Positions 1 to 64,000 of a DNA stretch of 64,000 bases are shown here, in pieces (within the stretch, counting starts at the first letter, position 1; the number at the start of each line of letters is the position of its first letter). The notes below the pieces were generated by a model. It had not been told where the DNA came from, made no database searches, and saw only the letters and a program-made list of their open reading frames with translations. The position numbers were made by a program, and so were the translations under genes. The DNA is taken from positions 117,079 through 181,078 of the forward strand of contig LBVU01000002.1 of the NCBI GenBank assembly GCA_000993205.1. Reading direction: 5' to 3'. This DNA comes from Candidatus Woesebacteria bacterium GW2011_GWB1_39_10. Lineage in GTDB: Bacteria; Patescibacteriota; Microgenomatia; UBA8517.

Positions 1-20
1 CCAAACCCTGAACGACTAAC

Positions 21-69
21 CGCTTGCGGAACAATGATGTTTCTACATCACTCCGCAAGCGTTTTTTTT
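21..69 (+). terminator. Rho-independent terminator: 10-bp perfect stem (CGCTTGCGGA / TCCGCAAGCG) followed by T8
   Basis: Inverted repeat 21-30 / 52-61 then tttttttt 62-69, read directly from sequence. Confidence 0.55.
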
Positions 70-103
70 GACAAAATGGGGCGTATGATGATATAAACCA
101 CTT

Positions 104-790
104 ATGGCCGAAAGAATTGTCGTGAGTCCCAGAGAGATAAAATTTGGCGGTGAGGGAAAGGCGGAGAACATCAATCGCGGTTTTGCGATTGCCACACTCA
201 GGAATCCCAGACCCGAATATAACTTTTCAAGAGGTGAAAGGATACTGGCCAACTGTTTTGACGACAACCAAAAGGTTCCGGTTGTGGTGGTGGCGAATGA
301 AATAAAACAACTTAAAGACTTTTCTGTCCCCCAGCTTGCCCTGGATGGATTTTTCTCCGTTCCCCACGTTGTAAACGGAATGAAAATGTATCCCGGTTAT
401 GAAAAAATAAATAAAAAATCGATAGTTCAAGCCATTACTTTCGTTAAAGAAGACGCCTTTAATAAATTACATAAAGATCTGCAAAAAGATATTTTGGCGC
501 ATTATGATGTTTTTGACGGATTGGTAAAAATGCCGGAACTCAGGCTCCTGTTCTTCCCAACCATGTGTTTCTGGCTTACCGAAAATGGCGCAAATATAGA
601 AGACTGGGTAGATTTTCTGGAAGTAAATCATCTTATTTCAGGTGAAGAAAAAAAGAAAATGGAAAGTTATACGCGTATGGGAAGCAATATGTTTAAACTT
701 CTAAAGGGCCGGTCCCGCATGTTGCAAGAGGTTTCCACAAAACCCGAGGATGGGTTATTCAGACCTTTAATTTTGGGTGCTTTTGATTAA
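104..790 (+). CDS. hypothetical protein (228 aa), no recognisable motif
   Basis: Long ORF in track; no family recognised. Confidence 0.5.
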   Translation: MAERIVVSPREIKFGGEGKAENINRGFAIATLRNPRPEYNFSRGERILANCFDDNQKVPVVVVANEIKQLKDFSVPQLALDGFFSVPHVVNGMKMYPGYEKINKKSIVQAITFVKEDAFNKLHKDLQKDILAHYDVFDGLVKMPELRLLFFPTMCFWLTENGANIEDWVDFLEVNHLISGEEKKKMESYTRMGSNMFKLLKGRSRMLQEVSTKPEDGLFRPLILGAFD

Positions 791-2026
791 TTAATCAAAA
801 AGATCTATAGCTCCCTGAAGAATTACATCTTCTTTGTCGGTATCTTTTGGCGTAATTACAATATCCGGTGTAAGTCCGATTCCATGCACCCAATTCCCCG
901 AAGGGGTCAACCATTTGGCGGTGGTTACATGTAATCCGCTCCCGTTTGCCGCATCAATAGGTTCCTGAACGGTACCCTTCCCAAAACTCTTCTCCCCTAC
1001 TAGTTTGAAATGGCGGACATCACGAAGCGCGCCGGAAAATATTTCACTGGCAGAGGCGCTTCCCCCATTAATCAAAACTGCAGCCTCATAATTTTGAAGT
1101 CTTTCAAGTCTGTCGGATCGATATTCAATCTTTCTTCCGTCTCCTCTTTCCTCAATAACGACCGTTGTCCCTACGGGAACAAAATCACTGGCCACGTCAA
1201 CCGCAGATTGCAAATAACCACCAGGGTTATTTCTAAGATCTATAATTATTCCTTTTATTTTTCCGTTTTGCAGGATCTGATCAACAATTTTATCCCACTC
1301 ATCGGTCGTTTGGGAATCAAATTTACTAAGTTTAACATGAGCGATACTTTTATCCTCTCCTACAAGATTAAGGGTAACAGACGGAACATTAAGCTTTGCT
1401 CGAGTAAGTTCGATTACAATAGGAGTCTTGTCCCCATCACGAATTAGAGTTAATGTAACTTTTGTCCCTGCCGGTCCTCTTATATCCTGAACGGCCTCGG
1501 GAAGAGTTATTGCGCTGGTTGAAACATCGATTTTTTTAGATACGTCGGTAATACGTACTATAAAATCTCCCGCCTTGACCCCGGCGCGTTCGGCCGGAGA
1601 ATCTGGCAAGGGGCTTACTACCGCCAATCTATTTTCTTTATAACCGATCTCAATACCAACACCTTCAAAAGAACCGCTCAAGTCCTCGTTGACTACTTTG
1701 TTTTCTTTTGGAGGCAAAAACATTGTATAAGGGTCTCCAACCGCCGCAACCATTCCGCTAATTGCGCCATAAACCATTTCTGAAGGCCTAAGTTTGCTTT
1801 TATCATAATATTTCGCGCTCAACGTATCCCAAACCTGCCAAAAAAGGGAAAAGTCTACATTCTTATCAGGAGGGGTTTGTCTGTCTATTTTTACCTGAAG
1901 TGATTTTGAAACTTCGGCCGTAAATCCCCTTACCCCGAGTTGATAGCCAAAGGTAAAGACAATAAGAAGTACGAAAATCCCGAGAACCGATTTTCTAACT
2001 TTTGAAAAACTAAGTTTGAAAGCCAT
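791..2026 (-). CDS. C-terminal processing (tail-specific) peptidase, S41 family, N-terminal membrane anchor plus PDZ
   Basis: LINGGSASASEIFSGALRD motif typical of S41 peptidases; hydrophobic N-terminus. Confidence 0.8.
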   Translation of the reverse strand: MAFKLSFSKVRKSVLGIFVLLIVFTFGYQLGVRGFTAEVSKSLQVKIDRQTPPDKNVDFSLFWQVWDTLSAKYYDKSKLRPSEMVYGAISGMVAAVGDPYTMFLPPKENKVVNEDLSGSFEGVGIEIGYKENRLAVVSPLPDSPAERAGVKAGDFIVRITDVSKKIDVSTSAITLPEAVQDIRGPAGTKVTLTLIRDGDKTPIVIELTRAKLNVPSVTLNLVGEDKSIAHVKLSKFDSQTTDEWDKIVDQILQNGKIKGIIIDLRNNPGGYLQSAVDVASDFVPVGTTVVIEERGDGRKIEYRSDRLERLQNYEAAVLINGGSASASEIFSGALRDVRHFKLVGEKSFGKGTVQEPIDAANGSGLHVTTAKWLTPSGNWVHGIGLTPDIVITPKDTDKEDVILQGAIDLFD

Positions 2027-2064
2027 ATGGAGATGATATCGGCTTTGAGCCGTTAACTCAAGAA

Positions 2065-2319
2065 CTAAATTCTGGGAGTGTATGGCAGAAGTGCCAAATG
2101 TCTGGCGCGTTTAATGGAAAGGGCAACACGCCTTTGATGTTTTGCACAAAGCCCGGTTCTATCTTTTCCCAAAAGTTTAGCACGGTCGCTTATATATTTG
2201 GTCAAGATTCCAATATCTTTATAGTCGGGCTCTGTTTTATTTTTGTCAAAGGGACAATTACGTGCAACAGGCGCTTCTTTCAATATCCTTCTTTTTTTAT
2301 TGTCTTTTTTCTTTGCCAT
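2065..2319 (-). CDS. rpsR: 30S ribosomal protein S18
   Basis: RRVALSIKRARHLALLPY motif; rpsF-ssb-rpsR operon context. Confidence 0.9.
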   Translation of the reverse strand: MAKKKDNKKRRILKEAPVARNCPFDKNKTEPDYKDIGILTKYISDRAKLLGKDRTGLCAKHQRRVALSIKRARHLALLPYTPRI

Positions 2320-2355
2320 AAAAATAGTTATTAGATTTTAGTTATTAGTTCTTAG

Positions 2356-2859
2356 TTAAAATGGTATATCCTCCTCACCGACTTCCTCCTTGTCCGCCGT
2401 AGCCTCGACGGAGGCGGATGCCTTTTTGTCTTTTTTAGCCGGCTTCTCTACTGACTCGACAGGTGCTTCTTGTGATTCAATCTTTGGCTCAGGAACTTCA
2501 ATTTCCCCTCCACCAACTTCATCGGATTTCTTATCCAAAATCAGCATATCGCTTATAACTACTTCTGTTCTTTGTTTTTGGGTTCCGTCAGTACCTTGCC
2601 AGCTACGTGTGGCAAGACGTCCCTCTACGTAAACTTTTCGGCCCTTTTTCAAAAGATTCGCGCAGATTTCGGCCAACTTGTTCCAAGCGACTACGTTGTG
2701 GAATTCAACATCCTCCTTTTTTTCACCACTGTCGGTATTCCAGCTTCTATTGGTTGCAACCCCAAAAGTACAAACCGCAGTTCCTTGCGGCGTATAACGC
2801 ATTTCGGGATCGCGAGTCATATTCCCGATCAACATTACTCTATTTAGTGATTTTGCCAC
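2356..2859 (-). CDS. ssb: single-stranded DNA-binding protein
   Basis: N-terminal OB-fold sequence MAKSLNRVMLIGNMTRDPEMRYTPQG and acidic C-terminal tail ending DIPF. Confidence 0.9.
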   Translation of the reverse strand: MAKSLNRVMLIGNMTRDPEMRYTPQGTAVCTFGVATNRSWNTDSGEKKEDVEFHNVVAWNKLAEICANLLKKGRKVYVEGRLATRSWQGTDGTQKQRTEVVISDMLILDKKSDEVGGGEIEVPEPKIESQEAPVESVEKPAKKDKKASASVEATADKEEVGEEDIPF

Positions 2860-2878
2860 TTCGTCTCGCCGTAGCTCC

Positions 2879-3178
2879 TTAAGCGGAGGCGGATCCTTCC
2901 TTTCTAATTAAAAGATAGCGTATCACATCAACGTCCGTTCTTAGTTTATCATCAAGCGCTTTGGCCCCGGTTGGGTCAAGCTCTATCTCAAAAAATAGGT
3001 ATAAACCGGTTTCGCTTTTGCCGATTTTGTAGGCCAATTCTTTAACTCCCCACTCTTTGGACTCTTTGATAGCGCCTTTAAAAATCTGAAGGGTTTTTTC
3101 AAAAGCCTCGACAACCTTCTTTTTCTTGGCCGCCCCGGCCTTGCCGTCCAAAACTACAGTCAGTTCATATTTGTTCAT
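2879..3178 (-). CDS. rpsF: 30S ribosomal protein S6
   Basis: MNKYELTVVLD start typical of S6; operon context. Confidence 0.88.
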   Translation of the reverse strand: MNKYELTVVLDGKAGAAKKKKVVEAFEKTLQIFKGAIKESKEWGVKELAYKIGKSETGLYLFFEIELDPTGAKALDDKLRTDVDVIRYLLIRKEGSASA

Positions 3179-3193
3179 ACAATTGGAATTATA

Positions 3194-4375
3194 TCAGCTT
3201 CCGATTTTGAACTCAACCACATCTCCGTCGTGCATTATATAGTCCCGGCCCTCGCTCCTGACTTTGCCTTCCTCACGACAAACCTTCCACCCGCCTACGC
3301 CCGGCTTCGGCGAGGCAGGCCCTCCAATAAAGTCACTAAAATCACAAACATCAGCTTTAATAAATTTTTTAATAAAATCCGTATGAATTACACCGGCGGC
3401 TTCTTGGGCACTGATCCCAACCGGAATGGTCCAAGCCCTAACTTCCTTCTCCCCTGCCGTTAAAAATGTAATTAGGCCGAGGGTTTTAAAAGCTTTCTGG
3501 ATTAACCTCTCCAATCCCGATTTTTTAATTCCAAGATCCTCCATGTATATTTTTTGGTCATCGTTAGAAAGTTCCGCAAGCTCGCTTTCGGTTTTGGCGC
3601 AAATTGCCACAACTTGATCGGGATTTAACTTGAGCTTTTCGGCAAAAGAAATTTCCAGATCATGCGCGTTTGCTAAATCTTTCTCATCCACATTCATAAC
3701 GACAAGGACGGGCTTGATTGTCAAAAGTCCTAGTTCTTTGGCTATTTTCCTCTCCTCCTCTGATACATCGTTATATAACGATGTATCACTGGATAAAATT
3801 GTTTTTAATCTCTGAACTGCTTGCCAGCGATCTTTTAATTCTTTATCCGGGGTATTGCCTGGGTCTTTTTGTTTTTCTAAAGTTTGAAGATCGGCCAGCG
3901 CAAGTTCAGTATTTAAGACCTCAAAGTCGCTTACGGGATCTTTTACTCCCTGTTTTACAATATCAGGGTCGGTAAATGCGCGAAGAACAAAACAAATCGC
4001 ATTGGTTTCCCTAATATGGCTTAAAAATTTGTTTCCTAATCCCTCACCTTTGCTAGCCCCGGCGATGAGACCAGCTATATCTACGAATTCGACAGTTGCT
4101 GGAACAATGGGGATACTCGATACTCGATACTCGATACTGGGTGGTTTTTTGTCCCCGCTTAGTATCTTAGTATCTCTATATCCTAGTATCTCCGACTCGA
4201 CAACTTTTCTAAGTTGTTCGAGGCGGCCGTCCGGAACCGGTACAATCCCTATGTTTGGTTCAATCGTTGCGAACGGAAAGTTCGCCACGTACGCCTGCTG
4301 CTTTTTAAGCAAAGCGTTAAAAAGTGTGGACTTCCCAACGTTTGATAACCCTACAATTGCCACACTAAGACTCAT
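3194..4375 (-). CDS. ychF: ribosome-binding ATPase YchF (Obg-family GTPase) carrying an about 30-aa in-frame insertion
   Basis: MSLSVAIVGLSNVGKSTLFNAL G1 motif, C-terminal TGS-like region; insertion ESEILGYRDTKILSGDKKPPSIEYRVSSIPI encoded by repeat 4112-4190. Confidence 0.88.
   Translation of the reverse strand: MSLSVAIVGLSNVGKSTLFNALLKKQQAYVANFPFATIEPNIGIVPVPDGRLEQLRKVVESEILGYRDTKILSGDKKPPSIEYRVSSIPIVPATVEFVDIAGLIAGASKGEGLGNKFLSHIRETNAICFVLRAFTDPDIVKQGVKDPVSDFEVLNTELALADLQTLEKQKDPGNTPDKELKDRWQAVQRLKTILSSDTSLYNDVSEEERKIAKELGLLTIKPVLVVMNVDEKDLANAHDLEISFAEKLKLNPDQVVAICAKTESELAELSNDDQKIYMEDLGIKKSGLERLIQKAFKTLGLITFLTAGEKEVRAWTIPVGISAQEAAGVIHTDFIKKFIKADVCDFSDFIGGPASPKPGVGGWKVCREEGKVRSEGRDYIMHDGDVVEFKIGS
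4112..4190. repeat. Palindromic oligonucleotide repeat (GATACTC)x4 ... (AGTATCT)x3 inside ychF coding sequence, in frame
   Basis: gatactcgatactcgatactcgatact at 4112-4138 and inverse agtatcttagtatc..tagtatc at 4161-4190; same heptamer family at 18470-18498 and 57339-57367. Confidence 0.8.
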
Positions 4376-4436
4376 TTTTTAGCCTCCCTTTCTTGACTTC
4401 TTGGGTAAATAGACATATAATATCCTCAAATTGGCG

Positions 4437-4880
4437 TTAGCCACGACCTTCTCGCTTCGGCGGGAAGGGCAAAACAAAGAATTTCGAAACTTCCTCTAAG
4501 ACTCTGAAAAAGTCACCCTCATCCATTTCTGATAATTTATTCCAAATTCGTTTTGAACTAAACACACGGATTTGTGAAATCATAACAGAAACAGTTTTAC
4601 CTTGCACTGATACCGGAACATAATATTTATTATCCTTAAGCTTTGTGCTCATGGGGATTCCCAAAAACAATTCACGATTGAATTTTTTGATAATTAGAAC
4701 GGGTCTAACAAAGTTTTCATTTTTACCATCCTCTTCAAAACCAACATTTACACCAACAGAAACCCACCAAATATCACGTTCTTTAAAAAGAGGTGGTGTT
4801 TTGATTTTGTAATGAGACTGCTTTTTCTTTTCAATCCATCCATCAAAATCTTTTGGGAAATTTACATCCATATAAAGCAA
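4437..4880 (-). CDS. PemK/MazF-family toxin-like protein (likely true start at an internal ATG, MDVNF...)
   Basis: RDIWWVSVGVNVGFEEDGKNENFVRPVLII and FLGIPMSTK match the PemK/Kid pattern GEIWLVSLDPTAGHEQQGTRPVLIV...LPVVVPVTS; track start is TTG. Confidence 0.6.
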   Translation of the reverse strand: MLYMDVNFPKDFDGWIEKKKQSHYKIKTPPLFKERDIWWVSVGVNVGFEEDGKNENFVRPVLIIKKFNRELFLGIPMSTKLKDNKYYVPVSVQGKTVSVMISQIRVFSSKRIWNKLSEMDEGDFFRVLEEVSKFFVLPFPPKREGRG

Positions 4881-4982
4881 TTATAATACTTTGAAGGAAA
4901 ATATTTACCTTGAAGTAGAAATTTATCCCTCAAAGTTTCAGCGAAGTGGGATCAAACTGTCCTTCGGCATGCTCAGGATAAA

Positions 4983-5008
4983 TTGGGACAGTGAAAAGAC
5001 TGTCCCAA
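4983..5008. promoter_or_regulatory. Perfect 10-bp inverted repeat TTGGGACAGT-gaaaag-ACTGTCCCAA in the divergent region between the PemK-like gene and the 5088 ORF
   Basis: Read directly; no T-run so probably an operator rather than a terminator. Confidence 0.4.
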
Positions 5009-5087
5009 TAGAAAGCGACGTGGCTAGATTTTAACATACTCTTTCCCCGATTTTTACTCGTCAGAAAAGAAGTGTATAATTCCCGCC

Positions 5088-5453
5088 ATGAAACAAGAAA
5101 TACTATTTGCGGAAGCCAAAAACCTGAAAGCTGAATTCACCTTTTCAAAACTGGATGCAGAGGAAAAAGAAATAGTTGACTCACTTGTCACATGGTCCAA
5201 TCCGGAAAGGTTTTCGGGTCAAATCAAACAACTTCACGGCAGAAGCGTTGTTATCAAAAGTCCGACAAGACACGTTTCTGATCCCATCGACTTTTTCATG
5301 GAAAAATATGACGGAATCCAAATTTTCGGATTTGGAGGCGCAAGGACAATGATCCGTGAAGGTGTCGCAGAAGTACCAAGCAAAATTGAAATTACACAAC
5401 TTAACGAATCCGACCATTCAAAAGAGCTTGCACAGATTCAGGAAAATTTTTAA
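5088..5453 (+). CDS. hypothetical protein (121 aa)
   Basis: ORF only. Confidence 0.45.
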   Translation: MKQEILFAEAKNLKAEFTFSKLDAEEKEIVDSLVTWSNPERFSGQIKQLHGRSVVIKSPTRHVSDPIDFFMEKYDGIQIFGFGGARTMIREGVAEVPSKIEITQLNESDHSKELAQIQENF

Positions 5454-5485
5454 GAACTCTTCACCAGACATTCGATTTAGCTTAT

Positions 5486-5917
5486 ATGGATGGACATTTG
5501 GGAAATATGAGTCTTCTTAGAACTGAGAAAAAAGCCGGAATTTATGCAACCGATTTGGGAAGCGTCAAAGATATAAAAAGCCACCCGTTTGCAGAAAAAT
5601 TCAGAGGAATTGATATATACACTTATATAGCAACATCACGTCGGCTTATGGCAAGCTATGCTAGTTATTTGGAAGCAAGGCATGGACAAGATAATGCAAT
5701 AAAAGATTTCCAGAATTTACTTACATTTATAAGTATTTCCGGCCTTGCTTCCGGATATTTTGAAACAGAAATAACAGATGGTGAAAGTATGTCTCCAACA
5801 GAAGTTGTTAAGAAAGGGAAAAAATTTGGAAACGATCTGGTAAAAATTTTCTCTCCGAATATCAGTCCTCAGGTCTCACTGGACATGTTCGAGATATACC
5901 TTAAGGAAATTATTTAG
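5486..5917 (+). CDS. hypothetical protein (143 aa)
   Basis: ORF only. Confidence 0.45.
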   Translation: MDGHLGNMSLLRTEKKAGIYATDLGSVKDIKSHPFAEKFRGIDIYTYIATSRRLMASYASYLEARHGQDNAIKDFQNLLTFISISGLASGYFETEITDGESMSPTEVVKKGKKFGNDLVKIFSPNISPQVSLDMFEIYLKEII

Positions 5918-6255
5918 AAGTAATTATACCGCAATTGTCTTTTGTTCCAGTTTGGAGACTCTTTTTTCCAATTTATCGAATTCTTCAACCGTCGGCGCAT
6001 CATCCTCCAAATTTGCAACCTGTAAACCGATTTTATCTATTCGCTTGGTTAACCTTTTTTCAACACCATCAATTTTTTGTCTAACTCTCCAAACTTACCT
6101 TCAAGTCCATCGATTCTACCTGACAATTTTTTGTCTAAACCATCAATTTTTTGCAATAATTCACTTTTCATGACACTTTGGCCATTAATTATTATTCGTA
6201 GCATTTTCTTTGTATCGTCCATTGGAATTAATATACTATCAAAAAACAGCCGATT

Positions 6256-6930
6256 TCAATATCCTTTATATACAATCTTTATTCTTCCCCCATTAAATGT
6301 TGCGTCGGCACCGTTTAACGACTTAATTTGCACCCGATAAATGTTTTGGCCTCTCCAAAAATAAAGTCTCCCGGATGCAACCCTAACACCGATTGTATCA
6401 TTGCTTTCGAGTTCGCTTCCGTTAACGGCAATTTTATTTGTCGCATCATAAAGTCGAACAAACACTTTGCTTCCGGAACTGGATGTGTTAATTGACGCAT
6501 CCCAATCAACATAGGCATCTTTACCGTATTCAGTCTCTAAATTAATCGGGGTATCGGTCCCACCAATGTCTGCCCAATCAGTATTTTTTGTAGTAAACGT
6601 ACCGTTTAAATTCAGATAAGCTGTCCTTTTTGTAAAAGGAGTAGTTGAAACAACCCTAACCGGTATCGGCGTTGATGTCTGTGTAGAAGCCGGAGTCTGC
6701 GATTTTAAAACTGACTCAATAACTTGAGTGACATAGTCTTTTATGTCATTTAAATTTACCTGCTGTACAGCTGTTTTTGCACCGTCTTGAGTAACAATTT
6801 TACTGTCTTTGACTTTTTTGACTTCACCAAAGAGAAAGAGAAAACCAACTGCCAACGCTACTATGCAAATTGAGAAAAATATATGAATGAGCGTGTCCGA
6901 AGATGTTTTTTTGTAATTCACCAGACCCAT
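6256..6930 (-). CDS. hypothetical membrane-anchored protein (N-terminal TM helix, extracytoplasmic Thr/Ser-rich domain)
   Basis: Hydrophobic segment IHIFFSICIVALAVGFLFLF near N-terminus. Confidence 0.5.
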   Translation of the reverse strand: MGLVNYKKTSSDTLIHIFFSICIVALAVGFLFLFGEVKKVKDSKIVTQDGAKTAVQQVNLNDIKDYVTQVIESVLKSQTPASTQTSTPIPVRVVSTTPFTKRTAYLNLNGTFTTKNTDWADIGGTDTPINLETEYGKDAYVDWDASINTSSSGSKVFVRLYDATNKIAVNGSELESNDTIGVRVASGRLYFWRGQNIYRVQIKSLNGADATFNGGRIKIVYKGY

Positions 6931-7091
6931 ACTAAAATCTTAACCTTTTTTATTCAGACTTTGCAAATACTAGCATCTTGATGCTAGGACGAAGCAATCA
7001 GTGAATATACCTACCCGAAGGAATATCTTACGGTTCAACGCATAGAAACCTACTCACAAATTCAATTTCGCTGGTTAGTGTTGCCGAAAGG

Positions 7092-7406
7092 TTATGCTAG
7101 TGTAATTTCAAAAATACTTTTAATCTTTGGGCTTGCGACCTTGTAAAAAATATTTTTACCCTGGCGTCTTGAATTAACTAGCCCAGTGAGTCTTAATATT
7201 TTTAGATGTTGGGAGGTGTTTGACTTTCTGACCTTCAGAATTTTTGATAGCTCATTTACCGTAACCTCGGAATTCATAGTCATACTTAAAATTTCGAGTC
7301 TTTTGGAGTTTGCGATAGCTTTGAATAGTTCAGCCATCTGTTCGTAAGCTTTTGGAGTGAATGAAAGTTTGTTTAATACCATATCTAATATGCTAATATG
7401 TTGCAT
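7092..7406 (-). CDS. ArsR/SmtB-family winged-helix transcriptional regulator (start taken at MQHIS; track ORF extends to 7460)
   Basis: KAIANSKRLEILSMTMNSEVTVNELSKILKVRKSNTSQHLKILRLTGLV is an ArsR-type HTH. Confidence 0.75.
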   Translation of the reverse strand: MQHISILDMVLNKLSFTPKAYEQMAELFKAIANSKRLEILSMTMNSEVTVNELSKILKVRKSNTSQHLKILRLTGLVNSRRQGKNIFYKVASPKIKSIFEITLA

Positions 7407-7429
7407 ATTTGTAACATGTAATTTCAGGG

Positions 7430-7460
7430 TTGTCAAGTTCCAACTGCTGGCACTTGACAA
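7430..7460. promoter_or_regulatory. 9-bp inverted repeat TTGTCAAGT-N13-ACTTGACAA, putative ArsR autoregulatory operator
   Basis: Read directly, 24 bp upstream of the MQHIS start. Confidence 0.5.
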
Positions 7461-7515
7461 TGTTTGGTATCTGCGATGTAATGAAACTAAGTTACTGATT
7501 TGTAACTATATATAA

Positions 7516-7935
7516 ATGAAGAAAATACTTATAGTTGAGGACGAACCGTCGTTTCTTAACCTACTCCACAAAGAGTTGACATCAAAAGGATATACGGTAG
7601 TTGACGCCAAGGATGGGAAAGAAGGATACGATACAGCAATGCTGGTTAAACCCGACCTTATTCTTCTGGACATTCTTATGCCCGGAGTCGACGGCCTAAC
7701 TATGCTCGAGCTTCTTCGAAAAAACAGAGACGGAAGGGATAAGGTCATTATCCTTACCAACCTAGAATTGGATAATAACGTTATGAAACGGGCGCTGGAT
7801 GCCAAACCGTTATATTATTTTGTTAAAAGCGACATCTCTCTTTCCGCCTTGATTCAAAAAATTGACGAGGAGCTTATGGAACAAGAAGTAAAAGAACTGG
7901 TTGAAGAAGACAATGAACACAGGGGGATAATTTAA
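7516..7935 (+). CDS. response regulator receiver-domain protein (CheY-like, no output domain)
   Basis: MKKILIVEDEPSFLNLLHKEL...LILLDILMPGVDG receiver motifs with conserved Asp positions. Confidence 0.8.
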   Translation: MKKILIVEDEPSFLNLLHKELTSKGYTVVDAKDGKEGYDTAMLVKPDLILLDILMPGVDGLTMLELLRKNRDGRDKVIILTNLELDNNVMKRALDAKPLYYFVKSDISLSALIQKIDEELMEQEVKELVEEDNEHRGII

Positions 7936-7943
7936 TACACCAC

Positions 7944-8186
7944 ATGAATGTTATTATCTGGATTACAATCGGAATTGTGGGCGGGTGGCTAATCGCCACG
8001 TTTGTAAAACACTCTACAAGCAATCTAATTGACCTAATCTTTGGACTTGTTGGTAGTCTGGTTGGCGCTTTTATTGCCAATTTGTTTATTGGGACTCCGT
8101 CAACAAGTGTTTACACTTTTATATCAGCCGCAATCGGAGCAGTTGTTTTTATTTTCTTGGGAAGACTGCACGGGATTTTTAAGTAA
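7944..8186 (+). CDS. GlsB/YeaQ/YmgE-family small membrane protein (transglycosylase-associated)
   Basis: WITIGIVGGWLIATFV...GLVGSLVGAFIANLFIG pattern typical of the family. Confidence 0.7.
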   Translation: MNVIIWITIGIVGGWLIATFVKHSTSNLIDLIFGLVGSLVGAFIANLFIGTPSTSVYTFISAAIGAVVFIFLGRLHGIFK

Positions 8187-8208
8187 GTTTGCACAGACTT
8201 AATATTCT

Positions 8209-9177
8209 TTAATGAAGTTTATGTCCATAATTAAGAGCTTTTACTCCATCTTTTGCTTCATTAATTTCTCTAAATGAAAGGAATAGAAAAATGCCGAGAA
8301 GTAAAAATGTGTTAACAGGCGCCAACCAAAAAGGATATTCGTTGCCAAAAGCCTCAAGAACCATTATTCCCCCAAGAAAACCTATTGAATACATCGCCCC
8401 GTTTTTGAGATATGCAAACTTGGTAATTAAATCAATTCCACGAACCGTAAACTCCCGAACAACGTATGCGCCCAAACCATTTCCTAAAATAATTAAAGGG
8501 ACTGAAAGTGTAAACGCAAATGCACCGATTACTCCATCAATCGAAAAACTTGCATCCAATATCTCTAAGAAAAGAATTTTGCTCAAAGCGCCCATATGAG
8601 AAGTCATTAGCTTCTCTTCTTCTTTTGCGGCATTCTTTTTAAATCCGTCTGTAATAAAAAATGCTGTCGCCCCGATTGATGCGGAAAGAGCCAAAATCGG
8701 ATGAAGATTTACAGAGAAATAAATAATCGCAGTTACGAAAACTGACGAGAGTGCATAAAACCAGATCGATGCTTTATGAATAAACCCCTCAACCAAAAAC
8801 GCGTATTTTTTTTCTTCGGTAAAAAGCCATGACAAAAAAACCAGAAAAAGATAAACTCCCCCACCAAGAAGTAAAATCGGTTTTGAAGCTTCCATTGATT
8901 TTTCCACTACTCCATCTTGCGCAAAAGAAGAACCAACGACCTGAATTAAAGTAAATTCAGGATTTGCAATCCAAACAATTAAAAATGGCAGTATCCCGCG
9001 TATTATAACTACCGCGAATATCAGTCCCCAAAACAAGAAGAATTTTTTATATTTTTCCGGGACCGTGGAGAGAACGTGTGCATTAACTATTGCATTATCA
9101 ATGGAAGAAACAGTCTCAAAAAGAGCAAGTCCGAAAATTACGATTATTGTATGCAAAACCATAAAACTATTATACAA
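8209..9177 (-). CDS. multi-pass integral membrane protein, possibly TerC/DUF475-like
   Basis: Multiple hydrophobic helices; SSIDNAIVNA motif reminiscent of the TerC family. Confidence 0.45.
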   Translation of the reverse strand: MYNSFMVLHTIIVIFGLALFETVSSIDNAIVNAHVLSTVPEKYKKFFLFWGLIFAVVIIRGILPFLIVWIANPEFTLIQVVGSSFAQDGVVEKSMEASKPILLLGGGVYLFLVFLSWLFTEEKKYAFLVEGFIHKASIWFYALSSVFVTAIIYFSVNLHPILALSASIGATAFFITDGFKKNAAKEEEKLMTSHMGALSKILFLEILDASFSIDGVIGAFAFTLSVPLIILGNGLGAYVVREFTVRGIDLITKFAYLKNGAMYSIGFLGGIMVLEAFGNEYPFWLAPVNTFLLLGIFLFLSFREINEAKDGVKALNYGHKLH

Positions 9178-10856
9178 TGAAATACATGAAGTTCGTCTTC
9201 GTGTCTGGTGGAGTTTTATCGGGCCTTGGAAAAGGGATTACTGCTTCAGCCCTTGCTCTTCTTCTCAAATCGCGCGGAATAAAAGTAACGCTAATGAAAT
9301 GTGATATGTATTTAAATATCGACGCAGGCACCATGAACCCCATGGAACACGGTGAAGTTTTTGTAACACACGACGGCCTGGAAACCGATCAAGACTTGGG
9401 ACATTACGAACGTTTTACGGGACTTACCCTTAACAAATCAAATTATCTAACCAACGGACAAATTTACAAAGTTGTTTTAGACAAGGAGCGGGCTCTGGGA
9501 TATGGAGGAATTTGTGTACAACCATATCACCACATTCCTCCCGAAATTATAAAAAGATGGAAAGAGGCTGGTGAAAAAAATAAAGCAGATGTTGTAATCG
9601 TTGAATTCGGCGGAACTGTTGGAGAATATGAAGGCCTCCTTTTTTATGAAGCATACCGGAGACTAAAGATGGAAAATCCGTCAGGTGTTTGTTTAATTCA
9701 TGTTGGTTACTTACCCGCACCGAATCACATTGGTGAACTTAAAAGCAAGCCCATGCAACAATCTATTATCAACCTTAATTCTCTTGGCGTTCAACCAGAC
9801 TTTATTGTTGGTCGAGCGGAAAATAACATTGACCTTAAAAGAAAAGAGAAAATTGCCTTTATCGCGGGACTTCCAATAGAAAACATTATTAGCAACCCCA
9901 ACTTATCATCTGTTTATCTACTTCCGGACAAACTTGAAAAAGAAAAATTGGCAGAAAAAGTAATTAAAAAACTACGTCTTGGAACCGGTAAATTAAATTT
10001 GAGCAAATGGCATGCCTTGATCAAAAAGATAGAAAAGGCCAATAAGGAAACCAATATCGCCATCGTTGGTAAGTATCAAAAAACCGGCGATTATATTCTG
10101 GAAGATACATATGTCAGCGTTATCGAAGCCCTAAAACACGCAGGATTTGAACTAGGAATTAAGCCAAAAATCACATGGATAGATTCCGAAGATTTTGATT
10201 ATAAGGAATTAAAAAATTTTGATGGGATTATTGTTCCTCAGGGTTGGGGCAAGCGCGGTGTTGAAGGGAAAATTAAAGCGGTTAAATTCGCCCGAGTTAA
10301 TAAAATTCCGTATTTGGGGCTTTGTTTTGGAATGCAAATGGCAGTTATAGAATTTGCAAGGACAGTCCTTGCAATGAAGGACGCAAATACAACTGAGGCA
10401 GATCCAAAAACAAATTGCCCGGTGATTCATGTAATGAACAATCAAAAAGAGTATCTGCTAAATAAACAATACGGTGGAACAATACGTCTTGGGGCCTGGC
10501 CGTGCAAATTAACCGGAGGGACAATTTTAGAAAAAGCCTACAAAAAATACGGAATGGACAAAGACGCCCCTTGGTTTGTGTCAAATACAAAGCACGAAGC
10601 ACGAAGCACGAAGACGGACATCGTTGTCTACGAAAGACATCGTCATAGATATGAGTTTAATAATAAATTCAAAGAAGAGTTTGAAAAAAATGGTTTTATA
10701 ATATCGGGGACTTCACCGGATGGAACATTGGTAGAAGCGATTGAGTTAGAAAACCATCCATTCTTTGTCGGTACGCAGTTTCATCCTGAATATATTAGTC
10801 GTCCGCTCTCCCCCCACCCAATATTTTTAGCGTTTGTTAAAGCATGTAAAAAATAA
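9177..10856 (+). CDS. pyrG: CTP synthase
   Basis: MKFVFVSGGVLSGLGKGITASAL N-terminus and C-terminal GATase domain (GLCFGMQ); contains in-frame KHEARSTK repeat insertion. Confidence 0.93.
   Translation: MKYMKFVFVSGGVLSGLGKGITASALALLLKSRGIKVTLMKCDMYLNIDAGTMNPMEHGEVFVTHDGLETDQDLGHYERFTGLTLNKSNYLTNGQIYKVVLDKERALGYGGICVQPYHHIPPEIIKRWKEAGEKNKADVVIVEFGGTVGEYEGLLFYEAYRRLKMENPSGVCLIHVGYLPAPNHIGELKSKPMQQSIINLNSLGVQPDFIVGRAENNIDLKRKEKIAFIAGLPIENIISNPNLSSVYLLPDKLEKEKLAEKVIKKLRLGTGKLNLSKWHALIKKIEKANKETNIAIVGKYQKTGDYILEDTYVSVIEALKHAGFELGIKPKITWIDSEDFDYKELKNFDGIIVPQGWGKRGVEGKIKAVKFARVNKIPYLGLCFGMQMAVIEFARTVLAMKDANTTEADPKTNCPVIHVMNNQKEYLLNKQYGGTIRLGAWPCKLTGGTILEKAYKKYGMDKDAPWFVSNTKHEARSTKTDIVVYERHRHRYEFNNKFKEEFEKNGFIISGTSPDGTLVEAIELENHPFFVGTQFHPEYISRPLSPHPIFLAFVKACKK
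10591..10613. repeat. Tandem heptamer (AGCACGA)x3 in frame inside pyrG
   Basis: agcacgaagcacgaagcacgaag read directly; encodes KHEARSTK. Confidence 0.75.
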
Positions 10857-10942
10857 ATTGTGGATACTAAAAGAATATTCCGAACCACAAGAAATGCCTG
10901 AAAAATCGCCAATCCTTTGACCAAGAGTTTGGTCACGAACTG

Positions 10943-11821
10943 CTAAGTCCGCGAAGAAATAACTGTTTCTAAAGCCGGAGCAATATCAATGATTTCGAAT
11001 TTCTTGGGCAAATGGGACGGTGGCTTTACCGAGTTAGAAGTTATTACTTTTTTAATCAATTTACTTTTCTCCAACTTTTTCCAACCACCTCCGCTGTAGT
11101 CCATGTGTACTGAAGCGACATAAATATTTTTTGCTCCGTTTTCTTTAAGAGTCGCTGTCGCCGTGATAGTTGTACCTCCGGATTGAACCATATCGTCCAC
11201 CAACACGACATTTTTATCCTTGACATCGCCCAGAACTTCCAAAATTTTAACACTTGTGGGAGATATTCGATTTTTTCTAATCCTCACGATTTTTTTCTGT
11301 CCTAGATATTTGGCAAATTCCATCGCTCTATTTACTCCCCCCTCGTCGGGGGAAACGATTGAAAGATTTTTTAAATATTTGAATCTTTCTGCCAACTCTT
11401 TTATTAAACTTATATGCCGTAGTGGTACTTTGAAAAATTTTACGATTCTTTTACTATGAAGGTCTACGGCAATTATTTTGAGTTTCATTCCCCCTATAGA
11501 TTCAATCAAATTCACCAAAACTCTGGAACTCACGGATTGTCCCGGTACTTTCTCCATATCGCTTTTACTATAGCCAAGATATGGAATCACAACAGTAATA
11601 CTTTTTGCTCCGTGATGAAAAACGGTATCGATTGATAGCAAGAGCTCAACTAAATTCTCCGCCGGTGGCTCAGTGGAACCGATAACAACTACGTTCTTAT
11701 TTTTAACATCTTCATTTAACACAACTGATACTTCTCTGTCCGGAAACCTCCCTATAATCAGGTCTCCGTTATCAAGTCCTAAATGTTTAGCGTTACTCGT
11801 TGCCAAAATTATATTTTTCAC
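10943..11821 (-). CDS. prs: ribose-phosphate pyrophosphokinase
   Basis: VLVDDMVQSGGTTITATATL PRPP-binding motif. Confidence 0.85.
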   Translation of the reverse strand: MKNIILATSNAKHLGLDNGDLIIGRFPDREVSVVLNEDVKNKNVVVIGSTEPPAENLVELLLSIDTVFHHGAKSITVVIPYLGYSKSDMEKVPGQSVSSRVLVNLIESIGGMKLKIIAVDLHSKRIVKFFKVPLRHISLIKELAERFKYLKNLSIVSPDEGGVNRAMEFAKYLGQKKIVRIRKNRISPTSVKILEVLGDVKDKNVVLVDDMVQSGGTTITATATLKENGAKNIYVASVHMDYSGGGWKKLEKSKLIKKVITSNSVKPPSHLPKKFEIIDIAPALETVISSRT

Positions 11822-11892
11822 GACTAAAATTATATATCAAATTATGAAGCTGTGTTTTTCGGCATTGATTTAATATAAATTTTTAGCGAAAA

Positions 11893-12225
11893 TTGGACAT
11901 GACAAAATACAAGGAATACTTTAACCGAATGGTTGAAGAAAATAAGGAGGCCTTTGATAAATTTACGCAAAAACACTTTGAATATTCTACGGATGAGGAT
12001 AAATTTCAGACAGAATTCAATAAAGCAGGGGAAGAAATATTAAAGATTATTCACGAATGGGAAGACAGACTTTGTAAAACTTCAGAGAAAGCCGGTTTTA
12101 GCACCTACACAGGTAATCTTGCAGAAAAGTTTCAGGAAGAAGTGCGCGGCCATTTTCCCCTGATTGATCACGTAGGAATCATCGTTAAGCCCGCATTTTC
12201 CCTTAAAAAAATAGTACCCAGATGA
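11893..12225 (+). CDS. hypothetical protein (110 aa)
   Basis: ORF only. Confidence 0.4.
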   Translation: MDMTKYKEYFNRMVEENKEAFDKFTQKHFEYSTDEDKFQTEFNKAGEEILKIIHEWEDRLCKTSEKAGFSTYTGNLAEKFQEEVRGHFPLIDHVGIIVKPAFSLKKIVPR

Positions 12226-12233
12226 ATCCGGAG

Positions 12234-13490
12234 CTATAAAGCTAGTAGTATTGAAGCAATTATCACCAATATCCCCACTCCGCCCGCAACAACTGTCGGC
12301 CAATCCGTACCCGTAACAGGAATTGGCCTGGGTGTTGAACTGGTTCCCGCTGAGGAGCCACTTGCAGTCCCTGTCGCGGTTGGTGTCGCAGTGGCAGTGG
12401 CGGTTGCTGTGGGAGTAGCCGTTGCTGTGGGAGTAGCTGTCGCGGTTGGTGTCGCAGTGGCAGTGGCGGTTGCTGTGGGAGTAGCCGTTGCTGTGGGAGT
12501 AGAAAGACATGTAATCGAAAAATTATCAAATTTTGCAGTAGTTGCTGGAAGTGGGTTGCCAGTTACCGGCATAGCAGCAAGACTGATAATCAAATCATCA
12601 GTTAGCGTGGTTGTAAAAACAATTAATTCTGTGAAAGTTGACGAGTTGGATAGTTTGTATGAAGTTGTAATTTTACCAGACTTTCTTTCGACCTTAAAGC
12701 TGACACTGTCAGTTCCATTAATTACCACAGATTTGTTTTGGTTGCCTGGAACAAAATTAACAGCCACATTATGCGCTTCTTGTTTAATATTTCTTCCAAC
12801 TGTAACTATTTTTGAACCATCTGGACTCACCAAAATAAGTGTTCCAGTAACCGCTCCTGTCCCCGTCTTAGTAAGAGCAGGCGCATCAAAAGTAATCACA
12901 AAATCTCCTGTTAAATATTTGGTACTGGTTATTTTAGATCCAGTTTGTTGCCCAGAAGTTACATCGAGAACCAACTGACCAGAAGACACTTTTGCATCCC
13001 CGACCTTACTCCATTTAGCAGAATCAATTGTGCTATCAAAACTATCAGAAAAGTTGTCTGAACAAGTCATACTTCCAGTTGGCCCCGGAGTTGGGGTCGC
13101 GGCAGCGCACTCAGTCATATCTTTGGTCCAAGCTCCGTTAAGTGACGGGCAGCAATATTGACTCCCTCCACATGATCCTATCCTACCGACTCGGTTACAA
13201 AGCTGTTCGTCCGGAGATCCATCGGCCTGGGCAGGGGTACAATTTCTTAAATGCGAAGGCGCCCCCGTGACAGGACACTGCTCGGCAGTAGGACAAGTTG
13301 TAGTCTGGGCCTTCTCTTGAATATTCTGTCTTTGACGCACAAGAAGTACTCCAGCAACAACACTAAGGATTAAAAAAACAACAATTAAAAAAGTCACTAT
13401 GATCCCCTTTTTTCCAAAACTCTTCTTCTTTGTTGAGGTTACTATTTCAAACGGAGAGGTTGTTTGCTTGTTAAGATTTTGGTCAGGCAT
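12234..13490 (-). CDS. cell-surface protein: N-terminal signal anchor, Cys-rich module, jelly-roll (LamG/ConA-like) segment, Pro-Thr-Ala repeat linker, C-terminal IPVTG plus hydrophobic anchor
   Basis: N-terminal TM IIVTFLIVVFLILSVVAGVLLV; (PTATAT)n repeats; C-terminus PIPVTGTDWPTVVAGGVGILVIIASILLAL resembles an LPXTG-type sorting signal. Confidence 0.6.
   Translation of the reverse strand: MPDQNLNKQTTSPFEIVTSTKKKSFGKKGIIVTFLIVVFLILSVVAGVLLVRQRQNIQEKAQTTTCPTAEQCPVTGAPSHLRNCTPAQADGSPDEQLCNRVGRIGSCGGSQYCCPSLNGAWTKDMTECAAATPTPGPTGSMTCSDNFSDSFDSTIDSAKWSKVGDAKVSSGQLVLDVTSGQQTGSKITSTKYLTGDFVITFDAPALTKTGTGAVTGTLILVSPDGSKIVTVGRNIKQEAHNVAVNFVPGNQNKSVVINGTDSVSFKVERKSGKITTSYKLSNSSTFTELIVFTTTLTDDLIISLAAMPVTGNPLPATTAKFDNFSITCLSTPTATATPTATATATATPTATATPTATATPTATATATATPTATGTASGSSAGTSSTPRPIPVTGTDWPTVVAGGVGILVIIASILLAL
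12340..12510. repeat. DNA-level tandem repeat (about 66-bp unit x2 plus partials) encoding the PT/AT-rich linker
   Basis: gttgctgtgggagtagccgttgctgtgggagtagctgtcgcggttggtgtcgcagtggcagtggcg repeated. Confidence 0.7.
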
Positions 13491-13542
13491 ATCTACAAAT
13501 CATAATACAATGTATACCAATAGCTAGTCAATCGCGTTTTTA

Positions 13543-14928
13543 CTATTCGATCGGAGAATCGTTGACACCAAATCCCGCGTCTTCAATCTGCTTTCTGATT
13601 TCGTCAGCCTCCTCAAACTTTTTCTCTTTTCTTAGTCTCTCCCTTTCAGTCATTAGAATTTTGATATTGTTTGGAATTTCGGATTTAGAATTTCGGATTT
13701 GGCCTAAATTTAGGCCTAATACTTCATCAAAACTAATTGCAAGATCGTATTTATCCTCCGATGGAATGTTACTTTTTAGCACCTCCCACAAAACAGCCAA
13801 TGCCTGAGAAACATTGATGTCATCCGAAAGAGCCATTACAAAATCGTTTCTAAAAGATTCAATTTTTGTTTCCTTGTCCTGAGAAAGAACCGTACGATTT
13901 GTTTGGGATTTAAGATTAGATATCTGAGACCTGAGATTATCAAGCGCATTCTGTGCCGATTTCAGAGATTTCCAAGAAAAGTTAATGCCTTTTTTGTAAT
14001 GAGATGTCAATATAAGATATCTCATGGCCAGTGAATCAAACTCTTTCGCTACAAGTTCCTGAGCAGTAACAAAATTTCCAAGACTTTTACTCATTTTTTC
14101 TCCACCCTTACCCATCAACCAACCATTATGGAGCCAATAATTTGCTGTTTGTTTGCCGAATGCCGCAAACCCCTGAGCAATCTCGTTAGTATGGTGAACC
14201 GCGATGTGTTCAATTCCACCGGTATGGATATCAAAATTATTACCTAAATATTTTGTGGACATTGCAGTACACTCTATATGCCAACCGGGATAACCTTCGC
14301 CCCAAGGACTCGGCCATTTCATAATGTGTTTTGGATTAATTACCCAAAGAAAAAAGTCCCAGGGAAGTTTTTTATCGGGGTCGACCTCTACGTCATTTCT
14401 GGTTTTAGTTTTTTCTAAATTTAGATTCCCAAATTTTGCATAATCAGGAAATTTAGACGTGTCGTAAATTAAACCTTTTTTAGTAGTATAGGAGAATCCA
14501 TTTTTTTCTATTGCCTGGTTTAGTTTTATTTGTTCCGAAATATTTTCAGTGGCCCGGCATAAAACATCCGGTGGACTTATTCCCAAAAGTTTCATACTGT
14601 CTTTAAATTGATTTATATATTTATCGGCAATTTCCCAAACAGTTAATCCTTCTCGTTTTGCGCCTTTTTCCATTTTATCTTCACCAAAATCTTCGTCCGA
14701 TGTCATATGTCCCACATCTGTAACGTTCATTACCCATTTAACATCATTTCCAGCAAAACGAAGGAATCGGACCAATATGTCCCATTGAACGTATGCATAC
14801 ATATGTCCTATATGCTGGTTCCAATATACAGTTGGACCACAGGAATAAATGCCTACCACACCGGGAACATTGGGTATAAACTTTTCTTTTTTGCGGGTTA
14901 GAGAATTTGTAAGGAAAATATCAGCCAC
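13543..14928 (-). CDS. cysS: cysteine--tRNA ligase
   Basis: HIGH-type motif GHMYAYVQWD region and KMSKSLGN motif. Confidence 0.92.
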   Translation of the reverse strand: MADIFLTNSLTRKKEKFIPNVPGVVGIYSCGPTVYWNQHIGHMYAYVQWDILVRFLRFAGNDVKWVMNVTDVGHMTSDEDFGEDKMEKGAKREGLTVWEIADKYINQFKDSMKLLGISPPDVLCRATENISEQIKLNQAIEKNGFSYTTKKGLIYDTSKFPDYAKFGNLNLEKTKTRNDVEVDPDKKLPWDFFLWVINPKHIMKWPSPWGEGYPGWHIECTAMSTKYLGNNFDIHTGGIEHIAVHHTNEIAQGFAAFGKQTANYWLHNGWLMGKGGEKMSKSLGNFVTAQELVAKEFDSLAMRYLILTSHYKKGINFSWKSLKSAQNALDNLRSQISNLKSQTNRTVLSQDKETKIESFRNDFVMALSDDINVSQALAVLWEVLKSNIPSEDKYDLAISFDEVLGLNLGQIRNSKSEIPNNIKILMTERERLRKEKKFEEADEIRKQIEDAGFGVNDSPIE

Positions 14929-14933
14929 GAGCT

Positions 14934-14965
14934 AATTGTAAATTGTAAATTGTAAATTGTAAATT
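14934..14965. repeat. Intergenic tandem octamer (AATTGTAA)x4
   Basis: aattgtaaattgtaaattgtaaattgtaaatt; reverse-complement copy caatttacaatttacaatttacaa at 39589-39612. Confidence 0.8.
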
Positions 14966-15512
14966 AGCCAGAAGGAGGAACTGGTTTTTCTACTCTTGTT
15001 TGCTGTTTTTCTGCCTCCTGTTTTTGTCCCCCCTGTTTTCTTCCCTTTTTGGCAGTACCAAACAACGAGCCACCACCTTGCGACTCAGCAAACTCATGTT
15101 GTTTCTTTTGGAATGCCACCGCTTCCATTTGGGCTTTGAGTACTTGTTTTTGTTCCATTGAAAGCTCCGAATAATCCTCCAGTGGAATTATTTCTCCATC
15201 AGTAATTCTGGCTTGAAGATCTTTAAAAATATCCTGTTTGTGAATATCCCCAAGCTCACGTTCCAAGGCTTCTATTAACCTGCTGCTTTTCATTTTATCT
15301 TGAATTTCCTGCTGGTGATGAATAAGTTTTGTTTGTTCTTCTTGGGTTTGGGGTTGTGATTGAAATTCTCCGGAAGATCGTTTTTCCTCTCCGGTTACCT
15401 GAGAACTTGCGGTTTTTAGAACCTCCAGTGGCTCCCGAGCCATTTGCTTGGCAATCTGTTGGGCCAGATTTTTTGCAGATTTAGTTGTGTCTTGGGCAAG
15501 TCCTGTTTTCAT
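14964..15512 (-). CDS. hypothetical Gln/Glu/Lys-rich protein (182 aa), probably coiled-coil or disordered; co-oriented immediately downstream of the 906-aa ORF
   Basis: ORF with 6-bp gap to upstream gene. Confidence 0.45.
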   Translation of the reverse strand: MKTGLAQDTTKSAKNLAQQIAKQMAREPLEVLKTASSQVTGEEKRSSGEFQSQPQTQEEQTKLIHHQQEIQDKMKSSRLIEALERELGDIHKQDIFKDLQARITDGEIIPLEDYSELSMEQKQVLKAQMEAVAFQKKQHEFAESQGGGSLFGTAKKGRKQGGQKQEAEKQQTRVEKPVPPSG

Positions 15513-15518
15513 ATATCT

Positions 15519-18239
15519 CTAGTTTTTAAGGGCAAATTCCGCCTTTAATCCCAGTCTACTATATAGTTTTGTTAACTCCACCACATCGTTAGGGTTTAGA
15601 GTCATTAAGTAATCAAAAAATCCTACACCAAATTTACCGTCTATCACCTTTTTCGCCTCATCTTCAGCTTTCTGGTCGCCAATCCTAGCTAACATCAAGT
15701 TGTCATATAGGCCATGTTTTTTTGTGCCCGTTTTCTCAATTAGCATTCTTAAAGGTAAACCGGCGGCATTGAGATATGACATAGGTGAATCTGCTTGACC
15801 GATAAATCGCTCCTTATACAGAAAATTATAATACGTAATTGACGAAAGCGCTTCTTCCAGAAATCTGCCCCTAACTTTTACATCAGGATTATCATAATCA
15901 AAACTATTTTGGAAAGCACGAACAAATCTCTTTTCTCCATTAAATTCAATAAAATGCCTGCCAGTACTATGGAATAACTCCTCAAACAACCTGTCTAAGT
16001 CATCTAATACGAATTTCTGGTCATTTTTCAAGATTGCAAAAGCAATATTTGTATTAGCCCTGTATAACCCTTTCGGTTCGTATTCTGGGTCCAACTCACC
16101 AATCCGAACACCCGCTCTAAAAAATCTATCCGCATCTGCTTCAGATACTATATAAAGTTCACAGCCTTTATAATCTACGCCTAACGGCACATTTTGCTCA
16201 AGAAAATCTTGAGCTTGTTTTTTAATTATTTCCACTCCTGGCATGGCTTCGTCGAAGGCCTCATAAAACGCTTTTGTCCTGTCAATCAAAAAAACTTCGT
16301 GCTCATCTTTTTTCACCGGATCTTCAACAAAATCAGGATAGCTCTCGGGCCTGGGAAGTAAAACTTGAATGGCATCTAAGTCTTCTGGCTTTAGTTTTTT
16401 TTCAAATGATTTTACTGAATCGTAGCCAACAAATTTACTAACTTTCCCCATAATTTGCTTTACCAATCTTCCGGCCAGCCAATCAAGCGTTTCTTTCTCG
16501 CCAAGGTCCCCGCCATCCATGTCAAACTCACTCCCCCCAGGTGCCATACTTTTTACTTTTTCTACAAACTCAAGTGGATTATCCTTATCATGCATCGCAG
16601 CGTAATAAGGTGAATCTACCTGGTCAGCCAGTTCAAGCATTCTTTTTAGAAGATTATCCTTCTTTTCGATGTTTTCAATCTTTAAAAGTTTTCTTGCCAA
16701 AACAAGCCAGTAAATTCCCACATCCATTTTTAAGGACCCCCTGGGAATTACAAGGGTGTCAACTTTCCCAGAAATTAAGGACATATACATCCTAGAAAGC
16801 GCCCTCGGCGTGGGAAACCTAGTTTCACGCACGTAGAAAAAATCCACAGGCCCTGCACCCTCAAGTAAATAATTTGCCCCAATATTTATTACATGTGTTC
16901 CGAAAATGTTTCTTACAGGGTCCGCTGAAACTTGGGACGATTCCTGAAGGTAGCTGGCAAGCGCGTTTAAAGAAATTACTAAACCGTCTTTGGTAAAAAG
17001 AACTTCGTTCAAGGTTTGGTCTCTATCCCCCAGATAAAGTGTATAACCTGTCGGGCCTGTTGAGTTAATTCTTTCGACGTCTTTCGGATCAACTCCGTAT
17101 TTATCTTTTAAAACATTCAGCTCAAATTCATGGTCTATTTTGCCAAAAGTTACAAGATCTAAGTCAGATAGGGGGAGTTCGGCATCTGCTGACAGATTAA
17201 AAAGTATCTTTGCGACAACCCTTGCAAGTCCGCCCTTAATTGCCACTTCGCCATTTACATTTCTTTCTGGCAATGGGTATTCAAAAGTTCCCATTTTGGA
17301 ATGTATAGTTAATTTTTTGTCACTTAAAAAGATTGTGGTAGAACCTGATTGAGCTCCCTGGAACTCTGTTATTGGAATTAATATACCTTCATGGTTTGCT
17401 TCTTTTTGAGGCCCAACTAAAATATCTGATTGAAAATGCATAATATTCAAAACAAAGTCATAGTTAATCAAACTTTCGACTGCTAATTCCGACCTGTCAG
17501 CCGTAGCCAAACGATATTCTAGATATTCTATAAGCGGACTTATATACTTCTGGCAAAAAATCTTCTTAGGATCATTTGCTTCGTCTCCTTCGATAGCGTA
17601 GACACCGTTTCGAACTGCAACCAATCCTTTCAACATGGTTTTTGGATAATCTGCTACAGATTCGACTCCATGTAGACCAGCCAGAAACTTCTCTGTTAAA
17701 GCAGTTTCGTAATAGGTTTTAATTTTTTCTCGCTCACTTTCGCTTAACCCTTTAAAAACTGTTTCATCTAACTGATTCGGAACCTTTGGCTTTTTATCTA
17801 GTTCTGACAATGCATAACTTAAATCAGTCTTTTCAGCAATGGATGCAATTCCCCGAACGGCATCTACTTTGTTTTCAAAAGTTAGATAACGATCACCGCC
17901 TTCTTCATTTTTTTCAAATCCGTAAACGGCATATGGGCCAAAAAATCTAGCAATCTCAAGCTTTACACCTTTTCGTTCCATCGAGGCTACAACATCTTCA
18001 GACAACGGGCCGTCGCTTATTAAACAAGGCTCGTAAACCAAATGGGAAAGTTTTTGTAAAACCTGTGGAGTTAATTCTAAAGGTGGCAATAGCTCCTCCC
18101 CAGTATCAATATTTAATGACTCGCTATCTACTAAGCTAAAAAGTCTTGGATCTGGTTCTTGCACTAAAACAAGTAACGGCTTCGTTAATCCATGAAGTTC
18201 TTCTTGAGATATTTGTTGTTCAGTAAATTGTTCCCCCAT
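15519..18239 (-). CDS. large hypothetical protein (906 aa); possible nucleotidyltransferase-fold segment
   Basis: Uninterrupted 2.7-kb ORF; segment IKGGLARVVAKILFNLSADAELPLSDLDLVTF resembles the GlnE/GlnD/Pol-beta NTase signature G[GS]...SD[IL]D[LI] but with a long spacer. Confidence 0.55.
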   Translation of the reverse strand: MGEQFTEQQISQEELHGLTKPLLVLVQEPDPRLFSLVDSESLNIDTGEELLPPLELTPQVLQKLSHLVYEPCLISDGPLSEDVVASMERKGVKLEIARFFGPYAVYGFEKNEEGGDRYLTFENKVDAVRGIASIAEKTDLSYALSELDKKPKVPNQLDETVFKGLSESEREKIKTYYETALTEKFLAGLHGVESVADYPKTMLKGLVAVRNGVYAIEGDEANDPKKIFCQKYISPLIEYLEYRLATADRSELAVESLINYDFVLNIMHFQSDILVGPQKEANHEGILIPITEFQGAQSGSTTIFLSDKKLTIHSKMGTFEYPLPERNVNGEVAIKGGLARVVAKILFNLSADAELPLSDLDLVTFGKIDHEFELNVLKDKYGVDPKDVERINSTGPTGYTLYLGDRDQTLNEVLFTKDGLVISLNALASYLQESSQVSADPVRNIFGTHVINIGANYLLEGAGPVDFFYVRETRFPTPRALSRMYMSLISGKVDTLVIPRGSLKMDVGIYWLVLARKLLKIENIEKKDNLLKRMLELADQVDSPYYAAMHDKDNPLEFVEKVKSMAPGGSEFDMDGGDLGEKETLDWLAGRLVKQIMGKVSKFVGYDSVKSFEKKLKPEDLDAIQVLLPRPESYPDFVEDPVKKDEHEVFLIDRTKAFYEAFDEAMPGVEIIKKQAQDFLEQNVPLGVDYKGCELYIVSEADADRFFRAGVRIGELDPEYEPKGLYRANTNIAFAILKNDQKFVLDDLDRLFEELFHSTGRHFIEFNGEKRFVRAFQNSFDYDNPDVKVRGRFLEEALSSITYYNFLYKERFIGQADSPMSYLNAAGLPLRMLIEKTGTKKHGLYDNLMLARIGDQKAEDEAKKVIDGKFGVGFFDYLMTLNPNDVVELTKLYSRLGLKAEFALKN

Positions 18240-18276
18240 ATTTGTGGATACGTGACAGGGTCCGACCCTGTCAATG

Positions 18277-18882
18277 CTATAGTTCGCGGCGGCCTTCTAA
18301 GGCTTGGGTCAGAGTTGTCTCATCAGCATATTCTAAATCTGCTCCCGTTGGAATCCCCATCCCCAGGCGCGTAATTTTTAATTTTAAATTATTAATTTTT
18401 AATTGCTTGCCGAGGTACATGGCGGTAGCATTCCCTTCCATTGTGGGGTTTGTAGCAATAATTAGTTCAGATACTGGATACTCGATACTAGATACTCGCT
18501 TCAGTAAATCGTCAATATATAGTTCATCCGGGCCTATATTTTCCAATGGATTAATCGCCCCATGAAGAACATGATAAACACCTTTAAAATGAGTTCTTTC
18601 GAACGCAAGAATATCTAGGGGTTGCTCTACTACCATCACTAACGATTTGTCCCGCATCGGGTCTGTGCAAATCGGACAAGGGTCGTCCTCACTAATATTT
18701 TTGCAAATTGAACAAAGTTTTGTGTTTTTCTTCAAATTTAGGATTGAATCGGCAAACTCATCGAGTTGGACTTGAGGAACATGCAAAAGATAATAAGTAA
18801 GGCGCTGAGCGCTTTTTGGCCCGATACCAGGAAGCTTGCTAAAAGATTCAATTAGAGCGGTAATGGGACGAGCTATTTTCAT
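18277..18882 (-). CDS. recR: recombination protein RecR
   Basis: C4 zinc finger CSICKNISEDDPCPIC and Toprim LIIATNPTMEGNATAMYL; dnaX-ybaB-recR context. Confidence 0.92.
   Translation of the reverse strand: MKIARPITALIESFSKLPGIGPKSAQRLTYYLLHVPQVQLDEFADSILNLKKNTKLCSICKNISEDDPCPICTDPMRDKSLVMVVEQPLDILAFERTHFKGVYHVLHGAINPLENIGPDELYIDDLLKRVSSIEYPVSELIIATNPTMEGNATAMYLGKQLKINNLKLKITRLGMGIPTGADLEYADETTLTQALEGRREL
18470..18498. repeat. GATACT(G/C/A) heptamer tandem x4 in frame inside recR
   Basis: gatactggatactcgatactagatactcg; encodes ...SSIEYPVSE... Confidence 0.75.
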
Positions 18883-18905
18883 AACATCATCGTGTCGTTC
18901 TAGAC

Positions 18906-18962
18906 CTTGTCATTCTGGAGTCCCGCCCTGCGGGACGATAGAATCTTATTAGTATAGAATCT
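18906..18962. mobile_element. MITE-like palindromic intergenic element, copy A (inverse orientation, core about 45 bp)
   Basis: cttgtcattctggagtcccgccctgcgggacgatagaatctta is the reverse complement of 41148-41192. Confidence 0.6.
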
Positions 18963-18966
18963 AACT

Positions 18967-19263
18967 ATGATATCAAAAAGTTACTATATATACATCCTCA
19001 CTAATAAATATAACAAAGTCTTATATATTGGTGTCACAAACGACCTGATTAGAAGAGTTTATGAGCACAAAAAACATTTTATTGAAGGCTTCACTCAAAA
19101 ATATCATGTCGACAAATTGGTTTATTACGAGATGTTTGACGATCCTCTAACAGCAATTAAAAGAGAAAAAACTCTAAAAAATTTGTTAAGGAGAAAAAAG
19201 GAAGAACTAATAAACAAAATGAATCCTATGTGGAAAGACTTATATGAAGAAATCTTGAGTTGA
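18967..19263 (+). CDS. GIY-YIG domain nuclease-like protein (98 aa)
   Basis: YYIYILTNKYNKVLYIGVTNDLIRRVYEHK is a canonical GIY-YIG motif. Confidence 0.8.
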   Translation: MISKSYYIYILTNKYNKVLYIGVTNDLIRRVYEHKKHFIEGFTQKYHVDKLVYYEMFDDPLTAIKREKTLKNLLRRKKEELINKMNPMWKDLYEEILS

Positions 19264-19264
19264 T

Positions 19265-19331
19265 AAGATCCTATCGGCCTTCGGGCCTCCAGGATGACAA
19301 TTGGCCTCCAGGATGACATCCTCAGGATGAC
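19265..19331. mobile_element. MITE-like palindromic intergenic element, copy E (with internal duplication of the CTCCAGGATGACA end)
   Basis: agatcctatcggccttcgggcctccaggatgacaattggcctccaggatgacatcctcaggatgac; same architecture as 41108-41192. Confidence 0.55.
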
Positions 19332-19618
19332 TATTTTCCCAATCCCCCCAGAAGCCCTCCCAAACCCCCGCCCATTTCCATCATTTTCTTAGCAGATTCT
19401 TTTTGCACCCTCTTCATTGCTTCGTTTATCAAATCAACCAACTCCTGCAAATCTTCACCATCTTTTTTGATATAGCGGATTTTCTGATCCCCTGTAACGG
19501 AAACGGTCCAGCCCTTTTTTTCCAAAGTTTCAATTATTTTTTCAAGTTCCTTCTGAAGTTCTGCGGCCTTTTTCCGCATTTCGTTGAGTTGTCCCAGTTG
19601 TTTAAATTTGTCAAACAT
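19331..19618 (-). CDS. ybaB: nucleoid-associated protein YbaB/EbfC (start taken at MFDKFKQ)
   Basis: Size, DNA-binding central region, gly-rich C-terminus; located between dnaX and recR. Confidence 0.8.
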   Translation of the reverse strand: MFDKFKQLGQLNEMRKKAAELQKELEKIIETLEKKGWTVSVTGDQKIRYIKKDGEDLQELVDLINEAMKRVQKESAKKMMEMGGGLGGLLGGLGK

Positions 19619-19619
19619 A

Positions 19620-21062
19620 TTAATTCCCAAATATCTCTTCTGCAACCTTGATTATATCCTTATCCTTTCCTTCAGTCAAAATTGGTTCAATTTTTGTCTC
19701 TTCAATTATTTTTTTAGCCGGAGGCTCAACCAATGTACAAACGACTCTCGTGGGCGACTGTAAAACTCTGGCAACTATATTCTCTAAAACCTGTCTGTGC
19801 TGTGTATCTTCCAAGCGTTCTTTATGAAATTTGTAATAAACTCCCAAGGTCAGAGTTTTACCATCATAAGCCACTGGGCGAGCAGCCCGAAGTAACGCTT
19901 CGATTGAGGCATTTATTGGTTTTATTGAAGACAAAATAGTATTCCAAATCTCTCCTTCAACCTCCATATTTTCGACAGCCGCCTCAACTGTTTCTACAAC
20001 TTCCTCGACAGAAGTCTTGTCTCCCATGTCCCCACTCTTAGTTATCAGTTCTTCGTTCTTAGTTTCACCTCCACACCATTTTATTACGGCGATCTCGAGT
20101 GGTAATTCTTCGATAGGCGAGTCGGGTACTTGTCGGTTGGCCTCAATCAGGAGTTCTGCCAAAACTATCAGTTCGCGATTTTCTGAAATATCCAAGATAA
20201 TATTTTTGTGTATTTCAATTAGAGCCTGCTTAAGTATTCCTTCGGCACCCGCACCTGCCTCAACTGCGTTCTTAATGTAATTAAGGGCATTATGCAGATT
20301 TTTCTTGTATAGAAAACCGACAAACTCATCTACCCCCTGCGCTTTGCCTTTTTCCAAAAAATTATTACCTTCAACACTAACCTGCTCTAAAAGCTTTACC
20401 GCGTCCCTAAACGATCCGTTGGCGGCGCCGGCGATATCTTCCAAAGTTTTTGGATCAAAATCGAGTTTTTCCCCTTTAATCACACGTGTTAAAGATTGCC
20501 GGATTTCTTCAGAGCTTGCTTTCCTGAACCTGATAAATGTTGTCCTCGACCGGATTGTATCAATAAGTTTTTCCGGATTTGTTGTTGCTAAAATAAAAAC
20601 TACGTGTTCCGGGGGTTCCTCAATGGTTTTGAGAAGTGCATTACTGGCCTCAGTTGTTAACATGTGAGCCTCATCAATAATATATACTTTTTTATTCGCT
20701 TTTACCGGGGAGAGTTTGACGACGTCTCTTAGTGTTCTTACATCATCAATTCCACGGTGAGAAGCGGCATCCATTTCAATTACATCCAAATTATTACCTT
20801 TTGTTACGGAAACACATTGTTCACACTTATCACAAGGTTCATAGCTTTTCACTTTTAGCTTTTCACTTTTAGCTATCTCCTCACAGTTTATTATCTTTGC
20901 CATTATTCTCGCCGCGGAAGTTTTGCCTGTCCCTTTTGGCCCGGCGAATAAGAAAGCATGAGGAATTTTGCCCGAACTTACGATCTTTTTTAATGACTCA
21001 CGAACCTCAGGCAAGTCAAGTTCATCTAAATTATTTGAACGGTATTTTAGATAGAGAGTCAT
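19620..21062 (-). CDS. dnaX: DNA polymerase III subunit gamma/tau
   Basis: AAA+ Walker A GPKGTGKTSAARI, zinc module CEEIA..CDKCEQC; contains in-frame KSEKLKVKS insertion. Confidence 0.92.
   Translation of the reverse strand: MTLYLKYRSNNLDELDLPEVRESLKKIVSSGKIPHAFLFAGPKGTGKTSAARIMAKIINCEEIAKSEKLKVKSYEPCDKCEQCVSVTKGNNLDVIEMDAASHRGIDDVRTLRDVVKLSPVKANKKVYIIDEAHMLTTEASNALLKTIEEPPEHVVFILATTNPEKLIDTIRSRTTFIRFRKASSEEIRQSLTRVIKGEKLDFDPKTLEDIAGAANGSFRDAVKLLEQVSVEGNNFLEKGKAQGVDEFVGFLYKKNLHNALNYIKNAVEAGAGAEGILKQALIEIHKNIILDISENRELIVLAELLIEANRQVPDSPIEELPLEIAVIKWCGGETKNEELITKSGDMGDKTSVEEVVETVEAAVENMEVEGEIWNTILSSIKPINASIEALLRAARPVAYDGKTLTLGVYYKFHKERLEDTQHRQVLENIVARVLQSPTRVVCTLVEPPAKKIIEETKIEPILTEGKDKDIIKVAEEIFGN
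20843..20873. repeat. Tandem repeat (CTTTTCACTTTTAG)x2 inside dnaX, reverse complement of the AAAGTGAAAAG family
   Basis: agcttttcacttttagcttttcacttttagc; encodes AKSEKLKVKS in dnaX. Confidence 0.75.
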
Positions 21063-21172
21063 AAAACTAATTAAAAACTAATAACTTAGATCTAAAAATC
21101 ATAACTTAAATCTTAAAACTTTTGTTTTTTGTCTTTAGATAGGGTTATTAGTTATTAACTTTTAGATATTAA

Positions 21173-21562
21173 TTAATCATCTTCGTGGTGTATACCAAGA
21201 AGATGATTTGCTCCGTGTTCAGCCAGTTCGTAAACCCTTTCGTCGATTAAAATATTTTCTTCTTTTGCTTCCTTAAGCGCTTCGGGATAACAAATAATTA
21301 CCTCCCCAAGATGTATAGTTGCATCCGGGGGGTATACGAACCCTTTTACTTCAGTTGGAGTAAAGGAAAGAACATTGTGAAGTTTCCGATCTTTAAGATA
21401 TTTTTTGCCAATCTCCGACATTTTGGCCTCTCCCACAATGGCTACCGAAATTTCAGCGTCAGAAACTATACCATTTTTAGCCAAAAAATCGGCTAGTTTT
21501 TTCTTAATAACCGTTGCCTTAACGGGATAATTTGACTGTTTCGTAACGAAGACTCGAATCAT
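21173..21562 (-). CDS. ybeY: rRNA maturation endoribonuclease YbeY
   Basis: HGANHLLGIHHEDD metal-binding H..H.....H motif. Confidence 0.8.
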   Translation of the reverse strand: MIRVFVTKQSNYPVKATVIKKKLADFLAKNGIVSDAEISVAIVGEAKMSEIGKKYLKDRKLHNVLSFTPTEVKGFVYPPDATIHLGEVIICYPEALKEAKEENILIDERVYELAEHGANHLLGIHHEDD

Positions 21563-21996
21563 GATAATTTGTTTTTGACCAGTTCTGCAATTTTTCCTCC
21601 TTCAACACTTGGGGCCTTGGCCTTGACCGCCCCGATTACTTTTCCAAGGTCAGAAATTGTTTTAGCCCCCAACTGACTTATTGAATCACTGATTAGCTGA
21701 TTTAGCTCCTCCTCCCCCATCTCCGGAGGTAGAAATTCCTGAAGTATGGTTAGTTCCAATTTTTCCGATTCAACCAAATCGGACCTCCCCGCCTTTTCAT
21801 ATGCGTCGATGGAATCTTTTCTTTGTTTGGCCTGTTTACGAATTACGTTTAATTCTTCATTATCCGTTAAATCATGTTGTTTCGCGATTTTTTCATAGTT
21901 AAAAGAGCTAGAAAGCAGTTTAAGAGTCGAAAGCCGCACCGTATCGTGCGCCTTCATCGCGTCTGCTATTAATTTAGTAATATTTTCAGTCAGCAT
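21559..21996 (-). CDS. GatB/YqeY domain protein
   Basis: Sequence pattern KQAKQRKDSIDAYEKAGRSDLVESEKLELTILQEFLP typical of YqeY. Confidence 0.75.
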   Translation of the reverse strand: MLTENITKLIADAMKAHDTVRLSTLKLLSSSFNYEKIAKQHDLTDNEELNVIRKQAKQRKDSIDAYEKAGRSDLVESEKLELTILQEFLPPEMGEEELNQLISDSISQLGAKTISDLGKVIGAVKAKAPSVEGGKIAELVKNKLS

Positions 21997-22000
21997 TTTG

Positions 22001-22396
22001 TTATTTTGTAGCGGATTTTATTTTATCTGCAATTTCCGACATTTCCTCAGGTTTAAAACTTTTACGTCTCGAGGTGTTGATAAACGCCTCTTTTTCATAA
22101 ATAGGAACTACCCAAATGTGAGCATGACGGACATCCATTCCGTGAGTCAAAAATTCCACCATCGGAGCCCCCAACGCCTTCATCGCACCCATCGCCACAT
22201 TCCTGGCAACCTCCCAATACCCCCCAAAATTGGGAACATCCCATGTCCATCGAAAATGCTCCTTCGGAATCACTTGGATGTGTCCTTTATTAAGGGGTGA
22301 AATATCTAAAAAGGCCACAAAATCGGCATCTTCGTACACTTTGTACGAAGGAATCTCCCCATTAACAATTTTACAAAAAACACAGTCAGAATTCAT
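22001..22396 (-). CDS. HIT-family (histidine triad) nucleotide hydrolase
   Basis: Histidine triad HAHIWVVP near C-terminus; N-terminal CVFCKI. Confidence 0.8.
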   Translation of the reverse strand: MNSDCVFCKIVNGEIPSYKVYEDADFVAFLDISPLNKGHIQVIPKEHFRWTWDVPNFGGYWEVARNVAMGAMKALGAPMVEFLTHGMDVRHAHIWVVPIYEKEAFINTSRRKSFKPEEMSEIADKIKSATK

Positions 22397-22503
22397 AGCC
22401 GAACCAGTATATCCATTTTCACGGAGTACAACAAGAGATCAAACTATCCCGATTACTTCAATACTATATAGTATTGAAGTATTTGAGCACAAATCTGAAT
22501 TAG

Positions 22504-23715
22504 TTATTCTTGAAGCCTTCGGGCCACTTCCTCAAAACTTAAAAGTTCAGATTTATCAGATGTTCTTTCCTTGTGTTCAATTTTATCACCAGTCTTGTCC
22601 GAAACCACAAGTCTAACCGGAATTCCAATTAAATCGATATCTCCAAATTTTTCCCCAGCAGAGACATCTCTATCATCCCACAACACATCAAATCCCATCT
22701 GTTTTAATTTATCATAAATTTTTTCAGCTTTTCCTTCTCCGCTATCGCTTTTTAACTCAACCAGATGAACATCGTATGGCGCAATTTGTTTACTCCAAAT
22801 AATCCCTTTATCATCATGCGAAACTTCCACCCATGTTCCCATTACACGAGTCGGGCCAATTCCGTAGCTTCCAAACCAGATTGGCTTCTTGCCACCGTCA
22901 CGGTCTGTAAAGTACGCCCTCATTCTTTCCGAATAAAAAGTTCCAAGAGGAAAAATATTTCCGACTTCAATAGACTTTGCGCTTTTGTATTCCGCTTTAT
23001 CCCCCTCCATCACTTCTTCATTAACGGCCTCTTCGTCCCCTTCTTTCCAATAAATTGTATCCTCACCAACGTCACTTAGAACCTGAAATTCGTGGGTAAA
23101 TTTATCTGTAAATACCCCACCCGACGCTTTGGCAATTTTAAAATTGAAGCCCAAGCGGGTAAAAATCTTAGAATAAGCTACTTTAACTTTTTCGTAATAT
23201 TCCATTAAATCCACTTCATTTGCATGAGCGGAGTACAAATCTTTCATCATGAATTCCCTACCCCTTAAAATTCCGCTTTTGGCGCGTAGCTCGTTTCTAA
23301 ACTTAGTTGAGAAGTGGTAAATAGAAACAGGAAGATCTTTATAGCTACTTATGGTTTTCCTCAAAAGATCCATAACTATTTCTTCGTGAGTAAAAGAGAG
23401 GGCGTATTCTTTGTCTCTTGAATCTTTAAGCTTATACATTATTTCGTCTGCCTTATCCCACCTTCCTGTTTCGTTCCAAATAGTTTTTGGGTGAAGTAGC
23501 GGCATGAGCATCTCCTGCCCCCCGACAGCATTAATTTCTTCCCTGATTATTTGGTTAATTTTTTGCACAACCTTAAAACCCATCGGAAGAAGTGTCCAAC
23601 TACCCGCCATAAGTTGATCCATAAACCCTGCACGAACCAGGAGTTTATGATTAATGCTTTCCGCGTCCTTTGGCGCTTCTTTTTTAGTTTTTGGGAAAAG
23701 TTGAGATTGCCTCAC
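22504..23715 (-). CDS. proS: proline--tRNA ligase (short form without editing domain)
   Basis: N-terminus MRQSQLFPKTKKEAPKDAESINHKLLVRAGFMDQLMAGSWTLLPMG parallels bacterial ProRS. Confidence 0.8.
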   Translation of the reverse strand: MRQSQLFPKTKKEAPKDAESINHKLLVRAGFMDQLMAGSWTLLPMGFKVVQKINQIIREEINAVGGQEMLMPLLHPKTIWNETGRWDKADEIMYKLKDSRDKEYALSFTHEEIVMDLLRKTISSYKDLPVSIYHFSTKFRNELRAKSGILRGREFMMKDLYSAHANEVDLMEYYEKVKVAYSKIFTRLGFNFKIAKASGGVFTDKFTHEFQVLSDVGEDTIYWKEGDEEAVNEEVMEGDKAEYKSAKSIEVGNIFPLGTFYSERMRAYFTDRDGGKKPIWFGSYGIGPTRVMGTWVEVSHDDKGIIWSKQIAPYDVHLVELKSDSGEGKAEKIYDKLKQMGFDVLWDDRDVSAGEKFGDIDLIGIPVRLVVSDKTGDKIEHKERTSDKSELLSFEEVARRLQE

Positions 23716-23735
23716 AGGAGTTATTTTACTATATA

Positions 23736-24824
23736 TTACTTAACAATGCTTTTCAGGAATCCGTCTATACTTCCTGCTATCACCAGCCTCCGAATATCTC
23801 CTACCGTGATTAAAAGAATAAGTGCTAAAAGAATTATCATTCCGATTGTATGAACTATTGCCTCCACCTTAGGGATAATTTTTTTACCGATGATCGTTTC
23901 TATCACGATAAACAGCAGACGCCCGCCATCCAACGCCGGAAAAGGAAGAATGTTTAAAATGGCCAAATTTACGGACAAAACTCCGACAAAATTAATTAAC
24001 GTTATGATTCCATTTTTTGCAGCCTCGGTTGTCACTGCAAATATCCCTACCGGCCCGCTAACGTCCGTCGGGACGTCTCCTTGCCATAAGCCATAAGCCA
24101 TATGCCATAAACCAGACAGTATTGTTCGTCCCCAGAAAAACGCGTCTTTAAATCCGTAATAAATTCCGTAAAAAGGTCTCTGCCAAACAGGTGGAAAATA
24201 AATTTCAGTTGAGGTGATGGTTACACCTAAAGGCCCCTCTCCGGCAGGCGGACTAACCCTTGGGGTTACGGTAATCTTACCTTTTTCGGTCTCAATAATA
24301 ACTTTTTGCCCTTTTTTGGCATCAACATTTTTTATAAAGCTATTAACATCGGTTACATCTTTTCCGTCAACTTTATTGATAACATCCCCCACAACCAGAC
24401 CGGACGAAATCGCCGGAGAATTTGCGGAAATATCTACTACTTTTATTTGATGGGTGTCTTTTGGAATTCCGGTAAATGAGTAAACTATAGCAAAAGCAAC
24501 AACGGCCAAAGCGAAATTCATGATGACTCCGGCAACAACAACGGAAGTTCTCACACTTTTGCTTTTATTAAGAAAGGCGCGTTTGGGATCGGTAATTCCA
24601 CCTTCCTCTTGTTCGCCATGAAGGCGGACAAATCCACCGAAAGGAAGAGCGTTTACAGAATAAATTGTTTCCCCTATTTTTTTGCCAAATAAACGGGGGG
24701 GGAGTCCAAAACCAAATTCCTCGACCCAAATTCCGGCACGCCTGGCCATTACAAAATGGCCAAGTTCATGAACTAAGATTAGGACTGAGAGGACAAGGAG
24801 AAAAATTAATATCGAAACAAGCAT
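23736..24824 (-). CDS. rseP: RIP zinc metalloprotease RseP (M50 site-2 protease with PDZ)
   Basis: HELGHFVMAR zinc motif, PDZ segment, multiple TM helices; contains in-frame (GCCATAA) repeat. Confidence 0.88.
   Translation of the reverse strand: MLVSILIFLLVLSVLILVHELGHFVMARRAGIWVEEFGFGLPPRLFGKKIGETIYSVNALPFGGFVRLHGEQEEGGITDPKRAFLNKSKSVRTSVVVAGVIMNFALAVVAFAIVYSFTGIPKDTHQIKVVDISANSPAISSGLVVGDVINKVDGKDVTDVNSFIKNVDAKKGQKVIIETEKGKITVTPRVSPPAGEGPLGVTITSTEIYFPPVWQRPFYGIYYGFKDAFFWGRTILSGLWHMAYGLWQGDVPTDVSGPVGIFAVTTEAAKNGIITLINFVGVLSVNLAILNILPFPALDGGRLLFIVIETIIGKKIIPKVEAIVHTIGMIILLALILLITVGDIRRLVIAGSIDGFLKSIVK
24083..24113. repeat. Tandem repeat (GCCATAA)x3-4 in frame inside rseP
   Basis: gccataagccataagccatatgccataaacc; encodes repeated (M)AYGLW. 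Confidence 0.7.
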
Positions 24825-24914
24825 GAATAAAAGTATATCGTATATTGAATATCGTATGAAGGGTTAAAAACGTTGGATCGCGCTTCGACCTGCCTGAAGT
24901 GGATTTTGTGTAAA

Positions 24915-26405
24915 CTAAGGATAAAAATCAGATTTTTTAGCACCTCTAGGGTAAGAGGATGTGTCAAATCTGACCTTGTTGACTACAAAATCCCTATTTA
25001 AAACCTTACCATTGAATGTCAATTTGCCCAATATACTTTTTGCTATAGCATCTGTGGTTCCAGCGTAAATATATGCCCCACCCTCGCCACCAAAACGAAT
25101 ACCGTTAGGTTTATCCGAGTTTTTTGTCTGGAAAAGTTCAGCACCATCAAATATTCTGCAAAAATCTTCAAGAGTGAGGGAAGCACTTTTTACTTCGTTA
25201 GGTGTTCCGCTACTTTCAGATATTCCCACTGAGTCAACTAATCCTCGTTGGATGCCAAATGCCCATTCAAAAACCTTTCCCGATTTGGCAATCCGCACAA
25301 ACCTGACGGCCTCTCTAACCACAGCCGGAGAACTTTTTTCCAACTCGTCCTCGTTAATTTTTAGTCCACAACCCTCACTCTTTTTCTCTTTTTTCTCCTG
25401 CTTGGGTCTTTGCCTGTGTTCAACTGCAAAACTTTGACCCCTAAAGACCTCTGTTCCAATTTTTAGATGCTTAAGAACATCCATAACTGCCTCACGATCA
25501 TCGGCAGATTTAGGTCGAGCTATTTGTAAATTAATTCCTGCTTTTCGTAAAACATAATTAAAATCGTCAACATTCACAGAAAGCTGTGTTGGTCTTTTTG
25601 CTTGCTCCTTCCTTCTACCCAATTGATAAGAATACTTTTGAGTAAAATCTTCTGACATTGCTTTTAACGGCCTTGGGGGTTCTGCAATTTTATCACTAAC
25701 AAAAACTATTCTGTCATCTTCGGGTCTACTGGCAATGATATAACCCACTCCGGCGTTGGGGTCATCCCAAACACGCCTCAGTTCCAAATAATGGTCACTA
25801 ATTGGATTGCCCTCATCAACAAATGGTTGCCTATCGGTGCGCGAGGCTGGTTGACGGGAAAGCATAGAGGGGGTTCTTACTTCGGCTGTTTTTTTATTTG
25901 CCCACCAACGTCCACCACTTACATTACTTAATTTTGAAAAATCTAATGTATAATTCCCATCACTGTCGGGTCCTACTCCATCGACCTCAGCATTCCCATT
26001 TTTTTCTTCTAAATCTTGCCCATCCAACCATTTTGAAAACTCCGCTTTAAGCTCTTCTTCGTCTACATCTTCATACGGAATTAAACCCACAGGTTTTCCT
26101 CTTTCATCTAAAGGGAGTGAATAACCATTTGCGGGAACAAACTCGTTAACATAACGAGCGCGAAGCTCCGGGTCTACTTCACCTGGCCGGTCAAAAAGCA
26201 TGTCTACTGCATCGGTCTTGCCCATGTCACCAATATATTTCTTCTTATCGGGGTTTCCGTGCGGCCAAGCATTACTACCCTTCTCGTACATTTCTTCCAA
26301 TTCTTCTGGTTCTTTTACCGTATCTATACTACCTTTCACACCACTTTCCAGCAACACATCGTAAGCACTACCTGAAGGATACGGATGAAACGGTCTGTCT
26401 GCCAT
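24915..26405 (-). CDS. hypothetical acidic protein (496 aa), no recognisable domain
   Basis: Uninterrupted 1.5-kb ORF between rseP and frr. Confidence 0.5.
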   Translation of the reverse strand: MADRPFHPYPSGSAYDVLLESGVKGSIDTVKEPEELEEMYEKGSNAWPHGNPDKKKYIGDMGKTDAVDMLFDRPGEVDPELRARYVNEFVPANGYSLPLDERGKPVGLIPYEDVDEEELKAEFSKWLDGQDLEEKNGNAEVDGVGPDSDGNYTLDFSKLSNVSGGRWWANKKTAEVRTPSMLSRQPASRTDRQPFVDEGNPISDHYLELRRVWDDPNAGVGYIIASRPEDDRIVFVSDKIAEPPRPLKAMSEDFTQKYSYQLGRRKEQAKRPTQLSVNVDDFNYVLRKAGINLQIARPKSADDREAVMDVLKHLKIGTEVFRGQSFAVEHRQRPKQEKKEKKSEGCGLKINEDELEKSSPAVVREAVRFVRIAKSGKVFEWAFGIQRGLVDSVGISESSGTPNEVKSASLTLEDFCRIFDGAELFQTKNSDKPNGIRFGGEGGAYIYAGTTDAIAKSILGKLTFNGKVLNRDFVVNKVRFDTSSYPRGAKKSDFYP

Positions 26406-26450
26406 AACTTAAATATAGTCTACTTGGAAACTATTAATCAAGAGGTTAAT

Positions 26451-27005
26451 TTATATTTGGAGCAACTCAGCTTTTTTCTTTTCCCCCATCTCCTCTATTT
26501 TTGCAATAAAGGAATCTGTTATTTCCTGAAGTTTCTTTTCACTGCCAAACTTTTCATCCTCTGTAATTTCCTTTTCCTCAAATTTCTTTTTAATTTCGTG
26601 CATTTCGTCGGCGCGGACTTGCCTGATCATTACCTTGCCGTTTTCTAATTTAACGGAAAGGAGTTTTACATATTTTTCCCGGTCTTCAGTTGTTAAGGGC
26701 TGTATGACTATTCGAAGAATTTCCCCGTCGATAGAAGGATTCATACCTATGTTTGCCTCTAATATTCCCTTACGGATATCCCCGATTATGGACTTATCCC
26801 AAGGGTTAATTACAATAGAAGTTGGGTCGGGTGAGGTAATACTGGCCACCTCCATTACTCTAAGGCGTTGTGTTCCACCGTATGCAGGAACAATAATATT
26901 TTCTACAAGGGATGGTGTTGCGCGGCCAGTACGGACACCGGCAATATCCGAGGCAATAGAGTCCACCGATCCTTGCATCTTGTCTCTTATTGAAGATTCA
27001 TCCAT
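26451..27005 (-). CDS. frr: ribosome recycling factor
   Basis: Typical RRF sequence RTGRATPSLVENIIV; frr-tsf-rpsB neighbourhood. Confidence 0.92.
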   Translation of the reverse strand: MDESSIRDKMQGSVDSIASDIAGVRTGRATPSLVENIIVPAYGGTQRLRVMEVASITSPDPTSIVINPWDKSIIGDIRKGILEANIGMNPSIDGEILRIVIQPLTTEDREKYVKLLSVKLENGKVMIRQVRADEMHEIKKKFEEKEITEDEKFGSEKKLQEITDSFIAKIEEMGEKKKAELLQI

Positions 27006-27084
27006 TTAATAAATTCCCAATTATTCTAATTGATCTAATTATTTTAATCAAATCCCAATTAGAAATTAGGTTAATTAGAGCAAT

Positions 27085-27537
27085 TTATCGGCCAAGCTCT
27101 ATCCGATAGACACGGCCGATTTTGATATTTTCTCCGGTCTTGGCAATAACTTCTTTAACAAGATCCGAAATTTTCTTTGACGGGTCTTTTATAAAATCCT
27201 GTTTTTCTAAATCGGCTTCCCCCATTGAAGCGGCCTGCATGGCGATTTCGCGGCCCAGGTTTTCAAAAAGCTCGTTTTTGGCAACAAAATCAGTCTCACA
27301 AAGAAGTTCGACTACTCCGACGACTTTTCCTGTGTGGTGGGTGTAAACAAAAATCTTTCCTTGTGAAGTGGCTCTTCCTTCTCTTTTTTCTGCTTTGGCC
27401 AATCCTTCTTTCTTGAGAATTACCAAAGCTTCCTTCTCATTACCTTTTACATCCTCCAAAACTTCGCGGATACGAATAAAAGCAACCCCTGTTTCTTCAC
27501 GAAGTTTTTTGATAAGTTCTATGTTGATTTTAGACAT
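27085..27537 (-). CDS. tsf: elongation factor Ts (short form)
   Basis: N-terminal UBA-like LIKKLREETGVAFIRIREVLEDVKGNEKEAL and dimerisation region. Confidence 0.88.
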   Translation of the reverse strand: MSKINIELIKKLREETGVAFIRIREVLEDVKGNEKEALVILKKEGLAKAEKREGRATSQGKIFVYTHHTGKVVGVVELLCETDFVAKNELFENLGREIAMQAASMGEADLEKQDFIKDPSKKISDLVKEVIAKTGENIKIGRVYRIELGR

Positions 27538-27629
27538 CTTGGTAATTAATAACTGAGAATTAATATCTAATAACTCGAATTAAAAACTTAAAGCAATCTC
27601 GGTTTTTAGATTTAAGATATGGTTATTAG

Positions 27630-28337
27630 TTATTGGTTATTAGTTTTTAATTTGGACTTACCCTCTAAAATTGCCTCCTTCACCAAACCAAGTACATATT
27701 CCAGCGCTTTGCTTGCATCATCATTCATAGGAATTGGGTAATCAATTGCATCCGGATCGGAGTTGCTATCGACTATACCAACGACGGTCACATGCCCCGC
27801 GTTTGCTTCCCTTACCGCCGATGCTTCTCTTTTTGTGTCAATAACAAAGAGCACGTCCGGAACTTTTTCCAGAGTTTCGACTCCCCCAAAAAATCTTTCA
27901 AGTCTGGTTATTTCGCGGTCAATTAAAAGCCTCTCTTTTTTTGTAAATTTAGCGTAACCACCCGAGGCCATATTTTCCCTCATCTCTTCCATTTTTTTAA
28001 GTGACTTTTTGATTTGACCAAAATTCGAAACTGTTCCACCCAACCATCTTTCGTTAACATATGGCACCCCGATTTCTTCCGCAACTTCCTTTACCTTTTC
28101 CTTGATTTGTTTTTTTGTTCCCAAAAGAAGTATTGTTTTGCCTTCTTTGGCAGATTTTGTTAGAAATTCCAAAGCTTCTTCGATAAGGGGTTTGGTTTTG
28201 GTTAAATCGAAAATATGAACTCCGTTTTCCGAGCCATAGATATACTCCTCCATTTTGGGGTTCCAACGTTTGGTTTGATGCCCAAAATGGGCACCTGCAT
28301 CCAATAAATCTTCGAGTGAAACTTTAAGTTTATTCAT
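27630..28337 (-). CDS. rpsB: 30S ribosomal protein S2 (start at MNKLKV; the track ORF is extended upstream through a repeat element)
   Basis: LLDAGAHFGHQTKRWNPKM conserved S2 N-terminus. Confidence 0.92.
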   Translation of the reverse strand: MNKLKVSLEDLLDAGAHFGHQTKRWNPKMEEYIYGSENGVHIFDLTKTKPLIEEALEFLTKSAKEGKTILLLGTKKQIKEKVKEVAEEIGVPYVNERWLGGTVSNFGQIKKSLKKMEEMRENMASGGYAKFTKKERLLIDREITRLERFFGGVETLEKVPDVLFVIDTKREASAVREANAGHVTVVGIVDSNSDPDAIDYPIPMNDDASKALEYVLGLVKEAILEGKSKLKTNNQ

Positions 28338-28340
28338 AAT

Positions 28341-28452
28341 GTCATTCTGGAGCGCTTTGCGCGATATGCTAAGCATTCGCTGCGCGATAGAATCCCAGAC
28401 ATTCCGTTTCCTTTGTCCGCCGCAGATCGGAAGTAATCCAGGAAACCTGACC
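28341..28452. mobile_element. MITE-like palindromic intergenic element, copy B, immediately upstream of rpsB
   Basis: gtcattctggag-cgctttgcgcgatatgctaagcattcgctgcgcg-atagaatc ... ggaaacctgac; ends related to copies A, C, D. Confidence 0.55.
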
Positions 28453-28479
28453 TGCGTGTGAGACTGTAGTATAAGACAA

Positions 28480-29010
28480 CTAACCGAGCTTGACAAGAGC
28501 AAGCTTGTTTATCTTGATATTCTCCAACGCGCTTTTGGCTGCGGCGCGGGCAAGATGAATTGCGACTCTCCCGTCGCTTACGGCATTTTTATTGCCCACC
28601 TTGGAAACTCTATAACCAAGCTCTTCAAGTTCATGGGAAAGCTTCCTAACTTCCATCGGAACCTCGATTGCATATTTTAGCGTCTTTTTTATGTTTTCTT
28701 TTCTACTTGTACCTGTAATACTTGTATCACTTTTTGCTTTATAAGCTTCCATAACCTTTTGGTATGCTTTTGCGTCGTCTTCTGCAAGAACCGATAGGCG
28801 TTTTTTGATTTCTCCCGTGTCCTTGGCAATCTTTAAAAGGATTTTTTCTTTATCTTCATAACCCTTCTTGCCGATAGTGAGATTTACCACCATTTCGATT
28901 AAGGATGCCGCAAAGCTTGCCGCAAGTGCCGCAACAACTCCGCCACCGGGAGTCGGATTCTTGCTACTCAATTCTCTTTGAAATTCTTCGATTGTTTGTT
29001 TGTTTAACAT
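28480..29010 (-). CDS. formiminotetrahydrofolate cyclodeaminase-like protein (FTCD C-terminal domain, stand-alone)
   Basis: NPTPGGGVVAALAASFAASLIEMVVNLT matches the cyclodeaminase/cyclohydrolase family signature. Confidence 0.75.
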   Translation of the reverse strand: MLNKQTIEEFQRELSSKNPTPGGGVVAALAASFAASLIEMVVNLTIGKKGYEDKEKILLKIAKDTGEIKKRLSVLAEDDAKAYQKVMEAYKAKSDTSITGTSRKENIKKTLKYAIEVPMEVRKLSHELEELGYRVSKVGNKNAVSDGRVAIHLARAAAKSALENIKINKLALVKLG

Positions 29011-29051
29011 ATTTAGCTTCGAATACTACAATACTATATAGTATTGTAGTG

Positions 29052-29930
29052 CTATTCATATAACTTTTTTTCAAGAATTTGATCTGATTTAAAGTTATCG
29101 GCTTGAAATGTTGATTTAATCGCCGCAACAAGCGATTCCAGCGGAATCATACCATAAATTTCCGAGCTTTTAATTTTAATTCCCAATTTATTTGCTTCCG
29201 TTTCAATTGCACGATATACCTTATCAAAATTCGTAACCTCAAAATCCACCAAATTCATTGAAACCTGAGCAAATCCGTCTACCTCAAAACCCAAAGCTTT
29301 TACAGCTTTAAAACCGCCATCTTTTTCTCTAATTTTTTTGGCAATGTCTTTTGCGATTTGAGCATCGGGTGTATCGAGATTCACATTATATGCCACCAAA
29401 TACTTTCTGGCCCCAATCACCATGGCGCCAGCTGTAGGATGGACTTTATCAGGACCGTAGTCCGGAGTTTTCATTTTTACTCTTAGACTCTCCAGCTCCC
29501 CCGCTCTAACATCAGCCAAATTTTTATTTTCCGGTTTTGTTGCAGCTTCCTCGTACAAAAAGACCGGGATCCCAAGTTCTTCACCAACTTTTTTGCCCAA
29601 TTTATTGGACAATTCCACACATTCTTCCATGGATACTCCCGAAACAGGGACAAAAGGAACAACATCTGTTGCCCCAATTCTGGGGTGCTCACCAACGTGT
29701 TTATTCATGTCAATTAGTTTTGTAGCGGTTTTAATTGATTCAAAAACAGAATTCATTACTGCTTCCGGCTCTCCGACTATTGTAAATAGCATGCGATTGT
29801 GTGAGGCATTAAATTCAAGTTCAAAAACTTTAACTGATTTGATAGATTTGGCTGATTCGAAAATGGCATCAATAATTTTTTTGTCTTTCCCCTCGCTGAA
29901 GTTTGGAACGCATTCTACAATTTTTTGCAT
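29052..29930 (-). CDS. glutamate formiminotransferase (FTCD N-terminal domain, stand-alone)
   Basis: MQKIVECVPNFSEGKDKKIID is the characteristic formiminotransferase N-terminus. Confidence 0.8.
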   Translation of the reverse strand: MQKIVECVPNFSEGKDKKIIDAIFESAKSIKSVKVFELEFNASHNRMLFTIVGEPEAVMNSVFESIKTATKLIDMNKHVGEHPRIGATDVVPFVPVSGVSMEECVELSNKLGKKVGEELGIPVFLYEEAATKPENKNLADVRAGELESLRVKMKTPDYGPDKVHPTAGAMVIGARKYLVAYNVNLDTPDAQIAKDIAKKIREKDGGFKAVKALGFEVDGFAQVSMNLVDFEVTNFDKVYRAIETEANKLGIKIKSSEIYGMIPLESLVAAIKSTFQADNFKSDQILEKKLYE

Positions 29931-29948
29931 TTCAAGGATATTATAACA

Positions 29949-30668
29949 TTAACGTCTCTCGTGCCCCCCGCGATTCCCTTCGGGAGATTTGAATGCTTTT
30001 TCCCTGACCTCATTCCATACAAGGTTGTGAATTTCTTCGGGAGTCTTAAGTTTGCCCTCTTTTGTACAATCTATTCCAACTATATTAGGAAAAAAATTTG
30101 GAATATCTTGATATATTCCGGCAACTTCTAACTGGTATGCAACATCGGCCTCATGAATATCTTTTTTACCACCATCTAGGTATGCCCTAGCCTTTTTCAG
30201 TTCTATAAGTTGGGCACTTATTTCTGCGGGTATGTGCAAAACGATATTTAGGTCTTCTTTTGGAATTCCGTAAACTACATATTCCAACTCCTGTAAAAAT
30301 TGTATAAATTTTGGACGCTCCTCAACTGGGAGTTTTGCTGACTGGTGAGCCACATTTGATAAAAAATATCTGTTCGACACCACATTCACTCCACCCAATA
30401 ACATTTCATTAATTTTTGAACTGGCCTGCCATCTGTCACCGGCATAAGTTAATGAAGCGAGGTATGGATTTACTTCCTTAAGACCCCCAAATTCACCTTT
30501 TAAAAACCGGCCAACCAAATTTCCAAAAAAACTTGTCTCATATTGGGGGAGGTCAAAAAACTCAACAGGAATTCTCTGTTCTTGAAAACGCGACATTAAC
30601 AGCTTGGCCTGTGTCTCTTTTCCTGTTCCATCAGGACCCTCAATGACAACAAAGCTTCCTTTCTTCAT
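29949..30668 (-). CDS. tmk: thymidylate kinase
   Basis: FVVIEGPDGTGKETQAKLL P-loop in dTMP kinase context. Confidence 0.85.
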   Translation of the reverse strand: MKKGSFVVIEGPDGTGKETQAKLLMSRFQEQRIPVEFFDLPQYETSFFGNLVGRFLKGEFGGLKEVNPYLASLTYAGDRWQASSKINEMLLGGVNVVSNRYFLSNVAHQSAKLPVEERPKFIQFLQELEYVVYGIPKEDLNIVLHIPAEISAQLIELKKARAYLDGGKKDIHEADVAYQLEVAGIYQDIPNFFPNIVGIDCTKEGKLKTPEEIHNLVWNEVREKAFKSPEGNRGGHERR

Positions 30669-31288
30669 GATTTATTTTTACCCGGTCGCCCTGGAACTTC
30701 GTGATGCTGACGACACCTGGCTTCATAGTCACTTTCTGCCCCAACTAGAATTAACGGATCGTCATAATTTGCAGGAATTCTTTTTCCGTCTATTATCTTG
30801 ATTCTTTGCGTAAATGAAGCCTCCCTATGACAAACGTTGCAAAAAGCATGCATCGAATGCACGTCCTCCGCCTCCTGTTTAAGAACTGCCATTGGTCCAA
30901 AAGGTTCACCTCTAAAATCTTTATCAAGTCCTGCAACAATCACTCTTTTTCCACGCAGAACAAGTTCACGACAGATGTCGGTAAGCCCCATATCAAAAAA
31001 ATTTCCTTCGTCGATACCTACAATGTCATGTTCAGGTGAAACCAGGTCCAGGATTTCAGATGAATTGTGTACTGTCACAGCAGGATATTGCGCCCCATCA
31101 TCGGAATTAATTGTATTTTTTTCCCGCCTGTCATCGACCGCCGGAGTAAAAGCTATCACCTTTAAACCCGCATGAGGGGCTCGCCTTAGTTCCGTAATTA
31201 ATTGGCTGCTCTTTCCGCTAAACATCGGTCCGCAAAATATTTCGAGTCCGGGATGCAAATGTTCTTTTTCTGTGATTCTTTCTTTCAT
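30665..31288 (-). CDS. tdk: thymidine kinase
   Basis: FCGPMFSGKSSQLI P-loop and C-terminal zinc ribbon CNVCHREASFTQR. Confidence 0.88.
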   Translation of the reverse strand: MKERITEKEHLHPGLEIFCGPMFSGKSSQLITELRRAPHAGLKVIAFTPAVDDRREKNTINSDDGAQYPAVTVHNSSEILDLVSPEHDIVGIDEGNFFDMGLTDICRELVLRGKRVIVAGLDKDFRGEPFGPMAVLKQEAEDVHSMHAFCNVCHREASFTQRIKIIDGKRIPANYDDPLILVGAESDYEARCRQHHEVPGRPGKNKS

Positions 31289-31289
31289 A

Positions 31290-31499
31290 TTATTTTTTAA
31301 CTATTCCAAGTTTTGTAAGTTTTTCCATTAACTCTTCTCTTTCTCTTTTATTAGTAAGGCCGACAGCCTTTGAGGCCTGATTTACCTGATCTTCAGTAAA
31401 AACCAGTCCCGGTATAACTTCCCCAAGCCATTTTTCAGCACCGGGATTAACGGTTCGTTTTGTTGGTTCGGGTTCCCGATTTTGAAATTCAGCGCTCAT
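31290..31499 (-). CDS. small hypothetical protein (69 aa)
   Basis: ORF only. Confidence 0.4.
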   Translation of the reverse strand: MSAEFQNREPEPTKRTVNPGAEKWLGEVIPGLVFTEDQVNQASKAVGLTNKREREELMEKLTKLGIVKK

Positions 31500-31600
31500 G
31501 TTATCTTTATCTGAAAGCTTTTTATCAGTTGACGAAGAGGGGTGTCAATACACAAATTGTGTCTCTTTATTTTTGCGCAATTTCTTGATATTAATATTGT

Positions 31601-32176
31601 ATGAAAGAGCTTCTGTGTATAACAGGACTTACTGGTTCCGGTAAAAGTGTCGCTTCAGACTTTTTTGTAGACAAAGGTTACCAATATGTTAGGTTTGGTC
31701 AAATAGTTTTGGATGAAATCAAAAGAAGAAACTTGGAGCCAATTGAAGCAAATGAGCGGCCCATCCGTGAAGAGTTCAGACAAAAATACGGAATGGCCGC
31801 AATGGCAATATTGAATCTTCCAAGGTTTAAAAAACTATTAGAAATTGGGGATGTTTTGGGTGATGGGCTTTATAGTTTTGAAGAATACAAAGTCTTAAAA
31901 AAAGAATTCGGAAAACAATTTATTACTGTCGCAGTTTATGCCCCGCCTGAGTTGAGATACGAAAGGCTGACGAAACGGAAATTAGTAAGCTCAGATACGG
32001 CGCTTAGAGATCGTCCCGCAACCAAAGAAGCCGCCGAGTCCAGAGATTACGCAGAACTTGAAAATTTAAACAAAGGCGCGACTATCGCCATGGCCGACTA
32101 CACCATTTTGAATACAAAAGATTTAGATTTTTTTAAAAAACAATTGGAAGAAATTTTTAACGAAATTCAATCCTAA
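31601..32176 (+). CDS. P-loop nucleotide/nucleoside kinase-like protein (dephospho-CoA kinase-like fold)
   Basis: ITGLTGSGKSVASDF Walker A at N-terminus. Confidence 0.55.
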   Translation: MKELLCITGLTGSGKSVASDFFVDKGYQYVRFGQIVLDEIKRRNLEPIEANERPIREEFRQKYGMAAMAILNLPRFKKLLEIGDVLGDGLYSFEEYKVLKKEFGKQFITVAVYAPPELRYERLTKRKLVSSDTALRDRPATKEAAESRDYAELENLNKGATIAMADYTILNTKDLDFFKKQLEEIFNEIQS

Positions 32177-32185
32177 ATATGGTGA

Positions 32186-32213
32186 TGTTCTACTGTTCTA
32201 GAACAATAGAACA
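32186..32213. promoter_or_regulatory. 28-bp near-perfect palindrome TGTTCTACTGTTCTAGAACAATAGAACA (CTAG core), putative operator of the TrpR-like regulator
   Basis: Identical 28-mer at 63008-63035 and related 20-mer at 63537-63556 flanking the TrpR/YerC-like gene. Confidence 0.55.
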
Positions 32214-32299
32214 GACAAGCCAAGTGAAACACAAAATTTCTAAAGACATGAGTGATACATCTATATATAACGATATATCATAGAGTTGCCTCCATATCT

Positions 32300-34339
32300 T
32301 TATATTTCTTCCTTTTTCGGACTCCTCCAAGAGGCATATTTACAATCCGGATAGCGGGAACAGCCAAAAAACCTTCTACCCTTTCCCGTCTTTTTTACAA
32401 TCACTTCACCCTTTTTACACTCCGGGCAAATTACTCCCACTTTTTCCAAATATTTTTCGGTGTGTTTACATTCAGGGAAAAGCGAACAGGAAATGAACTT
32501 TCCAAATCTTCCGGTCCTTACTACCAACTCACCTGTTCTGGTTTTGTCGCCATCTGTCCTAGCTTGATCGCAGTCGGGGCAAGGTCGGCCCAGTTTTTCC
32601 GTTTCAATTTTTACCCTTTCGCTATTTTTCTCAACATCTTTTAACTTCTTTGCAAATGGTTCGTAAAATTCTTTAATTGGGGACTCCCACTTTATTTTGC
32701 CATTTGCTACATCGTCCAAATCATTCTCCATTTTCGCAGTAAATTGATAGTCAAAAGTTTCCGGAAAATTTCCGATCAAAAAATCGTTAACAGCGATACC
32801 TATGGATGTGGGGGTAAATTGCTTGCTTTGGTTTTTTTCAATATAGTTTCTAACCTGAACGGTTGAAATTGTGGGGGCATACGTTGAAGGTCTTCCAATC
32901 CCCAACTTTTCCAAGGTTTTGATTAATGACGCCTCGTTATACCTTGCCGGAGGTTGCGTAAATTTCTGATCTCCCCAAGTTTTAATTAGATCAAGTTTTT
33001 CATCCTTTTCAACATCGGGTAAAACATTCACCTCGGGAGAGTCAAAGACCACTCCCGAGGTGTCTTTCATTTGTTTAACCGGAATCACTTTACGCCAACC
33101 GTCGAAATTCATTATTTGACCGCTGGATCTAAGCGTATAGATGTTAGCATTTAGCGTACAGGTAGCTAAAATTTCAAGAACAGTCTCGTCAAAAATTGAG
33201 GCACTCATCTGACATGCAACAAATCTCGCCCAGATTAATTCATATAGTTTTTGTTCTTCTTCGAAGAATTTGTCATTTGTTATTTGCTTGTCCCCAGAGG
33301 GGGATAATTTGTTATTTACAGACGTCGGCCTGATGGCTTCATGCGCTTCTTGAGCTACTTTAGAGGTGGTCTTAAAAAATCTGGGAGAGGCCGGCAAATA
33401 TTTATCGCCATATTCTTTTTGAATAAATATCCTGGCAGAATCCACCGCGGTTTTGGCTAAGTTCAACGAATCGGTTCTGTGGTATGTAATATAACCCTCT
33501 TCATATAACTTCTGAGCGACTGACATTGTTTTTTTGGATGACCATCCAAAAACTCTCGACCCCGCTTGAGATAACGTTGATGTTGTAAAAGGAGGGTAAG
33601 GACTTTTTGTAACCTGACGTTTTTTTACGTCCGCAACCTTGTATTCCGATTTTTCCAGTTCAGCAGTGATCAGTTCAGCAGTTTTCATATCTTTAGCCTC
33701 ATTTTTTACCAACTGAACAGTGAACGCTGGCGAACTGTTAAACTGTTTAACTGTTGCAAATATTTCCCAATACTCCTCTGCTTTAAACTTTCCAATCTCC
33801 CGTTCTTTTTCGACAACCAAACGAACCACAACCGATTGGACCCGACCGGCAGACAAACCAACTCTCACCTTTTTCCAAAGAAGTGGAGAAAGCTTATAAC
33901 CCACAAGCCGATCGAGAACACGTCGAGCTGTTTGAGCATCAACAAGATTGGTATCAATATCGTGTGGATTTTTAAGAGCTTCATCAACAGCACCTTTAGT
34001 AATTTCATGAAAAGAAACTCGCTTTATGCTATATGCTTTATGGGGTACGGTCAGGATTTCACTCACATGGGATGCGATTGCTTCACCTTCGCGGTCAGGA
34101 TCGGATGCAATAAAGATTTGCTTTGCGCTTTTGGCTTTATGTTGTATGGCTTTGATTGTATCTTTTCTTTTTTCTACGTCCACAAATTCAGGTGCAAAAT
34201 CATGTTCAATGTCTACCCCAAGTGTGCTTTTGGGCAAGTCCTTAATGTGACCCATGGTCGCCTCCACGTCATATTCGCCCCCGAGAAATTTGGAGAGTGT
34301 ACGAGCTTTTGTCGGACTTTCTACGATAATTAATTGCAT
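32300..34339 (-). CDS. topA: DNA topoisomerase I with C-terminal zinc ribbons
   Basis: MQLIIVESPTKARTLSKFLG Toprim N-terminus, active-site Tyr region, C4 zinc ribbons at C-terminus. Confidence 0.93.
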   Translation of the reverse strand: MQLIIVESPTKARTLSKFLGGEYDVEATMGHIKDLPKSTLGVDIEHDFAPEFVDVEKRKDTIKAIQHKAKSAKQIFIASDPDREGEAIASHVSEILTVPHKAYSIKRVSFHEITKGAVDEALKNPHDIDTNLVDAQTARRVLDRLVGYKLSPLLWKKVRVGLSAGRVQSVVVRLVVEKEREIGKFKAEEYWEIFATVKQFNSSPAFTVQLVKNEAKDMKTAELITAELEKSEYKVADVKKRQVTKSPYPPFTTSTLSQAGSRVFGWSSKKTMSVAQKLYEEGYITYHRTDSLNLAKTAVDSARIFIQKEYGDKYLPASPRFFKTTSKVAQEAHEAIRPTSVNNKLSPSGDKQITNDKFFEEEQKLYELIWARFVACQMSASIFDETVLEILATCTLNANIYTLRSSGQIMNFDGWRKVIPVKQMKDTSGVVFDSPEVNVLPDVEKDEKLDLIKTWGDQKFTQPPARYNEASLIKTLEKLGIGRPSTYAPTISTVQVRNYIEKNQSKQFTPTSIGIAVNDFLIGNFPETFDYQFTAKMENDLDDVANGKIKWESPIKEFYEPFAKKLKDVEKNSERVKIETEKLGRPCPDCDQARTDGDKTRTGELVVRTGRFGKFISCSLFPECKHTEKYLEKVGVICPECKKGEVIVKKTGKGRRFFGCSRYPDCKYASWRSPKKEEI

Positions 34340-34422
34340 ATGCTTTTGCTTGCCCCGTTAGAAGCGATAGCTTTCTAATGGGGTTGGTGACTCGACAATA
34401 ATTAAATCCATATCGTTAAAAT

Positions 34423-35508
34423 TTAGGCCTTTTTAAAAACCCCCTGGCCTAAATTTCTAACCATTCCTTTCATTTCCATAATGGTAAGTCTAGCAGACAC
34501 TTCACTTGTAGCGCCACCTGATATTCTAACAAGCTCGTCAAGATGCAGGGGCTCTGTCATCAATATTTTTAAAATTTTCTCTTCATACACATCTCCCGGC
34601 ATAACTTTTTTGACTGCTTCTTTATCTACCTTAAATTGCAAATGAAGTTCGTCCAAAATGTCCTTTGTGGAAGTTGCCAACTTACTACCGTTCTGAATTA
34701 AATAGTTTGGAGCCTCTGAAGTCGGTGAAGTTATTGGGCCCGGCACCGCAAAAACAGTGCGCCCCTGATCTGCCGCAGCCTTAACGGTATAAAACGTCCC
34801 ACTTTTCATTCTTCCCTCAACAACGATAACCGCTTTAGATAAACCAGAAATTAGTCTATCTCTCACCGGAAAATCGTAAGGATGAGGCTCATAACCCAAA
34901 GGGTTTTCGGAAACGACAGCGCCTCCGTCCTTTGAAATAAACTCAAGAGCAAGTTTTTTATTTGTATAGGGAGAGATGATGTCCAACCCCGACGCAAGTG
35001 CTGATATGGTCCGTCCGCCAACAGAAAGCGCCGCTCTTTGAGCTTCCGCGTCCACCCCAAGCGCCAAACCGGAAACGATGGTAACACCAAAACTTGCGAG
35101 TTCCCCAGCAAACTTTTTGGCTACCTCGCGACCGTAAGAAGTCATCATGCGCGATCCCACTATGGCAACTGCGTTTGAATCTGTATTTTTAAAATTACCC
35201 CGAATATACAAAACGAATGGCGCGTCAGACAAACCTTTAAGATTTTCCGGATAATCGTCGTCAAAAATCGTTACAACTTTTATTGAAAGTTTTTCTAGTT
35301 TTGAAAGATAATCTTGAATATTGAAAGAATCCCTATGCTTGATAAATTTTTCAGCAGTTTCTTGTTTGACACCAACTTCTGTTAATTCTGACAATTTGAG
35401 ATCCCAAATCTTTTTGGCAGATTTGAAGTAAGAAAGAAGAAGTTTTGTCCTCGCCGGACCAAACATTGTAAAGGTGTTTAGAGCAGTTAAATATTCTTTT
35501 TCGGTCAT
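34423..35508 (-). CDS. dprA: DNA-processing protein DprA
   Basis: Rossmann-like GLALGVDAEAQRAAL region typical of DprA/Smf. Confidence 0.85.
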   Translation of the reverse strand: MTEKEYLTALNTFTMFGPARTKLLLSYFKSAKKIWDLKLSELTEVGVKQETAEKFIKHRDSFNIQDYLSKLEKLSIKVVTIFDDDYPENLKGLSDAPFVLYIRGNFKNTDSNAVAIVGSRMMTSYGREVAKKFAGELASFGVTIVSGLALGVDAEAQRAALSVGGRTISALASGLDIISPYTNKKLALEFISKDGGAVVSENPLGYEPHPYDFPVRDRLISGLSKAVIVVEGRMKSGTFYTVKAAADQGRTVFAVPGPITSPTSEAPNYLIQNGSKLATSTKDILDELHLQFKVDKEAVKKVMPGDVYEEKILKILMTEPLHLDELVRISGGATSEVSARLTIMEMKGMVRNLGQGVFKKA

Positions 35509-37118
35509 TGGGTAGTTGAAACTCCGGCAAAATAATAATCAAAAATTTTTCTTGCAACGGGACCTGCAACTTGCGACCCTTGTCCGCCTTTTTCAAATAA
35601 TATCGTCGCGACAATCTGAGGTTTGTCGATAGGAGAAAATACCGTAAACCATGCATGAGGGTTCCCGTCTGCAGAAACTTCAGCTGTTCCTGTTTTACAA
35701 GCAACTGTTTGACCAGAATGTTTGGCAGAAAAATCAAAAAAAGTATATGCAGTTCCACCCTCGCTACACACTCCTTTCATTCCCTCTTTAACCAAATTTA
35801 TATTTTGTTGATTAATCCTGTAGTTTTTACACCTAGCGGGTGTGGAAGCTATAAGATGTGGGACGCAAGATAATCCATCATTCGCAATTCCAGTTATAAA
35901 GGTATTAATTTCTATTGGGGTTAAGGCAACATATCCCTGACCTATACTCATGTGATACGTGTCTCCCAAATACCACTGTTCTTTTATTGTGTCTTTTTTC
36001 CAATCTGTTGAAGGAATCAGACCACTGGTTTCACCCGGTAGATCGATCCCTGTAATTTTATCAAGTCCAAAGGTTTTTGCCCATTTTGTAATATTGTTTG
36101 GACCAACCATTTCCCCAACCTTGTAAAAAAATGTGTCAGTTGAACGCGCAATTGCGCGCGTCAGGTCTATTTCTCCTTCTGTACGGCCATATTCCACCAG
36201 ATACCAATTTCTGTAAGTAAATCCATTGACAGTAATTGAACCAGTATCGTTATAACGAAAATTTTTATCGATAACATTTTCCTGTAAGGCTGCGATTGCT
36301 GTGACGGGTTTAAAAACACTTCCCGGATGGAATGTCCCGCTTACCACTCTATTAAAAAGAGGGAGATTTTGATCATTCAACGAAGCAGCAATATTATCCG
36401 GATCAAAAGACGGCGAAGAATAAAAAGCTAATATTGCGCCTTCTACGTCGGTTACAATAGCGGCCCCTTTTTGGTTATCCATGTCGTTTGCTACTTCGGT
36501 CTGTAAACCAAAATCAATTGTTGTTTTAATATCTTGCCCGGGGATCGGATTACGTTTCCCAAGTGATCTAATTTTAACTCCTTGGGTATTTACTTCGATA
36601 AGTTCTTCGCCGGGCATGCCCAATAACAGACATTGATATTCTTCTTCCAACCCCGTTCTCCCAACTAACGTACCCGAAAGTGTTTGGCCTTTTTCAGAAC
36701 ATTTTGGATCAATTCTACCAACTTCAGTGTCTCCTGCCTGGGTTAAATAGCCGATCGCATGTGCTCCTTTGCCACCGAGTGAATAATATCTTTTATAATC
36801 AGTGATTATTTCATCGGGAGACGCATCTGTTAGATCGTCCGTAATTTCAAAGCTTCCATTTTTGTTAAATTTAACCCTTTTTTTTGTCTCGAAATTCCCC
36901 GCCAAAATCTCACCACCACGCGCGATTATTTTCCCGCGAGGGGCAGGAATCGGAATATGGCGGACTCTATTTTCCTCGGAAAGTTTTCGGTAGTAATCAC
37001 CTTTGATTATCTGAACCTCAATAAGTTTTGCAAAAAGAACTAAAAAAACGACAATTAAAAGTCCTCTCAAAAACCACGAAAGCCAAGACTGTTGATTGTT
37101 TGAAGAGAAAGAATTCAT
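35505..37118 (-). CDS. mrdA: penicillin-binding protein 2 (peptidoglycan D,D-transpeptidase)
   Basis: N-terminal TM, SVFK (SxxK) and KTGTAE (KTG) motifs; adjacent to mreB. Confidence 0.85.
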   Translation of the reverse strand: MNSFSSNNQQSWLSWFLRGLLIVVFLVLFAKLIEVQIIKGDYYRKLSEENRVRHIPIPAPRGKIIARGGEILAGNFETKKRVKFNKNGSFEITDDLTDASPDEIITDYKRYYSLGGKGAHAIGYLTQAGDTEVGRIDPKCSEKGQTLSGTLVGRTGLEEEYQCLLLGMPGEELIEVNTQGVKIRSLGKRNPIPGQDIKTTIDFGLQTEVANDMDNQKGAAIVTDVEGAILAFYSSPSFDPDNIAASLNDQNLPLFNRVVSGTFHPGSVFKPVTAIAALQENVIDKNFRYNDTGSITVNGFTYRNWYLVEYGRTEGEIDLTRAIARSTDTFFYKVGEMVGPNNITKWAKTFGLDKITGIDLPGETSGLIPSTDWKKDTIKEQWYLGDTYHMSIGQGYVALTPIEINTFITGIANDGLSCVPHLIASTPARCKNYRINQQNINLVKEGMKGVCSEGGTAYTFFDFSAKHSGQTVACKTGTAEVSADGNPHAWFTVFSPIDKPQIVATILFEKGGQGSQVAGPVARKIFDYYFAGVSTTQ

Positions 37119-37251
37119 CGAATTATTCTAACATTAAAAAGAAGTATGTCTAACTCACTATATTGATATGTACCAATATAGTGTCGGCAACAAATCTGAC
37201 TTAGAATTGTACCATTGTTACATAACAATGGTACAAAACGTCAATTTATTA

Positions 37252-38328
37252 TTAAAGACCTTTTGTTATCCTTATCTTCTTCAAAAGCCCGTTGTCTTCA
37301 AGGCACGCGCCACAACCCCGTACTACGCAAGTTAATGGGTCTTCAGCTATCCAAACAGGCATTTTAGTTGCCTCAGAAATTACTTTATCAATTCCCCCAA
37401 TGAGTGAACCACCACCTGCAAGTGTTATTCCTTTTTCCATAATATCGCTGGTAAGTTCCGGCGGAGTCTCCTCCAGAGTGTCGACTATATTCGCAACAAT
37501 TTCCTGGATAATGGTTGAAAGAGCTTCCTGAATTTCACCGCTCGTTAATTTGATTGATTTTGGCAACCCTGTTTCCAAATCCCTCCCCCGAACAACTGTA
37601 AATTTACCAGCAGGTTGATCCTTTGAAGTAAAGCCTGCAATTTCTATTTTTACTTTTTCGGCTGTGGGTTGTCCCAAAAGAAGTGAGTATTTAAGTCTGA
37701 CATAATTTATTATAGCCTCATCCATTTCATCTCCGGCAACACGGACACTTCTCCCGAGAACTATTCCGCCCAATGAAATTATCGCAATTTCGCTTGTTCC
37801 TCCTCCTATATCAACTATAAAATTGCCCTCGGGGCCTTCTATTGGCAACTTTGCTCCAATTGCCGCAGCTATCGGCTCTTCGATTAAATACGCTTCACGG
37901 GCGCCGGCATCGAGTGCCGCGTCCGCCACGGCACGCCTTTCCACATCCGTTACGCCCGAAGGAATTCCGATAACAACTCTTGGACGCGGAATTTTTGGCA
38001 TTATGGTTCCTGATTCGTGAACTTTCTGAATGTAGTGCTTAAGCATCGCCGCCGTTGCATCAAAATCGGCAATTACCCCGTCCCGAAGCGGCCTGATTGT
38101 TTCAATTGTTGCGGGCGCTCTTCCATACATCCTTTTTGCGCTTGTTCCGATTGCCAAAATTTCTTTGGTTTTTTTGTGACGCGCAACAGCCGAAGGTTCT
38201 CGTATTACAATACCTTTACCGCGGACGTAAACTAGAGTATTGGCCGTCCCCAAATCGATACCAATGTCATGCGAGAAAAGTCCCAAAAAGCAGTCTATCG
38301 GATTTACAAATCTAACAAAATTTCGCAT
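37252..38328 (-). CDS. mreB: rod shape-determining protein MreB (start taken at MRNFVRF)
   Basis: DIGIDLGTANTLVYV actin-fold phosphate-1 motif. Confidence 0.9.
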   Translation of the reverse strand: MRNFVRFVNPIDCFLGLFSHDIGIDLGTANTLVYVRGKGIVIREPSAVARHKKTKEILAIGTSAKRMYGRAPATIETIRPLRDGVIADFDATAAMLKHYIQKVHESGTIMPKIPRPRVVIGIPSGVTDVERRAVADAALDAGAREAYLIEEPIAAAIGAKLPIEGPEGNFIVDIGGGTSEIAIISLGGIVLGRSVRVAGDEMDEAIINYVRLKYSLLLGQPTAEKVKIEIAGFTSKDQPAGKFTVVRGRDLETGLPKSIKLTSGEIQEALSTIIQEIVANIVDTLEETPPELTSDIMEKGITLAGGGSLIGGIDKVISEATKMPVWIAEDPLTCVVRGCGACLEDNGLLKKIRITKGL

Positions 38329-38406
38329 CGCAACGCAGTATAACCAGTCATGCAAAATAATCAAATATCCAAATCTCAAATTACAAATAAATGATAAAAT
38401 GCATAA

Positions 38407-40524
38407 ATGATTAAATTACAAAAAATTATTTTCATTCTTTTTGCAATTCTTTTTTTCTTCGTTCCTTTAGTTTTGTGGCCGTATACATCTGAAGTTTTTG
38501 AATTTAACAAAATAGTCTTGGTATACATATTTACGGTTTTGATAGTTGCCGCATGGTTTGCAAGGACTGTCCTTGCACAAAAGATAATATTTCGTCGCAC
38601 AATATTAGATATACCACTTTTGGCATTTTTAGCTTCGCAATTTAGCTCAACCATTCTTTCGATAGACCCATCAACTTCTTGGTTGGGATATTATTCCAGG
38701 TTTAACGGCGGACTGCTTTCTACTATTTCCTATTCCCTACTTTATTGGGCCTTCGTTTCCAACTTAGACCGAAAACACGCCCTATATACTATATATTATA
38801 TACTTGCCTCCGCCTCGCTTGCTTCTGTTTACGGCGTATTAGAGCACTTCGGCATCGATAAAGCCCTCTGGGTTCAGGATGTTGCTTCCCGTGTATTTTC
38901 TACTCTTGGACAGCCGAATTGGCTGGCGGCGTTCCTCGTCGCGCTCCTGCCTATTACATGGGCTTTGGCGCTCACAAGATTCCAGATTCCACAACGAAGT
39001 TGGTTACGTAATTCCAGATTCTTGATACATTTCTTGCTTTCGATCCTATTTTTTTGGACATTAATATTTACCAAATCAAGATCGGGGCTTTTAGGATTTG
39101 GTGTAGCATTTCCGATTTTTTGGATGGGATATTTTTGGCTAAACCGAAAAAGTTTCTTGAAATGTCTTTCCCCTTTTGCCATTATTAGTTCTTCACTATT
39201 AATTATTAGTTTAATTTCCGGTACTCAATATACTCCCAACCTATATAACTTCTTAATTAAAACCAATAAAGGCTTGCCGGCCGAAACCCTGGTGAAGGCT
39301 GGGCCGGCTCTTGAAGTCGGTGGAACCGAGTCCGGTACTATCCGGAAAATCGTATGGCGCGGGGCTATCGAAATATGGAAACAGTACCCGATTTTTGGAA
39401 CAGGCGTCGAAACTTTTGCTTTTTCTTACTACCAATTTAGGCCCGTCGAACACAATTTAGTCTCCGAATGGGATTTTATTTACAACAAAGCACACAATGA
39501 GTACCTTAATCTCGCAGCCAATACAGGTAGTTTTGGATTAATTGCCTATTTAGTTCTTGTTAGTTTCTCGATATATCAAATGATTAAGAATTTACAATTT
39601 ACAATTTACAATTTACAAACAAATTCTAAGTTTGAAAATTTCAAAAATGAAAATTTATTGAAAATTGGTAATTGGAAATTGGTAATTCTCGGCCTCTTGG
39701 CCGGTTATACAAGTCTTCTCGTAACCAATTTTTTTGGTTTTTCGGTCGTTCCAACCCAACTCCAGTTATTTTTATTTCCGGCGATAGCGATTATTTTAGC
39801 TAAAAGTGAAGAGGTAAAAGTGAAAAGTGAAACGATAAATACCAATCAAAAAGTTCTAATTCTTATAACGCTCTTAGTTCTTAGTTATTCGCTTTTCGTT
39901 ATCGGCAAATATTGGTATTCCGATACTCTTTATGCCAAAGGTAAGGGATATAACAGCATTCAACGACCGGATGCCGCCATCAACTATTTAGTCCGGGCTA
40001 CTAATATGAAACCCAACCAACCACTATTTCACAGTGAGTTGGCAAACTCATACGCGGCCATGGCGCTTGCTCTTTATAACCAGAAAGACATAAATGGATC
40101 TAAAAAGTATGTCGATTTGGCAATTAGCGAATCAGACAAATCTGTTACCCTTTCTGCCTCTATGCTGAATTTAAAAAGATCGCGTTTTGGAGTATTCGTA
40201 GTGCTTTCAACTATAAATCCGAACCATCTTCTTATTGCCCAAGAAACTTTAATTGATGCTATAACATTTGCTCCAACCGATGCAAAACTTTATTACAATT
40301 TAGGTCTGACCTACGCAAGAACCGGCCAACCGGACCGCGCAATTGAAATTCTAATTAAAACAATCGGTTTAAAAGCCAATTACAGAGACGCAAGGCTTGC
40401 ATATGCATATCTCTTAATTGACAAGAACAAGAACACTGAGGCAAAAGAACAACTCGGATATATTCTTAAATCTATCGACCCCAACGATTCACTTGCCAAA
40501 CAGGCGCTTGAGAGCATCAAATAA
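38407..40524 (+). CDS. O-antigen ligase (Wzy_C) family membrane protein with C-terminal TPR repeats
   Basis: RKIVWRGAIEIWKQYPIFGTGVETF matches the R..W....P.GxGxG.F ligase motif; about 10 TM helices; TPR-like C-terminus; contains three in-frame oligo repeats. Confidence 0.75.
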   Translation: MIKLQKIIFILFAILFFFVPLVLWPYTSEVFEFNKIVLVYIFTVLIVAAWFARTVLAQKIIFRRTILDIPLLAFLASQFSSTILSIDPSTSWLGYYSRFNGGLLSTISYSLLYWAFVSNLDRKHALYTIYYILASASLASVYGVLEHFGIDKALWVQDVASRVFSTLGQPNWLAAFLVALLPITWALALTRFQIPQRSWLRNSRFLIHFLLSILFFWTLIFTKSRSGLLGFGVAFPIFWMGYFWLNRKSFLKCLSPFAIISSSLLIISLISGTQYTPNLYNFLIKTNKGLPAETLVKAGPALEVGGTESGTIRKIVWRGAIEIWKQYPIFGTGVETFAFSYYQFRPVEHNLVSEWDFIYNKAHNEYLNLAANTGSFGLIAYLVLVSFSIYQMIKNLQFTIYNLQTNSKFENFKNENLLKIGNWKLVILGLLAGYTSLLVTNFFGFSVVPTQLQLFLFPAIAIILAKSEEVKVKSETINTNQKVLILITLLVLSYSLFVIGKYWYSDTLYAKGKGYNSIQRPDAAINYLVRATNMKPNQPLFHSELANSYAAMALALYNQKDINGSKKYVDLAISESDKSVTLSASMLNLKRSRFGVFVVLSTINPNHLLIAQETLIDAITFAPTDAKLYYNLGLTYARTGQPDRAIEILIKTIGLKANYRDARLAYAYLLIDKNKNTEAKEQLGYILKSIDPNDSLAKQALESIK
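39589..39687. repeat. In-frame tandem repeats (CAATTTACAA)x3 and (GAAATTGGTAATTG)x2 inside the O-antigen ligase-like gene
   Basis: aatttacaatttacaatttacaaa 39589-39612 and gaaaattggtaattggaaattggtaattc 39654-39687. Confidence 0.75.
39798..39832. repeat. AAAGTGAAAAG-family tandem repeat in frame (encodes EEVKVKSET)
   Basis: agctaaaagtgaagaggtaaaagtgaaaagtgaaa. Confidence 0.75.
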
Positions 40525-40567
40525 CTTGAAATATCAGATTAATCCGATTCTCTGGTATAATTCGTAA

Positions 40568-41101
40568 ATGATCAGAAAGATAATTCAATCGGGTAACCCG
40601 ATTTTAAGACGAAAATCCAAAAACATTGCCAAGGTGGACAAAAAGGTTCAGGAGATAATCAGGGATCTGAAGGATACATTAAAGACCCAAAAAGAACCGG
40701 AAGGTGTGGGCCTGGCAGCTCCCCAAATCGGCAAGAATCTGAATATCTTCATTGCTAGCTACAAAAATTTTCAACGAGTGGTAATAAACCCTGAAATTTT
40801 GAAAATTTCAGGAGCTAAAAGTGAAAAGCTAAAAGTGAAAAGTAAGAAGGAAATACTCGAAGGCTGCTTGTCACTTCCTTATTACTACGGACCTCTAAAA
40901 CGAGCGGATAAAATCACCGTTAAATATCTAAACGAAAAAGGAGAAGAAATTACGGAAGATTTAGAAGGTTTTGATGCTCAAATAATTCTTCACGAAATTG
41001 ATCACCTTGAGGGAAAATTGTTCATCGACAGACTTTTTGAAGAAAAGAAACCCTTGTATAAAGTTGATGGAGATGAATGGGAAGAGGTGGAGCTTTCGTA
41101 G
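40568..41101 (+). CDS. def: peptide deformylase
   Basis: EGCLSLP and HEIDHLEG metal-binding motifs; def-fmt pair; carries in-frame KSEKLKVKSKK insertion. Confidence 0.92.
   Translation: MIRKIIQSGNPILRRKSKNIAKVDKKVQEIIRDLKDTLKTQKEPEGVGLAAPQIGKNLNIFIASYKNFQRVVINPEILKISGAKSEKLKVKSKKEILEGCLSLPYYYGPLKRADKITVKYLNEKGEEITEDLEGFDAQIILHEIDHLEGKLFIDRLFEEKKPLYKVDGDEWEEVELS
40813..40842. repeat. AAAGTGAAAAG-family tandem repeat in frame inside def
   Basis: agctaaaagtgaaaagctaaaagtgaaaag. Confidence 0.8.
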
Positions 41102-41107
41102 GAAAGC

Positions 41108-41192
41108 GACATCCTGAGGCGGCAGCCGAAGGATCCTGTCAATATTAAATAAGATTCTATCGTCCCGCGTTGCGGGACTCCAGAATGACAAG
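41108..41192. mobile_element. MITE-like palindromic intergenic element, copy C (85 bp, between def and fmt)
   Basis: gacatcctgagg...gaaggatcct...aataagattctatcg-tcccgcgttgcggga-ctccagaatgaca; imperfect TIRs GTCATCCTGAG / GTCATTCTGGAG. Confidence 0.65.
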
Positions 41193-41200
41193 ATAACATT

Positions 41201-42046
41201 ATGAAAATAGTATTTTTTGGCACACCGGATTATGTTCTTCCTGTTCTTACCACCCTTCACAAGAAGTTTGTATCTGGACCGGGAAAGTCCCCAATTGTTG
41301 CTGTGGTTACCCAAAGTCCCAAACCAACCGGCAGAAAACAATATCTAACGTATTCTCCGGTAGACAAATGGGCTCATGAACGCAAAGTTTTTACACATTA
41401 TTCGGCCGAGGAACTAATTGATGCCAATCTTGATACGGAGGTCGGGATTCTGGCCTCCTACGGACAGATTATTTCTAAAGAGGTAATAGATTTATTTCCC
41501 AAAGGAATACTTGTAATCCATCCGTCTCTTTTGCCAGCATATAGAGGCGCTTCCCCCATTCAGGCGGCAATTACAAACGGTGACACTCAAACTGGTGTCA
41601 CGATATTTAAGATGGATGAAAAGATTGACCACGGCCCAATCGTCTCTCAGTTTAAGGAAAATATTCACCTGAATGATACATTTGAGACTCTCCGGATACG
41701 ACTTTTTGAAAGGTCTGCAGAAGTTTTAGCAGAACTTATCGAACCTTATTTAAAGGGTAAAATTAGTTTAAAAACACAAGATGAAGGCGGTGCCACCTAC
41801 ACCAAAATCGTCAAGAGAGAAGATGGATTTGTTGATCTTAAAAAAGACAGTCCCGAGAAAATCGAACGATTGTCCCGTGCAATGTATCCCTGGCCCGGCA
41901 TTTGGACCTATTTGCCTAACGAAAAGCGCCTCAAAATCCTTAAATGCCACCTCGAAGATGGTAAGTTGATTCTTGATGAAGTCCAGTTGGAAGGCAAAAA
42001 TCCTGTGAGTTGGAAGCAGTTCACAGAGGCATACCCAGAGCCGTAG
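41201..42046 (+). CDS. fmt: methionyl-tRNA formyltransferase
   Basis: MKIVFFGTPDYVLPVL and HPSLLPAYRGASPIQ formyltransferase motifs. Confidence 0.88.
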   Translation: MKIVFFGTPDYVLPVLTTLHKKFVSGPGKSPIVAVVTQSPKPTGRKQYLTYSPVDKWAHERKVFTHYSAEELIDANLDTEVGILASYGQIISKEVIDLFPKGILVIHPSLLPAYRGASPIQAAITNGDTQTGVTIFKMDEKIDHGPIVSQFKENIHLNDTFETLRIRLFERSAEVLAELIEPYLKGKISLKTQDEGGATYTKIVKREDGFVDLKKDSPEKIERLSRAMYPWPGIWTYLPNEKRLKILKCHLEDGKLILDEVQLEGKNPVSWKQFTEAYPEP

Positions 42047-42281
42047 TGTGTTTTGGGGCCAATTTGCCGACATTTTTAAATTTACTAATACAGTCGGTAC
42101 ATAACTTCATTTGTGTCTTTTTACCATTGACCATAACAGCAATCTTTTGAAGATTGGGCGCAAAGGTGCGGAGTGTGACCTGGGCTCGTTTCTTCCAACG
42201 TTTACCTGCAACACCTCGGTGATGAGTGCTGGTTCTGCCTGAAACTGTTCCTTTTCTGCAATTGTCGCAAATGTAAGCCAT
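42021..42281 (-). CDS. rpmB: 50S ribosomal protein L28 (start taken at MAYICDNC)
   Basis: CDNC...C zinc-ribbon-like L28 pattern with FAPNLQKIAVMVNGK. Confidence 0.75.
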   Translation of the reverse strand: MAYICDNCRKGTVSGRTSTHHRGVAGKRWKKRAQVTLRTFAPNLQKIAVMVNGKKTQMKLCTDCISKFKNVGKLAPKHTTALGMPL

Positions 42282-42320
42282 TGAGAAATAGATTATACTA
42301 TACATTGAGGCTTAAATTCA

Positions 42321-42962
42321 ATGGAGTTACTATTAATTATTTTAGGAATAGCCGGACTTGCCTATACCATAATCATTCATGAGGTCGCCCACGGCTGGGT
42401 GGCCAATCGTCTGGGCGACCCTACCGCAAGATTAACGGGCAGGCTAACCCTTAACCCTATTCCGCATATTGATCCTTTGGGAACTATAATTGTCCCACTC
42501 CTTATGTATTTTTCCCCTGCGCATTTCGTTTTTGGTTGGGCAAAACCGGTCCCCATTGACCCATATAACCTCAAGAATCCAAAAAAAGATACTCTCCTAA
42601 TTGCCTTGGCTGGGCCACTCTCCAATATAATTCTAGCTGTAATTTTAGCCATCATTTTTTGGCTCATACCAATGCCACAAATCTTCGCGGATTTGGTCAA
42701 AACCATGGTCGGACTTAACGTAGGCTTGGCTGTTTTTAATTTGATCCCGGTCTCCCCACTCGATGGAGAAAAGATACTCGTCGGACTTTTACCTGACAAA
42801 GAAGCCAGAGAATTTGAATATTTTATGAACAAATTTGGATTCATTCTTCTTGCATTCTTAATATTCCCGATTTTTGGAGGCGTATCTCTAATATCCCCAA
42901 TTCTATACCCAATAATTAACTTTATATTGAATCTTCTAATACCGGGTTTCCCACGGTATTAA
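42321..42962 (+). CDS. site-2 protease family (M50B) membrane zinc metalloprotease
   Basis: IIIHEVAHGWVANRLGD HExxH in first TM, multiple TM helices. Confidence 0.8.
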   Translation: MELLLIILGIAGLAYTIIIHEVAHGWVANRLGDPTARLTGRLTLNPIPHIDPLGTIIVPLLMYFSPAHFVFGWAKPVPIDPYNLKNPKKDTLLIALAGPLSNIILAVILAIIFWLIPMPQIFADLVKTMVGLNVGLAVFNLIPVSPLDGEKILVGLLPDKEAREFEYFMNKFGFILLAFLIFPIFGGVSLISPILYPIINFILNLLIPGFPRY

Positions 42963-43586
42963 CTTTTTCACATTGACTTACATGGTACAATTATATTGAC
43001 CCTGTTAAAGAAGGATGCGGTCGGAATTTCCTGATCAAGTATATTCTAAAATGGGAGGACGGAGTCCGTTAAGTAATGCGCAAGCTAGCTTGATGGCAGT
43101 TCACCCACCTGGTTTTTCCAGGAATATCGCCGTACTTTTGATAGCAGGGTCACTTTTTTGCCTGAGAACAAAAACAGGGGTCAATCTTTTTCAAAACAAG
43201 GCACTTCGGCATTGTACAAGAGCGAAGTGCCAAAGAGGATATTATGCCTGTGTAAGTTTATTTAGGCTTTGGTTGCAGGAATCTCTGTCGGTGTACTGGG
43301 GAGGGAAGTTAGCTGTACTTGTTTTAATTGTACCTGCCTTTGCCTAGCTAATTCGGCGGTCCTGTAATCTAGAACTTTTTCCATATCTTGTTTGTTTTGA
43401 CCTTTCGGTTTTTTAATGGCCGTCTTGGACAGATCCGAAAGGGTTTGAGTACACCGAGGCGGCCATTTAAGATCTAAAAAGAAAATTTTTGTGTTTTTGG
43501 GTACAAAGGAATTCTCGCCGACACTTTGCGGAGGCGCAGGCTTTAGGCCGAGCCGGCCTGCCCTGCCGATCTGACTTCCATTTCAG

Positions 43587-43671
43587 TGCCAAGAGCAGGA
43601 TTCGAACCTACGTAGCCCTTCCGGGCGCCTGATTTACAGTCAAGTGCGTTTGACCACTCCGCCATCTTGGC
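43587..43671 (-). tRNA. tRNA-Tyr (anticodon GTA), class II with long variable arm
   Basis: Manual fold: acceptor GCCAAGA/TCTTGGC, anticodon loop CTGTAAA, variable hairpin GCCC-GGAA-GGGC, T-loop GGTTCGAATCC. Confidence 0.8.
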
Positions 43672-43673
43672 AT

Positions 43674-44306
43674 CTAATTCAAAAGGTCAGTAGCAATTAT
43701 ATCAATATCTAAAAGGATTTGCCTTAACAATCTGGTATCGTAATATCTTACATGGACAAGTCCGTACGGCATTTTCCCCACTTTTTCGGTTTTAAAATCT
43801 CTACGTACATATGGCTTAGAAAATTGTTTTTGAGGAATATTCAATTTCTCCGACCAGTATTCAATTAATTTGCCACTATTCTGATTGGAAAAACAGTAAA
43901 TATATACTCTCAATCGCTTTTCATTCACAAAGTAAATTTTTCTAAGCATTCTAGTAAATATTAAGAGCATTTTCTCGTTACTGTTAGCAAAATCGACAGC
44001 CGCTTTGTTTGCTTTTGACCCTTCGGCCCAGTATAGCGACAGCCCACTAATAAATAATTTTTGTAAGTTTATATCTAACTTATCTATTCTCTTAAAAGAC
44101 AGAGGGCTTCTCTCAAATTGAATTTTAATAGTTTCTGACGGTTTTCTTCTTTTGATTTTATTTCGCCTCATAAAACTAATAACTCTCCAAACAGAAATAT
44201 TATATTTCTGGGCAATTTCATTGGCACTCAAGCCGAACTTATTGTAAAGCTTCAATACATCAATCTTGTCAAGCATACCAGATCTATGGTATTCTCCACT
44301 TGCCAT
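43674..44306 (-). CDS. HTH DNA-binding protein, possibly LAGLIDADG-like homing endonuclease
   Basis: N-terminal HTH GLSANEIAQKYNISVWRVISFM; segment LFISGLSLYWAEGSK weakly resembles a LAGLIDADG motif; located between tRNA genes. Confidence 0.4.
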   Translation of the reverse strand: MASGEYHRSGMLDKIDVLKLYNKFGLSANEIAQKYNISVWRVISFMRRNKIKRRKPSETIKIQFERSPLSFKRIDKLDINLQKLFISGLSLYWAEGSKANKAAVDFANSNEKMLLIFTRMLRKIYFVNEKRLRVYIYCFSNQNSGKLIEYWSEKLNIPQKQFSKPYVRRDFKTEKVGKMPYGLVHVRYYDTRLLRQILLDIDIIATDLLN

Positions 44307-44402
44307 ACTGTCAACTATTCAAATTTGATATAATTCACACTACATGCAGGGATAAACAAGTTTCGTCTAACGACGTAAACAAAGTTTGTCCCAGCATTGC
44401 AT

Positions 44403-44474
44403 GCCGGGATAGCTCAACGGTGGAGCAACGCTTTTGTAAAGCGAAGGTTGAAGGTTCAAATCCTTTTCCCGGCT
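44403..44474 (+). tRNA. tRNA-Thr (anticodon TGT)
   Basis: Manual fold: acceptor GCCGGGA/TCCCGGC, D-arm GCTC..GAGC, anticodon loop TTTGTAA, T-loop GGTTCAAATCC. Confidence 0.7.
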
Positions 44475-44574
44475 CTTGGCAAACTTTCATTCCACCCACT
44501 CCGGCTGGGCAAAGTTTTGCATATAAACCGACTTCCATAACCACGTACACATTTTTTGGTATAATTGAGTCCGC

Positions 44575-44646
44575 GCCTGGGTAGCTCAGTGGTAGAGCAC
44601 CAACTTGGTAAGTTGGGGGTCGTGAGTTCAATCCTCACCTCAGGCT
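44575..44646 (+). tRNA. tRNA-Thr (anticodon GGT)
   Basis: Manual fold: acceptor GCCTGGG/CTCAGGC, D-arm GCTCAGTGGTAGAGC, anticodon stem CCAAC/GTTGG loop TTGGTAA, T-loop GAGTTCAATCCTCAC. Confidence 0.75.
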
Positions 44647-44666
44647 CAAAATGAAGTCTCAAAAAC

Positions 44667-45092
44667 TTACTTTTCCTCAATGGATCTCAAAACAACATAT
44701 TTGAGATCTCCTTCGTCGTCGTTCACCCTAACATAATCAACTCCGTGTATAACCGATTTCGCTCCCCATTCGTCCTTACCCCTCGGAGTTAGATTACCAT
44801 TTTGAAAAGTATGTTCAATTTGCATCAAAAGCTCTTTTGATTCTCCCGGTTTCCAAAGTGCTATATCAGCGTCAATTTCACCCTTCAAAAAAACCTGCTT
44901 CAAACTCTCGGCTATATTTTCAACCCTAGAACTATCTTTAACCGAGCCAACACCGCCGCTGGGCAATGTCACAGCTAAGGCCTCCGGGACTCTTAACCCC
45001 TCCTCCACAAAGACTTCATCTTTAACGGACACTTTTTTAAGCCATTCCGGGGTTGCCGTGTCAGACATATATTTATTGTATAACATGAACAT
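44667..45092 (-). CDS. hypothetical protein (141 aa)
   Basis: ORF only. Confidence 0.45.
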   Translation of the reverse strand: MFMLYNKYMSDTATPEWLKKVSVKDEVFVEEGLRVPEALAVTLPSGGVGSVKDSSRVENIAESLKQVFLKGEIDADIALWKPGESKELLMQIEHTFQNGNLTPRGKDEWGAKSVIHGVDYVRVNDDEGDLKYVVLRSIEEK

Positions 45093-45126
45093 TGCGGTAT
45101 TGCAAATTTAAGTATAAAATAGGCAC

Positions 45127-45312
45127 ATGGCAAAAAAGGGGGCGCGAGAACTTGTGAGCATGATTTGTTCCGTCTGTAAAAATCAAAATTACATTACAAA
45201 CAGGAATAAGGTAAATATGGATGTTAAAGGCAAAGGCAAGCTCCAAATCAAGAAATATTGTAAATTTTGCCGCAAATCTCAACTTCACAAAGAAAGCTCC
45301 AAACTAAAGTAA
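45127..45312 (+). CDS. rpmG: 50S ribosomal protein L33
   Basis: CSVCKNQNY...CKFCRK zinc-ribbon pattern and size typical of L33. Confidence 0.85.
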   Translation: MAKKGARELVSMICSVCKNQNYITNRNKVNMDVKGKGKLQIKKYCKFCRKSQLHKESSKLK

Positions 45313-45963
45313 GATTTTTTCTCCCAACTTCCGAGCCTCATTTTCAAAAAACCTAATCATCTTCTGCCTATCAAGTTTGATTTTCATTCTGGGAAAATCT
45401 TCCAATTCATTCACCTTGAGTAAGTTCTTGACCAACTCAACCTCAGAAATCTTAATATCAAACTTTATTCTGTGAAGATCCAACGCGCGTTTGAGCCTCC
45501 ATTTTTTACGCTTCGCGATTTCATACAAATCAATAAAATCGCGCGCTTTTTTACGAAGTAAAATTGTTTCAACCTTATTTGCATAAATATCTTTTATTGA
45601 ATCTATTTTGACTCCTCTGAAATAACTTGGTTTCCCGAGCTGTGGAAATGAATAATAGACAAAATCGATTATCAGCTCTTCTCCGTTATTCCACTTAAGC
45701 TTAAACCCGTTCACATTAGTTTTTAATCTTTCGATTGTTGTATAACCCAATTCCTTTTTGGAGCTAAAGATGAAGTTTGCAACATCGACAAAGGTGAATT
45801 CTTCCGTGGAAAAAAAATCCAAATCTTCGGAATATCGGTGATTTAAATAATAACCAGCAAGAGCGGTTCCACCGGTTAAATAGAAATTGCTAAATTTTTT
45901 GTTTTGACCAACCAATCCAAGTAGTTGCTTCTGTCTGGTTGTAAACCAGGTTCTTTTTTCCAT
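45304..45963 (-). CDS. AbiEii/AbiGii-family nucleotidyltransferase (type IV toxin-antitoxin / abortive infection toxin-like)
   Basis: FYLTGGTALAGYYLNHRYSEDLDFFS matches the DUF1814/AbiEii G-G...S-E-D-[IL]-D-F signature. Confidence 0.75.
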   Translation of the reverse strand: MEKRTWFTTRQKQLLGLVGQNKKFSNFYLTGGTALAGYYLNHRYSEDLDFFSTEEFTFVDVANFIFSSKKELGYTTIERLKTNVNGFKLKWNNGEELIIDFVYYSFPQLGKPSYFRGVKIDSIKDIYANKVETILLRKKARDFIDLYEIAKRKKWRLKRALDLHRIKFDIKISEVELVKNLLKVNELEDFPRMKIKLDRQKMIRFFENEARKLGEKILL

Positions 45964-46166
45964 TTTCTTCCCCATACCAGGAATTCTATCGCCTTTTTGG
46001 TATCAATATCCAGGTCTTCCGAAATCTTACCCCAATTTTTGATAATCTCTGCCCTTTTTACCCTTTCCCCACCGTAAGTTAAAGCCTGCTTTATCCTCCA
46101 AAGTTTGTATTCTTTAGGATTGTTTTTCCTAAATAATTTTTCGTCCGTGTTCCAATTTACGATCAT
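45876..46166 (-). CDS. hypothetical small protein upstream of and overlapping AbiEii-like gene (possible cognate partner)
   Basis: 97-aa ORF starting at MIVNW after removing the part antisense to tRNA-Trp; overlaps AbiEii ORF by about 88 nt in another frame. Confidence 0.35.
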   Translation of the reverse strand: MIVNWNTDEKLFRKNNPKEYKLWRIKQALTYGGERVKRAEIIKNWGKISEDLDIDTKKAIEFLVWGRKWKKEPGLQPDRSNYLDWLVKTKNLAISI

Positions 46167-46199
46167 ATGCCATGATATAATATCACCTAGAAGATAGAT

Positions 46200-46273
46200 A
46201 GGCTCGTGATGAAATGGTATCATAGCGGTCTCCAAAACCGCTCTTTCAGGTTCGAATCCTGACGGGCCTGCCA
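46200..46273 (+). tRNA. tRNA-Trp (anticodon CCA) with encoded 3' CCA
   Basis: Manual fold: acceptor AGGCTCG/CGGGCCT, D-arm ATGA..TCAT, anticodon stem GCGGT/ACCGC loop CTCCAAA, T-arm TCAGGTTCGAATCCTGA, discriminator G then CCA. Confidence 0.8.
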
Positions 46274-46344
46274 ACAAAGTTCGACTGTGTCCTTCTGAAG
46301 CTTTAGCGGAAGAGGATTCTATCCACCCCTGCAAGATAGCCTGC

Positions 46345-47289
46345 TTACTCTTTAATCCCCAATAACTCATTAACCTGAATATTTACTCCCCGGTGGTCTT
46401 TTATACTTACCCTGTAGCCATATTGAGTTTTGGTTCTCTCGAATAATTCGGGTCGAGTGAGATAAATTGGGACAATCATGTCTTGGATACACATTTTCCC
46501 GTCTCGTTTTTCTGACTCAGGTAAGACTCCGGGCAGATTTCTTCCAACACTGCGGGATATTGCAGAAAGTCTTTGAAGTTGTCTGTTCCGTGTTTCTAGC
46601 CCCTCAGAGACAAACTTGGCAAGTGGGTCAGTCGATTTCTCCAAAACCTGGACCATTTCCCTTGTAACTCCATGCTCCAACACCCCACCCCAATCATAAA
46701 GTAAGGTTTGCCCTGAATCTCGTAGATAATCTAAGGCAGCTCGGTCTTGTTTTGTATTAAAACTCATTCCTTGCCCTTCTACATCCTCCGCCGGAGCGGT
46801 GATTACTATTTCGGATATTTTCTCAGCTAACCCTTTTTCTTTTGCCAACCTGACAACTTCAGCAAAGTCTGTAAAAGCACCCAATCCAACAAGTGTGATT
46901 GGTTCGGGAGAATTAGAAAGCAATTCGACAACTCTCTGTACGGCCTCCAGGTTTGGTTTTCTCGCCTCAACCGCACCTTGAGCTATCGGTGGAATACCCT
47001 CGCCCCAAGCATCCCTTACCCTTGATAGCGAGTTATAACTCGTCCGACCATCCCCGTTATTTGTAAAAATTGACATTATAAATAATGGGTTTAGTTTTTG
47101 GTCTTTCGTGGCTGTTCGGATCATAAACAAGGCTAACCCATCATCTCTTTCCTGCGGAGCTTCTTTAATTCCACCAAAATATGCACCCGAAGTTATATCT
47201 GTGGAGATAATTAACCTTTTTCTTATTTCACGCTTAACTTCCGGGGTAATCTGTGATTCCTCAATCGGAATTTCACCAACCTCACCCAT
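46345..47289 (-). CDS. hypothetical protein (314 aa); weak resemblance to nucleoside hydrolase N-terminal Asp cluster
   Basis: ORF; LIISTDITSG...ERDDGLAL only loosely like DxDxxxDD of IU-nucleoside hydrolases. Confidence 0.45.
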   Translation of the reverse strand: MGEVGEIPIEESQITPEVKREIRKRLIISTDITSGAYFGGIKEAPQERDDGLALFMIRTATKDQKLNPLFIMSIFTNNGDGRTSYNSLSRVRDAWGEGIPPIAQGAVEARKPNLEAVQRVVELLSNSPEPITLVGLGAFTDFAEVVRLAKEKGLAEKISEIVITAPAEDVEGQGMSFNTKQDRAALDYLRDSGQTLLYDWGGVLEHGVTREMVQVLEKSTDPLAKFVSEGLETRNRQLQRLSAISRSVGRNLPGVLPESEKRDGKMCIQDMIVPIYLTRPELFERTKTQYGYRVSIKDHRGVNIQVNELLGIKE

Positions 47290-47416
47290 AACTACATTCT
47301 AACACCAACCCCGGAAATCCAAACTTGAAGAAGTTCCCTACATCGTTCATTAGCCCCTGCATAATAGGTACTGAATAGTACTTGACAAGACCTTTTTTAG
47401 GTACTAATATAGTACC

Positions 47417-47680
47417 ATGTCTAACACACAAGCAACACAGGTTAAGATAACTCTCCCAGACGAATTATATCTGCATCTTAGAAGTAGGGCTGAAAGGTTT
47501 GGTCTAAATTTGGCAGCTTACATTAGGAACCTTATTATTAACGATGTTAAGGGTGTTGATATTCCTGTTTTTAAAATGAGCGAAGAGAGAGAAAAAATAG
47601 CTTTAAAAGCGTTGAAAGATTATAAGAGCGGAAAAACCAAGGTGGTAGACAATCTAGATAACTATCTTGCCAACCTGTAA
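47417..47680 (+). CDS. ribbon-helix-helix (CopG/ParD-like) antitoxin
   Basis: KITLPDELYLHLRSRAERFGLNLAAYIRNLI is an RHH motif; 14-nt overlap with downstream toxin gene. Confidence 0.7.
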   Translation: MSNTQATQVKITLPDELYLHLRSRAERFGLNLAAYIRNLIINDVKGVDIPVFKMSEEREKIALKALKDYKSGKTKVVDNLDNYLANL

Positions 47681-47945
47681 GGAAATGAATATCAGGACTA
47701 CAACCTATTTTGACAAAAATCTCTCAAAGAAAATAAGAAAAAACCCTCAACTTAAAGCAAAAGTTAAAAAACAAATTGAACTATTAAGGGAAAATTTTCG
47801 TCATCCTTCCCTCAGACTTCACAAACTAACCGGAAAAAGAGCGCAGGAATATTCCTTCTGGATAGAAGGAAACTTAAGAATTACTTTTGTGATTATTGGT
47901 AATGCAATTCTGTTTACAGATATTATTACCCACGACGAATATTGA
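47667..47945 (+). CDS. RelE/ParE-family toxin
   Basis: HPSLRLHKLTGKRAQEYSFWIEGNLRITFVIIGNAILFTDIITHDEY matches the RelE/ParE C-terminal pattern. Confidence 0.7.
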   Translation: MPTCKEMNIRTTTYFDKNLSKKIRKNPQLKAKVKKQIELLRENFRHPSLRLHKLTGKRAQEYSFWIEGNLRITFVIIGNAILFTDIITHDEY

Positions 47946-47949
47946 TTTA

Positions 47950-48705
47950 TTAGGCTTTTGTCATCCCCAACTTTTTGGGCCAGGAGTCGCCCTTCGGAGT
48001 AATTACAAACATCATTCTTTTGTCAGTCACGGTACGGGGTTTGGAAGTTCCCCCAACTTTAATCTCGTTTGAATCCCACCAGCGCCTTTGAAAATCCTTG
48101 ATTCTAAATCTTCTATCCACCCCTGCGAACTTATGGAACGGGTCTGCAATCCGAATATAGCCCCGTTCTTTATCTACCCGAGTAATAACGCCGTAATGCC
48201 CATCGTCTTCGTCGGCGTCTTCATAAAATACCCCTTGCCACTCCACACCCACAGGAAACCTGTATTTATTTACAATTGCGTCCAAATCGCTGATTTTAGA
48301 ATTTGCCTTTTTCCAGAAAGAAAAACCCCCTTTGCCGGCTATTTTGGCGCCGCGCGCCAAATCTTTTATGCTCATTCCCCATTTCCTGATTTTCTTCTGC
48401 GCGCGGAGTGAGACTACAATCCTCTTCTGAAAAGTTTTAACACCCAAGAAAGAAAACAACATAGTGATCACCGCCGGCCCACAGCTATAAATATCAACCT
48501 GACGTAATCTTGACATGCCGGGAAACGCAACCCCGCGGATTCTGTCTTCTAAGGCTAAAAGACGTCTAATGACCTCCCGAATTGTCTTATTTGTATTGAT
48601 TTCCATTTGGCCCAATTGTACGGCCATTAAACAAATTTGTCTACTGAAGATTCTTGGCGTATTTGGAAAGAAGACTCCCCAAAGTTTCCGAAAATTCCAC
48701 GCCAT
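47950..48705 (-). CDS. papain-like cysteine peptidase/acyltransferase, peptidase C39-like fold
   Basis: RQVDIYSCGPAVITML (Q...CGxA) plus downstream DDGHYGVITRVD (His) resemble the C39 / BtrH-like catalytic arrangement. Confidence 0.55.
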   Translation of the reverse strand: MAWNFRKLWGVFFPNTPRIFSRQICLMAVQLGQMEINTNKTIREVIRRLLALEDRIRGVAFPGMSRLRQVDIYSCGPAVITMLFSFLGVKTFQKRIVVSLRAQKKIRKWGMSIKDLARGAKIAGKGGFSFWKKANSKISDLDAIVNKYRFPVGVEWQGVFYEDADEDDGHYGVITRVDKERGYIRIADPFHKFAGVDRRFRIKDFQRRWWDSNEIKVGGTSKPRTVTDKRMMFVITPKGDSWPKKLGMTKA

Positions 48706-49717
48706 TCATAGCCATTACTTCCGTCATTGGAAGACCCATATCTGGTCCGAATGCTGTATTGGGGTTACTATCAGTAAAATATGGAATGTGAGTGTTCTCG
48801 TCTACTCTAATATCAAACTTTGCATAATCTTTGTGTTGAAGACCTCCAAAGGCCCGTACAGCAAGTTTTTTAATTTCATACTTAAGACTTTCTTCTACAG
48901 GAACGTATTTATACGCTCTGGCATCTGAATACGATTCAAAACTTGTAAAAAAATGTTTGCCGTCAGGTCTTTTCCTGAATATTTTTTGCGCCATATAAAC
49001 GTGACGTTTGATATTGTCTTCAAAAACCACCACTGTTATTTCCGGACCGTCAATAAACTTTTCTACAATGACAGGAACTTTATATAGTGTAATCATGTTG
49101 TTAACCCTGAGTTTGGCGGCTCTGTCTGTTTCCTTTACTGCCGTGTCATTTATACCAACACTGCCACCACCCTCGTTCAATTTAACTATCAGAGGCAAAC
49201 CCAAATCTTCATCTATGTTTGTTCCGACACGCCTTATAAATTGAAACGGAGGTGTTGGAACATCGTAGGCCATGAGAAGTCTTTTTGTTAGATTGCGGTT
49301 GTTGCCAATAATAAGGCCTTCCATTCCCGCCCCGGTATATGGAATATTGGCAAGCTCAAGAGCCGCTGGGACCGACGGCTGAAGCTGATCCCGACCTTTT
49401 AAGGTGTCAACAAGATTAATGACCAAGTCCGGTCTATCTACCAACAAATTCGTATAAAAATATTGATCTCCGGGAAGGGTGCGTGTGGGAATTCCAAGCT
49501 TACGTACCTCCTCCGATACCTCTATCGCCCTCGCCTCCACTTCAATTTCCGCTTCGTAAGCGTCTTTTGTGGCAAAATTTTCCCGTTCAACAGAAGAATA
49601 TGCAACCACAACCAGCCGAAATTTTTTGAGAGCTTCTTTGTCTATAGACAAACGGATATTTTCCCTGGACGGAGATTTTTTTATTTCAACTTCTTCCTCA
49701 ACTTTGGCAGTGGGCAT
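48641..49717 (-). CDS. ATP-grasp enzyme of the D-alanine--D-alanine ligase family with atypical N-terminal region (start taken near MPTAKVEE)
   Basis: LIVKLNEGGGSVGI, IDGPEITVVVFED and C-terminal KFDIRVDENTHIPYFTDSNPNTAFGPDMGLPM parallel Ddl motifs. Confidence 0.7.
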   Translation of the reverse strand: MPTAKVEEEVEIKKSPSRENIRLSIDKEALKKFRLVVVAYSSVERENFATKDAYEAEIEVEARAIEVSEEVRKLGIPTRTLPGDQYFYTNLLVDRPDLVINLVDTLKGRDQLQPSVPAALELANIPYTGAGMEGLIIGNNRNLTKRLLMAYDVPTPPFQFIRRVGTNIDEDLGLPLIVKLNEGGGSVGINDTAVKETDRAAKLRVNNMITLYKVPVIVEKFIDGPEITVVVFEDNIKRHVYMAQKIFRKRPDGKHFFTSFESYSDARAYKYVPVEESLKYEIKKLAVRAFGGLQHKDYAKFDIRVDENTHIPYFTDSNPNTAFGPDMGLPMTEVMAMNGVEFSETLGSLLSKYAKNLQ

Positions 49718-49753
49718 ATACATATAGTAAAAGGTAAAAAGTAAAAGGTAAAG

Positions 49754-50194
49754 ATGTATAATTTTAGTATGAAGAAAAAGGTCTTGGTCGGCGGGTGTTT
49801 TGATATCCTCCACTATGGACATATTCATTTCCTTAAAAACGCCAGGGCGCTTGGCGATTACCTGGTAATTGCGCTGGAATCAGATAAAAATATAAAAAGG
49901 ATAAAGGGATCTTTCCGCCCTATTCATGATCAGGATAAAAGGCGCGAAATTCTTGAATCTTTAAATTTTGTAGATGAAGTAATAATTTTAAAAGACGAAA
50001 TGCAGGATAGCGACTATTTTGAGTTGGTTGACAGGGTGCGACCCTGTACAATCGCCGTAACTTCGGGAGATTCCATGATTGAAAAGAAAAAAGCTCATGC
50101 GGCAAAGGTCGGGGCCAAAGTCATTGAAATCCCCAAAATTGAGTCTGCCTCAACTTCCAAGATTACCAAACTGCTGGAACTGGAAACGTCATAG
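49754..50194 (+). CDS. cytidylyltransferase-like (HIGH-motif nucleotidyltransferase) small protein
   Basis: VLVGGCFDILHYGHIHFLKNA is the (H/T)xGH nucleotidyltransferase signature. Confidence 0.75.
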   Translation: MYNFSMKKKVLVGGCFDILHYGHIHFLKNARALGDYLVIALESDKNIKRIKGSFRPIHDQDKRREILESLNFVDEVIILKDEMQDSDYFELVDRVRPCTIAVTSGDSMIEKKKAHAAKVGAKVIEIPKIESASTSKITKLLELETS

Positions 50195-50249
50195 GGGAAA
50201 AGACTAATTGAAAAACTAATAGTCTTTTCCCCTTTTTGTCACAAACCCA

Positions 50250-50741
50250 CTATTGAGACGCAGAAATTGTTACTTTCGAAGATTTTTCCTGGCTCGAAAT
50301 CTGTTTTTTCATATACTGTGCGCCCGTCAGGGTCCATTTTCCCGATTGGAAAATGTATGTATTGCCTTTTTGGTCGTAGCAAAAGTCTCCCACTTTATGC
50401 AGGGGAACACTGTTTGCAAATATTGTAGGCAAAACATATACCCCTGGCGTGCTCTCAACAAGAATCTTTATGCCGAGAGATGCAAACCCAAACTCCAATA
50501 CTTCAACCTCATCTTCCTCCCAAAAAAATCTGTCGCTGTATGGGCTATTTCCGCCGGACATTTCGGCCCACCCTTTAGACGAGCGTACGTAATAATTTCC
50601 ATCCTTGTCGATAACTGTATCAGAATCAACTCCCGTTACCTCCAAAATTCTTCCATCATGAAAAATTTGTTTTCTTGTTGGTTTTGAAAAAAATGGAGTG
50701 CCCGGAACCCATCTTTCTCTCTTTTTTCTTTTTCTGCCCAT
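50250..50741 (-). CDS. hypothetical protein with basic N-terminus (163 aa)
   Basis: ORF only. Confidence 0.4.
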   Translation of the reverse strand: MGRKRKKRERWVPGTPFFSKPTRKQIFHDGRILEVTGVDSDTVIDKDGNYYVRSSKGWAEMSGGNSPYSDRFFWEEDEVEVLEFGFASLGIKILVESTPGVYVLPTIFANSVPLHKVGDFCYDQKGNTYIFQSGKWTLTGAQYMKKQISSQEKSSKVTISASQ

Positions 50742-50807
50742 TTGGGCTCCTTTCTGGTAATGTACGATTTGTGACTTGGGTATTTTAGCACAAAATACCT
50801 CCAGCTA

Positions 50808-50835
50808 TTGACAAAATTCCTGTTGACCCTATAAT
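50808..50835 (+). promoter_or_regulatory. Sigma70-like promoter TTGACA-N16-TATAAT upstream of the 50891 ORF
   Basis: ttgacaaaattcctgttgaccctataat read directly. Confidence 0.5.
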
Positions 50836-50890
50836 AAAGCCGAATACACACGAATGTTGTGTAAATCTTGTACATTAATTAAGGAGTAAC

Positions 50891-51124
50891 ATGGGTGAAT
50901 CCACTCAAACAGCACCAACGACAGTGACTGTAAAAGGCTCAAAAAAGTCCAGGCAAAGGCCATTGTTGACCCCGGATGAATTGGAAGCAATCAGGCTGAA
51001 CGACATCGAATGTAACAGTCGTCGAAAAGGCCATGCCGGGAAAACATGCCCAAATTGCGAAGCATTCAATTTGGCTGACCAGTATAAATGTCATACCTGT
51101 GGCTATGTTTTCGCCTGCCAGTGA
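50891..51124 (+). CDS. small zinc-ribbon protein (77 aa)
   Basis: CPNCEAFNLADQYKCHTCGY CxxC...CxxC pattern. Confidence 0.5.
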   Translation: MGESTQTAPTTVTVKGSKKSRQRPLLTPDELEAIRLNDIECNSRRKGHAGKTCPNCEAFNLADQYKCHTCGYVFACQ

Positions 51125-51258
51125 ATAAGTTCTTTTTTAAAGGAGAGCAGAAAACAACCAAATCACAAAAATTTGATTGCATACTCTACTCTCCGCACCA
51201 CCCCTATCCCCAATTTTTGGAAATAAACAGACAAAATAGTCCTCTTTTATGCAAAATT

Positions 51259-51286
51259 TTGAAAATTGGAATTTTGTGTATATAAT
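51259..51286 (+). promoter_or_regulatory. Sigma70-like promoter TTGAAA-N16-TATAAT upstream of the 51340 ORF
   Basis: ttgaaaattggaattttgtgtatataat read directly. Confidence 0.45.
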
Positions 51287-51339
51287 AATGGCCTGTATCT
51301 GGCACGTTCGAAAATAAAAAAATTTTTCGGAGGTTCACC

Positions 51340-51597
51340 TTGAAAGAGATTAAATGCATCTGCAAACCGGAAGGCTCGGGATTAAACAAGAAATGCAAAC
51401 ACTGCCATCCAACGAGCAGATTACTCGCCAAACGTGAAGAGAAATGGTCCGCCAGAAAAGCCGGACATGACAAACATCGGTTGGCCGAAGATGTGCGGCG
51501 CGCAGCCAAAGGATATAAATTGGGAGAAATTCTCGCTGGTCACGGACCTGTCCAAGTCCCAGATCAAGAGGAAGAGGATTATGTCCCCCTCGCGTAA
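51340..51597 (+). CDS. small Cys/His-rich hypothetical protein (85 aa); an overlapping alternative-frame ORF at 51434-51712 makes the frame uncertain
   Basis: ORFs in track; CICKPEGSGLNKKCKHCH motif. Confidence 0.35.
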   Translation: MKEIKCICKPEGSGLNKKCKHCHPTSRLLAKREEKWSARKAGHDKHRLAEDVRRAAKGYKLGEILAGHGPVQVPDQEEEDYVPLA

Positions 51598-51729
51598 TAT
51601 GTACAAGCAAGCCAAACCAATCTACCCAAAAGGTCCTTCTAAACCCAAAAAGTCGGCCAATAAACATAAAAGCCAAGGGGCAAGAAAGATCACAAGGGAC
51701 GGGAAAAAGTAGTTTTAGTTGAACAAAAA

Positions 51730-51780
51730 TACCGAAAGGTGGAATGAAAATTTTTCAGCCCACCTTTCGGTACGTCTTTT
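51730..51780. terminator. Bidirectional terminator hairpin, 13-bp perfect stem TACCGAAAGGTGG / CCACCTTTCGGTA with T-runs on both sides
   Basis: Read directly between convergent genes (51597/51712 plus strand and gmd minus strand). Confidence 0.6.
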
Positions 51781-51803
51781 AAGTTCTTCTTATTCGCTAT
51801 TCG

Positions 51804-52811
51804 CTATTTTAGCCTAGCTATATGCGCATCAACCATCATTCGCACTAATTCTTTAAAAGTTGTCGTCGGCGTCCAACCTAAAATCTTCTTGGCCTTTGCC
51901 GGGTTGGCCACCAAAGGACCTGTCTCGGTCGGGCGTACAAACCGCTTGTCAATCTCAACATATTCTTCCCAATTCAACCCAACGTACTCAAATGCCACTT
52001 CGCATAGCTCCCGAATCGAATGAGTTTCCCCCGTCCCGATTACAAAATCGTCCGGCGTAGATTGTTGCATAATCAACCACATTGCTTCAACAAAATCCCC
52101 TGTAAAACCCCAATCCCGTTTTGCTTCCAAATTCCCCAAGGCAACTTTTCCGTCTTTGACGATCGACTCCCCTTCTTCGTTCAAGTGGTCCGAGTTTTTG
52201 ATTCCCAGCTTCGCCGCTGCGGCTGCGTAAGTTACTTTTTGTGTCACAAAATTCAAGTGCCTCCTGGGAGATTCATGATTAAATAGTATTCCACAGGTGG
52301 CAAACATGTCGTAACTTTTCCTGTAAATTTTAGTCATCGCATGGGCATAGAGTTTGGCCGCTGCATAGGGGTTTGCGGGATTAAAGGGAGTTTCTTCGCT
52401 TTGGGGGATTTCCTTTACCCAACCATACATTTCGGAAGAGCTTGCTTGGTAAAACTTGGCTTTGGGAACCACGTCCCAGACTGCGTCAAGCACTCTGTGA
52501 GCCCCAATTGCCGTAATTTCAGCAGTGTGTATTGGTTGTTTAAAACTTTCGGCAGGATGGCTTTGGGCCGCTAAATTATAGACTTCATCCGGCTGGACCT
52601 TTTGTATAGCTTCACGGAGTGATACCGGGTCAAGTAAATCTGCCTGAATCAGGCGTAATTGGTCCTGAATATGGCCGATATTGTCATAAGCCATATTGCT
52701 GGTCTTCCTTACGATTCCTGCAACTTCGTACCCCTTGCCAAGAAGAAGTTCAGCTAAATATGAACCATCCTGACCGGTAATTCCTGTGATGAATGCTTTC
52801 TTCTTTGCCAT
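51804..52811 (-). CDS. gmd: GDP-mannose 4,6-dehydratase
   Basis: FITGITGQDGSYLAELLLGKGYEV Rossmann N-terminus and ILFNHESPRR motif. Confidence 0.88.
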   Translation of the reverse strand: MAKKKAFITGITGQDGSYLAELLLGKGYEVAGIVRKTSNMAYDNIGHIQDQLRLIQADLLDPVSLREAIQKVQPDEVYNLAAQSHPAESFKQPIHTAEITAIGAHRVLDAVWDVVPKAKFYQASSSEMYGWVKEIPQSEETPFNPANPYAAAKLYAHAMTKIYRKSYDMFATCGILFNHESPRRHLNFVTQKVTYAAAAAKLGIKNSDHLNEEGESIVKDGKVALGNLEAKRDWGFTGDFVEAMWLIMQQSTPDDFVIGTGETHSIRELCEVAFEYVGLNWEEYVEIDKRFVRPTETGPLVANPAKAKKILGWTPTTTFKELVRMMVDAHIARLK

Positions 52812-52814
52812 TCT

Positions 52815-53846
52815 TCATATATTAATGATAATTATCAATAAAATCCAGTGGACAATACTCAAAGGTTGAAACATTGAGTAGATTAGAAAAGACAAAAACG
52901 CGATTTTCTTGTTTATCTCAAGCCTAATGAACGCCTGATATAAAAATCCCAAAAATAAAATGAGACCAAGAATCCCCGTCCACATGGCAACATCCAAAAA
53001 TAAATTATGAGCGCGATCGACCGTTAAATCCGATAAAGGAAAGCCACTCTTAATAAAGGCATTGTCAAAAACAACTTCTCCACTCTCTGCCCCATAACCC
53101 AAAAGTGGCCTTTGTAATATTTGGCCAATTCCAAGTTTCCAAATAATCTGTCTGTTCTCAAAAGGAGAAATTCCTTTTCCTACTGTAAAAATATACAAAG
53201 ACAAAACCGCAACCGGAATTAAAATTATCAAGAAAGATTTTTTGATTCTCGCTAAAAGTGGAACTACCGCGAGAATTCCCGATCTTGATTGAGCGAAAAA
53301 AATCGCAAGAACGGGGATCAACAATAATAATTTGGGAAAGGACTCAAAGACAAAATATGAACCAATTGCTAAATATCCCGCCACTGCATTTGCCTCACCA
53401 ATTGTTCCCAGAGGATGACCCAGATATAATTTATTTCCCAAAAACTGAAAGAGTACAATCGCGCTTTCGATTAGAATTACCGCACTAACACTTTTGACCA
53501 AAAGTTTTTTGCGGTTACTACCCAAGATTCCAACAGTTTTACCGATAAGCCAAAGGGCAAGAAAAAAAATTACCCCTTGGTGTCTGTAACTTCCTCCCAA
53601 AAACGATTCCGCCGGATGGGCCCCGAAAAAACTGGAAATCGCTAAAATCAAAAGCCACACAAGAAAAAGGTAATCGGTTCTGGAAAAAACAAAATATTTT
53701 TTGTATCTCAATGCGCGCAATACCCAAAAAAGAATGAGCGGTATGCTTCCTATTAAAAAGTAGAAAATTTTAGGACCTTCGTATCCGCCTTTCCAAACGA
53801 CCAGAGGGAGAAGTGATACCCACAAAACAAAGAGGTATAAAATCAT
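52815..53846 (-). CDS. O-antigen ligase/polymerase (Wzy_C-like) membrane protein
   Basis: RQIIWKLGIGQILQRPLLGYGAESG and AHNLFLDVAMWTGILG motifs; multiple TM helices. Confidence 0.65.
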   Translation of the reverse strand: MILYLFVLWVSLLPLVVWKGGYEGPKIFYFLIGSIPLILFWVLRALRYKKYFVFSRTDYLFLVWLLILAISSFFGAHPAESFLGGSYRHQGVIFFLALWLIGKTVGILGSNRKKLLVKSVSAVILIESAIVLFQFLGNKLYLGHPLGTIGEANAVAGYLAIGSYFVFESFPKLLLLIPVLAIFFAQSRSGILAVVPLLARIKKSFLIILIPVAVLSLYIFTVGKGISPFENRQIIWKLGIGQILQRPLLGYGAESGEVVFDNAFIKSGFPLSDLTVDRAHNLFLDVAMWTGILGLILFLGFLYQAFIRLEINKKIAFLSFLIYSMFQPLSIVHWILLIIIINI

Positions 53847-53905
53847 TAAATTTAATTATACCCAAAATAGCTATTGATATTAAATAATTACATGACTAAT
53901 ATTAA

Positions 53906-55726
53906 TTGATGGATTTTAAAACCAGATTTGATTCTCTGCCGGTACCCACCAAAAGGCTCCTTGGAATAGGTGTTGTTTTGGCCCTCGCAGTTGCTCTTCC
54001 CCTTTTTGTTTGGTCCATTATTACTCAAAGATTTCTAATCAATAAACGCGCCGCGTCCGGAGAGCCGGGTGTTTGTATCGCGCAAAATAAAATCATTATA
54101 GTTACCCCATCCTCAAACTCCAACGGAACCTGTCATGATATCCAAATGGCGATTAATGCGGTAACGGGAGAAGGATACACTGTTCAAATTGAGCCGGGAA
54201 TTTATAACATTGCTTCTACTATTAATGTAAGTGGAAAAACAACTATAAACATCACGGGTAATCCGCAGGCAGGTTCCGGCGCAACCGTCATAAACTCAAC
54301 TCCGGGTGGCGGTTGGGGTATTTTAGTAGAAAACTCGTCGGGAACGATTCAGTACCTGACAATGCAAGGAGGAAGTTCAAACGGAATGCTGAGTATTAAA
54401 AATAGCAACAATTTTTCGGTGGGATATGCAAACCTTAATTCTCAGACCTCTCATACCATGGACATTCAGGGTTCAAACACAATTAGTGTTTTTAATACAG
54501 AAATAACAAGCTCGGCCGGCGCGCTCGAAATCGGTGGATCAGCAAATATAAATATTTCGAATAATAAAATTCACAATTCCAATAATGCCATTGCAATCAA
54601 CAATTCATCCGGTGTTAGACTACTCGGTAATCTTATATACGGGAATCGTGAATCAGGCCTTGTTATTAACACCTATACGAATAATGTTAGGGATTTTAAG
54701 GCCATGCATAATACTTTCGTAAACAACGCTTTGGGCGGCAACACTATTCCAACCATATCTTTATTGGGAACATCCGGCCGCAATCTTGAATTCAGCAATA
54801 ATATAGTTTTGGGAGGCTTGGGGGCAGGGATTGGCTCCAAAAATCGTTTGCTTTTTAACACTTTTACTCTCAACGATATTTTTGGAAATACTCCAAATTA
54901 CGAGAGATATCCAAATCAAACCGGCAGGAGCGGGAACATTTCAAAAGACCCGCTTTTGAATAGCAACAACTTTATTTACTGCCCCTCACCCGCATCTCCC
55001 GTAGTTTATGGAAATATCGCAAACGGCAAATACATGGGCTATATCGGGCCCTGCGGAACATCAACCCCGCCACCGACTCCGACTCCATCTCCTACCCCAA
55101 CCGGATATCCGAGTCCGACACCGACTACGACGCCGACTGCTGTGCCGTCAGGAACGCCGGGAACAACTCCTCCCCCAACCGTAAGGCCTTTTCAAATTCT
55201 ATTTAAGTTTGATGGTGTAACAGACGGCTCGGCGGCAACCTCGGGTGCCACCGTCCGGTTTAGAGGAGGTCCAAATGGTTCCATTGACTTGATAACACCC
55301 ACAATTCCAACGACTTATATTGGCAGCGGAATCTATCAACTATATTTTGCAACGAATTTGCCTGACGATACCAACTACTCGGTTTCATTAAAAGGAGAAA
55401 AACACCTTGCAATTAGATTTTGCTACCCAAGCGAACAAACTACTTATTGTTCAGATAGTCAAGGACACATTGGTGTTTACAACGCTTCCGGTCCTGAGAA
55501 TTTGGACTTTACAGGAATTCCTCTTCCTGCAGGCGACACATACCCGCAAGACGGAGTTGTCAATTCTACCGACTACGACAGAGTAAGAAGTTTATTTAGC
55601 AAACCGGATTCCGAATTAACAACTACTGACAAACTTGTAGGCGATCTTAATTACGATGGGTTCATCGATATCCGAGACTCATTCCTGATTAGGAAAACAT
55701 TAGGAACCAGATACGATGAAAGCTAA
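53906..55726 (+). CDS. secreted right-handed parallel beta-helix protein with Pro/Thr linker and C-terminal dockerin-like module
   Basis: N-terminal signal/TM; repeated N-x-G/I-x-N beta-helix rungs; PPPTPTPSPTPTGYPSPTPTTTPT linker; two Ca-binding-loop-like repeats DGVVNSTDYDRVRSLF and DLNYDGFIDIRDSFLIRKTLG. Confidence 0.65.
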   Translation: MMDFKTRFDSLPVPTKRLLGIGVVLALAVALPLFVWSIITQRFLINKRAASGEPGVCIAQNKIIIVTPSSNSNGTCHDIQMAINAVTGEGYTVQIEPGIYNIASTINVSGKTTINITGNPQAGSGATVINSTPGGGWGILVENSSGTIQYLTMQGGSSNGMLSIKNSNNFSVGYANLNSQTSHTMDIQGSNTISVFNTEITSSAGALEIGGSANINISNNKIHNSNNAIAINNSSGVRLLGNLIYGNRESGLVINTYTNNVRDFKAMHNTFVNNALGGNTIPTISLLGTSGRNLEFSNNIVLGGLGAGIGSKNRLLFNTFTLNDIFGNTPNYERYPNQTGRSGNISKDPLLNSNNFIYCPSPASPVVYGNIANGKYMGYIGPCGTSTPPPTPTPSPTPTGYPSPTPTTTPTAVPSGTPGTTPPPTVRPFQILFKFDGVTDGSAATSGATVRFRGGPNGSIDLITPTIPTTYIGSGIYQLYFATNLPDDTNYSVSLKGEKHLAIRFCYPSEQTTYCSDSQGHIGVYNASGPENLDFTGIPLPAGDTYPQDGVVNSTDYDRVRSLFSKPDSELTTTDKLVGDLNYDGFIDIRDSFLIRKTLGTRYDES

Positions 55727-56732
55727 ATTTTTTCTAAAGACTTTATTTGCTACCTGCCTTTTTTTTGTGGTAAGCGGATTTATGGGATCTGTGTCAGCAG
55801 CCCCCAGAATCTATTTCGAACCAGCCACTTACACCTCCTCTAAAAATACTGACTTCCAAATAAATTTAAAAATTGATGTCGAAAGTAAATCTACAACCGG
55901 CGCAAAAGTCACTCTTAATTTTCCATCCGATATCATAACTCTTAAGGATCCTGTCAGCGGAGGATATTTTAGCGATTTTTTGTTTTCACGAAGTGAGGGA
56001 AAAATTGTTATCAACGCTCAACCGGCTTTGGGCGACAGCAAAACTGGAAGTGGAATCTTAGCGGTTTTGACTTTGAGCTCCAACAAGGACACAGGAACCG
56101 GCGCAGTTATCATGGCTTGTTCGGGTAACGGAAATGATAGCTTTATACTTGACGCAACTGGCGCAAACATTTTGGACTGCGGGTCTATTAATCAATTAAA
56201 TCTTACGTACTCTTCAAGTGGCTCAAACGAGGGATCTGGCCCAACGAACGCGTGCGGAGGAACTTGTGGTAGTGTCTATAATTGCAACTCGGGACTATTC
56301 TGTTATCAAGGTTATTGTAGAAATCCGGACTGTAAAACCGATCTTACTTGTGGTTGTAAGGCCAGTCCGACACCGTCACCTACTGCGAAACCCAAAACTC
56401 CTGCCCCCACATTAAAGGCTTCGTCTACTCCCACTGTCGTCACATTGACAGAGTTTACTCCACTGCCCTCATCATCCGCTTCTGCTATACCGGCTTCGGT
56501 AAACTCAAAGCCCGGAGTCAATTTACAAAGCCTGGCGCTTTGGGCCGGGTTGGGAATTTTGGGGTTTGCTGTAATGTTTGCTGTAATCGGAATGATCAAA
56601 AGCAGAAACAAACCGCCAAAAATCACCCCTCCAACAGGATCAACAACTGAATCGCCTGTCCCTTCGGCGTATAATGTTCCGTCCGAGCCACCGCCCACAC
56701 CTCCGGTTGAGTCTCCTCCCGCCACTTTCTAA
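55716..56732 (+). CDS. membrane-anchored cohesin-like protein (signal peptide, cohesin-like beta domain, Cys-rich module, PT linker, TM anchor, Pro-rich cytoplasmic tail)
   Basis: Signal peptide FFVVSGFMGSVSA; domain PRIYFEPATY...FQINLKIDVES...KVTLNFPSD...GKIVINAQ...GILAVLTL resembles cohesin; TM WAGLGILGFAVMFAVIGMI. Confidence 0.5.
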   Translation: MKAKFFLKTLFATCLFFVVSGFMGSVSAAPRIYFEPATYTSSKNTDFQINLKIDVESKSTTGAKVTLNFPSDIITLKDPVSGGYFSDFLFSRSEGKIVINAQPALGDSKTGSGILAVLTLSSNKDTGTGAVIMACSGNGNDSFILDATGANILDCGSINQLNLTYSSSGSNEGSGPTNACGGTCGSVYNCNSGLFCYQGYCRNPDCKTDLTCGCKASPTPSPTAKPKTPAPTLKASSTPTVVTLTEFTPLPSSSASAIPASVNSKPGVNLQSLALWAGLGILGFAVMFAVIGMIKSRNKPPKITPPTGSTTESPVPSAYNVPSEPPPTPPVESPPATF

Positions 56733-56795
56733 AATTTCGGTTTTTGTGTTAAAATGGTAACTTAGAAAGATAGGTGATTTTATCAGACTATAAAA

Positions 56796-56990
56796 ATGTT
56801 CATACTAAAAAAGAATAAAGGCGAAAGCGACGACAAATTAATTGCCCGCTTTCGCAAAAAAACTATTGTAGAAGGTGTAATGCAGGAATATCGCGATCGC
56901 GAACACTATAAAAAACCTTCTGAAAAAAGAAAAGAGGCCAAATACAGAATTGCCCACTCTATTGAACTGGAAAAGAAACGCCACTTCTAA
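56796..56990 (+). CDS. rpsU: 30S ribosomal protein S21
   Basis: EGVMQEYRDREHYKKPSEKRKEAKYRIAHS matches S21 core. Confidence 0.75.
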   Translation: MFILKKNKGESDDKLIARFRKKTIVEGVMQEYRDREHYKKPSEKRKEAKYRIAHSIELEKKRHF

Positions 56991-57021
56991 AATAACTAAG
57001 AGCTAAAAAGTAAGAACTAAT

Positions 57022-57051
57022 AGCTTTTCACTTTTCGCTCTTCACTTTTAG
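57022..57051. repeat. AAAGTGAAAAG-family repeat (reverse complement) encoding the C-terminal KLKVKSEK of RNase HII and forming an imperfect hairpin with 57000-57021
   Basis: agcttttcacttttcgctcttcacttttag opposite agctaaaaagtaagaac. Confidence 0.65.
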
Positions 57052-57720
57052 TTTGTTGAGCCAAGTGGCGACGAAGGCTTTCCTGTGCAATTTAGTCGCT
57101 CCATATTTTTTGATGGCATTTTGGTGTTCTTTTGTCCCATACCCTTTGTTTTTACCCCATTTGTAAACTCTAAATTTTGGATTTTTGGAGATTTTTACCA
57201 TTAGTTTATCCCGATAGACTTTGGCGACAATTGAGGCTGCTGCGATTGAAATCGATTTCGTATCCCCTTTAATAATGGCCTTTTGGTTTTTTCTTCTTAG
57301 ACTCCTTACGTAAGGTATGAAGAAGGCGTCAATGAGTAGATACTCGATACTGGATACTTTGATACTCACACTTTTGATCGCTTTACGGAAAGCTATTTCT
57401 GAGGCTTTTTTTATCCCAAACCGATTTATTTGTGCCACACTTGCCTGTCCGATTCCAATCGCAAGTGCATTTTGCCGTATCCATTTATCTGCAACTTTCC
57501 TCTGTCTTGGAGTAAGTTGTTTTGAGTCGTTGATAATTATTTTGCGATTACCTTTCAAGACCGTGTCTTTAAAGGTGGTTATAGTATTTCTGTCAAAGAC
57601 AACACATCCTGCCACAATTGCGCCGGCAAAACAGCCTCTACCTACCTCATCCATACCGGCAACAACCTTAAAACCTTTATTCCACAGCTTCTTTTCAAAG
57701 GAGAAATCCGGAAGTGTCAT
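57028..57720 (-). CDS. rnhB: ribonuclease HII
   Basis: VAGMDEVGRGCFAGAIVAGCVVF catalytic N-terminus; contains in-frame SSIEYLLID insertion and KVKSEK tail. Confidence 0.88.
   Translation of the reverse strand: MTLPDFSFEKKLWNKGFKVVAGMDEVGRGCFAGAIVAGCVVFDRNTITTFKDTVLKGNRKIIINDSKQLTPRQRKVADKWIRQNALAIGIGQASVAQINRFGIKKASEIAFRKAIKSVSIKVSSIEYLLIDAFFIPYVRSLRRKNQKAIIKGDTKSISIAAASIVAKVYRDKLMVKISKNPKFRVYKWGKNKGYGTKEHQNAIKKYGATKLHRKAFVATWLNKLKVKSEK
57339..57367. repeat. GATACT(C/G/T) heptamer tandem x4 in frame inside rnhB
   Basis: gatactcgatactggatactttgatactc. Confidence 0.75.
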
Positions 57721-58103
57721 TTATTTATCTTTTGCTTATATTTTTCGGGGTATGCGTCAAAAAGCCTATCGGACAAGACGCCAATCATTCTATTCTTCTC
57801 TACGGGAAGAATGGTTCCTAAAGCAACAGCCGTCCTCACATTAGGAAAACTATTCACAATCATAGTTGCCAAGGTTTTATGTCCTCGACCTGCAAGATAA
57901 TACTGAAAAACTGAATCCTTCAAACTCATTGTTTGTTTTTCCTCTATTGGCTGCCAAAAATCACCATCGGCCACACCAAAAACATCTTCGGGAAGAAATT
58001 CTTTTATCCCAACCAAAACAGATTCCCATGACCCCTCTTTAGGCCGATAGCCCTTTGCCTTCTCTCTTTGGAATCTTGTATTCCTTGTCCTTTCTTTGTC
58101 CAT
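57717..58103 (-). CDS. hypothetical protein (128 aa)
   Basis: ORF overlapping rnhB start by 4 nt. Confidence 0.45.
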   Translation of the reverse strand: MDKERTRNTRFQREKAKGYRPKEGSWESVLVGIKEFLPEDVFGVADGDFWQPIEEKQTMSLKDSVFQYYLAGRGHKTLATMIVNSFPNVRTAVALGTILPVEKNRMIGVLSDRLFDAYPEKYKQKINK

Positions 58104-58146
58104 CGCCTTGATTATACCACCTGTAATCTGCTACAATTTAGCTTCG

Positions 58147-58332
58147 ATGAAACAAATTTTCAGCTTCTTTTCTGAGGTCAAAATCGAGCTTTCCAAGGTA
58201 ACCTGGCCCAGACGCGACGAGGTTATAAAGCTCACCTTGATAGTATTCGCCGTCTCGGCTATAATTGGAGCCTACGTCGGAGGTTTAGACTATTTGTTCA
58301 CAAAACTTCTAGCGTTAATTGTCACAAAATAA
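58147..58332 (+). CDS. secE: preprotein translocase subunit SecE (start taken at MKQIF)
   Basis: ELSKVTWPRRDEV motif then single TM helix; secE-nusG-rplK context. Confidence 0.85.
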   Translation: MKQIFSFFSEVKIELSKVTWPRRDEVIKLTLIVFAVSAIIGAYVGGLDYLFTKLLALIVTK

Positions 58333-58335
58333 TAT

Positions 58336-58962
58336 ATGCCTAACGATCAAAAGCCAGAGGATATAACTCAGATTGCCGAACGTGGAACCGGAAAAAAGAA
58401 AATTCCGGGACATATGATTATTGCGGTAACTGAAGATCCCAAGGCCAAATGGTATGTGGTTCACACGTCCTCGGGACATGAGGTACGCGTTATGGAAACC
58501 TTGCGCCAAAGGGTTGAGACTATGAATTTGGTGGGTAGAATCTTTGAAATGCTTGTCCCCACCCAAGACAGAGTCATCATTCGCGGAGGTAAAAAGGCCA
58601 CCATAAAGGAAAAGATTTTCCCGGGATACCTTCTGGTTAAGATGATTTTGGACGACCCAACTTGGTTAGCCGTTCGCACTACAGCAGGAATCACGGGATT
58701 TGTGGGCGCAGGCAATAATCCCACACCTCTATCAGAAATCGAAGTTGCCAACATTCAAAAGTTCGTAAGCTCCCCAGCCCCCAGATTCAAAACAAAGTTT
58801 ACAGTTGGAGAGGCAGTTAAAATTACCGACGGGCCTTTCAGCGACTTTCTTGGGACAATTCACGAAATGGATGACGAAAAAGGAAAAGTTAAAGTATTGG
58901 TAAGCATTTTCGGACGAGAAACCCCGGTTGAGCTGGACTTTCTACAGATCCAGAAGGTATAA
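58336..58962 (+). CDS. nusG: transcription termination/antitermination factor NusG
   Basis: KWYVVHTSSGHEVRV NGN domain and C-terminal KOW (GEAVKITDGPFSDFLGTI). Confidence 0.92.
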   Translation: MPNDQKPEDITQIAERGTGKKKIPGHMIIAVTEDPKAKWYVVHTSSGHEVRVMETLRQRVETMNLVGRIFEMLVPTQDRVIIRGGKKATIKEKIFPGYLLVKMILDDPTWLAVRTTAGITGFVGAGNNPTPLSEIEVANIQKFVSSPAPRFKTKFTVGEAVKITDGPFSDFLGTIHEMDDEKGKVKVLVSIFGRETPVELDFLQIQKV

Positions 58963-59071
58963 TATAAATACCACGGTTTTTCTGTGGGAGACGTAGGTCG
59001 AAACTTCTTTATAGTTTCTTCCTTGCGTTTAGAACAAAACTTGTGGTGAGCGAGTTTTACGAGTCGAATCC

Positions 59072-59500
59072 ATGGCCAGAAAAGTAAAAACAATCGTTAA
59101 GATCAATTTAAAGGCGGCTGAGGCAACCCCAGCCCCTCCTGTGGGAACAGCGTTGGGACAACACGGCGTTGCCATTATGGAGTTTGTTAAACAGTATAAT
59201 GATAAGACTAAAGATCTTAAAGGTCAGGTTGCTCCGGCTGTAATCACGATCTACGACGACAGAAGCTTCACTTTTACTATCAAAAGAGCACCTGTTGCCG
59301 ATATGATCAAAAAAACCTTGGGTATAGAAAAAGGTTCCGGTAAAACCCCAAGGGAAACCGCAGGAACTCTAACCCGCGAAATGGTCAAAAAGATTGCCGA
59401 GGAAAAGTTGGAAGACTTAAATACTAAAGATGTAGAAGCTGCAATGAAAATCGTAGAAGGAACAGCAAGAAGTATGGGAGTGACGGTAGCGTCATCCTGA
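59072..59500 (+). CDS. rplK: 50S ribosomal protein L11
   Basis: PAPPVGTALGQHGVAIMEFVKQYN conserved L11 N-terminal domain. Confidence 0.93.
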   Translation: MARKVKTIVKINLKAAEATPAPPVGTALGQHGVAIMEFVKQYNDKTKDLKGQVAPAVITIYDDRSFTFTIKRAPVADMIKKTLGIEKGSGKTPRETAGTLTREMVKKIAEEKLEDLNTKDVEAAMKIVEGTARSMGVTVASS

Positions 59501-59563
59501 GTTTTACGAAGGATCCTATTAATATAACAAAAGATTCTATCGCTAACGCTCCAGAATGACATC
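59491..59563. mobile_element. MITE-like palindromic intergenic element, copy D (overlaps last three codons of rplK, ends 7 bp before rplA)
   Basis: gtcatcctgag-ttttac-gaaggatcct-attaatataacaaaagattctatcg-ctaacg-ctccagaatgacatc; colinear with copy C. Confidence 0.65.
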
Positions 59564-59569
59564 AAAAAA

Positions 59570-60406
59570 ATGGGAAAAACTAAAACAGCATTTGTAAGTG
59601 AGACCCCGACTTCCGTCGGGGCAGGCAAAAACGAAAAGAAAAGTCACCTTGCTCACAAAAGTGAGGAGGGTAAAGTTCATGTCGCCGGACTTAAGGGTGG
59701 TCAAAGAGTTAAAGTGGTTGAAGCCGCCCCAACCGAGGAAGCACCTATTTTTGAGGAAGGAAAAGCGGGTTCTCTTGAAGTCTCGAAAAGTGGTGAGCGA
59801 AGTCGAACCAGAGTCGAACGGGTCAGGTCCGTAAAGTATAAAGACGCTAAAAAGAAAATCGAGCCGGGTAAAACTTATGCAATAGAAGCGGCAATTAAAC
59901 TAGTTAAAGAGGCGTCATATTCCAAATTTGACGGAACAATGGAAGCTCACCTAGTACTCAAAAAGGCCGGAATTTCGGCCCAAGTCACCCTCCCCCATGC
60001 CGCGGGACGCGAGAAAAAAGTAGAAATTGCGTCAGATGAAACAATAGAAAAATTAAAAGCAGGAAAAATCGATTTTGATATTTTGATTGCAACCCCGGCA
60101 ATGATGCCGAAACTTGTTCCCTTTGCCAGACTTTTGGGACCTAAGGGACTTATGCCAAACCCCAAAAACGGAACGCTTGTAACGGACCCAAAAAAAGCCA
60201 ACAGTTTCTCTGCAGGAACAGTCACCATCAAAACCGAAAAAGAGGCTCCACTTATTCATACAGTTGTCGGGAAAAATAGCCAGAAAGATGAAGAAATTGC
60301 AGACAACCTTAAAGCAATTTTCAAAGCTTTCGGAGGAGACAAACAAATTGTCAGAGCTTTTATTAAATCAACAATGAGCCCAAGTGTTAAAGTGGAGGTT
60401 AAGTAA
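59570..60406 (+). CDS. rplA: 50S ribosomal protein L1 with about 80-aa N-terminal extension
   Basis: Core from KTYAIEAAIKLVKE...VTLPHAAGREKKV matches L1; preceding Lys/Glu-rich extension. Confidence 0.88.
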   Translation: MGKTKTAFVSETPTSVGAGKNEKKSHLAHKSEEGKVHVAGLKGGQRVKVVEAAPTEEAPIFEEGKAGSLEVSKSGERSRTRVERVRSVKYKDAKKKIEPGKTYAIEAAIKLVKEASYSKFDGTMEAHLVLKKAGISAQVTLPHAAGREKKVEIASDETIEKLKAGKIDFDILIATPAMMPKLVPFARLLGPKGLMPNPKNGTLVTDPKKANSFSAGTVTIKTEKEAPLIHTVVGKNSQKDEEIADNLKAIFKAFGGDKQIVRAFIKSTMSPSVKVEVK

Positions 60407-60596
60407 TTTTTCCTTTGTCTCCAAAAATTGAAGTAAGTAACTCCTCTTTCAAATTGTCCGAAATCGGCAGTTTGCGAACCCATTCTGCAATTTTACTAGC
60501 CGAATCTTCAACGAAATTGGGAGATTTACCCGGAAATTCTACATGAACAACCCCTTTTATTCGACTAGATTTTTTATCTTTTTCTATTGCACTCAT
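60399..60596 (-). CDS. small hypothetical protein (65 aa), co-oriented downstream of the 276-aa unknown
   Basis: ORF only; 4-nt overlap with upstream ORF. Confidence 0.35.
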   Translation of the reverse strand: MSAIEKDKKSSRIKGVVHVEFPGKSPNFVEDSASKIAEWVRKLPISDNLKEELLTSIFGDKGKIT

Positions 60597-61423
60597 TTTT
60601 TGTCAGGCAAAAGGCCATACGCTTTTGCGTCGTATACAAACGTATCTATTGAGTTAGTGTTTGTTATTCTACCATAACAGTTCCTAACGGATTCCGAAGC
60701 ATACCCCGGAACAATGACTATAAATGGTCTTATAACTGCATTTCCCGTGTCTTGCTCACCCATTATCCAATGTGTTTGCCTAACCGTCGCCAAAAGAGTC
60801 CTGACATGCTCGGGCCCTACCTGACCATGAGTATCCAGGTTGGGATCGTCAGCTCTGAATATCTCAGGATTAATTACACTAGAATGTGACTTAAGTTGAA
60901 TAACACGAACAATTTCTTTGCCTTCTTGATCTCTTTCCCCGAACTTTAATATCAAATCAACCTTCCCCTTAACATCCATCGTAGCCGGGGCAATTATATC
61001 CAAAGCGCGAATTGCGACTCCGGCTTTCCTTGCTAAATCTATAAAAGTCACGATAGAGAAAGCCCCATACAAATGGTCTCTTACAACATCTTTAGAATTC
61101 GGTAAGCCATTAACCACTGAATCTTTTTCTGCGGTTGAGAACAATGCTTTGTCCAACAAGCTTTCAATTGCTAACCCCTGTCCTGTCCCAGCGAAATCTT
61201 GGGAAAAAATGTCAATTACGGCGGCTAATGAACCTTGTAAACTTGCTAATTTTTCCGGGTGACGATTGCCTTCTTTTTGATGAAGTTCGGAAATAAGTCC
61301 ATTTTTAAAATCAGTGCCAATCCACTTTAAAAGTATGTCATGCGATTTGCTTTGCAAACGTTCCTCTTTCGGCATCTCTAAAATCTGTCTTATGGGAACT
61401 TCAGCAATGGCGTCCAACATCAC
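60593..61423 (-). CDS. hypothetical protein (276 aa) inserted on the opposite strand between rplA and rplJ
   Basis: Uninterrupted ORF; no family recognised (weak nuclease-like VDLILKF...RVIQLK segment, not a canonical PD-(D/E)xK). Confidence 0.5.
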   Translation of the reverse strand: MMLDAIAEVPIRQILEMPKEERLQSKSHDILLKWIGTDFKNGLISELHQKEGNRHPEKLASLQGSLAAVIDIFSQDFAGTGQGLAIESLLDKALFSTAEKDSVVNGLPNSKDVVRDHLYGAFSIVTFIDLARKAGVAIRALDIIAPATMDVKGKVDLILKFGERDQEGKEIVRVIQLKSHSSVINPEIFRADDPNLDTHGQVGPEHVRTLLATVRQTHWIMGEQDTGNAVIRPFIVIVPGYASESVRNCYGRITNTNSIDTFVYDAKAYGLLPDKK

Positions 61424-61534
61424 CTAATTTAAAGGTATTTAACAAGAAAATACAACCAGGTGAAAGTTCCCTGCCTTGTTTTCTCGCCACTCCTATAGTA
61501 CAATTCCCCCTCGTAAGCCATTTTTTAATTAAAT

Positions 61535-61759
61535 ATGAAAGATAATATCGAAAATGAGGCTAGAAAAAGAGACTTGTTGAGGCTTGCCAGAAATATTAGC
61601 TTGGCTGAAACAGGAAAACTTGGATCGGAGATTGAAACCGGCTACCCGGAGGGTGAAATACCCGGCGAAAGCCCAAGAGTTAAACAAATACGCCTAGCGC
61701 GATCAAGGCAAGAATTGCTTGAGTATAAACCGGAAGGTGAATCTTCCCCTGTTGCATAA
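61535..61759 (+). CDS. small hypothetical protein (74 aa), uncertain
   Basis: ORF only, upstream of rplJ leader. Confidence 0.3.
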   Translation: MKDNIENEARKRDLLRLARNISLAETGKLGSEIETGYPEGEIPGESPRVKQIRLARSRQELLEYKPEGESSPVA

Positions 61760-61890
61760 ACATATTAGTTTGATATAATTACTCTTGTCCTAAGAAAGTG
61801 CGTGGCGAGCGTAGTCGAACCATAAATCGCGCTGGAGGAAGCTAATTTCTTCAGTGTTGGCGTACCCCTCCCCCTCTTTAGACAAAAAAT
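61760..61890 (+). promoter_or_regulatory. Untranslated leader upstream of rplJ, candidate L10(L12)4 autoregulatory leader
   Basis: 130-nt non-coding stretch with GC-rich segments directly 5' of rplJ; structure not verified. Confidence 0.3.
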
Positions 61891-62412
61891 ATGCTTAAGG
61901 CTCAAAAGATTACATTCGTAGAAGATTTAACCGGAAAACTGAAAGATGCAAAGTCGTTGGTTCTTGTTAACTACTCCGGACTTAACGTCAAAGCTCAACA
62001 AGACCTAAAAGAGAAGCTAAACGCGGCAGGAGCCCGTATGGTGGTAATTAAAAACACCCTGCTTAAAAGAGCCGGCAAGGCGGCAAAAATCGACGATGGC
62101 ATGCTTGAAGACTCCATCCTCCAAGGTCAAACAGCCTTGGTTATATCAAATGAAGACGCTGTTGCCCCTATTCAGATTTTGGGGAAGTTTGCAAAAGAGA
62201 ATGACGTACCAAAGTTTAAAGTCGGGATTATCGACGGAATGTTCCAGGATACCGTTTCTCTAACCAAACTTTCCACCCTTCCGGGACGAGATGTTCTTTT
62301 GAGCCAGCTTTTGGGAAGCTTAATGTCACCTATGTATGGATTGGTGGGAACTCTAAATGGACCAATGCAGAAATTAGTGTATATTTTGGACCAAAAATCC
62401 AAATCGAGCTAA
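61891..62412 (+). CDS. rplJ: 50S ribosomal protein L10
   Basis: Typical L10 sequence and position before rplL. Confidence 0.9.
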   Translation: MLKAQKITFVEDLTGKLKDAKSLVLVNYSGLNVKAQQDLKEKLNAAGARMVVIKNTLLKRAGKAAKIDDGMLEDSILQGQTALVISNEDAVAPIQILGKFAKENDVPKFKVGIIDGMFQDTVSLTKLSTLPGRDVLLSQLLGSLMSPMYGLVGTLNGPMQKLVYILDQKSKSS

Positions 62413-62439
62413 TAATATTTCGGACGGAGGTGAATATAT

Positions 62440-62847
62440 ATGGCAGAAGAAACAACAAAAGCAAACAAAGCAGTAGAAAAATTAGTTGAAGAAATTGCAA
62501 AACTTAGTGTTTTGGATCTTTCAGAACTAGTTAGCGCACTTCAAGAAAAACTTGGAGTTTCTGCTATGCCAGTAGCAGCAGCCGCGGCACCCGCCGCCGT
62601 CCAAGAGGGCTCTGGCGAGGCAAAGGACGAAGGTGGTCTTAAAACAGTTGTCATGACAAATGCGGGAGGAAACAAAATTGGTGTAATCAAAGCTCTTCGG
62701 GAGATTAACCAAAACTTGACCCTCATGGATGCAAAGGGCATGACAGAAGCGGTTCCTGCAGAAATTCTTAAGGACGCCAAAGCAGAAGATGCTAAAGCGG
62801 CCGAGGAAAAATTGAAAGCGGCAGGTGCCACAGTAGAATTGAAATAA
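62440..62847 (+). CDS. rplL: 50S ribosomal protein L7/L12
   Basis: Ala-rich hinge AAAAPAAV and C-terminal AGATVELK. Confidence 0.93.
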   Translation: MAEETTKANKAVEKLVEEIAKLSVLDLSELVSALQEKLGVSAMPVAAAAAPAAVQEGSGEAKDEGGLKTVVMTNAGGNKIGVIKALREINQNLTLMDAKGMTEAVPAEILKDAKAEDAKAAEEKLKAAGATVELK

Positions 62848-62935
62848 ATTTCAATCTACGTGGTAAACAACAGTCGAGCTTAAATAATCAAATTATTGTT
62901 ACTCAGTAATTCGTTACTTAAGCTGACAACAAATT

Positions 62936-62962
62936 ATCCCGCTTAAAATGCGGGATTTTTTG
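62936..62962 (+). terminator. Rho-independent terminator after rplL (ATCCCGC-ttaaaat-GCGGGAT then T6)
   Basis: Read directly. Confidence 0.7.
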
Positions 62963-63007
62963 TGCCCGAAAAAATACATTACTTCTCAATTATCCTTATC
63001 TGTTAAG

Positions 63008-63035
63008 TGTTCTACTGTTCTAGAACAATAGAACA
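63008..63035. promoter_or_regulatory. 28-bp palindrome TGTTCTACTGTTCTAGAACAATAGAACA directly abutting the stop codon of the TrpR-like gene
   Basis: Identical to 32186-32213. Confidence 0.55.
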
Positions 63036-63536
63036 CTATTTGCGATATAATTCACTATTCATTTCAGCTATTTCTTTATCTATTACCTCTTTTTCCGACA
63101 TTTTCTCAATTAGCTCTTTGGGAGTTTTATCTTGTTTCTCTGCTACAGCATATTGCCCAGTGGCTAACAGTAATTCCGGTAAATGAAATTCAATCGGACC
63201 ATGTGGAATTTTGGTTGGTTTGCCCCATTTTAATGGCAACTTCGCGATCGCCTTCTTAAATCCATTTCCACCTTTTTCCAACCAAATGTTAACTTTATTC
63301 ACAGTTCCCAAACTTGAATGAGTTTCCCGAACGACTTCACGCTGATGTTTGCCAGAGAGCAATAGTTTGGCTATACGAAGCCTTATTGAAAGAATTTTTA
63401 TTTCGTTGGCGGTAAGCAGATCCTCAAGGAAATCCGCTATTTCAGAAGCATTTCTTAAGTCCTTAAATGAGTTTACCAAATCAAACATCAAACTTACCTT
63501 TTCCTCGTTTCCTAATTTTTCCGCTTTCTGTTTCAT
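63036..63536 (-). CDS. TrpR/YerC-YecD-family DNA-binding protein with C-terminal extension
   Basis: FLEDLLTANEIKILSIRLRIAKLLLSGKHQREVVRETHSSLGTVNKVNIWLEKGG matches the Trp-repressor-like family pattern. Confidence 0.7.
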   Translation of the reverse strand: MKQKAEKLGNEEKVSLMFDLVNSFKDLRNASEIADFLEDLLTANEIKILSIRLRIAKLLLSGKHQREVVRETHSSLGTVNKVNIWLEKGGNGFKKAIAKLPLKWGKPTKIPHGPIEFHLPELLLATGQYAVAEKQDKTPKELIEKMSEKEVIDKEIAEMNSELYRK

Positions 63537-63556
63537 TGTTCTAGAACATTAGAACA
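63537..63556. promoter_or_regulatory. Palindrome TGTTCTAGAACA plus TTAGAACA directly abutting the start codon of the TrpR-like gene, putative auto-operator
   Basis: Shares the 12-bp CTAG-core palindrome with 32186-32213 and 63008-63035. Confidence 0.55.
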
Positions 63557-63720
63557 TGTACGGTGAAGGCTTGTCAAGAATGGCAAGACAAACAATAGCT
63601 GAAAGAATTTACTCGATATAAATTCGTGAAATGTTTGGGTGTGAAATAAGGTCGTATTTTCACGAACTGCTGGATAAAGGATTTGTTCGAAAGTGATAGT
63701 TAATACCCTATTTTGGGCAT

Positions 63721-64000
63721 TTATGCCAGGAGGTAATTTATAACTTTTTGTGCCACATTTATCTTAGTTGCAGATTCAAACCCCTCAAATTGACAGGATC
63801 TATTAACCTCCAAAACTATCCAGTTACCTTGGGTGTCCCGCATAAGATCTAAACCACAGTATTCCAATTTAAACAGTTTAACGGTATTCACAGCTACCGA
63901 ACTCGCTTCTGAATCTTCCCCTATTTTATATTCTTCTACCAGTCCGCCCTGAGAAAAATTACTTAGAAAATTCCCTGGTTTAGCAATCCTCTTCATAGCG
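63721..64000 (-). CDS. C-terminal part of a RimK/GshB-like ATP-grasp ligase (gene continues beyond window end)
   Basis: GLDLMRDTQGNWIVLEVNRSCQFEGFESATKINVAQKVINYL matches the ATP-grasp C-terminal subdomain. Confidence 0.6.
   Translation of the reverse strand, partial: AMKRIAKPGNFLSNFSQGGLVEEYKIGEDSEASSVAVNTVKLFKLEYCGLDLMRDTQGNWIVLEVNRSCQFEGFESATKINVAQKVINYLLA

What the first reader, a model, noticed from the sequence alone, without database searches (positions are those of the whole stretch)
45304..46166. AbiEii-like nucleotidyltransferase toxin gene wedged between rpmG and tRNA-Trp
The protein has FYLTGGTALAGYYLNHRYSEDLDFFS, the DUF1814/AbiEii signature of type IV toxin-antitoxin and abortive-infection systems. 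The expected large AbiEi antitoxin is absent. The only upstream partner is a 97-aa ORF overlapping it by about 88 nt, whose longer track version is an artefact running antisense through tRNA-Trp. Either this is a minimal variant pairing or a decaying system.
Basis: partly seen in the sequence, partly recalled or inferred. Interest (0 to 1): 0.5.

Follow-up and report, generated by a model that had tools for sequence, protein, structure and literature searches.

The report
Short AbiEii toxin with small partner
This is an intact two-gene cassette in a Candidatus Woesebacteria genome: a compact AbiEii/DUF1814 nucleotidyltransferase "toxin" preceded by a small, unannotated helical protein that always accompanies it and probably replaces the usual large AbiEi antitoxin.

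Summary
ORF 45304-45975(-) matches Pfam AbiEii (60 bits against a cut-off of 22.5), keeps all four catalytic motifs and models as a DUF1814 nucleotidyltransferase. No AbiEi was found among the neighbouring ORFs scanned. The 96-aa upstream ORF (45876-46166) is real, and its 164-aa version running antisense through tRNA-Trp is an artefact.

The system is not decaying. The small ORF belongs to a family of about 65-aa proteins with no Pfam, NCBIfam, PADLOC, PHROG or PDB match. A member lies directly upstream, on the same strand, of the short (~220 aa) AbiEii in all 91 loci examined, mostly Patescibacteria. The two proteins co-diverge (r=0.68). The cassette sits in unrelated neighbourhoods, has low GC here, and usually carries a -10 box 6 nt before the start codon, which suggests a leaderless mRNA.

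In the window's subclade the small protein has gained a C-terminal tail that overlaps the AbiEii start by 88-160 nt. AbiEii third-codon positions are conserved only where the overlap exists, which indicates real dual coding.

Best reading: a minimal toxin-antitoxin or abortive-infection module resembling MenA1-MenT1. The small protein would neutralise the enzyme by binding it, possibly by inducing auto-phosphorylation of invariant Ser49. Toxicity and neutralisation are inferred, not shown. I rate it a new variant of a known kind, of moderate interest.

The parts
45304..45975 (-). Short AbiEii/DUF1814 nucleotidyltransferase gene. It is 223 aa from the first ATG (45975). The likely true start is the ATG at 45963 (219 aa), which aligns with the starts of homologues and is preceded by GGGGAAG. 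In 223-aa numbering the motifs are G35-G36, R47-Y-S49-E-D51-L-D53, D104, K134...R141, R145-D146-x-x-D149.
   Evidence: Pfam AbiEii at 60 bits. There are 6733 homologues, mostly 218-225 aa. Invariant columns are listed. The AlphaFold model has pLDDT 93.3. Its best PDB folds are JHP933, MenT4 and MenT1.
45876..46166 (-). Small partner gene of 96 aa. It has a conserved ~66-aa helical core (MIVNWNTDEK...YKLWRIKQ...YGGE...NW...LDID...EFLVW) plus a subclade-specific 30-aa C-terminal tail (GRKWKKEPGLQPDRSNYLDWLVKTKNLAISI). It is the putative antitoxin.
   Evidence: Homologues are at 53-79% identity. The family profile finds 1359 proteins, all 'hypothetical' with no Pfam domain. A member lies upstream of AbiEii in 91 of 91 loci. 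The model has pLDDT 76.7 and is all-helical.
45876..45963 (-). Dual-coding overlap of 88 nt (100 nt if AbiEii starts at 45975). The AbiEii frame is -1 relative to the small-protein frame. The most strongly constrained part is 45919-45963.
   Evidence: Read from the sequence. AbiEii third-codon-position identity over codons 1-15 is 0.68-0.86 in the long-overlap clade and 0.34-0.35 in clades with 22 nt of overlap or less. It is about 0.33-0.38 elsewhere in the gene in all clades.
46173..46185 (.). Palindrome TGATATAATATCA / TGATATTATATCA. On the + strand it is a perfect extended -10 (TGnTATAAT) 18 nt before tRNA-Trp. On the - strand it is an extended -10-like TATTAT (46182-46177) ending 10 nt before the small ORF's ATG. 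It is the candidate promoter of the cassette, giving a near-leaderless mRNA.
   Evidence: Read from the sequence. Family-wide, 60 of 76 loci have a -10-like hexamer ending 4-13 nt before the ATG, with a peak at 6 nt (41 hexamer hits). This compares with 21% at control ORF starts. This is a consensus match only. No transcript data were available.
46167..46370 (-). Spurious 5' extension of the small ORF (the 164-aa version), running antisense through tRNA-Trp. It is not part of the gene.
   Evidence: tRNA-Trp is at 46200-46273 on the + strand. All homologues start at the Met equivalent to 46166.

Best explanation
This is an intact, self-contained two-gene toxin-antitoxin or abortive-infection-type cassette.

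The downstream gene encodes a compact (~220 aa) DUF1814/AbiEii nucleotidyltransferase. By homology with AbiEii and MenT toxins, it would add nucleotides to tRNA 3' ends and arrest translation.

The upstream gene encodes a small, basic, all-helical protein of a previously unannotated family. It takes the place of the large AbiEi antitoxin. I infer that it neutralises the enzyme by direct binding. As shown for the unrelated small antitoxin MenA1 and for AbiEi, it may do so by inducing auto-phosphorylation of the Ser two residues before the first catalytic Asp (here invariant Ser49).

The pair is probably transcribed from its own extended -10 promoter as a leaderless or nearly leaderless bicistronic mRNA, with translation coupled through the overlap. 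In the window's subclade the small protein has gained a selected C-terminal tail encoded in a second frame over the first ~15-30 codons of the toxin gene.

Shown here: gene integrity, family membership of the nucleotidyltransferase, intact catalytic motifs, obligate synteny and co-divergence of the pair, unrelated flanking genes, and the dual-coding constraint.

Inferred only: toxicity, the tRNA target, the antitoxin role, the phosphorylation mechanism and leaderless transcription.
For: The AbiEii profile match is well above the Pfam cut-off, with PADLOC AbiEii models also matching.

Motifs I-IV as defined by Dy et al. 2014 (PMC3985639, read) are invariant in the alignment: G35, G36, R47, D51, D53, K134, R145, D146, D149.

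Ser49 is invariant. It sits in the same R-x-S/T-x-D register as the phosphoacceptors AbiEii R63/T65/D67, MenT1 R37/T39/D41 and MenT3 R76/S78 (papers read).

The model has pLDDT 93.3. It matches the DUF1814 structures JHP933 (E about 1e-6), MenT4 (4.5e-4) and MenT1, and JHP933 by sequence at 2e-7.

The small ORF is under protein-level conservation. It lies directly upstream on the same strand in 91 of 91 loci. In 42 of 81 distinct pairs the overlap with the aligned AbiEii start is 0-25 nt.

The mirror-tree correlation is r=0.68, with 0 of 2000 Mantel permutations reaching it.

Only 2.1% of locus pairs share any homologous neighbour. Cassette GC is 35.5% against 40.3% for the window, in the lowest 1% of same-size windows.

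A -10 box ends 4-13 nt before the ATG in 60 of 76 loci (79%) against 21% at control ORF starts. An SD-like motif is present in only 10.5%.

There is a precedent for a DUF1814 toxin neutralised by an unrelated 68-aa antitoxin: MenA1-MenT1 (PMC10435456, PMC11375011).
Against: There are no experimental data for any member of this subfamily.

The small protein has no detectable similarity to MenA1, AbiEi or any solved structure. Its antitoxin role therefore rests on position, size and co-inheritance only.

Its model is only moderately confident (pLDDT 76.7).

It is basic (median pI 9.6). That is unusual for a protein proposed to occlude an electropositive tRNA-binding groove. It would also fit a nucleic-acid-binding regulator.

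The cassette was not found in IMG/VR viral contigs or PHROGs, so nothing here links it directly to phage.

Inverted repeats upstream are only weakly enriched.
Confidence: 0.62

Rival explanations
1. It is a decaying or orphan AbiEii. The AbiEi antitoxin has been lost, and the upstream ORF is a meaningless leftover or chance ORF.
For: No AbiEi was found among the neighbouring ORFs scanned. The upstream ORF has no family match. The cassette sits in a variable, tRNA-rich stretch.
Against: Both ORFs are intact and all catalytic motifs are invariant. About 220 aa is the normal length of thousands of homologues. The small ORF is conserved as protein and present in 91 of 91 loci. The syntenic relative L004 keeps the pair at the same locus.
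Confidence: 0.03
2. It is one gene, not two. The small ORF and AbiEii would be joined by a programmed -1 ribosomal frameshift, or a sequencing error, at the A6G run (45954-45959). The product would be a fusion protein with an N-terminal regulatory domain.
For: The AbiEii frame is -1 relative to the small ORF, and an AAAAAAG run lies at the start of the overlap. A few database proteins look like fusions: P0189 at 282 aa, plus P0156 and P0187.
Against: In most of the family the two ORFs are separate, with overlaps of 0-25 nt or small gaps. The A-run is not conserved within the subclade: P0125 and P0126 have KWKGE and L029 has KWHKE. The run is not in the canonical X XXY YYZ register. The small-protein frame remains conserved downstream of the run (EPGLRPDRSN), which a frameshift model does not require. 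The AbiEii Met aligns with homologue starts and has an SD-like GGGGAAG upstream. The apparent fusions lack the toxin N-terminus or its catalytic motifs and look like frame errors or deletions.
Confidence: 0.04
3. It is not a toxin-antitoxin pair. It would be a non-toxic nucleotidyltransferase, for example an RNA or small-molecule modifying enzyme, with a small specificity or regulatory subunit used in normal physiology by Patescibacteria.
For: Toxicity is untested. The family is very abundant in bacteria with reduced genomes. The small protein is basic, like many RNA-binding subunits. MenT2 is a DUF1814 protein with no detectable activity (PMC11375011).
Against: Flanking genes are unrelated between loci (2.1% of pairs share a neighbour). 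GC is atypically low. The operon is autonomous and leaderless-type, with the small gene first and overlapping the second. These are hallmarks of mobile toxin-antitoxin or defence cassettes, not of housekeeping genes. Catalytic and phosphoacceptor residues match those of the proven toxins.
Confidence: 0.12
4. The small protein is mainly a DNA-binding autorepressor of the cassette. It would be a helical DNA binder, and toxin control would occur at the level of transcription or through a host factor rather than by direct neutralisation.
For: The protein is basic and helical. The promoter -10 lies immediately next to the start codon, where a repressor could act. There is slight enrichment of inverted repeats upstream: mean best arm 5.24 against 4.64 in shuffles. 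In the window there is a 13-nt palindrome at the -10.
Confidence: 0.1

Closest known systems
MenA1-MenT1 (Rv0078B-Rv0078A) of Mycobacterium tuberculosis
   Same: A short DUF1814 nucleotidyltransferase toxin is preceded by a very small (68 aa) helical antitoxin that has no recognisable DNA-binding or kinase domain. The toxin has a Ser/Thr phosphoacceptor two residues before the catalytic Asp (T39 in MenT1, S49 here). Source: PMC10435456 and PMC11375011, read.
   Different: There is no sequence or fold similarity between the small proteins. MenA1 is one long helix plus a short one. The protein here is predicted as a bundle of five short helices. MenT1 is only a weak structural match (E=0.028, 10% identity). 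The MenAT1 paper identified only 21 menA1 genes, whereas this family has more than 1300 detectable members, mostly in Patescibacteria.
AbiE (AbiEi-AbiEii) of Streptococcus agalactiae and Lactococcus; MenAT3 and MenAT4
   Same: The toxin belongs to the same Pfam family (PF08843) with motifs I-IV intact. The operon is bicistronic, with the upstream partner overlapping the toxin gene (PMC3985639).
   Different: The partner is not a COG5340/AbiEi protein. There is no match to any Pfam family, AbiEi models included, or to any PADLOC AbiEi model in 60 members. It is about 65-96 aa rather than about 200-300 aa, and it lacks a recognisable winged-helix domain. The toxin is about 60-70 residues shorter than S. 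agalactiae AbiEii.
JHP933 of Helicobacter pylori (PDB 4O8S, 4OK0)
   Same: It is the closest solved structure and sequence to the nucleotidyltransferase (E=2e-7 by profile; Foldseek E about 1e-6, 20-22% identity). It has a similar size (~230 aa) and two-lobed architecture.
   Different: JHP933 is a plasticity-zone protein. The searches here give no information on any partner for it. Identity is only about 20%.

Membership tests
AbiEii / DUF1814 nucleotidyltransferase (Pfam PF08843) | Profile match above the curated gathering score | tested here: met
   60 bits against a cut-off of 22.5, E=4.3e-16, covering profile positions 8-212 of 238. PADLOC AbiEii models match down to E=1.1e-13.
AbiEii / DUF1814 nucleotidyltransferase (Pfam PF08843) | Pol-beta type motifs I and II (hG[G/S] ... 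R ... DhD) | tested here: met
   L-T-G35-G36-T and R47-Y-S-E-D51-L-D53 are invariant in 23 diverse homologues. Motif definition comes from PMC3985639.
AbiEii / DUF1814 nucleotidyltransferase (Pfam PF08843) | Family-specific motif III (K...R) and motif IV (+DxxD) | tested here: met
   N-K134-VETILL-R141 and R145-D146-F-I-D149 are present. K134, R145, D146 and D149 are invariant.
AbiEii / DUF1814 nucleotidyltransferase (Pfam PF08843) | Two-lobed fold: an alpha/beta nucleotidyltransferase lobe plus a C-terminal helical bundle | tested here: met
   The model (pLDDT 93.3) has strands at residues 31-124 followed by five helices at 127-222. Top PDB matches are JHP933, MenT4 and MenT1. This is a prediction, not a solved structure.
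AbiEii / DUF1814 nucleotidyltransferase (Pfam PF08843) | Growth-inhibiting nucleotidyl transfer to tRNA 3' ends | not testable with these tools
   This needs expression and tRNA assays.
AbiE system (AbiEi + AbiEii) | Cognate AbiEi antitoxin (COG5340: N-terminal winged helix plus C-terminal domain) encoded next to the toxin | tested here: not met
   The four flanking ORFs scanned give no AbiEi match. The upstream partner and 59 relatives match no Pfam family, AbiEi models included, and no PADLOC AbiEi model at E of 0.01 or better.
AbiE system (AbiEi + AbiEii) | Bicistronic operon with the antitoxin gene first | tested here: inconclusive
   The gene order, shared strand and overlap fit. Co-transcription is inferred from promoter-like motifs only.
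AbiE system (AbiEi + AbiEii) | Protection against phage by abortive infection | not testable with these tools
   There is no cultured host. No copies were found in viral contigs or PHROGs.
MenAT1-type (short antitoxin + DUF1814 toxin, induced auto-phosphorylation) | Small antitoxin homologous to MenA1 | tested here: not met
MenAT1-type (short antitoxin + DUF1814 toxin, induced auto-phosphorylation) | Ser/Thr phosphoacceptor two residues before the first catalytic Asp | tested here: met
   S49 is invariant in R47-Y-S49-E-D51. It has the same register as MenT1 R37/T39/D41, MenT3 R76/S78 and AbiEii R63/T65/D67. The register was compared by motif, not by structural superposition.
MenAT1-type (short antitoxin + DUF1814 toxin, induced auto-phosphorylation) | Antitoxin-dependent phosphorylation of the toxin | not testable with these tools
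   This needs co-expression followed by mass spectrometry or Phos-tag gels.

The most novel reading that the evidence does not exclude
The ~65-aa protein defines a new, structurally unassigned antitoxin family that is the standard partner of a compact AbiEii lineage across Patescibacteria. PADLOC has no model for the partner, so detection schemes that need an AbiEi hit would presumably miss these cassettes. The protein would switch the toxin off by inducing Ser49 auto-phosphorylation, as a third, independently evolved trigger after AbiEi/MenA3 and MenA1. In the window's subclade part of this antitoxin is encoded in a second reading frame inside the toxin gene. That would tie the two sequences together evolutionarily.
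Probability: 0.4. Interest if true: 0.6.

Novelty: new variant of a known kind. Interest (0 to 1): 0.45.

Why it matters
AbiE and MenAT systems are among the commonest toxin-antitoxin and phage-defence modules. Recent work argues for one unifying control mechanism, antitoxin-induced auto-phosphorylation, triggered by unrelated antitoxins.

A third unrelated trigger family would be a natural test of that idea. This one has more than a thousand detectable members, always paired with a minimal ~220-aa toxin.

It would also add a whole class of cassettes to the defence inventory of Patescibacteria. Their small genomes are thought to carry few recognised systems. Here the partner is annotated only as 'hypothetical protein'.

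The 88-160 nt dual-coding overlap, with a measurable selection signature, is also a clean small example of overprinting within a toxin-antitoxin operon.

Tried and rejected
1. Pseudogene or decay. Rejected: the ORFs are intact, the motifs are invariant and the length is normal for the family.

2. Frameshift fusion at the A6G run. Rejected as the main reading: the run is not conserved, and the two genes are separate in most of the family.

4. The AFDB50 fold library was unavailable.

I rebuilt the alignment from database proteins.

6. A viral-contig scan for the toxin found no relatives.

7. Looking for operator-like inverted repeats upstream gave only weak enrichment.

8. Literature searches for this pairing found only canonical AbiEi-AbiEii mentions. 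Terms tried: AbiEii with Patescibacteria; with candidate phyla radiation (CPR); with NetFlax; with orphan or small antitoxin.

Full report
**1. The observation**

The window comes from Candidatus Woesebacteria bacterium GW2011_GWA2_40_7. The AbiEii protein is 100% identical to the NCBI entry UU16_C0004G0022.

- ORF 45304..45975 on the minus strand (223 aa) carries the quoted FYLTGGTALAGYYLNHRYSEDLDFFS.
- It matches Pfam AbiEii (PF08843) at E=4.3e-16 and 60 bits, against a gathering score of 22.5, over profile positions 8-212 of 238. It also matches 20 PADLOC AbiEii models.
- rpmG lies at 45127..45312 on the plus strand (Ribosomal_L33, E=2.9e-14).
- tRNA-Trp lies at 46200..46273 on the plus strand.
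- The toxin gene and rpmG converge, and their 3' ends overlap by 9 nt.
- The upstream ORF is 96 aa (45876..46166). The 164-aa version starting at 46370 crosses tRNA-Trp antisense. All homologues start at the Met that corresponds to 46166, so the long version is an artefact.
- The overlap with AbiEii is 100 nt to the first ATG (45975). It is 88 nt to the ATG at 45963, which aligns with the start of most homologues and follows a GGGGAAG Shine-Dalgarno-like stretch.
- The NCBI start (203 aa) would remove an N-terminal helix that is conserved across the family (Q15 and L19 invariant) and confidently modelled. That start is probably too far downstream.

**2. The nucleotidyltransferase**

A search of 5.8 billion proteins gave 6733 relatives. 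The best 120 are mostly 218-225 aa, and those carrying a source name come from Patescibacteria. The 223-aa ORF is therefore full length for its lineage, not truncated.

All residues that Dy et al. 2014 showed to be needed for AbiEii toxicity are present and invariant in a 23-sequence alignment:
- motif I: G35-G36
- motif II: R47, D51, D53
- motif III: K134...R141
- motif IV: R145-D146-x-x-D149

Ser49 is also invariant. It lies in the register R-x-S/T-x-D, the position of the phosphoacceptor in MenT1 (T39), MenT3 (S78) and S. agalactiae AbiEii (T65) (PMC11375011 and bioRxiv 10.64898/2026.01.19.700257).

The AlphaFold model is confident (pLDDT 93.3). Its best PDB matches are the DUF1814 proteins JHP933, MenT4 and MenT1. 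JHP933 is also the only sequence-level PDB hit.

**3. The partner**

The 96-aa ORF has no match in Pfam, NCBIfam or PADLOC. It does have close homologues of 97-118 aa at 53-79% identity.

In contigs carrying those homologues, an AbiEii gene follows in every case where sequence is available.

I then fetched 80 loci encoding relatives of the short AbiEii from GTDB species-representative genomes. A profile of the small protein hit a same-strand ORF immediately upstream of AbiEii in 88 of 91 loci. Inspection showed the ORF in the remaining three as well. The association is therefore 91 of 91.

The family consensus is MYNWSTDxxxLKKxPEKYAIWKLEQLINFGLNGEKIxxxxLKKYWxKLxLDPxRKKxLxFLLW, about 63-70 aa. 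N4, W5, W23, Q27 and G32 are invariant in the 61-sequence alignment A4 (the 60-locus alignment A3 is).

A profile search finds 1359 proteins. All those named are 'hypothetical', and none has a Pfam domain. An exhaustive HMMER search of 1.84 billion cluster representatives found 75 representatives.

Sixty members scanned individually match no Pfam, NCBIfam or PADLOC family beyond single chance hits. The window's partner and two other members have no PHROG match. A profile of the 60 members finds nothing significant in the PDB.

The protein is basic, with a median pI of 9.6.

**4. Behaviour as a unit**

- Pairwise divergences of the small protein and of AbiEii across 81 distinct pairs correlate at r=0.68. 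None of 2000 Mantel permutations reached this value.
- Flanking genes are unrelated. Only 2.1% of locus pairs share any homologous ORF within 3.5 kb.
- In the window the cassette has 35.5% GC against 40.3% overall, in the lowest 1% of same-size windows.
- A close relative (L004) keeps the pair at the same tRNA-rich locus: tRNA-Trp, the pair, tRNA-Thr, tRNA-Thr, tRNA-Tyr. Other genes have been inserted or exchanged around it.
- The window holds one copy.
- No relatives were found in IMG/VR viral contigs.

These properties fit an autonomous toxin-antitoxin or defence cassette. They do not fit a housekeeping operon or a degrading remnant.

**5. Promoter**

In 60 of 76 loci a -10-like hexamer ends 4-13 nt before the small ORF's ATG.
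- There is a sharp peak at exactly 6 nt (41 hexamer hits).
- 45 of the 60 have an extended TG.
- At control ORF starts in the same loci the figures are 21% and 5.7%.
- Only 10.5% have a Shine-Dalgarno-like motif.

This suggests that the operon is typically made as a leaderless mRNA.

In the window the element is TATTAT (46182-46177), 10 nt before the ATG. It lies within the palindrome TGATATTATATCA (46173-46185). Read on the other strand, this palindrome is a perfect extended -10, 18 nt before tRNA-Trp. These are motif matches only. No transcript data were available.

**6. The long overlap**

In most of the family the small ORF ends within about 25 nt of the AbiEii start. In nested clades leading to the window, a C-terminal tail has been added (...W-x-KKWKKEPGLRPDRSN-F/Y...). 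The overlap grows to 52-67 nt, then 67-91 nt, then 148 nt.

The AbiEii frame is -1 relative to the small frame. Its third codon positions are therefore second positions of the small frame. Identity at AbiEii third positions over codons 1-15 depends on overlap class:

| Overlap class | Third-position identity, codons 1-15 |
|---|---|
| Long overlap (67-148 nt) | 0.68-0.86 |
| Intermediate (52-67 nt) | 0.54-0.60 |
| Short (22 nt or less) | 0.34-0.35 |
| Rest of the gene, all classes | about 0.33-0.38 |

In the long-overlap clade, the first 20-codon window scores 0.67. The mean elsewhere is 0.338 with sd 0.055 and a maximum of 0.49.

The extra constraint thus tracks the presence of the second frame. 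This is evidence that the first ~15 residues of the tail are selected as protein. The sample is small: five distinct sequences in the long-overlap clade.

I considered a -1 frameshift at the A6G run (45954-45959) and judge it unlikely. The run is not conserved, it is not in the canonical register, and the zero frame stays conserved beyond it.

**7. Mechanism**

By homology, the enzyme is expected to act like AbiEii and MenT toxins, which extend tRNA 3'-CCA ends and block aminoacylation (PMC10435456, PMC11375011, bioRxiv 10.64898/2026.01.19.700257).

By position, size, obligate pairing and co-divergence, the small protein is the best candidate for the antitoxin.

Three unrelated antitoxins (MenA1, MenA3, AbiEi) are reported to neutralise their toxins by inducing auto-phosphorylation of the residue equivalent to Ser49. 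That residue is invariant here, so the same mechanism is the most economical guess. Simple sequestration is the alternative.

None of this was tested.

**8. Comparison and novelty**

The nucleotidyltransferase is a clear member of the AbiEii/DUF1814 family.

The system fails the defining AbiE criterion of an AbiEi partner. It also fails homology to MenA1. It therefore works like MenAT1 (small antitoxin plus compact DUF1814 toxin) without being a member of that family.

I found no paper describing this partner family. Database names are all 'hypothetical protein'.

I rate it a new variant of a known kind, with moderate interest. The toxin side is ordinary. The partner family, its ubiquity in Patescibacteria, the leaderless-type promoter and the selected dual-coding tail are the new elements.

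Noticed in passing
window 47417-47945 (+): A second, unrelated toxin-antitoxin-like pair lies about 1.2 kb away. It is an 87-aa ORF with a weak NikA-like hit (E=0.0014) followed, with a 14-nt overlap, by a 92-aa ORF with a sub-threshold YafQ-toxin hit (E=2e-5, 25.2 bits against a cut-off of 30).
   Followed up: partly
window 46173-46185: The palindrome TGATATAATATCA reads as an extended -10 on both strands. It sits 18 nt before tRNA-Trp on the + strand and 10 nt before the small ORF's ATG on the - strand. It may be a shared bidirectional promoter core. This is motif evidence only.
   Followed up: partly
L011-L090 and other loci, 60 nt upstream of each small ORF: Across the family a -10-like hexamer ends exactly 6 nt before the start codon (41 hexamer hits across 76 loci). 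Shine-Dalgarno-like motifs are rare (10.5%). This suggests leaderless mRNAs for this cassette in Patescibacteria.
   Followed up: yes
window 45304-45312: rpmG (+) and the AbiEii gene (-) converge, and their ends overlap by 9 nt. The pattern scan lists no terminator-like hairpin between the two genes.
   Followed up: no
window 43586-46273; L004 3151-7377: The cassette lies in a stretch bounded by four tRNA genes (Tyr, Thr-tgt, Thr-ggt, Trp), which keep their order in the related contig L004. The protein genes between them differ. L004 has a 221-aa ORF with weak HTH hits (HTH_Tnp_IS630 just above its cut-off) and a PGA_cap gene. The window has a 210-aa and a 141-aa ORF with no Pfam match.
   Followed up: partly
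window 45915-45975: The public annotation of this AbiEii (203 aa, P0001) starts 20 codons downstream of the first ATG. This was presumably done to avoid the overlap. It removes a conserved, confidently modelled N-terminal helix.
   Followed up: yes
proteins P0189, P0156, P0187: A few database proteins join the small-protein core to an AbiEii-like C-terminus in one ORF (282, 210 and 174 aa). In P0189 the small-protein frame reads through in place of the toxin's N-terminal helix. P0156 and P0187 lack the catalytic motifs. They look like frame errors or deletion remnants rather than designed fusions.
   Followed up: partly
window 46345-47289 (-) and 47950-48705 (-): Neighbouring genes: a 314-aa ORF with a borderline inosine-uridine nucleoside hydrolase hit (34.3 bits against a cut-off of 34.2), and a 251-aa ORF with a Peptidase_C39 hit (25 bits against a cut-off of 22).
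   Followed up: no

Follow-up and report, generated by a model that had tools for sequence, protein, structure and literature searches.

A Ddl-fold ATP-grasp ligase paired with a C39-like cysteine enzyme in Microgenomates and Anaerolineae: a putative coupled synthetase and amidase or transpeptidase

Two adjacent minus-strand genes of Candidatus Woesebacteria bacterium GW2011_GWB1_39_10, lying in a stretch of 64,000 nucleotides analysed as a whole (hereafter the window), encode a Ddl-fold ATP-grasp ligase and a C39-like cysteine enzyme of papain fold. Comparative sequence evidence supports a true functional pair, organised as a two-gene unit, which is plausibly a ligation module. According to our preferred reading, to which we assign a probability of roughly 0.4, the two proteins would act as a coupled synthetase and amidase or transpeptidase on a non-ribosomal amide. 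The first-pass annotation of this DNA had remarked that the combination is not a recognised operon and, consistently, no description of the pair was found in the literature; no characterised close homologue was found for either protein.

The minus-strand ATP-grasp gene (48641..49717, 358 aa) carries the Ddl C-terminal motifs reported previously (Pfam Dala_Dala_lig_C, 3.3e-16), and most likely starts at 49717, which gives the length found in most homologues, and not at 49828, the start of the long ORF. A spacer of 34 nt in the sequence (48607..48640, minus strand) lies between its stop codon and the start codon of the papain-like gene that follows on the same strand (47950..48606, 218 aa, Pfam Peptidase_C39), whose start is most likely at 48606 (MEINTNK) and not at 48705. 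The divergently transcribed gene on the plus strand (49754..50194, 146 aa) encodes the HxGH nucleotidyltransferase that had been announced, with the motif in the form HYGH (CTP_transf_like, 3.5e-15). All three genes are intact at the coordinates of the first-pass annotation.

The association of the ligase with the cysteine enzyme was followed in 80 GTDB genomes retrieved with the C39-like protein. In 77 of these genomes the C39-like gene was directly preceded, on its own strand, by an ATP-grasp gene of the same family (above 450 bits for complete genes), and the pair was found in Microgenomates lineages, ultra-small bacteria of groundwater, as well as in Chloroflexota (Anaerolineales). Outside the clade of the window, the reading frames of the two genes share 17-35 nt in most cases (at least 70 loci tabulated), and the proteins diverge in step with each other (Spearman rho 0.86, n = 69). 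The adjacency in both phyla, this overlap and the parallel divergence are the reasons for considering the two genes a functional unit. A metagenomic protein, P0362, joins both domains in one chain with the ligase first; since it is a single-member cluster from a single 2.2-kb contig, and its three nearest relatives in the metagenome scan are encoded by separate, overlapping genes, the fusion may be a frameshift artefact and provides weak evidence. Tandem ATP-grasp proteins of 600-800 aa were also considered as fusions of the window's ATP-grasp family with a second Ddl-like family, and were discarded because both halves scored higher with the HMM of the second family.

Genomes of the candidate phyla radiation (CPR) measure about 1 Mb and keep few enzymes, yet the pair is held across Microgenomates and Anaerolineae, and therefore it probably does something that the cells need. 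The pair would be directly testable, given the small size and apparent solubility of the two proteins, and since a MAG classified as Longilinea, a genus with cultured members, contains an orthologue.

The Foldseek search with the predicted structure of the ATP-grasp protein and the residue map against E. coli DdlB together indicate a three-domain Ddl ATP-grasp fold provided with ATP/Mg ligands. The 50 best structural matches were all Ddl enzymes, aligned as whole structures over 330-350 columns with TM scores of 0.6-0.77. The residues K144, E180, E187, D257 and N272, which serve ATP/Mg2+ binding in DdlB, have their counterparts in a set that is retained here and invariant among the ATP-grasp homologues, namely K179 (49181-49183), E219, E226, D302 (48812-48814), D316 (48770-48772) and N318 (48764-48766); the codon positions of the listed residues were checked. 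The substrate side is different. D-Ala is bound in DdlB by the E15/S150/Y216 triad, H63, E68, R255 and S281/L282, while in the window's protein H63 is replaced by K107, E68 by L112, S150 by G185, Y216 by S262, R255 by K300 and S281/L282 by M327/G328. The seven positions are occupied by K, L, G, S, K, M/K/L and G in 21 out of 21 family members, and the position of E15 by E or Q. Because the Ddl fold comes with an intact ATP/Mg2+ site the enzyme should activate a carboxylate, and the remodelled donor and acceptor pockets imply a product other than D-Ala-D-Ala. The pocket itself is not readable in the predicted structure, whose substrate loops are badly modelled (pLDDT 64) owing to a shallow alignment.

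The N-terminal region of the ligase had been described as replaced by an acidic segment. This description did not hold, as the Ddl N-domain fold is retained: in the 395-aa ORF the alignment to the NCBIfam Ddl model begins at residue 103, corresponding to model position 29, and the Foldseek alignments cover the whole Ddl. What stands of the claim is a real charged tail, rich in Glu and Lys, of about 30 residues (approximately residues 1-30; 49628..49717, minus strand), modelled with low confidence (pLDDT below 50 for residues 1-18) and added in front of the domain. Length and sequence of the tail differ among homologues, some of which lack it altogether, and it is not conserved across phyla. 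The N-domain additionally carries an 11-residue insert relative to Ddl.

Homologues of the ligase are often named D-alanine-D-alanine ligase in JGI, and together with the Ddl fold these names would suit an ordinary D-Ala-D-Ala ligase with an unrelated gene behind it. This explanation appears hardly credible, as the protein scored 94.9 bits with PRK01372 (cut-off 243) and 92.1 bits with TIGR01205 (cut-off 245.65), i.e., below 40% of what the family models require, S150, Y216 and S281 are lost together with other substrate residues, and the pairing with the C39-like gene is near-obligate; unlike Ddl, moreover, the family is accompanied by a cysteine peptidase, and mur genes were not observed beside it. 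The inherited label can produce false calls of a complete peptidoglycan pathway in metabolic reconstructions of CPR and Chloroflexota. A Ddl paralogue could also serve peptidoglycan-precursor chemistry by making an alternative dipeptide or a stem-peptide branch, as VanA and D-aspartate ligase do, with the peptidase editing the normal or the modified precursor according to the VanA/VanX logic, an option that we regard as improbable.

The arrangement Q...CGxA followed by His, previously pointed out in the papain-like protein, was confirmed and could be extended to a complete catalytic set: Gln36 (48499-48501), Cys42 (48481-48483, within YSCGPA), His137 (48196-48198, within DGHYG) and Asp155 (48142-48144), all invariant or nearly so among 35-70 homologues. 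By Pfam the protein belongs with C39 and C39_2; its match to Peptidase_C39 (PF03412) reached 25-25.6 bits (gathering score 22), and 35 of 35 members matched this model. It differs from the leader peptidases of PCAT transporters (ComA, PCAT1) and from the stand-alone C39_2 structure 3erv in having neither an ABC transporter nor a gene for a GG-leader substrate, and in being an apparently cytoplasmic, stand-alone protein with motifs of its own, i.e., PVGVEWQGxF (residues 118-127), an acidic loop before the His and WWDxN (residues 176-180). The cytoplasmic location is probable because inspection of the N-terminus revealed no hydrophobic segment. No sequence match in the PDB was obtained at E<=1 (phmmer); the sole weak one, a 'P210 CD lyase' (PDB 22oc), was set aside, and no paper on this lyase was found.

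A cysteine hydrolase associated with an ATP-dependent ligase is a common design, exemplified by the amidotransferases CarA/CarB and GatD/MurT, and the gene overlap implies a 1:1 complex of the kind in which the hydrolase would supply the ATP-grasp enzyme with ammonia or an amine released from a donor. The C39-like protein, assigned by Pfam to C39 and C39_2, shows however no similarity to glutaminase families, which makes such a complex very unlikely.

Under the preferred reading, the two genes would constitute a self-contained, co-translated two-enzyme unit. The ATP-grasp enzyme would activate a carboxylate as acyl-phosphate and join it to an amine, and Cys42 of the C39-like enzyme would attack the amide to form a thioester, whose acyl group could be hydrolysed (amidase) or handed to another amine (transpeptidase); the direction of this second reaction, like the chemistry and the class of substrate, is a prediction. 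The pair would thus make, and then re-cleave or redistribute, one non-ribosomal amide bond, presumably in a metabolite or small peptide of the cytoplasm. Around the active site of the cysteine enzyme, invariant Trp, Asp and Glu residues and the acidic loop hint at a cationic amine as substrate, for instance a polyamine or a compound containing Lys or Orn. No sign was seen of the regulation that a coupled futile cycle needs.

Trypanothione synthetase-amidase offers an established precedent, where a papain-like amidase is joined to an ATP-grasp synthetase (PMC2427367). This enzyme and GspSA of E. coli share with the window's pair the physical coupling of an ATP-grasp C:N ligase to a papain-fold Cys/His/Asp amidase, which in our case is known from sequence as adjacent or overlapping genes. 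GspSA and the pair are moreover both cytoplasmic, the latter by prediction, and neither needs a carrier protein or a ribosomal precursor. The amidase of the known systems acts on the product of its own ligase, whereas for the window's pair this is only proposed. GspSA is a single polypeptide with the amidase first, while here two genes are present with the ligase first, an order also kept in the possible fusion P0362. GspSA consists of a CHAP amidase and a GSP_synth synthetase, neither of which was matched in the pair, where Pfam recognised C39/C39_2 and Dala_Dala_lig_C. The analogy is therefore architectural only, and the pair would add a Ddl-type/C39-type version to the few known couples of ATP-grasp and papain-fold enzymes (GspSA/TryS, BtrJ/BtrH, CtaD/CtaG).

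A different use of the same two activities would be a carrier-free acyl relay or polymerising transpeptidase, in which the ATP-grasp enzyme stores the energy of ATP in an amide or passes on an acyl-phosphate, and the Cys42 thioester delivers the acyl group to an acceptor amine, with an oligomer or a grafted group as the result. Phytochelatin synthase performs such a transfer with glutathione, and BtrH and CtaG with carrier-bound acyl groups. We consider this unlikely. Matches of the C39-like family to phytochelatin synthase-like proteins (PF05023; Nostoc Alr0975, family C83) were weak, the best having an E value of 6.7e-4, genetic pairing with a ligase is not a feature of phytochelatin synthases, and no evidence of glutathione metabolism was found in the lineages bearing the pair. 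The comparison with BtrJ/BtrH, put forward in the first-pass annotation, fared no better. BtrJ/BtrH of butirosin and CtaD/CtaG of closthioamide biosynthesis are thiotemplated systems of an ATP-grasp ligase and a papain-like transacylase (PMC7183216). The combination of an ATP-grasp ligase with a clan-CA cysteine enzyme is common to them and to the window's pair, with amide-bond assembly known there and predicted here; BtrH_N, however, was matched in 0 of 35 members, the 3612 neighbouring ORFs of the 80 loci contained no phosphopantetheine site (PS00012), and no PP-binding Pfam domain occurred in six annotated neighbourhoods.

The other suggested parallel, that of ATP-grasp RiPP maturases acting with leader peptidases, would follow the model of graspetides and microviridins, the ligase working as a macrocyclase and the cysteine enzyme as a double-glycine leader peptidase. 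The C39 assignment and the known co-occurrence of ATP-grasp and C39 proteins for microviridins speak in its favour, but precursor and transporter are both missing: no conserved ORF of 20-110 aa occurred within 700 nt of the pair in more than 70 loci, and no ABC transporter was adjacent in the six annotated neighbourhoods. The precursor candidates named previously could not be sustained, as in the 80 loci the ORF at 50250-50741 (163 aa) had no counterpart and the zinc-ribbon gene at 50891-51124 only one, the ORF at 51340-51597 being found in three. Clusters of small ORFs turned out to be antisense shadows of conserved genes, and the C-terminal WPKKLGM motif, which was weighed as a candidate substrate of the ligase, is shared within the window's clade alone and does not extend across phyla. 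Considering also that the ligase is Ddl-type, and that the pair is kept in genomes of about 1 Mb across two phyla and in variable contexts, RiPP maturation seems highly improbable.

The two proteins are not equally conserved. ATP-grasp orthologues are 52-95% identical over 77 loci, and between phyla they retain 52-70% identity with about 70 invariant positions, in contrast to the C39-like partner, whose cross-phylum identity drops to 31-47%. A conserved macromolecular substrate would fit this difference, and the acidic loop by the catalytic His would suit a basic protein, as if the ligase wrote a protein tag, by adding one or more amino acids to a C-terminus or side chain, which the cysteine peptidase then erased. 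Comparable additions are carried out by RimK, TTL and LysX, and vasohibin removes the tyrosine of tubulin. A sister-family gene of an Aenigmarchaeota genome is closely followed, in the same orientation, by a ThiF/E1-like gene, which also agrees with tagging. On the other hand, conservation is an indirect argument, the pair is not linked to any candidate substrate gene and the ligase is of Ddl type instead of RimK or TTL type, so that tag writing and erasing appears rather unlikely. Equally improbable as the peptidoglycan-precursor option, in our opinion, is a carrier-free, E1/E2-like amide-forming machine, whose Ddl-fold subunit would activate a carboxylate and whose C39-like subunit would take over the acyl group on Cys42 for delivery to an amine of a macromolecule, for example a protein, a cell-wall precursor or a growing peptide. 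If true, Microgenomates (CPR) and Anaerolineae would share a tagging or template-free polymerising system that had escaped recognition.

The module had originally been drawn with three genes. The ATP-grasp and C39-like genes persist as a pair in 77 of 80 genomes, whereas the cytidylyltransferase adjoins them in only 14 of 80 loci, all of the window's own clade, and is therefore better explained as clade-specific synteny outside the module. It is absent from the other 66 loci, which include all the Chloroflexota and most other Microgenomates lineages, and in two loci (L001 and L002) it lies in the same orientation about 4 nt upstream of guanylate kinase. Hence, in spite of the divergent arrangement kept within the window's clade, it is most improbable that this enzyme activates a substrate for the ligase/peptidase pair. 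The nucleotidyltransferase is closest to RfaE domain II and TagD, and it passed the generic cyt_tran_rel domain model but scored 110 bits with rfaE_dom_II against a cut-off of 181.5. No other conserved gene was found around the pair, the Chloroflexota contexts being mutually unrelated, and no riboswitch was detected upstream of it in the window or in eight Chloroflexota loci. A putative promoter of the form AAC-N16-CGTTA, expected to be matched by an ECF sigma factor, was noted in the Anaerolineales clade.

An origin of the pair in defence systems or mobile elements was also evaluated and dismissed, as none of the five proteins tested matched a PADLOC model and the C39-like protein had no homologue on plasmids or in phages; the ATP-grasp protein had one Ddl-like match of 29% on one plasmid. 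The locus had further been described as an accessory segment beside toxin-antitoxin genes, a view of which only the second half can be maintained. The segment itself is core synteny with ordinary GC content, since related genomes hold the same block (Wzy_C, GDP-mannose dehydratase, cytidylyltransferase, ATP-grasp, C39) beside NusG and ribosomal-protein genes. Relative to the closest relative, the nucleotide identity is 81.5% but the ATP-grasp protein is 95% identical, which speaks for an active enzyme. Only the flank at 45313-47949, where the toxin-antitoxin genes are located, departs from the arrangement of this relative.

All three genes that the first-pass annotation had grouped as a ligation module are present and intact in the window. 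The long ORFs run from 48641 to 49828 on the minus strand for the ATP-grasp ligase (Pfam Dala_Dala_lig_C, 3.3e-16), from 47950 to 48705 on the minus strand for the C39-like cysteine enzyme (Peptidase_C39, 25 bits vs. a gathering score of 22) and from 49754 to 50194 on the plus strand for the cytidylyltransferase (CTP_transf_like, 3.5e-15; motif HYGH). Judged by homologue lengths and alignments, the ligase gene likely starts at 49717 (358 aa) and the C39-like gene at 48606 (218 aa, MEINTNK), starts under which a 34-nt spacer separates them. The locus had been placed in an accessory segment, a description that does not fit the recurrence of the gene order Wzy_C, GDP-mannose dehydratase, cytidylyltransferase, ligase and C39-like gene in the vicinity of the genes for NusG, RNase HII and ribosomal proteins. 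GC content at the locus equals that of the remainder of the window, which resembles the genome of a Candidatus Woesebacteria member (Microgenomates, Patescibacteria), and positions 47950-50187 are colinear with chromosome CP066686.1 (L006), the closest relative, at 81.5% nucleotide identity. The sole stretch differing from this relative is 45313-47949, which holds AbiEii, tRNA-Trp, a nucleoside-hydrolase-like gene and an RHH/YafQ-like pair.

The ligase and the C39-like gene are an obligate pair. A search with the C39-like family against one genome per GTDB species returned at least 80 loci, in Microgenomates (Woesebacteria, Gottesmanbacteria, Shapirobacteria, Roizmanbacteria, Pacebacteria and others) and Chloroflexota (Anaerolineales, Promineifilaceae, Longilinea), and all counts out of 80 refer to the matches listed. 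In 77/80 the gene immediately upstream, in the same orientation, encodes an ATP-grasp from the family of the window's ligase, complete genes scoring >450 bits with the family HMM; of the remaining three, one ends at a contig edge and two carry C39 homologues more divergent than all others, with unrelated surroundings. The two genes usually overlap by 17-35 nt outside the window's clade, in which a gap of 6-67 nt is found and the C39-like protein carries an additional N-terminal helix of ~26 residues. Across phyla the ligase keeps 52-70% identity and its partner only 31-47%, and their divergences co-vary (Spearman 0.86, n = 69). One single-chain protein (P0362) joins a ligase (440 bits, residues 1-321) to a C39-like domain (151 bits, residues 328-515), a fusion that lends weak support only, because the sequence comes from one 2.2-kb contig and the three nearest relatives of P0362 are unfused. 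Homologues are annotated as "hypothetical," "D-alanine-D-alanine ligase" or "C39 domain-containing." Taxonomy in some record titles appears unreliable: a Microgenomates-type locus with Microgenomates-like synteny is present in many metagenome-assembled genomes of TPA records whose titles read "uncultured Gammaproteobacteria" or "Pseudomonadales" (L009, L012, L014-L018, L028, L029, L037, L041, L042, and others), and L078, with "Bacteroidota" in its title, has an Anaerolineales-type locus. Tandem C39-like genes (two) follow a single ATP-grasp gene in L041 (7352-8621), a duplication that none of the other 80 loci listed shows.

No third partner emerged. The cytidylyltransferase adjoins the pair in 14/80 loci, every one in the window's own clade, and in L001 and L002 it lies ~4 nt upstream of guanylate kinase in the same orientation; a three-gene module including it is thus scarcely credible. 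As for the precursor genes suggested earlier, the 163-aa ORF at 50250-50741 accompanies the pair in 0/80 loci and a zinc-ribbon gene in 1/80. Neighborhoods in Chloroflexota are unrelated, and clustering of all neighboring ORFs gave no other widely conserved gene. RiPP maturation, in which the pair would process a ribosomal peptide, is highly improbable, with no transporter and no conserved 20-110-aa ORF up to 700 nt from the pair. The analogy drawn with BtrJ/BtrH fails as well, given that none of 3612 ORFs has a phosphopantetheine site, that PP-binding domains are absent and that BtrH_N gave no match, and CtaD/CtaG thiotemplated chemistry was rejected on the same grounds; CtaD-type loci, in contrast, encode a carrier protein in 95% of cases (PMC7183216). 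A defence or mobile element was also discarded, as PADLOC gave no match and the C39-like protein no plasmid or phage homologue. There is no riboswitch ahead of the pair's operon; a SAM riboswitch just downstream of the C39-like gene in L054 (8735-8861, 77 bits) presumably governs the next gene and has no relation to the pair.

The ligase has the Ddl fold, yet it is not a Ddl. It reaches 92-95 bits with the best NCBIfam Ddl models (cut-offs 243-246), and its best matches among solved structures are Ddl enzymes (~1e-15). Residues of 21 family members were mapped on the E. coli DdlB sequence and its established residue roles. Those for nucleotide and Mg2+ (K144, E180, E187, D257, E270 as D, N272) are retained in 21/21, and those binding D-Ala are exchanged in 21/21 (H63K, E68L, S150G, Y216S, R255K, S281M/K/L, L282G; DdlB residue first), position 15 being E or Q. 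On these scores and exchanges a true Ddl was rejected, and we give next to no credence to plain D-Ala-D-Ala ligation. The N-terminal region, formerly described as replaced, is there: the Ddl model alignment begins at model position 29 and, by Foldseek, 330-350 columns of a mediocre ligase model (pLDDT 64) align to entire Ddl structures. What is extra is an 11-residue insert in the N-domain and a Glu/Lys-rich N-terminal tail (~30 residues, low model confidence), variable in length, missing in some homologues and not conserved across phyla. Clustered at 50%, the core family gives about two full-length clusters.

By its conserved residues, the C39-like protein appears to be catalytically active. 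Among 35 members, drawn from the two phyla, Q36, C42, H137 and D155 never vary, nor do the signature PVGVEWQGxF, Q60, K100 and W176; D134, D178 and N180 are nearly invariant, and an acidic loop stands ahead of the His. The Pfam census of these members gave Peptidase_C39 in 35, C39_2 in 34, C70 in 6, weak Phytochelatin matches in 15 and BtrH_N in none. Against solved structures, phmmer found no sequence match at E ≤ 1 and the family profile a marginal one only (PDB 22oc, E 0.094). Listed with it are PeiR (a pseudomurein endoisopeptidase), the peptidase domains of ComA and PCAT1, phytochelatin-synthase-like Alr0975 and the stand-alone C39-like protein 3erv. The protein is probably cytoplasmic, because no N-terminal hydrophobic segment was seen by inspection.

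The searchable literature yielded no description of the pair, in agreement with the first-pass view that this is not a recognized operon. Systems that combine an ATP-grasp ligase and a papain-fold protein are already known, and the pair is of this kind. The intact ATP-grasp site points to a ligase that would convert a carboxylate to an acyl-phosphate and then make an amide, its remodelled pockets to substrates other than D-alanine, and the intact Gln/Cys/His/Asp site to a partner that would take the acyl group as a thioester from an amide or ester. Gene overlap, co-varying divergence and the lack of a third partner suggest that both enzymes act on one compound. Glutathionylspermidine/trypanothione synthetase-amidase offers the best-documented precedent, a single protein in which the ATP-grasp synthetase and the papain-fold amidase address the same amide bond (PMC2427367). 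By this analogy, and with a probability that we put at roughly 40%, the pair may be a synthetase and an amidase (or transpeptidase) for a non-ribosomal amide in a small peptide or a cytoplasmic metabolite. The invariant Trp, Asp and Glu and the acidic loop are only a hint of a cationic amine substrate. The same thioester chemistry could serve a carrier-free acyl relay or a polymerising transpeptidase, which we hold to be rather unlikely; the two enzymes as writer and eraser of a protein tag are a somewhat fainter prospect, and an amidotransferase-type complex is very improbable.

Peptidoglycan-precursor chemistry is a doubtful reading too, and modest evidence favors it. Upstream of the pair in one Anaerolineales clade (L057, L063, L066, L068, L071, L075-L078, L082, L083) lies the motif RTAACYC-N14-CMCGTTA, by its sequence an ECF-type promoter, containing the AAC-N16-CGT spacing typical for ECF-sigma promoters and followed by a GC-rich leader hairpin. 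It sits ~90-110 nt 5' of the ATP-grasp start in most loci (~42 nt in L077), is kept although the sequence farther upstream varies, and is absent in Microgenomates. Also in favor, 12 Microgenomates loci (L003, 12204-13238; L004, L008, L010, L014, L016, L020, L024-L026, L028, L029) have a second Ddl-like ATP-grasp gene (~340 aa) a short way downstream of the pair. Its product, at 184 bits vs. the Ddl cut-off of 243, retains S150, K215, R255 and S281 and carries E15Q, H63E, Y216W and L282Y; the gene is not in the 64-kb window, and tandem versions of 600-800 aa also occur. However, this second family is also found in an Aenigmarchaeota genome (L087, 12724-13746, 357 bits), ~6 kb from a sister of the pair's ligase, and Aenigmarchaeota are not expected to make murein. 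In that genome (GCA_026414305.1), the stretch 5431-8888 of L087 holds a sister-family ATP-grasp gene (283 bits to the family HMM) without a C39 partner, followed closely and in the same orientation by genes for a 451-aa protein of unknown family and a ThiF/E1-like protein. In L089 a further Ddl-like gene is directly followed by another sister-family ATP-grasp.

Beside the pair, at 47417-47945 on the plus strand, lie two overlapping genes, one of RHH type (weak NikA-like match) and one for a YafQ-like toxin (25 bits, under the cut-off of 30), convergent with the C39-like gene and ending 4 nt from its stop codon. Both are absent in L006 and therefore probably a recent insertion. L006 holds, ~1 kb downstream of its C39-like gene, a 73-bp copy (9661-9732, 92% identical to window 47955-48027) of the 3' end of that gene, which resembles a target duplication from insertion at the gene end. 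Clustered tRNA genes (Tyr, Thr x2, Trp) with variable genes in between, at 43586-46370, look like an integration hot spot; here lie an AbiEii toxin gene (45304-45975, 60 bits), preceded by an ORF that overlaps tRNA-Trp on the opposite strand, and an rpmG (L33)-like gene assigned by eye (45127-45312). The nucleoside-hydrolase-like gene (46345-47289, minus strand) scores 34.3 bits with IU_nuc_hydro, right on the Pfam threshold of 34.2, and occurs in 0/80 related loci. A 606-aa protein encoded at 53906-55726 on the plus strand, with a hydrophobic segment at the N-terminus, a right-handed beta-helix region, a long linker rich in Pro and Thr and a dockerin-like domain (22.3 bits vs. 22.9) at the C-terminus, is probably secreted or at the surface.

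Follow-up and report, generated by a model that had tools for sequence, protein, structure and literature searches.

Candidate operators at both ends of a TrpR/HisR-family regulator gene in a CPR genome

Escherichia coli TrpR occupies its own operators as tandem dimers, and no operator is known 3' of trpR. Several other repressors, namely lambda CI (OL/OR), LacI (O1-O2/O3), GalR (OE/OI) and DeoR, enclose a gene or operon between operator clusters and act through DNA looping; LacI carries a C-terminal tetramerisation helix, and in lambdoid immunity regions the repressor specificity and the operators co-vary as a cassette. In roadblock repression, exemplified by LacI at O2, PurR at purB and the intragenic sites of CodY and CcpA, a tightly bound protein stops the elongating RNA polymerase. 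To our knowledge, these roadblock sites are incidental single sites and not a conserved feature of gene ends. For the CPR/Patescibacteria, which cannot be grown alone, almost nothing is known about the control of transcription.

TrpR and HisR recognize 20-bp palindromic operators, which read cacTTTA-N6-TAAAgtg for HisR and TGTAcTnGTnnACnAgTACA for TrpR (PMC9413887). According to this survey of HisR, the half-sites of TrpR are spaced by 8 bp, the HisR motifs are lineage-specific, and autoregulation is frequent, including that of trpR. Additionally, Arg69 of TrpR goes with TGTA whereas the corresponding Tyr of HisR goes with CACT, and HisR proteins are under 100 aa long (PMC9413887). The survey searched the range from -350 to +50 around translational starts only. 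We found no description in the literature of the TrpR/HisR-like clade analysed here or of a 3' operator; PMC5370408 merely mentions a 'trp repressor gene' that heads a tRNA-Trp/TrpRS-A operon in some Microgenomates.

The regulator gene and its palindromes

The window, that is, the whole 64 kb stretch of DNA that was analysed, comes from an uncultured groundwater bacterium. Its regulator gene (63036..63536, minus strand) encodes 166 aa and is assigned to the TrpR/HisR(YerC) family by Pfam, TIGRFAM and fold. Specifically, the prediction of a TrpR/YerC-like regulator is borne out by matches to PF01371 Trp_repressor (51.5 bits against a cutoff of 27, E = 1.1e-13, residues 20-99) and to TIGR02531 YerC/YecD (47 bits, a small margin over the cutoff of 42.2), while the E. 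coli-type TrpR equivalog TIGR01321 stays below its cutoff (24 bits against 67.25). Among solved structures, 3G1C, 3FRW and 3KOR come closest (E = 1e-15 to 1e-13), and E. coli TrpR matches with an E of about 4e-3. The same sequence is held at NCBI as the 'TrpR-like protein' of Microgenomates bacterium GW2011_GWC1_39_7b. The AF2 model (pLDDT 78) predicts that about residues 10-98 adopt a TrpR fold, that a conserved linker occupies 99-114 and that 115-165 form a long helix at the C-terminus. The TrpR fold is all-helical with a helix-turn-helix (helices 10-25, 30-40, 43-60, 65-72, 76-88 and 91-98), and Foldseek superposes it on 3G1C, 3FRW, 3KOR, 1TRO and 1TRR with TM of 0.70-0.80, reaching 0.75-0.80 for TrpR and HisR chains when about 95 residues are aligned. 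The QRE motif is present, its Arg at residue 66 being the equivalent of Arg69 in TrpR, and neither the Pfam matches nor the AF2 model show a catalytic domain. With 166 aa, the regulator is not a short single-domain HisR (under about 100-110 aa); its C-terminal extension of about 70 residues, formed by the linker and the long helix, is conserved in 42 of 42 aligned homologues.

Palindromes adjoin both ends of this gene. The original prediction had placed three elements in the window, all of which we confirmed: a 28-mer, TGTTCTACTGTTCTAGAACAATAGAACA, at 63008-63035, which adjoins the stop codon (CTA on the plus strand, 63036-63038); a 20-mer, TGTTCTAGAACATTAGAACA, at 63537-63556, which directly adjoins the ATG (63536-63534, minus strand); and, at 32186-32213, an identical second 28-mer in the same orientation as the first. 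The 28-mer is palindromic in 13 of its 14 position pairs, with the mismatch at C8/A21, and consists of two perfect 20-bp sites that overlap with an offset of 8 bp. The 20-bp unit, TGTTCTA-N6-TAGAACA, is composed of two 7-bp half-sites with 6 bp between them and occurs five times without mismatch in the window. Its 12-mer core, TGTTCTAGAACA, is observed three times against 0.17 expected, with at least three copies in none of 100 shuffles, and the three sites account for 11 of the window's 12 TGTTCTA heptamers. We found no further credible site of this type in the window; candidate weak sites, with two mismatches in the core or three in the 20-mer, occur at chance level. LexA, parS and KstR-type boxes do not fit in spacing or orientation.

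The putative 5' operator contains one perfect TGTTCTA-N6-TAGAACA site (63537..63556) next to the start codon and a second, degenerate 20-bp site with two mismatches (63529..63548), which is offset by 8 bp and overlaps the start codon. In full, therefore, the 5' site is a degenerate 28-mer (63529-63556, TGTTTCATTGTTCTAGAACATTAGAACA) that is 86% identical to the other 28-mers, and its fourth half-site is the start codon region itself, ATGAAACA. Reading by hand, we located a putative core promoter at 63548..63577 (minus strand), in which TTGACA as -35 (63577-63572) is followed after an 18-nt spacer by the -10-like hexamer TCTAAT (63553-63548), and this hexamer falls within the 5' operator. A consensus promoter scanner did not call TTGACA-18-TCTAAT because it demands an A at position 2 of the -10. 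As the start codon lies 11 nt past the putative -10, a nearly leaderless mRNA would be expected. In several homologues, TTGACA likewise stands 17-18 nt ahead of a -10-like hexamer, which lies inside the palindrome or directly before it. From these sequences we guess that a plausible core promoter of the regulator gene lies partly within the 5' site. To this extent the 5' site may be a promoter operator; both 28-mers, by contrast, sit in spacers between convergent genes, where they have no promoter to control.

Palindromes at homologous regulator genes

The clade of the regulator is widespread: one search returned 90 protein clusters, and a second one 140 loci from metagenomes. From metagenomes we assembled 70 non-redundant homologues and scored 66 of them for palindromes, calling a palindrome at a score of at least 10/14. 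A palindrome is present at the 5' end of the gene in 62 of the 66, at the 3' end just past the stop in 58 and at both ends in 51, while the same score is reached in just 19 of 162 background windows of 142 bp. In 39 of 51 homologue loci, the 3' palindrome lies 0-21 bp past the stop. Additionally, about 305 kb of homologue flanks hold about 12 other palindromes scoring at least 12/14, about 7 of them of the local type.

The sequence of the sites varies by lineage. The pair at a given gene, however, matches at 23.5 of 28 positions, compared with 13.9 for sites of different loci. A frequent sequence at homologue loci is CACTTTAGCACTTT-AAAGTGCTAAAGTG, which is the HisR consensus twice with an offset of 8 bp. 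Arg at residue 66 (QRE motif) is accompanied by G at half-site position 2 in 37 of 43 loci, compared with 0 of 26 loci without Arg (Fisher p = 1.3e-13; cluster counts of 8, 1, 0 and 6 after clustering at 60% identity), an association that is phylogenetically clumped, with 3 clusters only at 55% identity, and may therefore reflect few independent events. It runs parallel to the published difference between TrpR, with Arg69 and TGTA, and HisR, with Tyr and CACT.

This co-variation bears on whether a different regulator encoded elsewhere, for example one of the GntR family, owns the sites and the TrpR-like gene is merely one of its targets. The 20-mer recurs identically in unrelated GC-rich phyla, where three unrelated MAGs have TGTTCTA[AG]TGTTCTAGAACA directly at the start codon of a gene for a GntR-family regulator about 315 aa long, and because of these occurrences the 20-mer sequence alone cannot name its binder. 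Other 28-bp palindromes of the window also lack a cognate TrpR-like gene nearby. Yet the type of palindrome changes between lineages along with the residues of the TrpR-like helix-turn-helix, the layout is that of TrpR/HisR, with the HisR consensus exact in some lineages, the palindromes are concentrated at TrpR-like genes and rare in the surrounding 305 kb, and the gene list around the locus contains no GntR gene. We consider a foreign owner of the sites very unlikely.

Nine 28-bp palindromes in the window score at least 12/14, compared with none (17 shuffles) or one (3 shuffles) in 20 shuffled sequences. Some have the same layout as the TGTTCTA sites and a different sequence, and several are also located directly 3' of stop codons. 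An HMM search of the six-frame ORFs of the window returned no second TrpR-like paralogue to account for them, and 28-bp palindromes of this layout may not all belong to proteins of the TrpR-like family.

The position past stop codons, which both 28-mers share with several of these other palindromes, invites a reading as RNA hairpins that would terminate or stabilise transcripts, or direct their processing, at gene ends. Each 28-bp palindrome can fold into a 12-bp stem with a 4-nt loop, and in the sense of the regulator mRNA the one mismatched pair of the 3' site is G-U. Among the homologues, however, G-U is not favoured over A-C in the sense strand (32:39 at 5' sites and 39:33 at 3' sites), and this lack of strand bias argues against the hairpin as the main explanation. 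Many mismatches are transversions, and they gather at arm positions 1, 8 and 14, the spacers between half-sites, instead of being spread along the stem. Moreover, the two sites of a locus share their sequence and not just their pairing, the 5' sites overlap or adjoin promoter-like hexamers, and the half-sites agree with those of the DNA operators already described for this family. The sites also lack the G+C-rich stem and T run of an intrinsic terminator, and a terminator scanner made no match there; a separate canonical terminator follows the 3' site 50 nt further on. An RNA function is thus highly improbable in our judgement.

We also weighed the original suggestion that the gene was inserted into a pre-existing palindrome, or more generally that gene and palindromes form a mobile cassette whose palindromes are recombination sites or halves of a split target site. 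The repeats do exactly adjoin the start and stop codons, one 28-mer of a related genome (locus L015) stands alone with no regulator gene alongside, and the remote 28-mer is flipped against conserved flanks between the window and its syntenic relative L019. Insertion into a palindrome is nevertheless unsupported: each flank holds a complete 12-bp palindromic core, not half of one, and the bracket is kept around homologues of 35-80% identity, with lineage-specific site sequences. Synteny is partly kept as well: in 13 fetched homologue loci the convergent gene is rplL, and in other loci a DnaJ, TyrRS or S10 gene takes this place. No recombinase or transposase appears in the gene list next to the locus, and the regulator has no catalytic domain. 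Copies are few, three in the 74 kb made up of the window and a further 10 kb and 2-3 exact ones per genome in two relatives, unlike REP/MITE-like repeats with their many dispersed intergenic copies per genome. A cassette origin is scarcely credible on this evidence.

Sites past stop codons

The putative 3' operator (63008..63035), a 28-mer of two perfect 20-bp sites, lies between the regulator stop codon and the convergent rplL gene. A separate element is the hairpin at 62936..62956, rich in G+C and with T runs on either strand, which we take as the intrinsic terminator of rplL and probably of the regulator transcript too. The 3' site is no conventional promoter operator, since both 28-mers lie in 3'-3' convergent spacers and only one of the three sites is located at a putative promoter. 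We considered that it might serve the next gene, but a 3' site is present about equally often with convergent (30 of 33 loci) and co-directional neighbours (20 of 24), for which reason we rejected this, and in some loci only 16-26 nt separate the 3' site from the convergent rplL stop, too few to accommodate a promoter. We likewise rejected a small RNA encoded in the spacer toward rplL, because this spacer is unconserved and can shrink to 16 nt. The comparative sequence evidence identifies the 3' site as a conserved second candidate operator of the regulator gene itself. The distance between the 5' and 3' sites gives no signal of helical phasing at periods of 9.5-12 bp, which speaks neither for nor against a loop of more than 500 bp.

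The remote 28-mer, a further putative operator (32186..32213) identical to the 3' one, is situated between two stops, 10 nt past that of a kinase-like ORF (31601-32176, plus strand) and 87 nt past that of topA (32300-34339, minus strand). It is kept at the same place in L019, though flipped as described above, and there precedes a dCMP-deaminase-like gene that is missing here. The predicted remote target of the regulator is accordingly only partly upheld: the site exists and is conserved, but it has no target gene here and sits between convergent genes. Next to it, a non-coding segment (32214..32283) differs from L019 at one position in about 70 nt, whereas the neighbouring genes are 78-90% identical. 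This segment contains a second, different palindrome, TGATACATCTATATATAACGATATATCA, at 32255-32282, and the same pair, the 28-mer together with a palindrome of the TGATACATCTATATATAACGATATATCA type, is adjacent in L015. None of the fetched loci with 28-mers from the two related genomes (L013-L016 and L019) includes a TrpR-like gene. Altogether, 28-mers directly 3' of stops are seen at the regulator and kinase-like genes here, at the genes for the CCA-adding enzyme and archease in relatives and at rpoD in another subfamily.

Proposed mechanism and comparison with known systems

Taken together, the operator layout, the conservation of the sites, the matching site pairs, the tracking of the Arg69 equivalent and the lack of a G-U bias support the operator reading well. 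In line with this, the earlier claim of operators and autoregulation gains strong comparative support from the published TrpR/HisR layout and from palindromes that stand at the homologues' own genes and co-vary with the protein. We conclude that the three palindromes are likely DNA operators and that their owner is the TrpR/HisR-family repressor whose gene two of them enclose.

The binding unit would be the 20-bp TGTTCTA-N6-TAGAACA, taking one dimer each, and with two such sites at an 8-bp offset a 28-mer should take two dimers in tandem, presumably in the presence of a co-repressor. Because the 5' site covers the likely -10, the start region and the start codon, we propose that the regulator represses its own synthesis. 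The 3' 28-mer is probably the second operator of the same autoregulatory unit, and two roles appear most likely for it, which may both apply. Protein contacts through the C-terminal helix could join the 5' and 3' sites, so that the gene would lie within a loop of about 520 bp of DNA. On the other hand, the bound protein could stop RNA polymerase that would otherwise read into the gene or beyond it, the roadblocked polymerase here coming from the convergent, highly expressed rplL. The remote copy at 32186 would be a further operator of the same protein.

A broader evolutionary reading is possible but rather doubtful, namely that a TrpR/HisR-like clade of the CPR gained a C-terminal oligomerisation helix together with fixed double operators at both ends of its own gene. 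These double operators would close a loop around the regulator gene and act as roadblocks that insulate it from read-through in very compact genomes, and the extra copies past the stops of the genes for the kinase-like protein, RpoD, the CCA-adding enzyme and archease would be ligand-controlled terminators or insulators, not promoter operators. If this were true, the many lineage-specific pairs of protein and site would amount to a natural recognition code for the TrpR fold.

The regulator locus is an unusual variant of an ordinary self-regulating repressor. The predicted sites of the regulator can be read from the sequence, and its specificity shifts together with residues that can be identified, so that sites could be predicted and regulons reconstructed throughout the CPR. 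If the 3' operator is a loop anchor or roadblock, it shows how genes can be insulated in very compact genomes with short intergenic spacers; if it is a second autoregulatory site only, the locus is an ordinary autoregulated repressor with a tidy architecture. Two elements are new: the conserved candidate operator at the 3' end, which has not been described for TrpR or HisR, and the C-terminal extension, some 70 residues that finish in a long helix.

By sequence and fold, the closest relative is HisR (YerC; Firmicutes and other phyla; 3G1C, 3FRW and 3KOR; E = 1e-15). The two share a 20-bp palindromic operator with 7-bp half-sites and a 6-bp gap, and many CPR homologues use the HisR consensus CACTTTA...TAAAGTG itself. 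Unlike HisR, which is under 100-110 aa, this clade carries the conserved extension, and its sites are here doubled to 28-mers that flank the regulator gene on both sides. Past the stop of HisR in three Lachnospira loci there is an ordinary terminator and no operator, and neither his nor histidine transporter genes adjoin any of the three sites. E. coli TrpR (1TRO, 1TRR) resembles the regulator in fold (TM of about 0.75-0.8) and in the QRE motif with the Arg69 equivalent, in the TGT.CTA type of half-site with a CTAG core, as in TGTACTAG, and in the tandem sites offset by 8 bp that its dimers bind (1TRR; PMC9413887). It differs in having no C-terminal helix and in its weak sequence similarity (E about 4e-3; 24 bits for TIGR01321), and no trp genes lie near the sites.

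By analogy, the locus also recalls the looping repressors, in that candidate operators stand on both sides of a transcription unit the protein has an extra element, here the C-terminal helix, for possible oligomerisation, and specificity and sites change together. Those repressors belong to unrelated protein families, looping at the present locus is a proposal, and the distal operator here, in a 3' spacer between convergent genes, has no second promoter to serve. The likeness to roadblock repressors would lie in the 28-mers right past the stops of several genes.

The regulator gene and the layout of its sites

The TrpR/HisR(YerC)-family regulator, a 166-aa protein encoded by the minus-strand ORF 63036-63536, is bracketed by palindromes as the original prediction held. 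The 28-mer TGTTCTACTGTTCTAGAACAATAGAACA (63008-63035; 3' site) ends 1 base before the stop, the 20-mer TGTTCTAGAACATTAGAACA (63537-63556; 5' site) begins 1 base after the ATG, and a 28-mer of identical sequence and orientation to the 3' site occupies 32186-32213, 10 nt past the stop of a kinase-like ORF (31601-32176, plus strand) and 87 nt past that of topA (32300-34339, minus strand). These coordinates are confirmed and the counts are far above chance: the 12-bp core TGTTCTAGAACA occurs 3 times in the window vs 0.17 expected, a count reached in 0 of 100 shuffles, and 11 of the 12 TGTTCTA heptamers in the 64 kb fall within the three sites. Specifically, the 28-mer, with 13 of 14 pairs matching, consists of two perfect 20-mers overlapping at an 8-bp offset (positions 1-20 and 9-28). 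In a wider view, the 5' site is a degenerate 28-mer (63529-63556) whose outermost half-site is the coding start ATGAAACA.

The regulator matches Pfam Trp_repressor (E = 1.1e-13) and scores above the NCBIfam YerC/YecD cutoff (47 bits vs 42.2) and below the E. coli TrpR equivalog cutoff (24 bits vs 67). Its nearest solved structures are 3G1C, 3FRW and 3KOR (E = 1e-15 to 1e-13), E. coli TrpR being distant, and it is identical to a 'TrpR-like protein' of Microgenomates group bacterium GW2011_GWC1_39_7b (CPR, groundwater). An AlphaFold2 model (pLDDT 78) contains the TrpR fold (residues 10-98), a linker and a single long helix (115-165) that is absent from all solved relatives; this C-terminal extension is kept in 42/42 aligned homologues, including the motif KLP.KW..P.K.P.GPIEF.LP. 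The helix-2 motif F-L-E-D-L-L-T-A-N-E-I aligns with F-F-E-D-V-C-T-I-N-E-I of HisR, a likeness that is no evidence for histidine as co-repressor. In a JGI contig (Ga0209211_10025284; L021, 3001-3402) compared with 63036-63536 and otherwise equal to the window at 541/541 aligned bases, a clean 99-bp in-frame deletion removes residues 76-108 (recognition helix and linker) and leaves both predicted operators intact. Such a deletion is either an artefact of assembly or a loss-of-function allele occurring naturally in the population.

YerC of B. subtilis is HisR, a TrpR-family histidine repressor of < 100 aa whose operators are 20-bp palindromes (Firmicutes consensus cacTTTA-N6-TAAAgtg), and the TrpR operator consensus is TGTAcTnGTnnACnAgTACA with a half-site spacing of 8 bp (PMC9413887). 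The window 20-mer, TGTTCTA-N6-TAGAACA, shares exactly the 20-bp layout of the HisR operator. Likewise, the window 28-mers have the same 8-bp offset as the sites on which a tandem arrangement of E. coli TrpR is known (1TRR). Because a complete 20-bp operator layout is present at each site, the elements are not halves of a split palindrome, and the proposal that the gene was inserted into a pre-existing palindrome is not supported. Rather, the sites read as complete candidate operators of the TrpR/HisR family, one at the 5' end and an overlapping pair at each of the other positions.

Paired palindromes among homologues

Palindromes of at least 10/14 over 28 bp were searched beside each regulator gene in 80 homologue loci from a metagenome contig scan (35-80% identity; 70 non-redundant proteins; 66 evaluable loci). 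A 5' palindrome, whose end lies a median of 6 nt upstream of the start codon, is found in 62/66 loci and one past the stop in 58/66, the latter at a distance of 0-21 bp in 39/51; both are present at 51 loci. The threshold is reached in only 19/162 background windows of the same size, and about 305 kb of flanks hold only ~12 other palindromes of at least 12/14, ~7 of them extra copies of the local type. Site sequences depend on lineage, with cores including TGTTCTAGAACA, TGTACTAGTACA and TGCTCTAGAGCA and full sites including CACTTTAGCACTTT/AAAGTGCTAAAGTG, TACTACATCACTAC/GTAGTGATGTAGTA and TGTAACAGTGTAAC/GTTACACTGTTACA, and copies at the same gene match at 23.5/28 positions vs 13.9/28 between loci. 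Taken together, the palindrome counts and the same-gene match indicate that this gene family conserves the bracket and that the site co-evolves with the protein.

Residue 66 (motif QRE), which aligns with TrpR Arg69, varies with the half-site. Arg and a TG-start half-site go together in 37/43 loci, and Arg is found in 0/26 loci with half-sites starting CA, TA or similar, where Phe, Tyr, His, Glu or Lys is nearby. The Fisher p-value of this association (1.3e-13) overstates independence because the loci are phylogenetically clumped; clustering at 60% identity gives 15 clusters (8 Arg/G, 6 non-Arg/non-G, 1 Arg/non-G, 0 non-Arg/G), and at 55% just three are left. The pattern mirrors the published contrast between TrpR (Arg69, TGTA...) and HisR (Tyr, CACT...) (PMC9413887). 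Additionally, mismatches in the homologue sites gather in the half-site spacers (arm positions 1, 8 and 14), and the T and A of arm positions 4 and 7 very rarely lose their match.

If the palindromes acted as mRNA hairpins instead, pairing should give a sense-strand excess of G-U over A-C mismatches. However, G-U:A-C is 32:39 at 5' sites and 39:33 at 3' sites, and many mismatches are transversions. Since this bias is absent, no T-run follows the window sites and a separate canonical terminator lies at 62936-62956, the hairpin is rejected as the main function in favor of a DNA site.

Both window 28-mers sit in spacers where two genes converge, one shared by rplL and the regulator and the other by topA and the kinase-like gene. 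Among homologues, the 3' site accompanies a convergent neighbour in 30/33 loci and a co-directional one in 20/24, and only 16-26 nt separate it from the convergent rplL stop in L026, L046 and L049. On these counts and spacers, the 3' site belongs to the regulator gene and is not an operator of the next promoter. Gene neighbourhoods are conserved in part (rplL at 13 loci, DnaJ 5, TyrRS 4, S10 4, RimK-like ATP-grasp 6), which argues against a freely mobile cassette.

On the sense strand 5' of the regulator, TTGACA is followed after 18 nt by TCTAAT, inside the 5' operator, and after a further 11 nt by the ATG. We infer that TTGACA-18-TCTAAT is a putative regulator promoter, at which a consensus scanner that demands A at -10 position 2 made no call; with the -10-like hexamer so close to the ATG, the mRNA would be almost leaderless. 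Among homologue loci, TTGACA is positioned with the -10 inside the palindrome in L042, L056, L059, L064, L074, L076 and L095, the palindrome starts at about +1 in L043, L055 and L068, and it abuts the -35 in L089 and L091.

Remote sites and other repeats

The 28-mer at 32186-32213 had been proposed as a remote target of the regulator. In L019, a related genome labelled Gammaproteobacteria despite its 41% G+C, which shares synteny with window 28.4-34 kb (77-90% identity), a 28-mer occupies the equivalent place, 3 nt past the kinase-like stop; the 28-mer and the next ~70 nt are nearly identical to the window, with 1 difference outside the site, and the surrounding genes are 78-90% identical. The dCMP-deaminase-like and PRTase-like genes that follow the conserved segment in L019 are absent from the window, where homology ends near 32283. 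When L019 2964-3920 and 4880-6293 are compared with window 31290-31499 and 32214-32299, pyrimidine genes look to have been recently lost at the window locus: a 69-aa ORF (31290-31499) shares only the first ~30 residues of a 318-aa, putative ThyX-like L019 ORF. Putative thymidine-kinase-like and thymidylate-kinase-like ORFs, named by eye, remain in the window. Relative to the conserved flank, the window 28-mer and that of L019 (4737-4764) are exact reverse complements (C8/A21 vs T8/G21), and all seven copies in three genomes keep one asymmetric pair and are never perfect palindromes; a pair of transitions could account for the difference, as could gene conversion by a different copy.

A genome-wide search in two related genomes returned only 2-3 exact 20-mer copies each, not dozens, a low number that fits operators and not dispersed repeats. 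These copies follow CCA-adding-enzyme and archease gene stops, shortly before the next ORFs, or lie upstream of a HAD-hydrolase gene; the recurrent placement right after stop codons is notable. The loci covered in both genomes contain no TrpR-like gene, which may be due to incomplete assemblies. In a distant regulator subfamily, a third 28-bp palindrome of the same type lies 20-62 nt past the sigma-70 (rpoD) stop (L091 3547-3574; L092 3165-3192; L093 3614-3641), and the gene beyond it differs between loci.

The binder cannot be named from sequence alone, since the 20-mer TGTTCTA[AG]TGTTCTAGAACA also abuts, or lies at most 13 nt from, the start of genes for ~315-aa GntR-family regulators (L011 5368-5387; L012 6117-6136; L017 2581-2600) in MAGs of unrelated GC-rich phyla (64-70% G+C; labelled delta proteobacterium, Planctomycetota and Solibacteraceae). 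In Prescottella agglutinans (L018 4380-4415), four CTAGs with 8-bp spacing stand just upstream of trpB-trpA.

Five further 28-bp palindromes with the same four-half-site 8-bp layout and other sequences (for example TGATACATCGTTAT/ATAACGATGTATCA, TACTACAATACTAT/ATAGTATTGTAGTG and TGTACCATTGTTAC/ATAACAATGGTACA) lie at 3761-3788, 22454-22481, 29024-29051, 37156-37183 and 37208-37235 (12-14/14 pairs; ~0.15 expected per window). One is within a ychF-like ORF (3194-4375, minus strand) and the rest are just past stops (proS-like, formiminotransferase-like, mreB). They resemble sites flanking TrpR-like homologues of other lineages (L055, L076); no second TrpR-like gene occurs in the window or in L001, within the 74 kb covered. 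At three loci from two genomes (window 32255-32282; L019 ~4805-4832; L015 ~7775-7802), the TGTTCTA 28-mer has a second palindrome, TGATAYATCTATATATAACGATRTATCA, 20-41 nt away, which is related to the intragenic one at 3761-3788. Such pairs suggest that two different binders share a composite regulatory region.

Units of 7 or 14 nt also recur as short tandem repeats and may be further regulatory sites, for example TTGTAAA x4, GATACTC repeats, AGCTAAAAGTGAAAAG and TTAGTTA-like runs (14934-14965, 39583-39618; 4112-4138, 18470-18496, 57332-57358; 20845-20875, 39797-39842, 40813-40857, 57016-57057; 2307-2357, 21069-21174, 27602-27652). A 45-nt inverted repeat pair 22 kb apart (18906-18950/41148-41192; 93% complementary) contains a G+C-rich hairpin, GTCCCGC...GCGGGAC, and a 36-nt direct repeat (41127-41162 and 59507-59542) is related to this pair. 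An array at 12348-12515, rich in GTNGCNGTNGG, repeats a 66-nt stretch in seven overlapping copies (register 12-18 nt; identity to the reference copy 62-100%) and is probably a repetitive coding segment.

Proposed mechanism and comparison with known systems

The palindromes are probably operators of the regulator, as originally suggested together with autoregulation; the bracket, the co-evolution and the family layout lend comparative support, and binding itself is read from sequence comparison. In the best-supported model, regulator dimers would bind 20-bp units, tandem dimers would bind the 28-mers, and the regulator would repress its own promoter via the 5' site. More tentatively, and with the odds against it, the 5' and 3' sites might be bridged in a DNA loop around the gene, by analogy with the C-terminal tetramerisation helix of LacI. 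The centres of the two sites are 521 bp apart in the window and 422-734 bp apart in homologues, and their spacing shows no helical phasing. A roadblock, to which we give similarly modest credence and which is compatible with bridging, would have the bound regulator shield its autoregulated gene from neighbours' polymerases and gate read-through at other genes.

HisR is frequently autoregulated, and its published survey was confined to -350 to +50 relative to starts (PMC9413887), which means that it could have overlooked a 3' site elsewhere. In a small sample of Lachnospira hisR loci (three, one genus), two have a HisR-type upstream site; past the stop, L101 and L102 carry an ordinary terminator and L103 lacks a palindromic operator. 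Our literature search turned up no description of this clade or of an operator past the stop; PMC5370408 only notes that in some Microgenomates a 'trp repressor gene' stands first in a tRNA-Trp/TrpRS-A operon. By sequence, fold and operator layout, the regulator is a TrpR/HisR family member, nearer to HisR/YerC than to TrpR. Unlike the described HisR, which is shorter, it has no his genes at its sites, and its system combines doubled operators with an operator past the stop.
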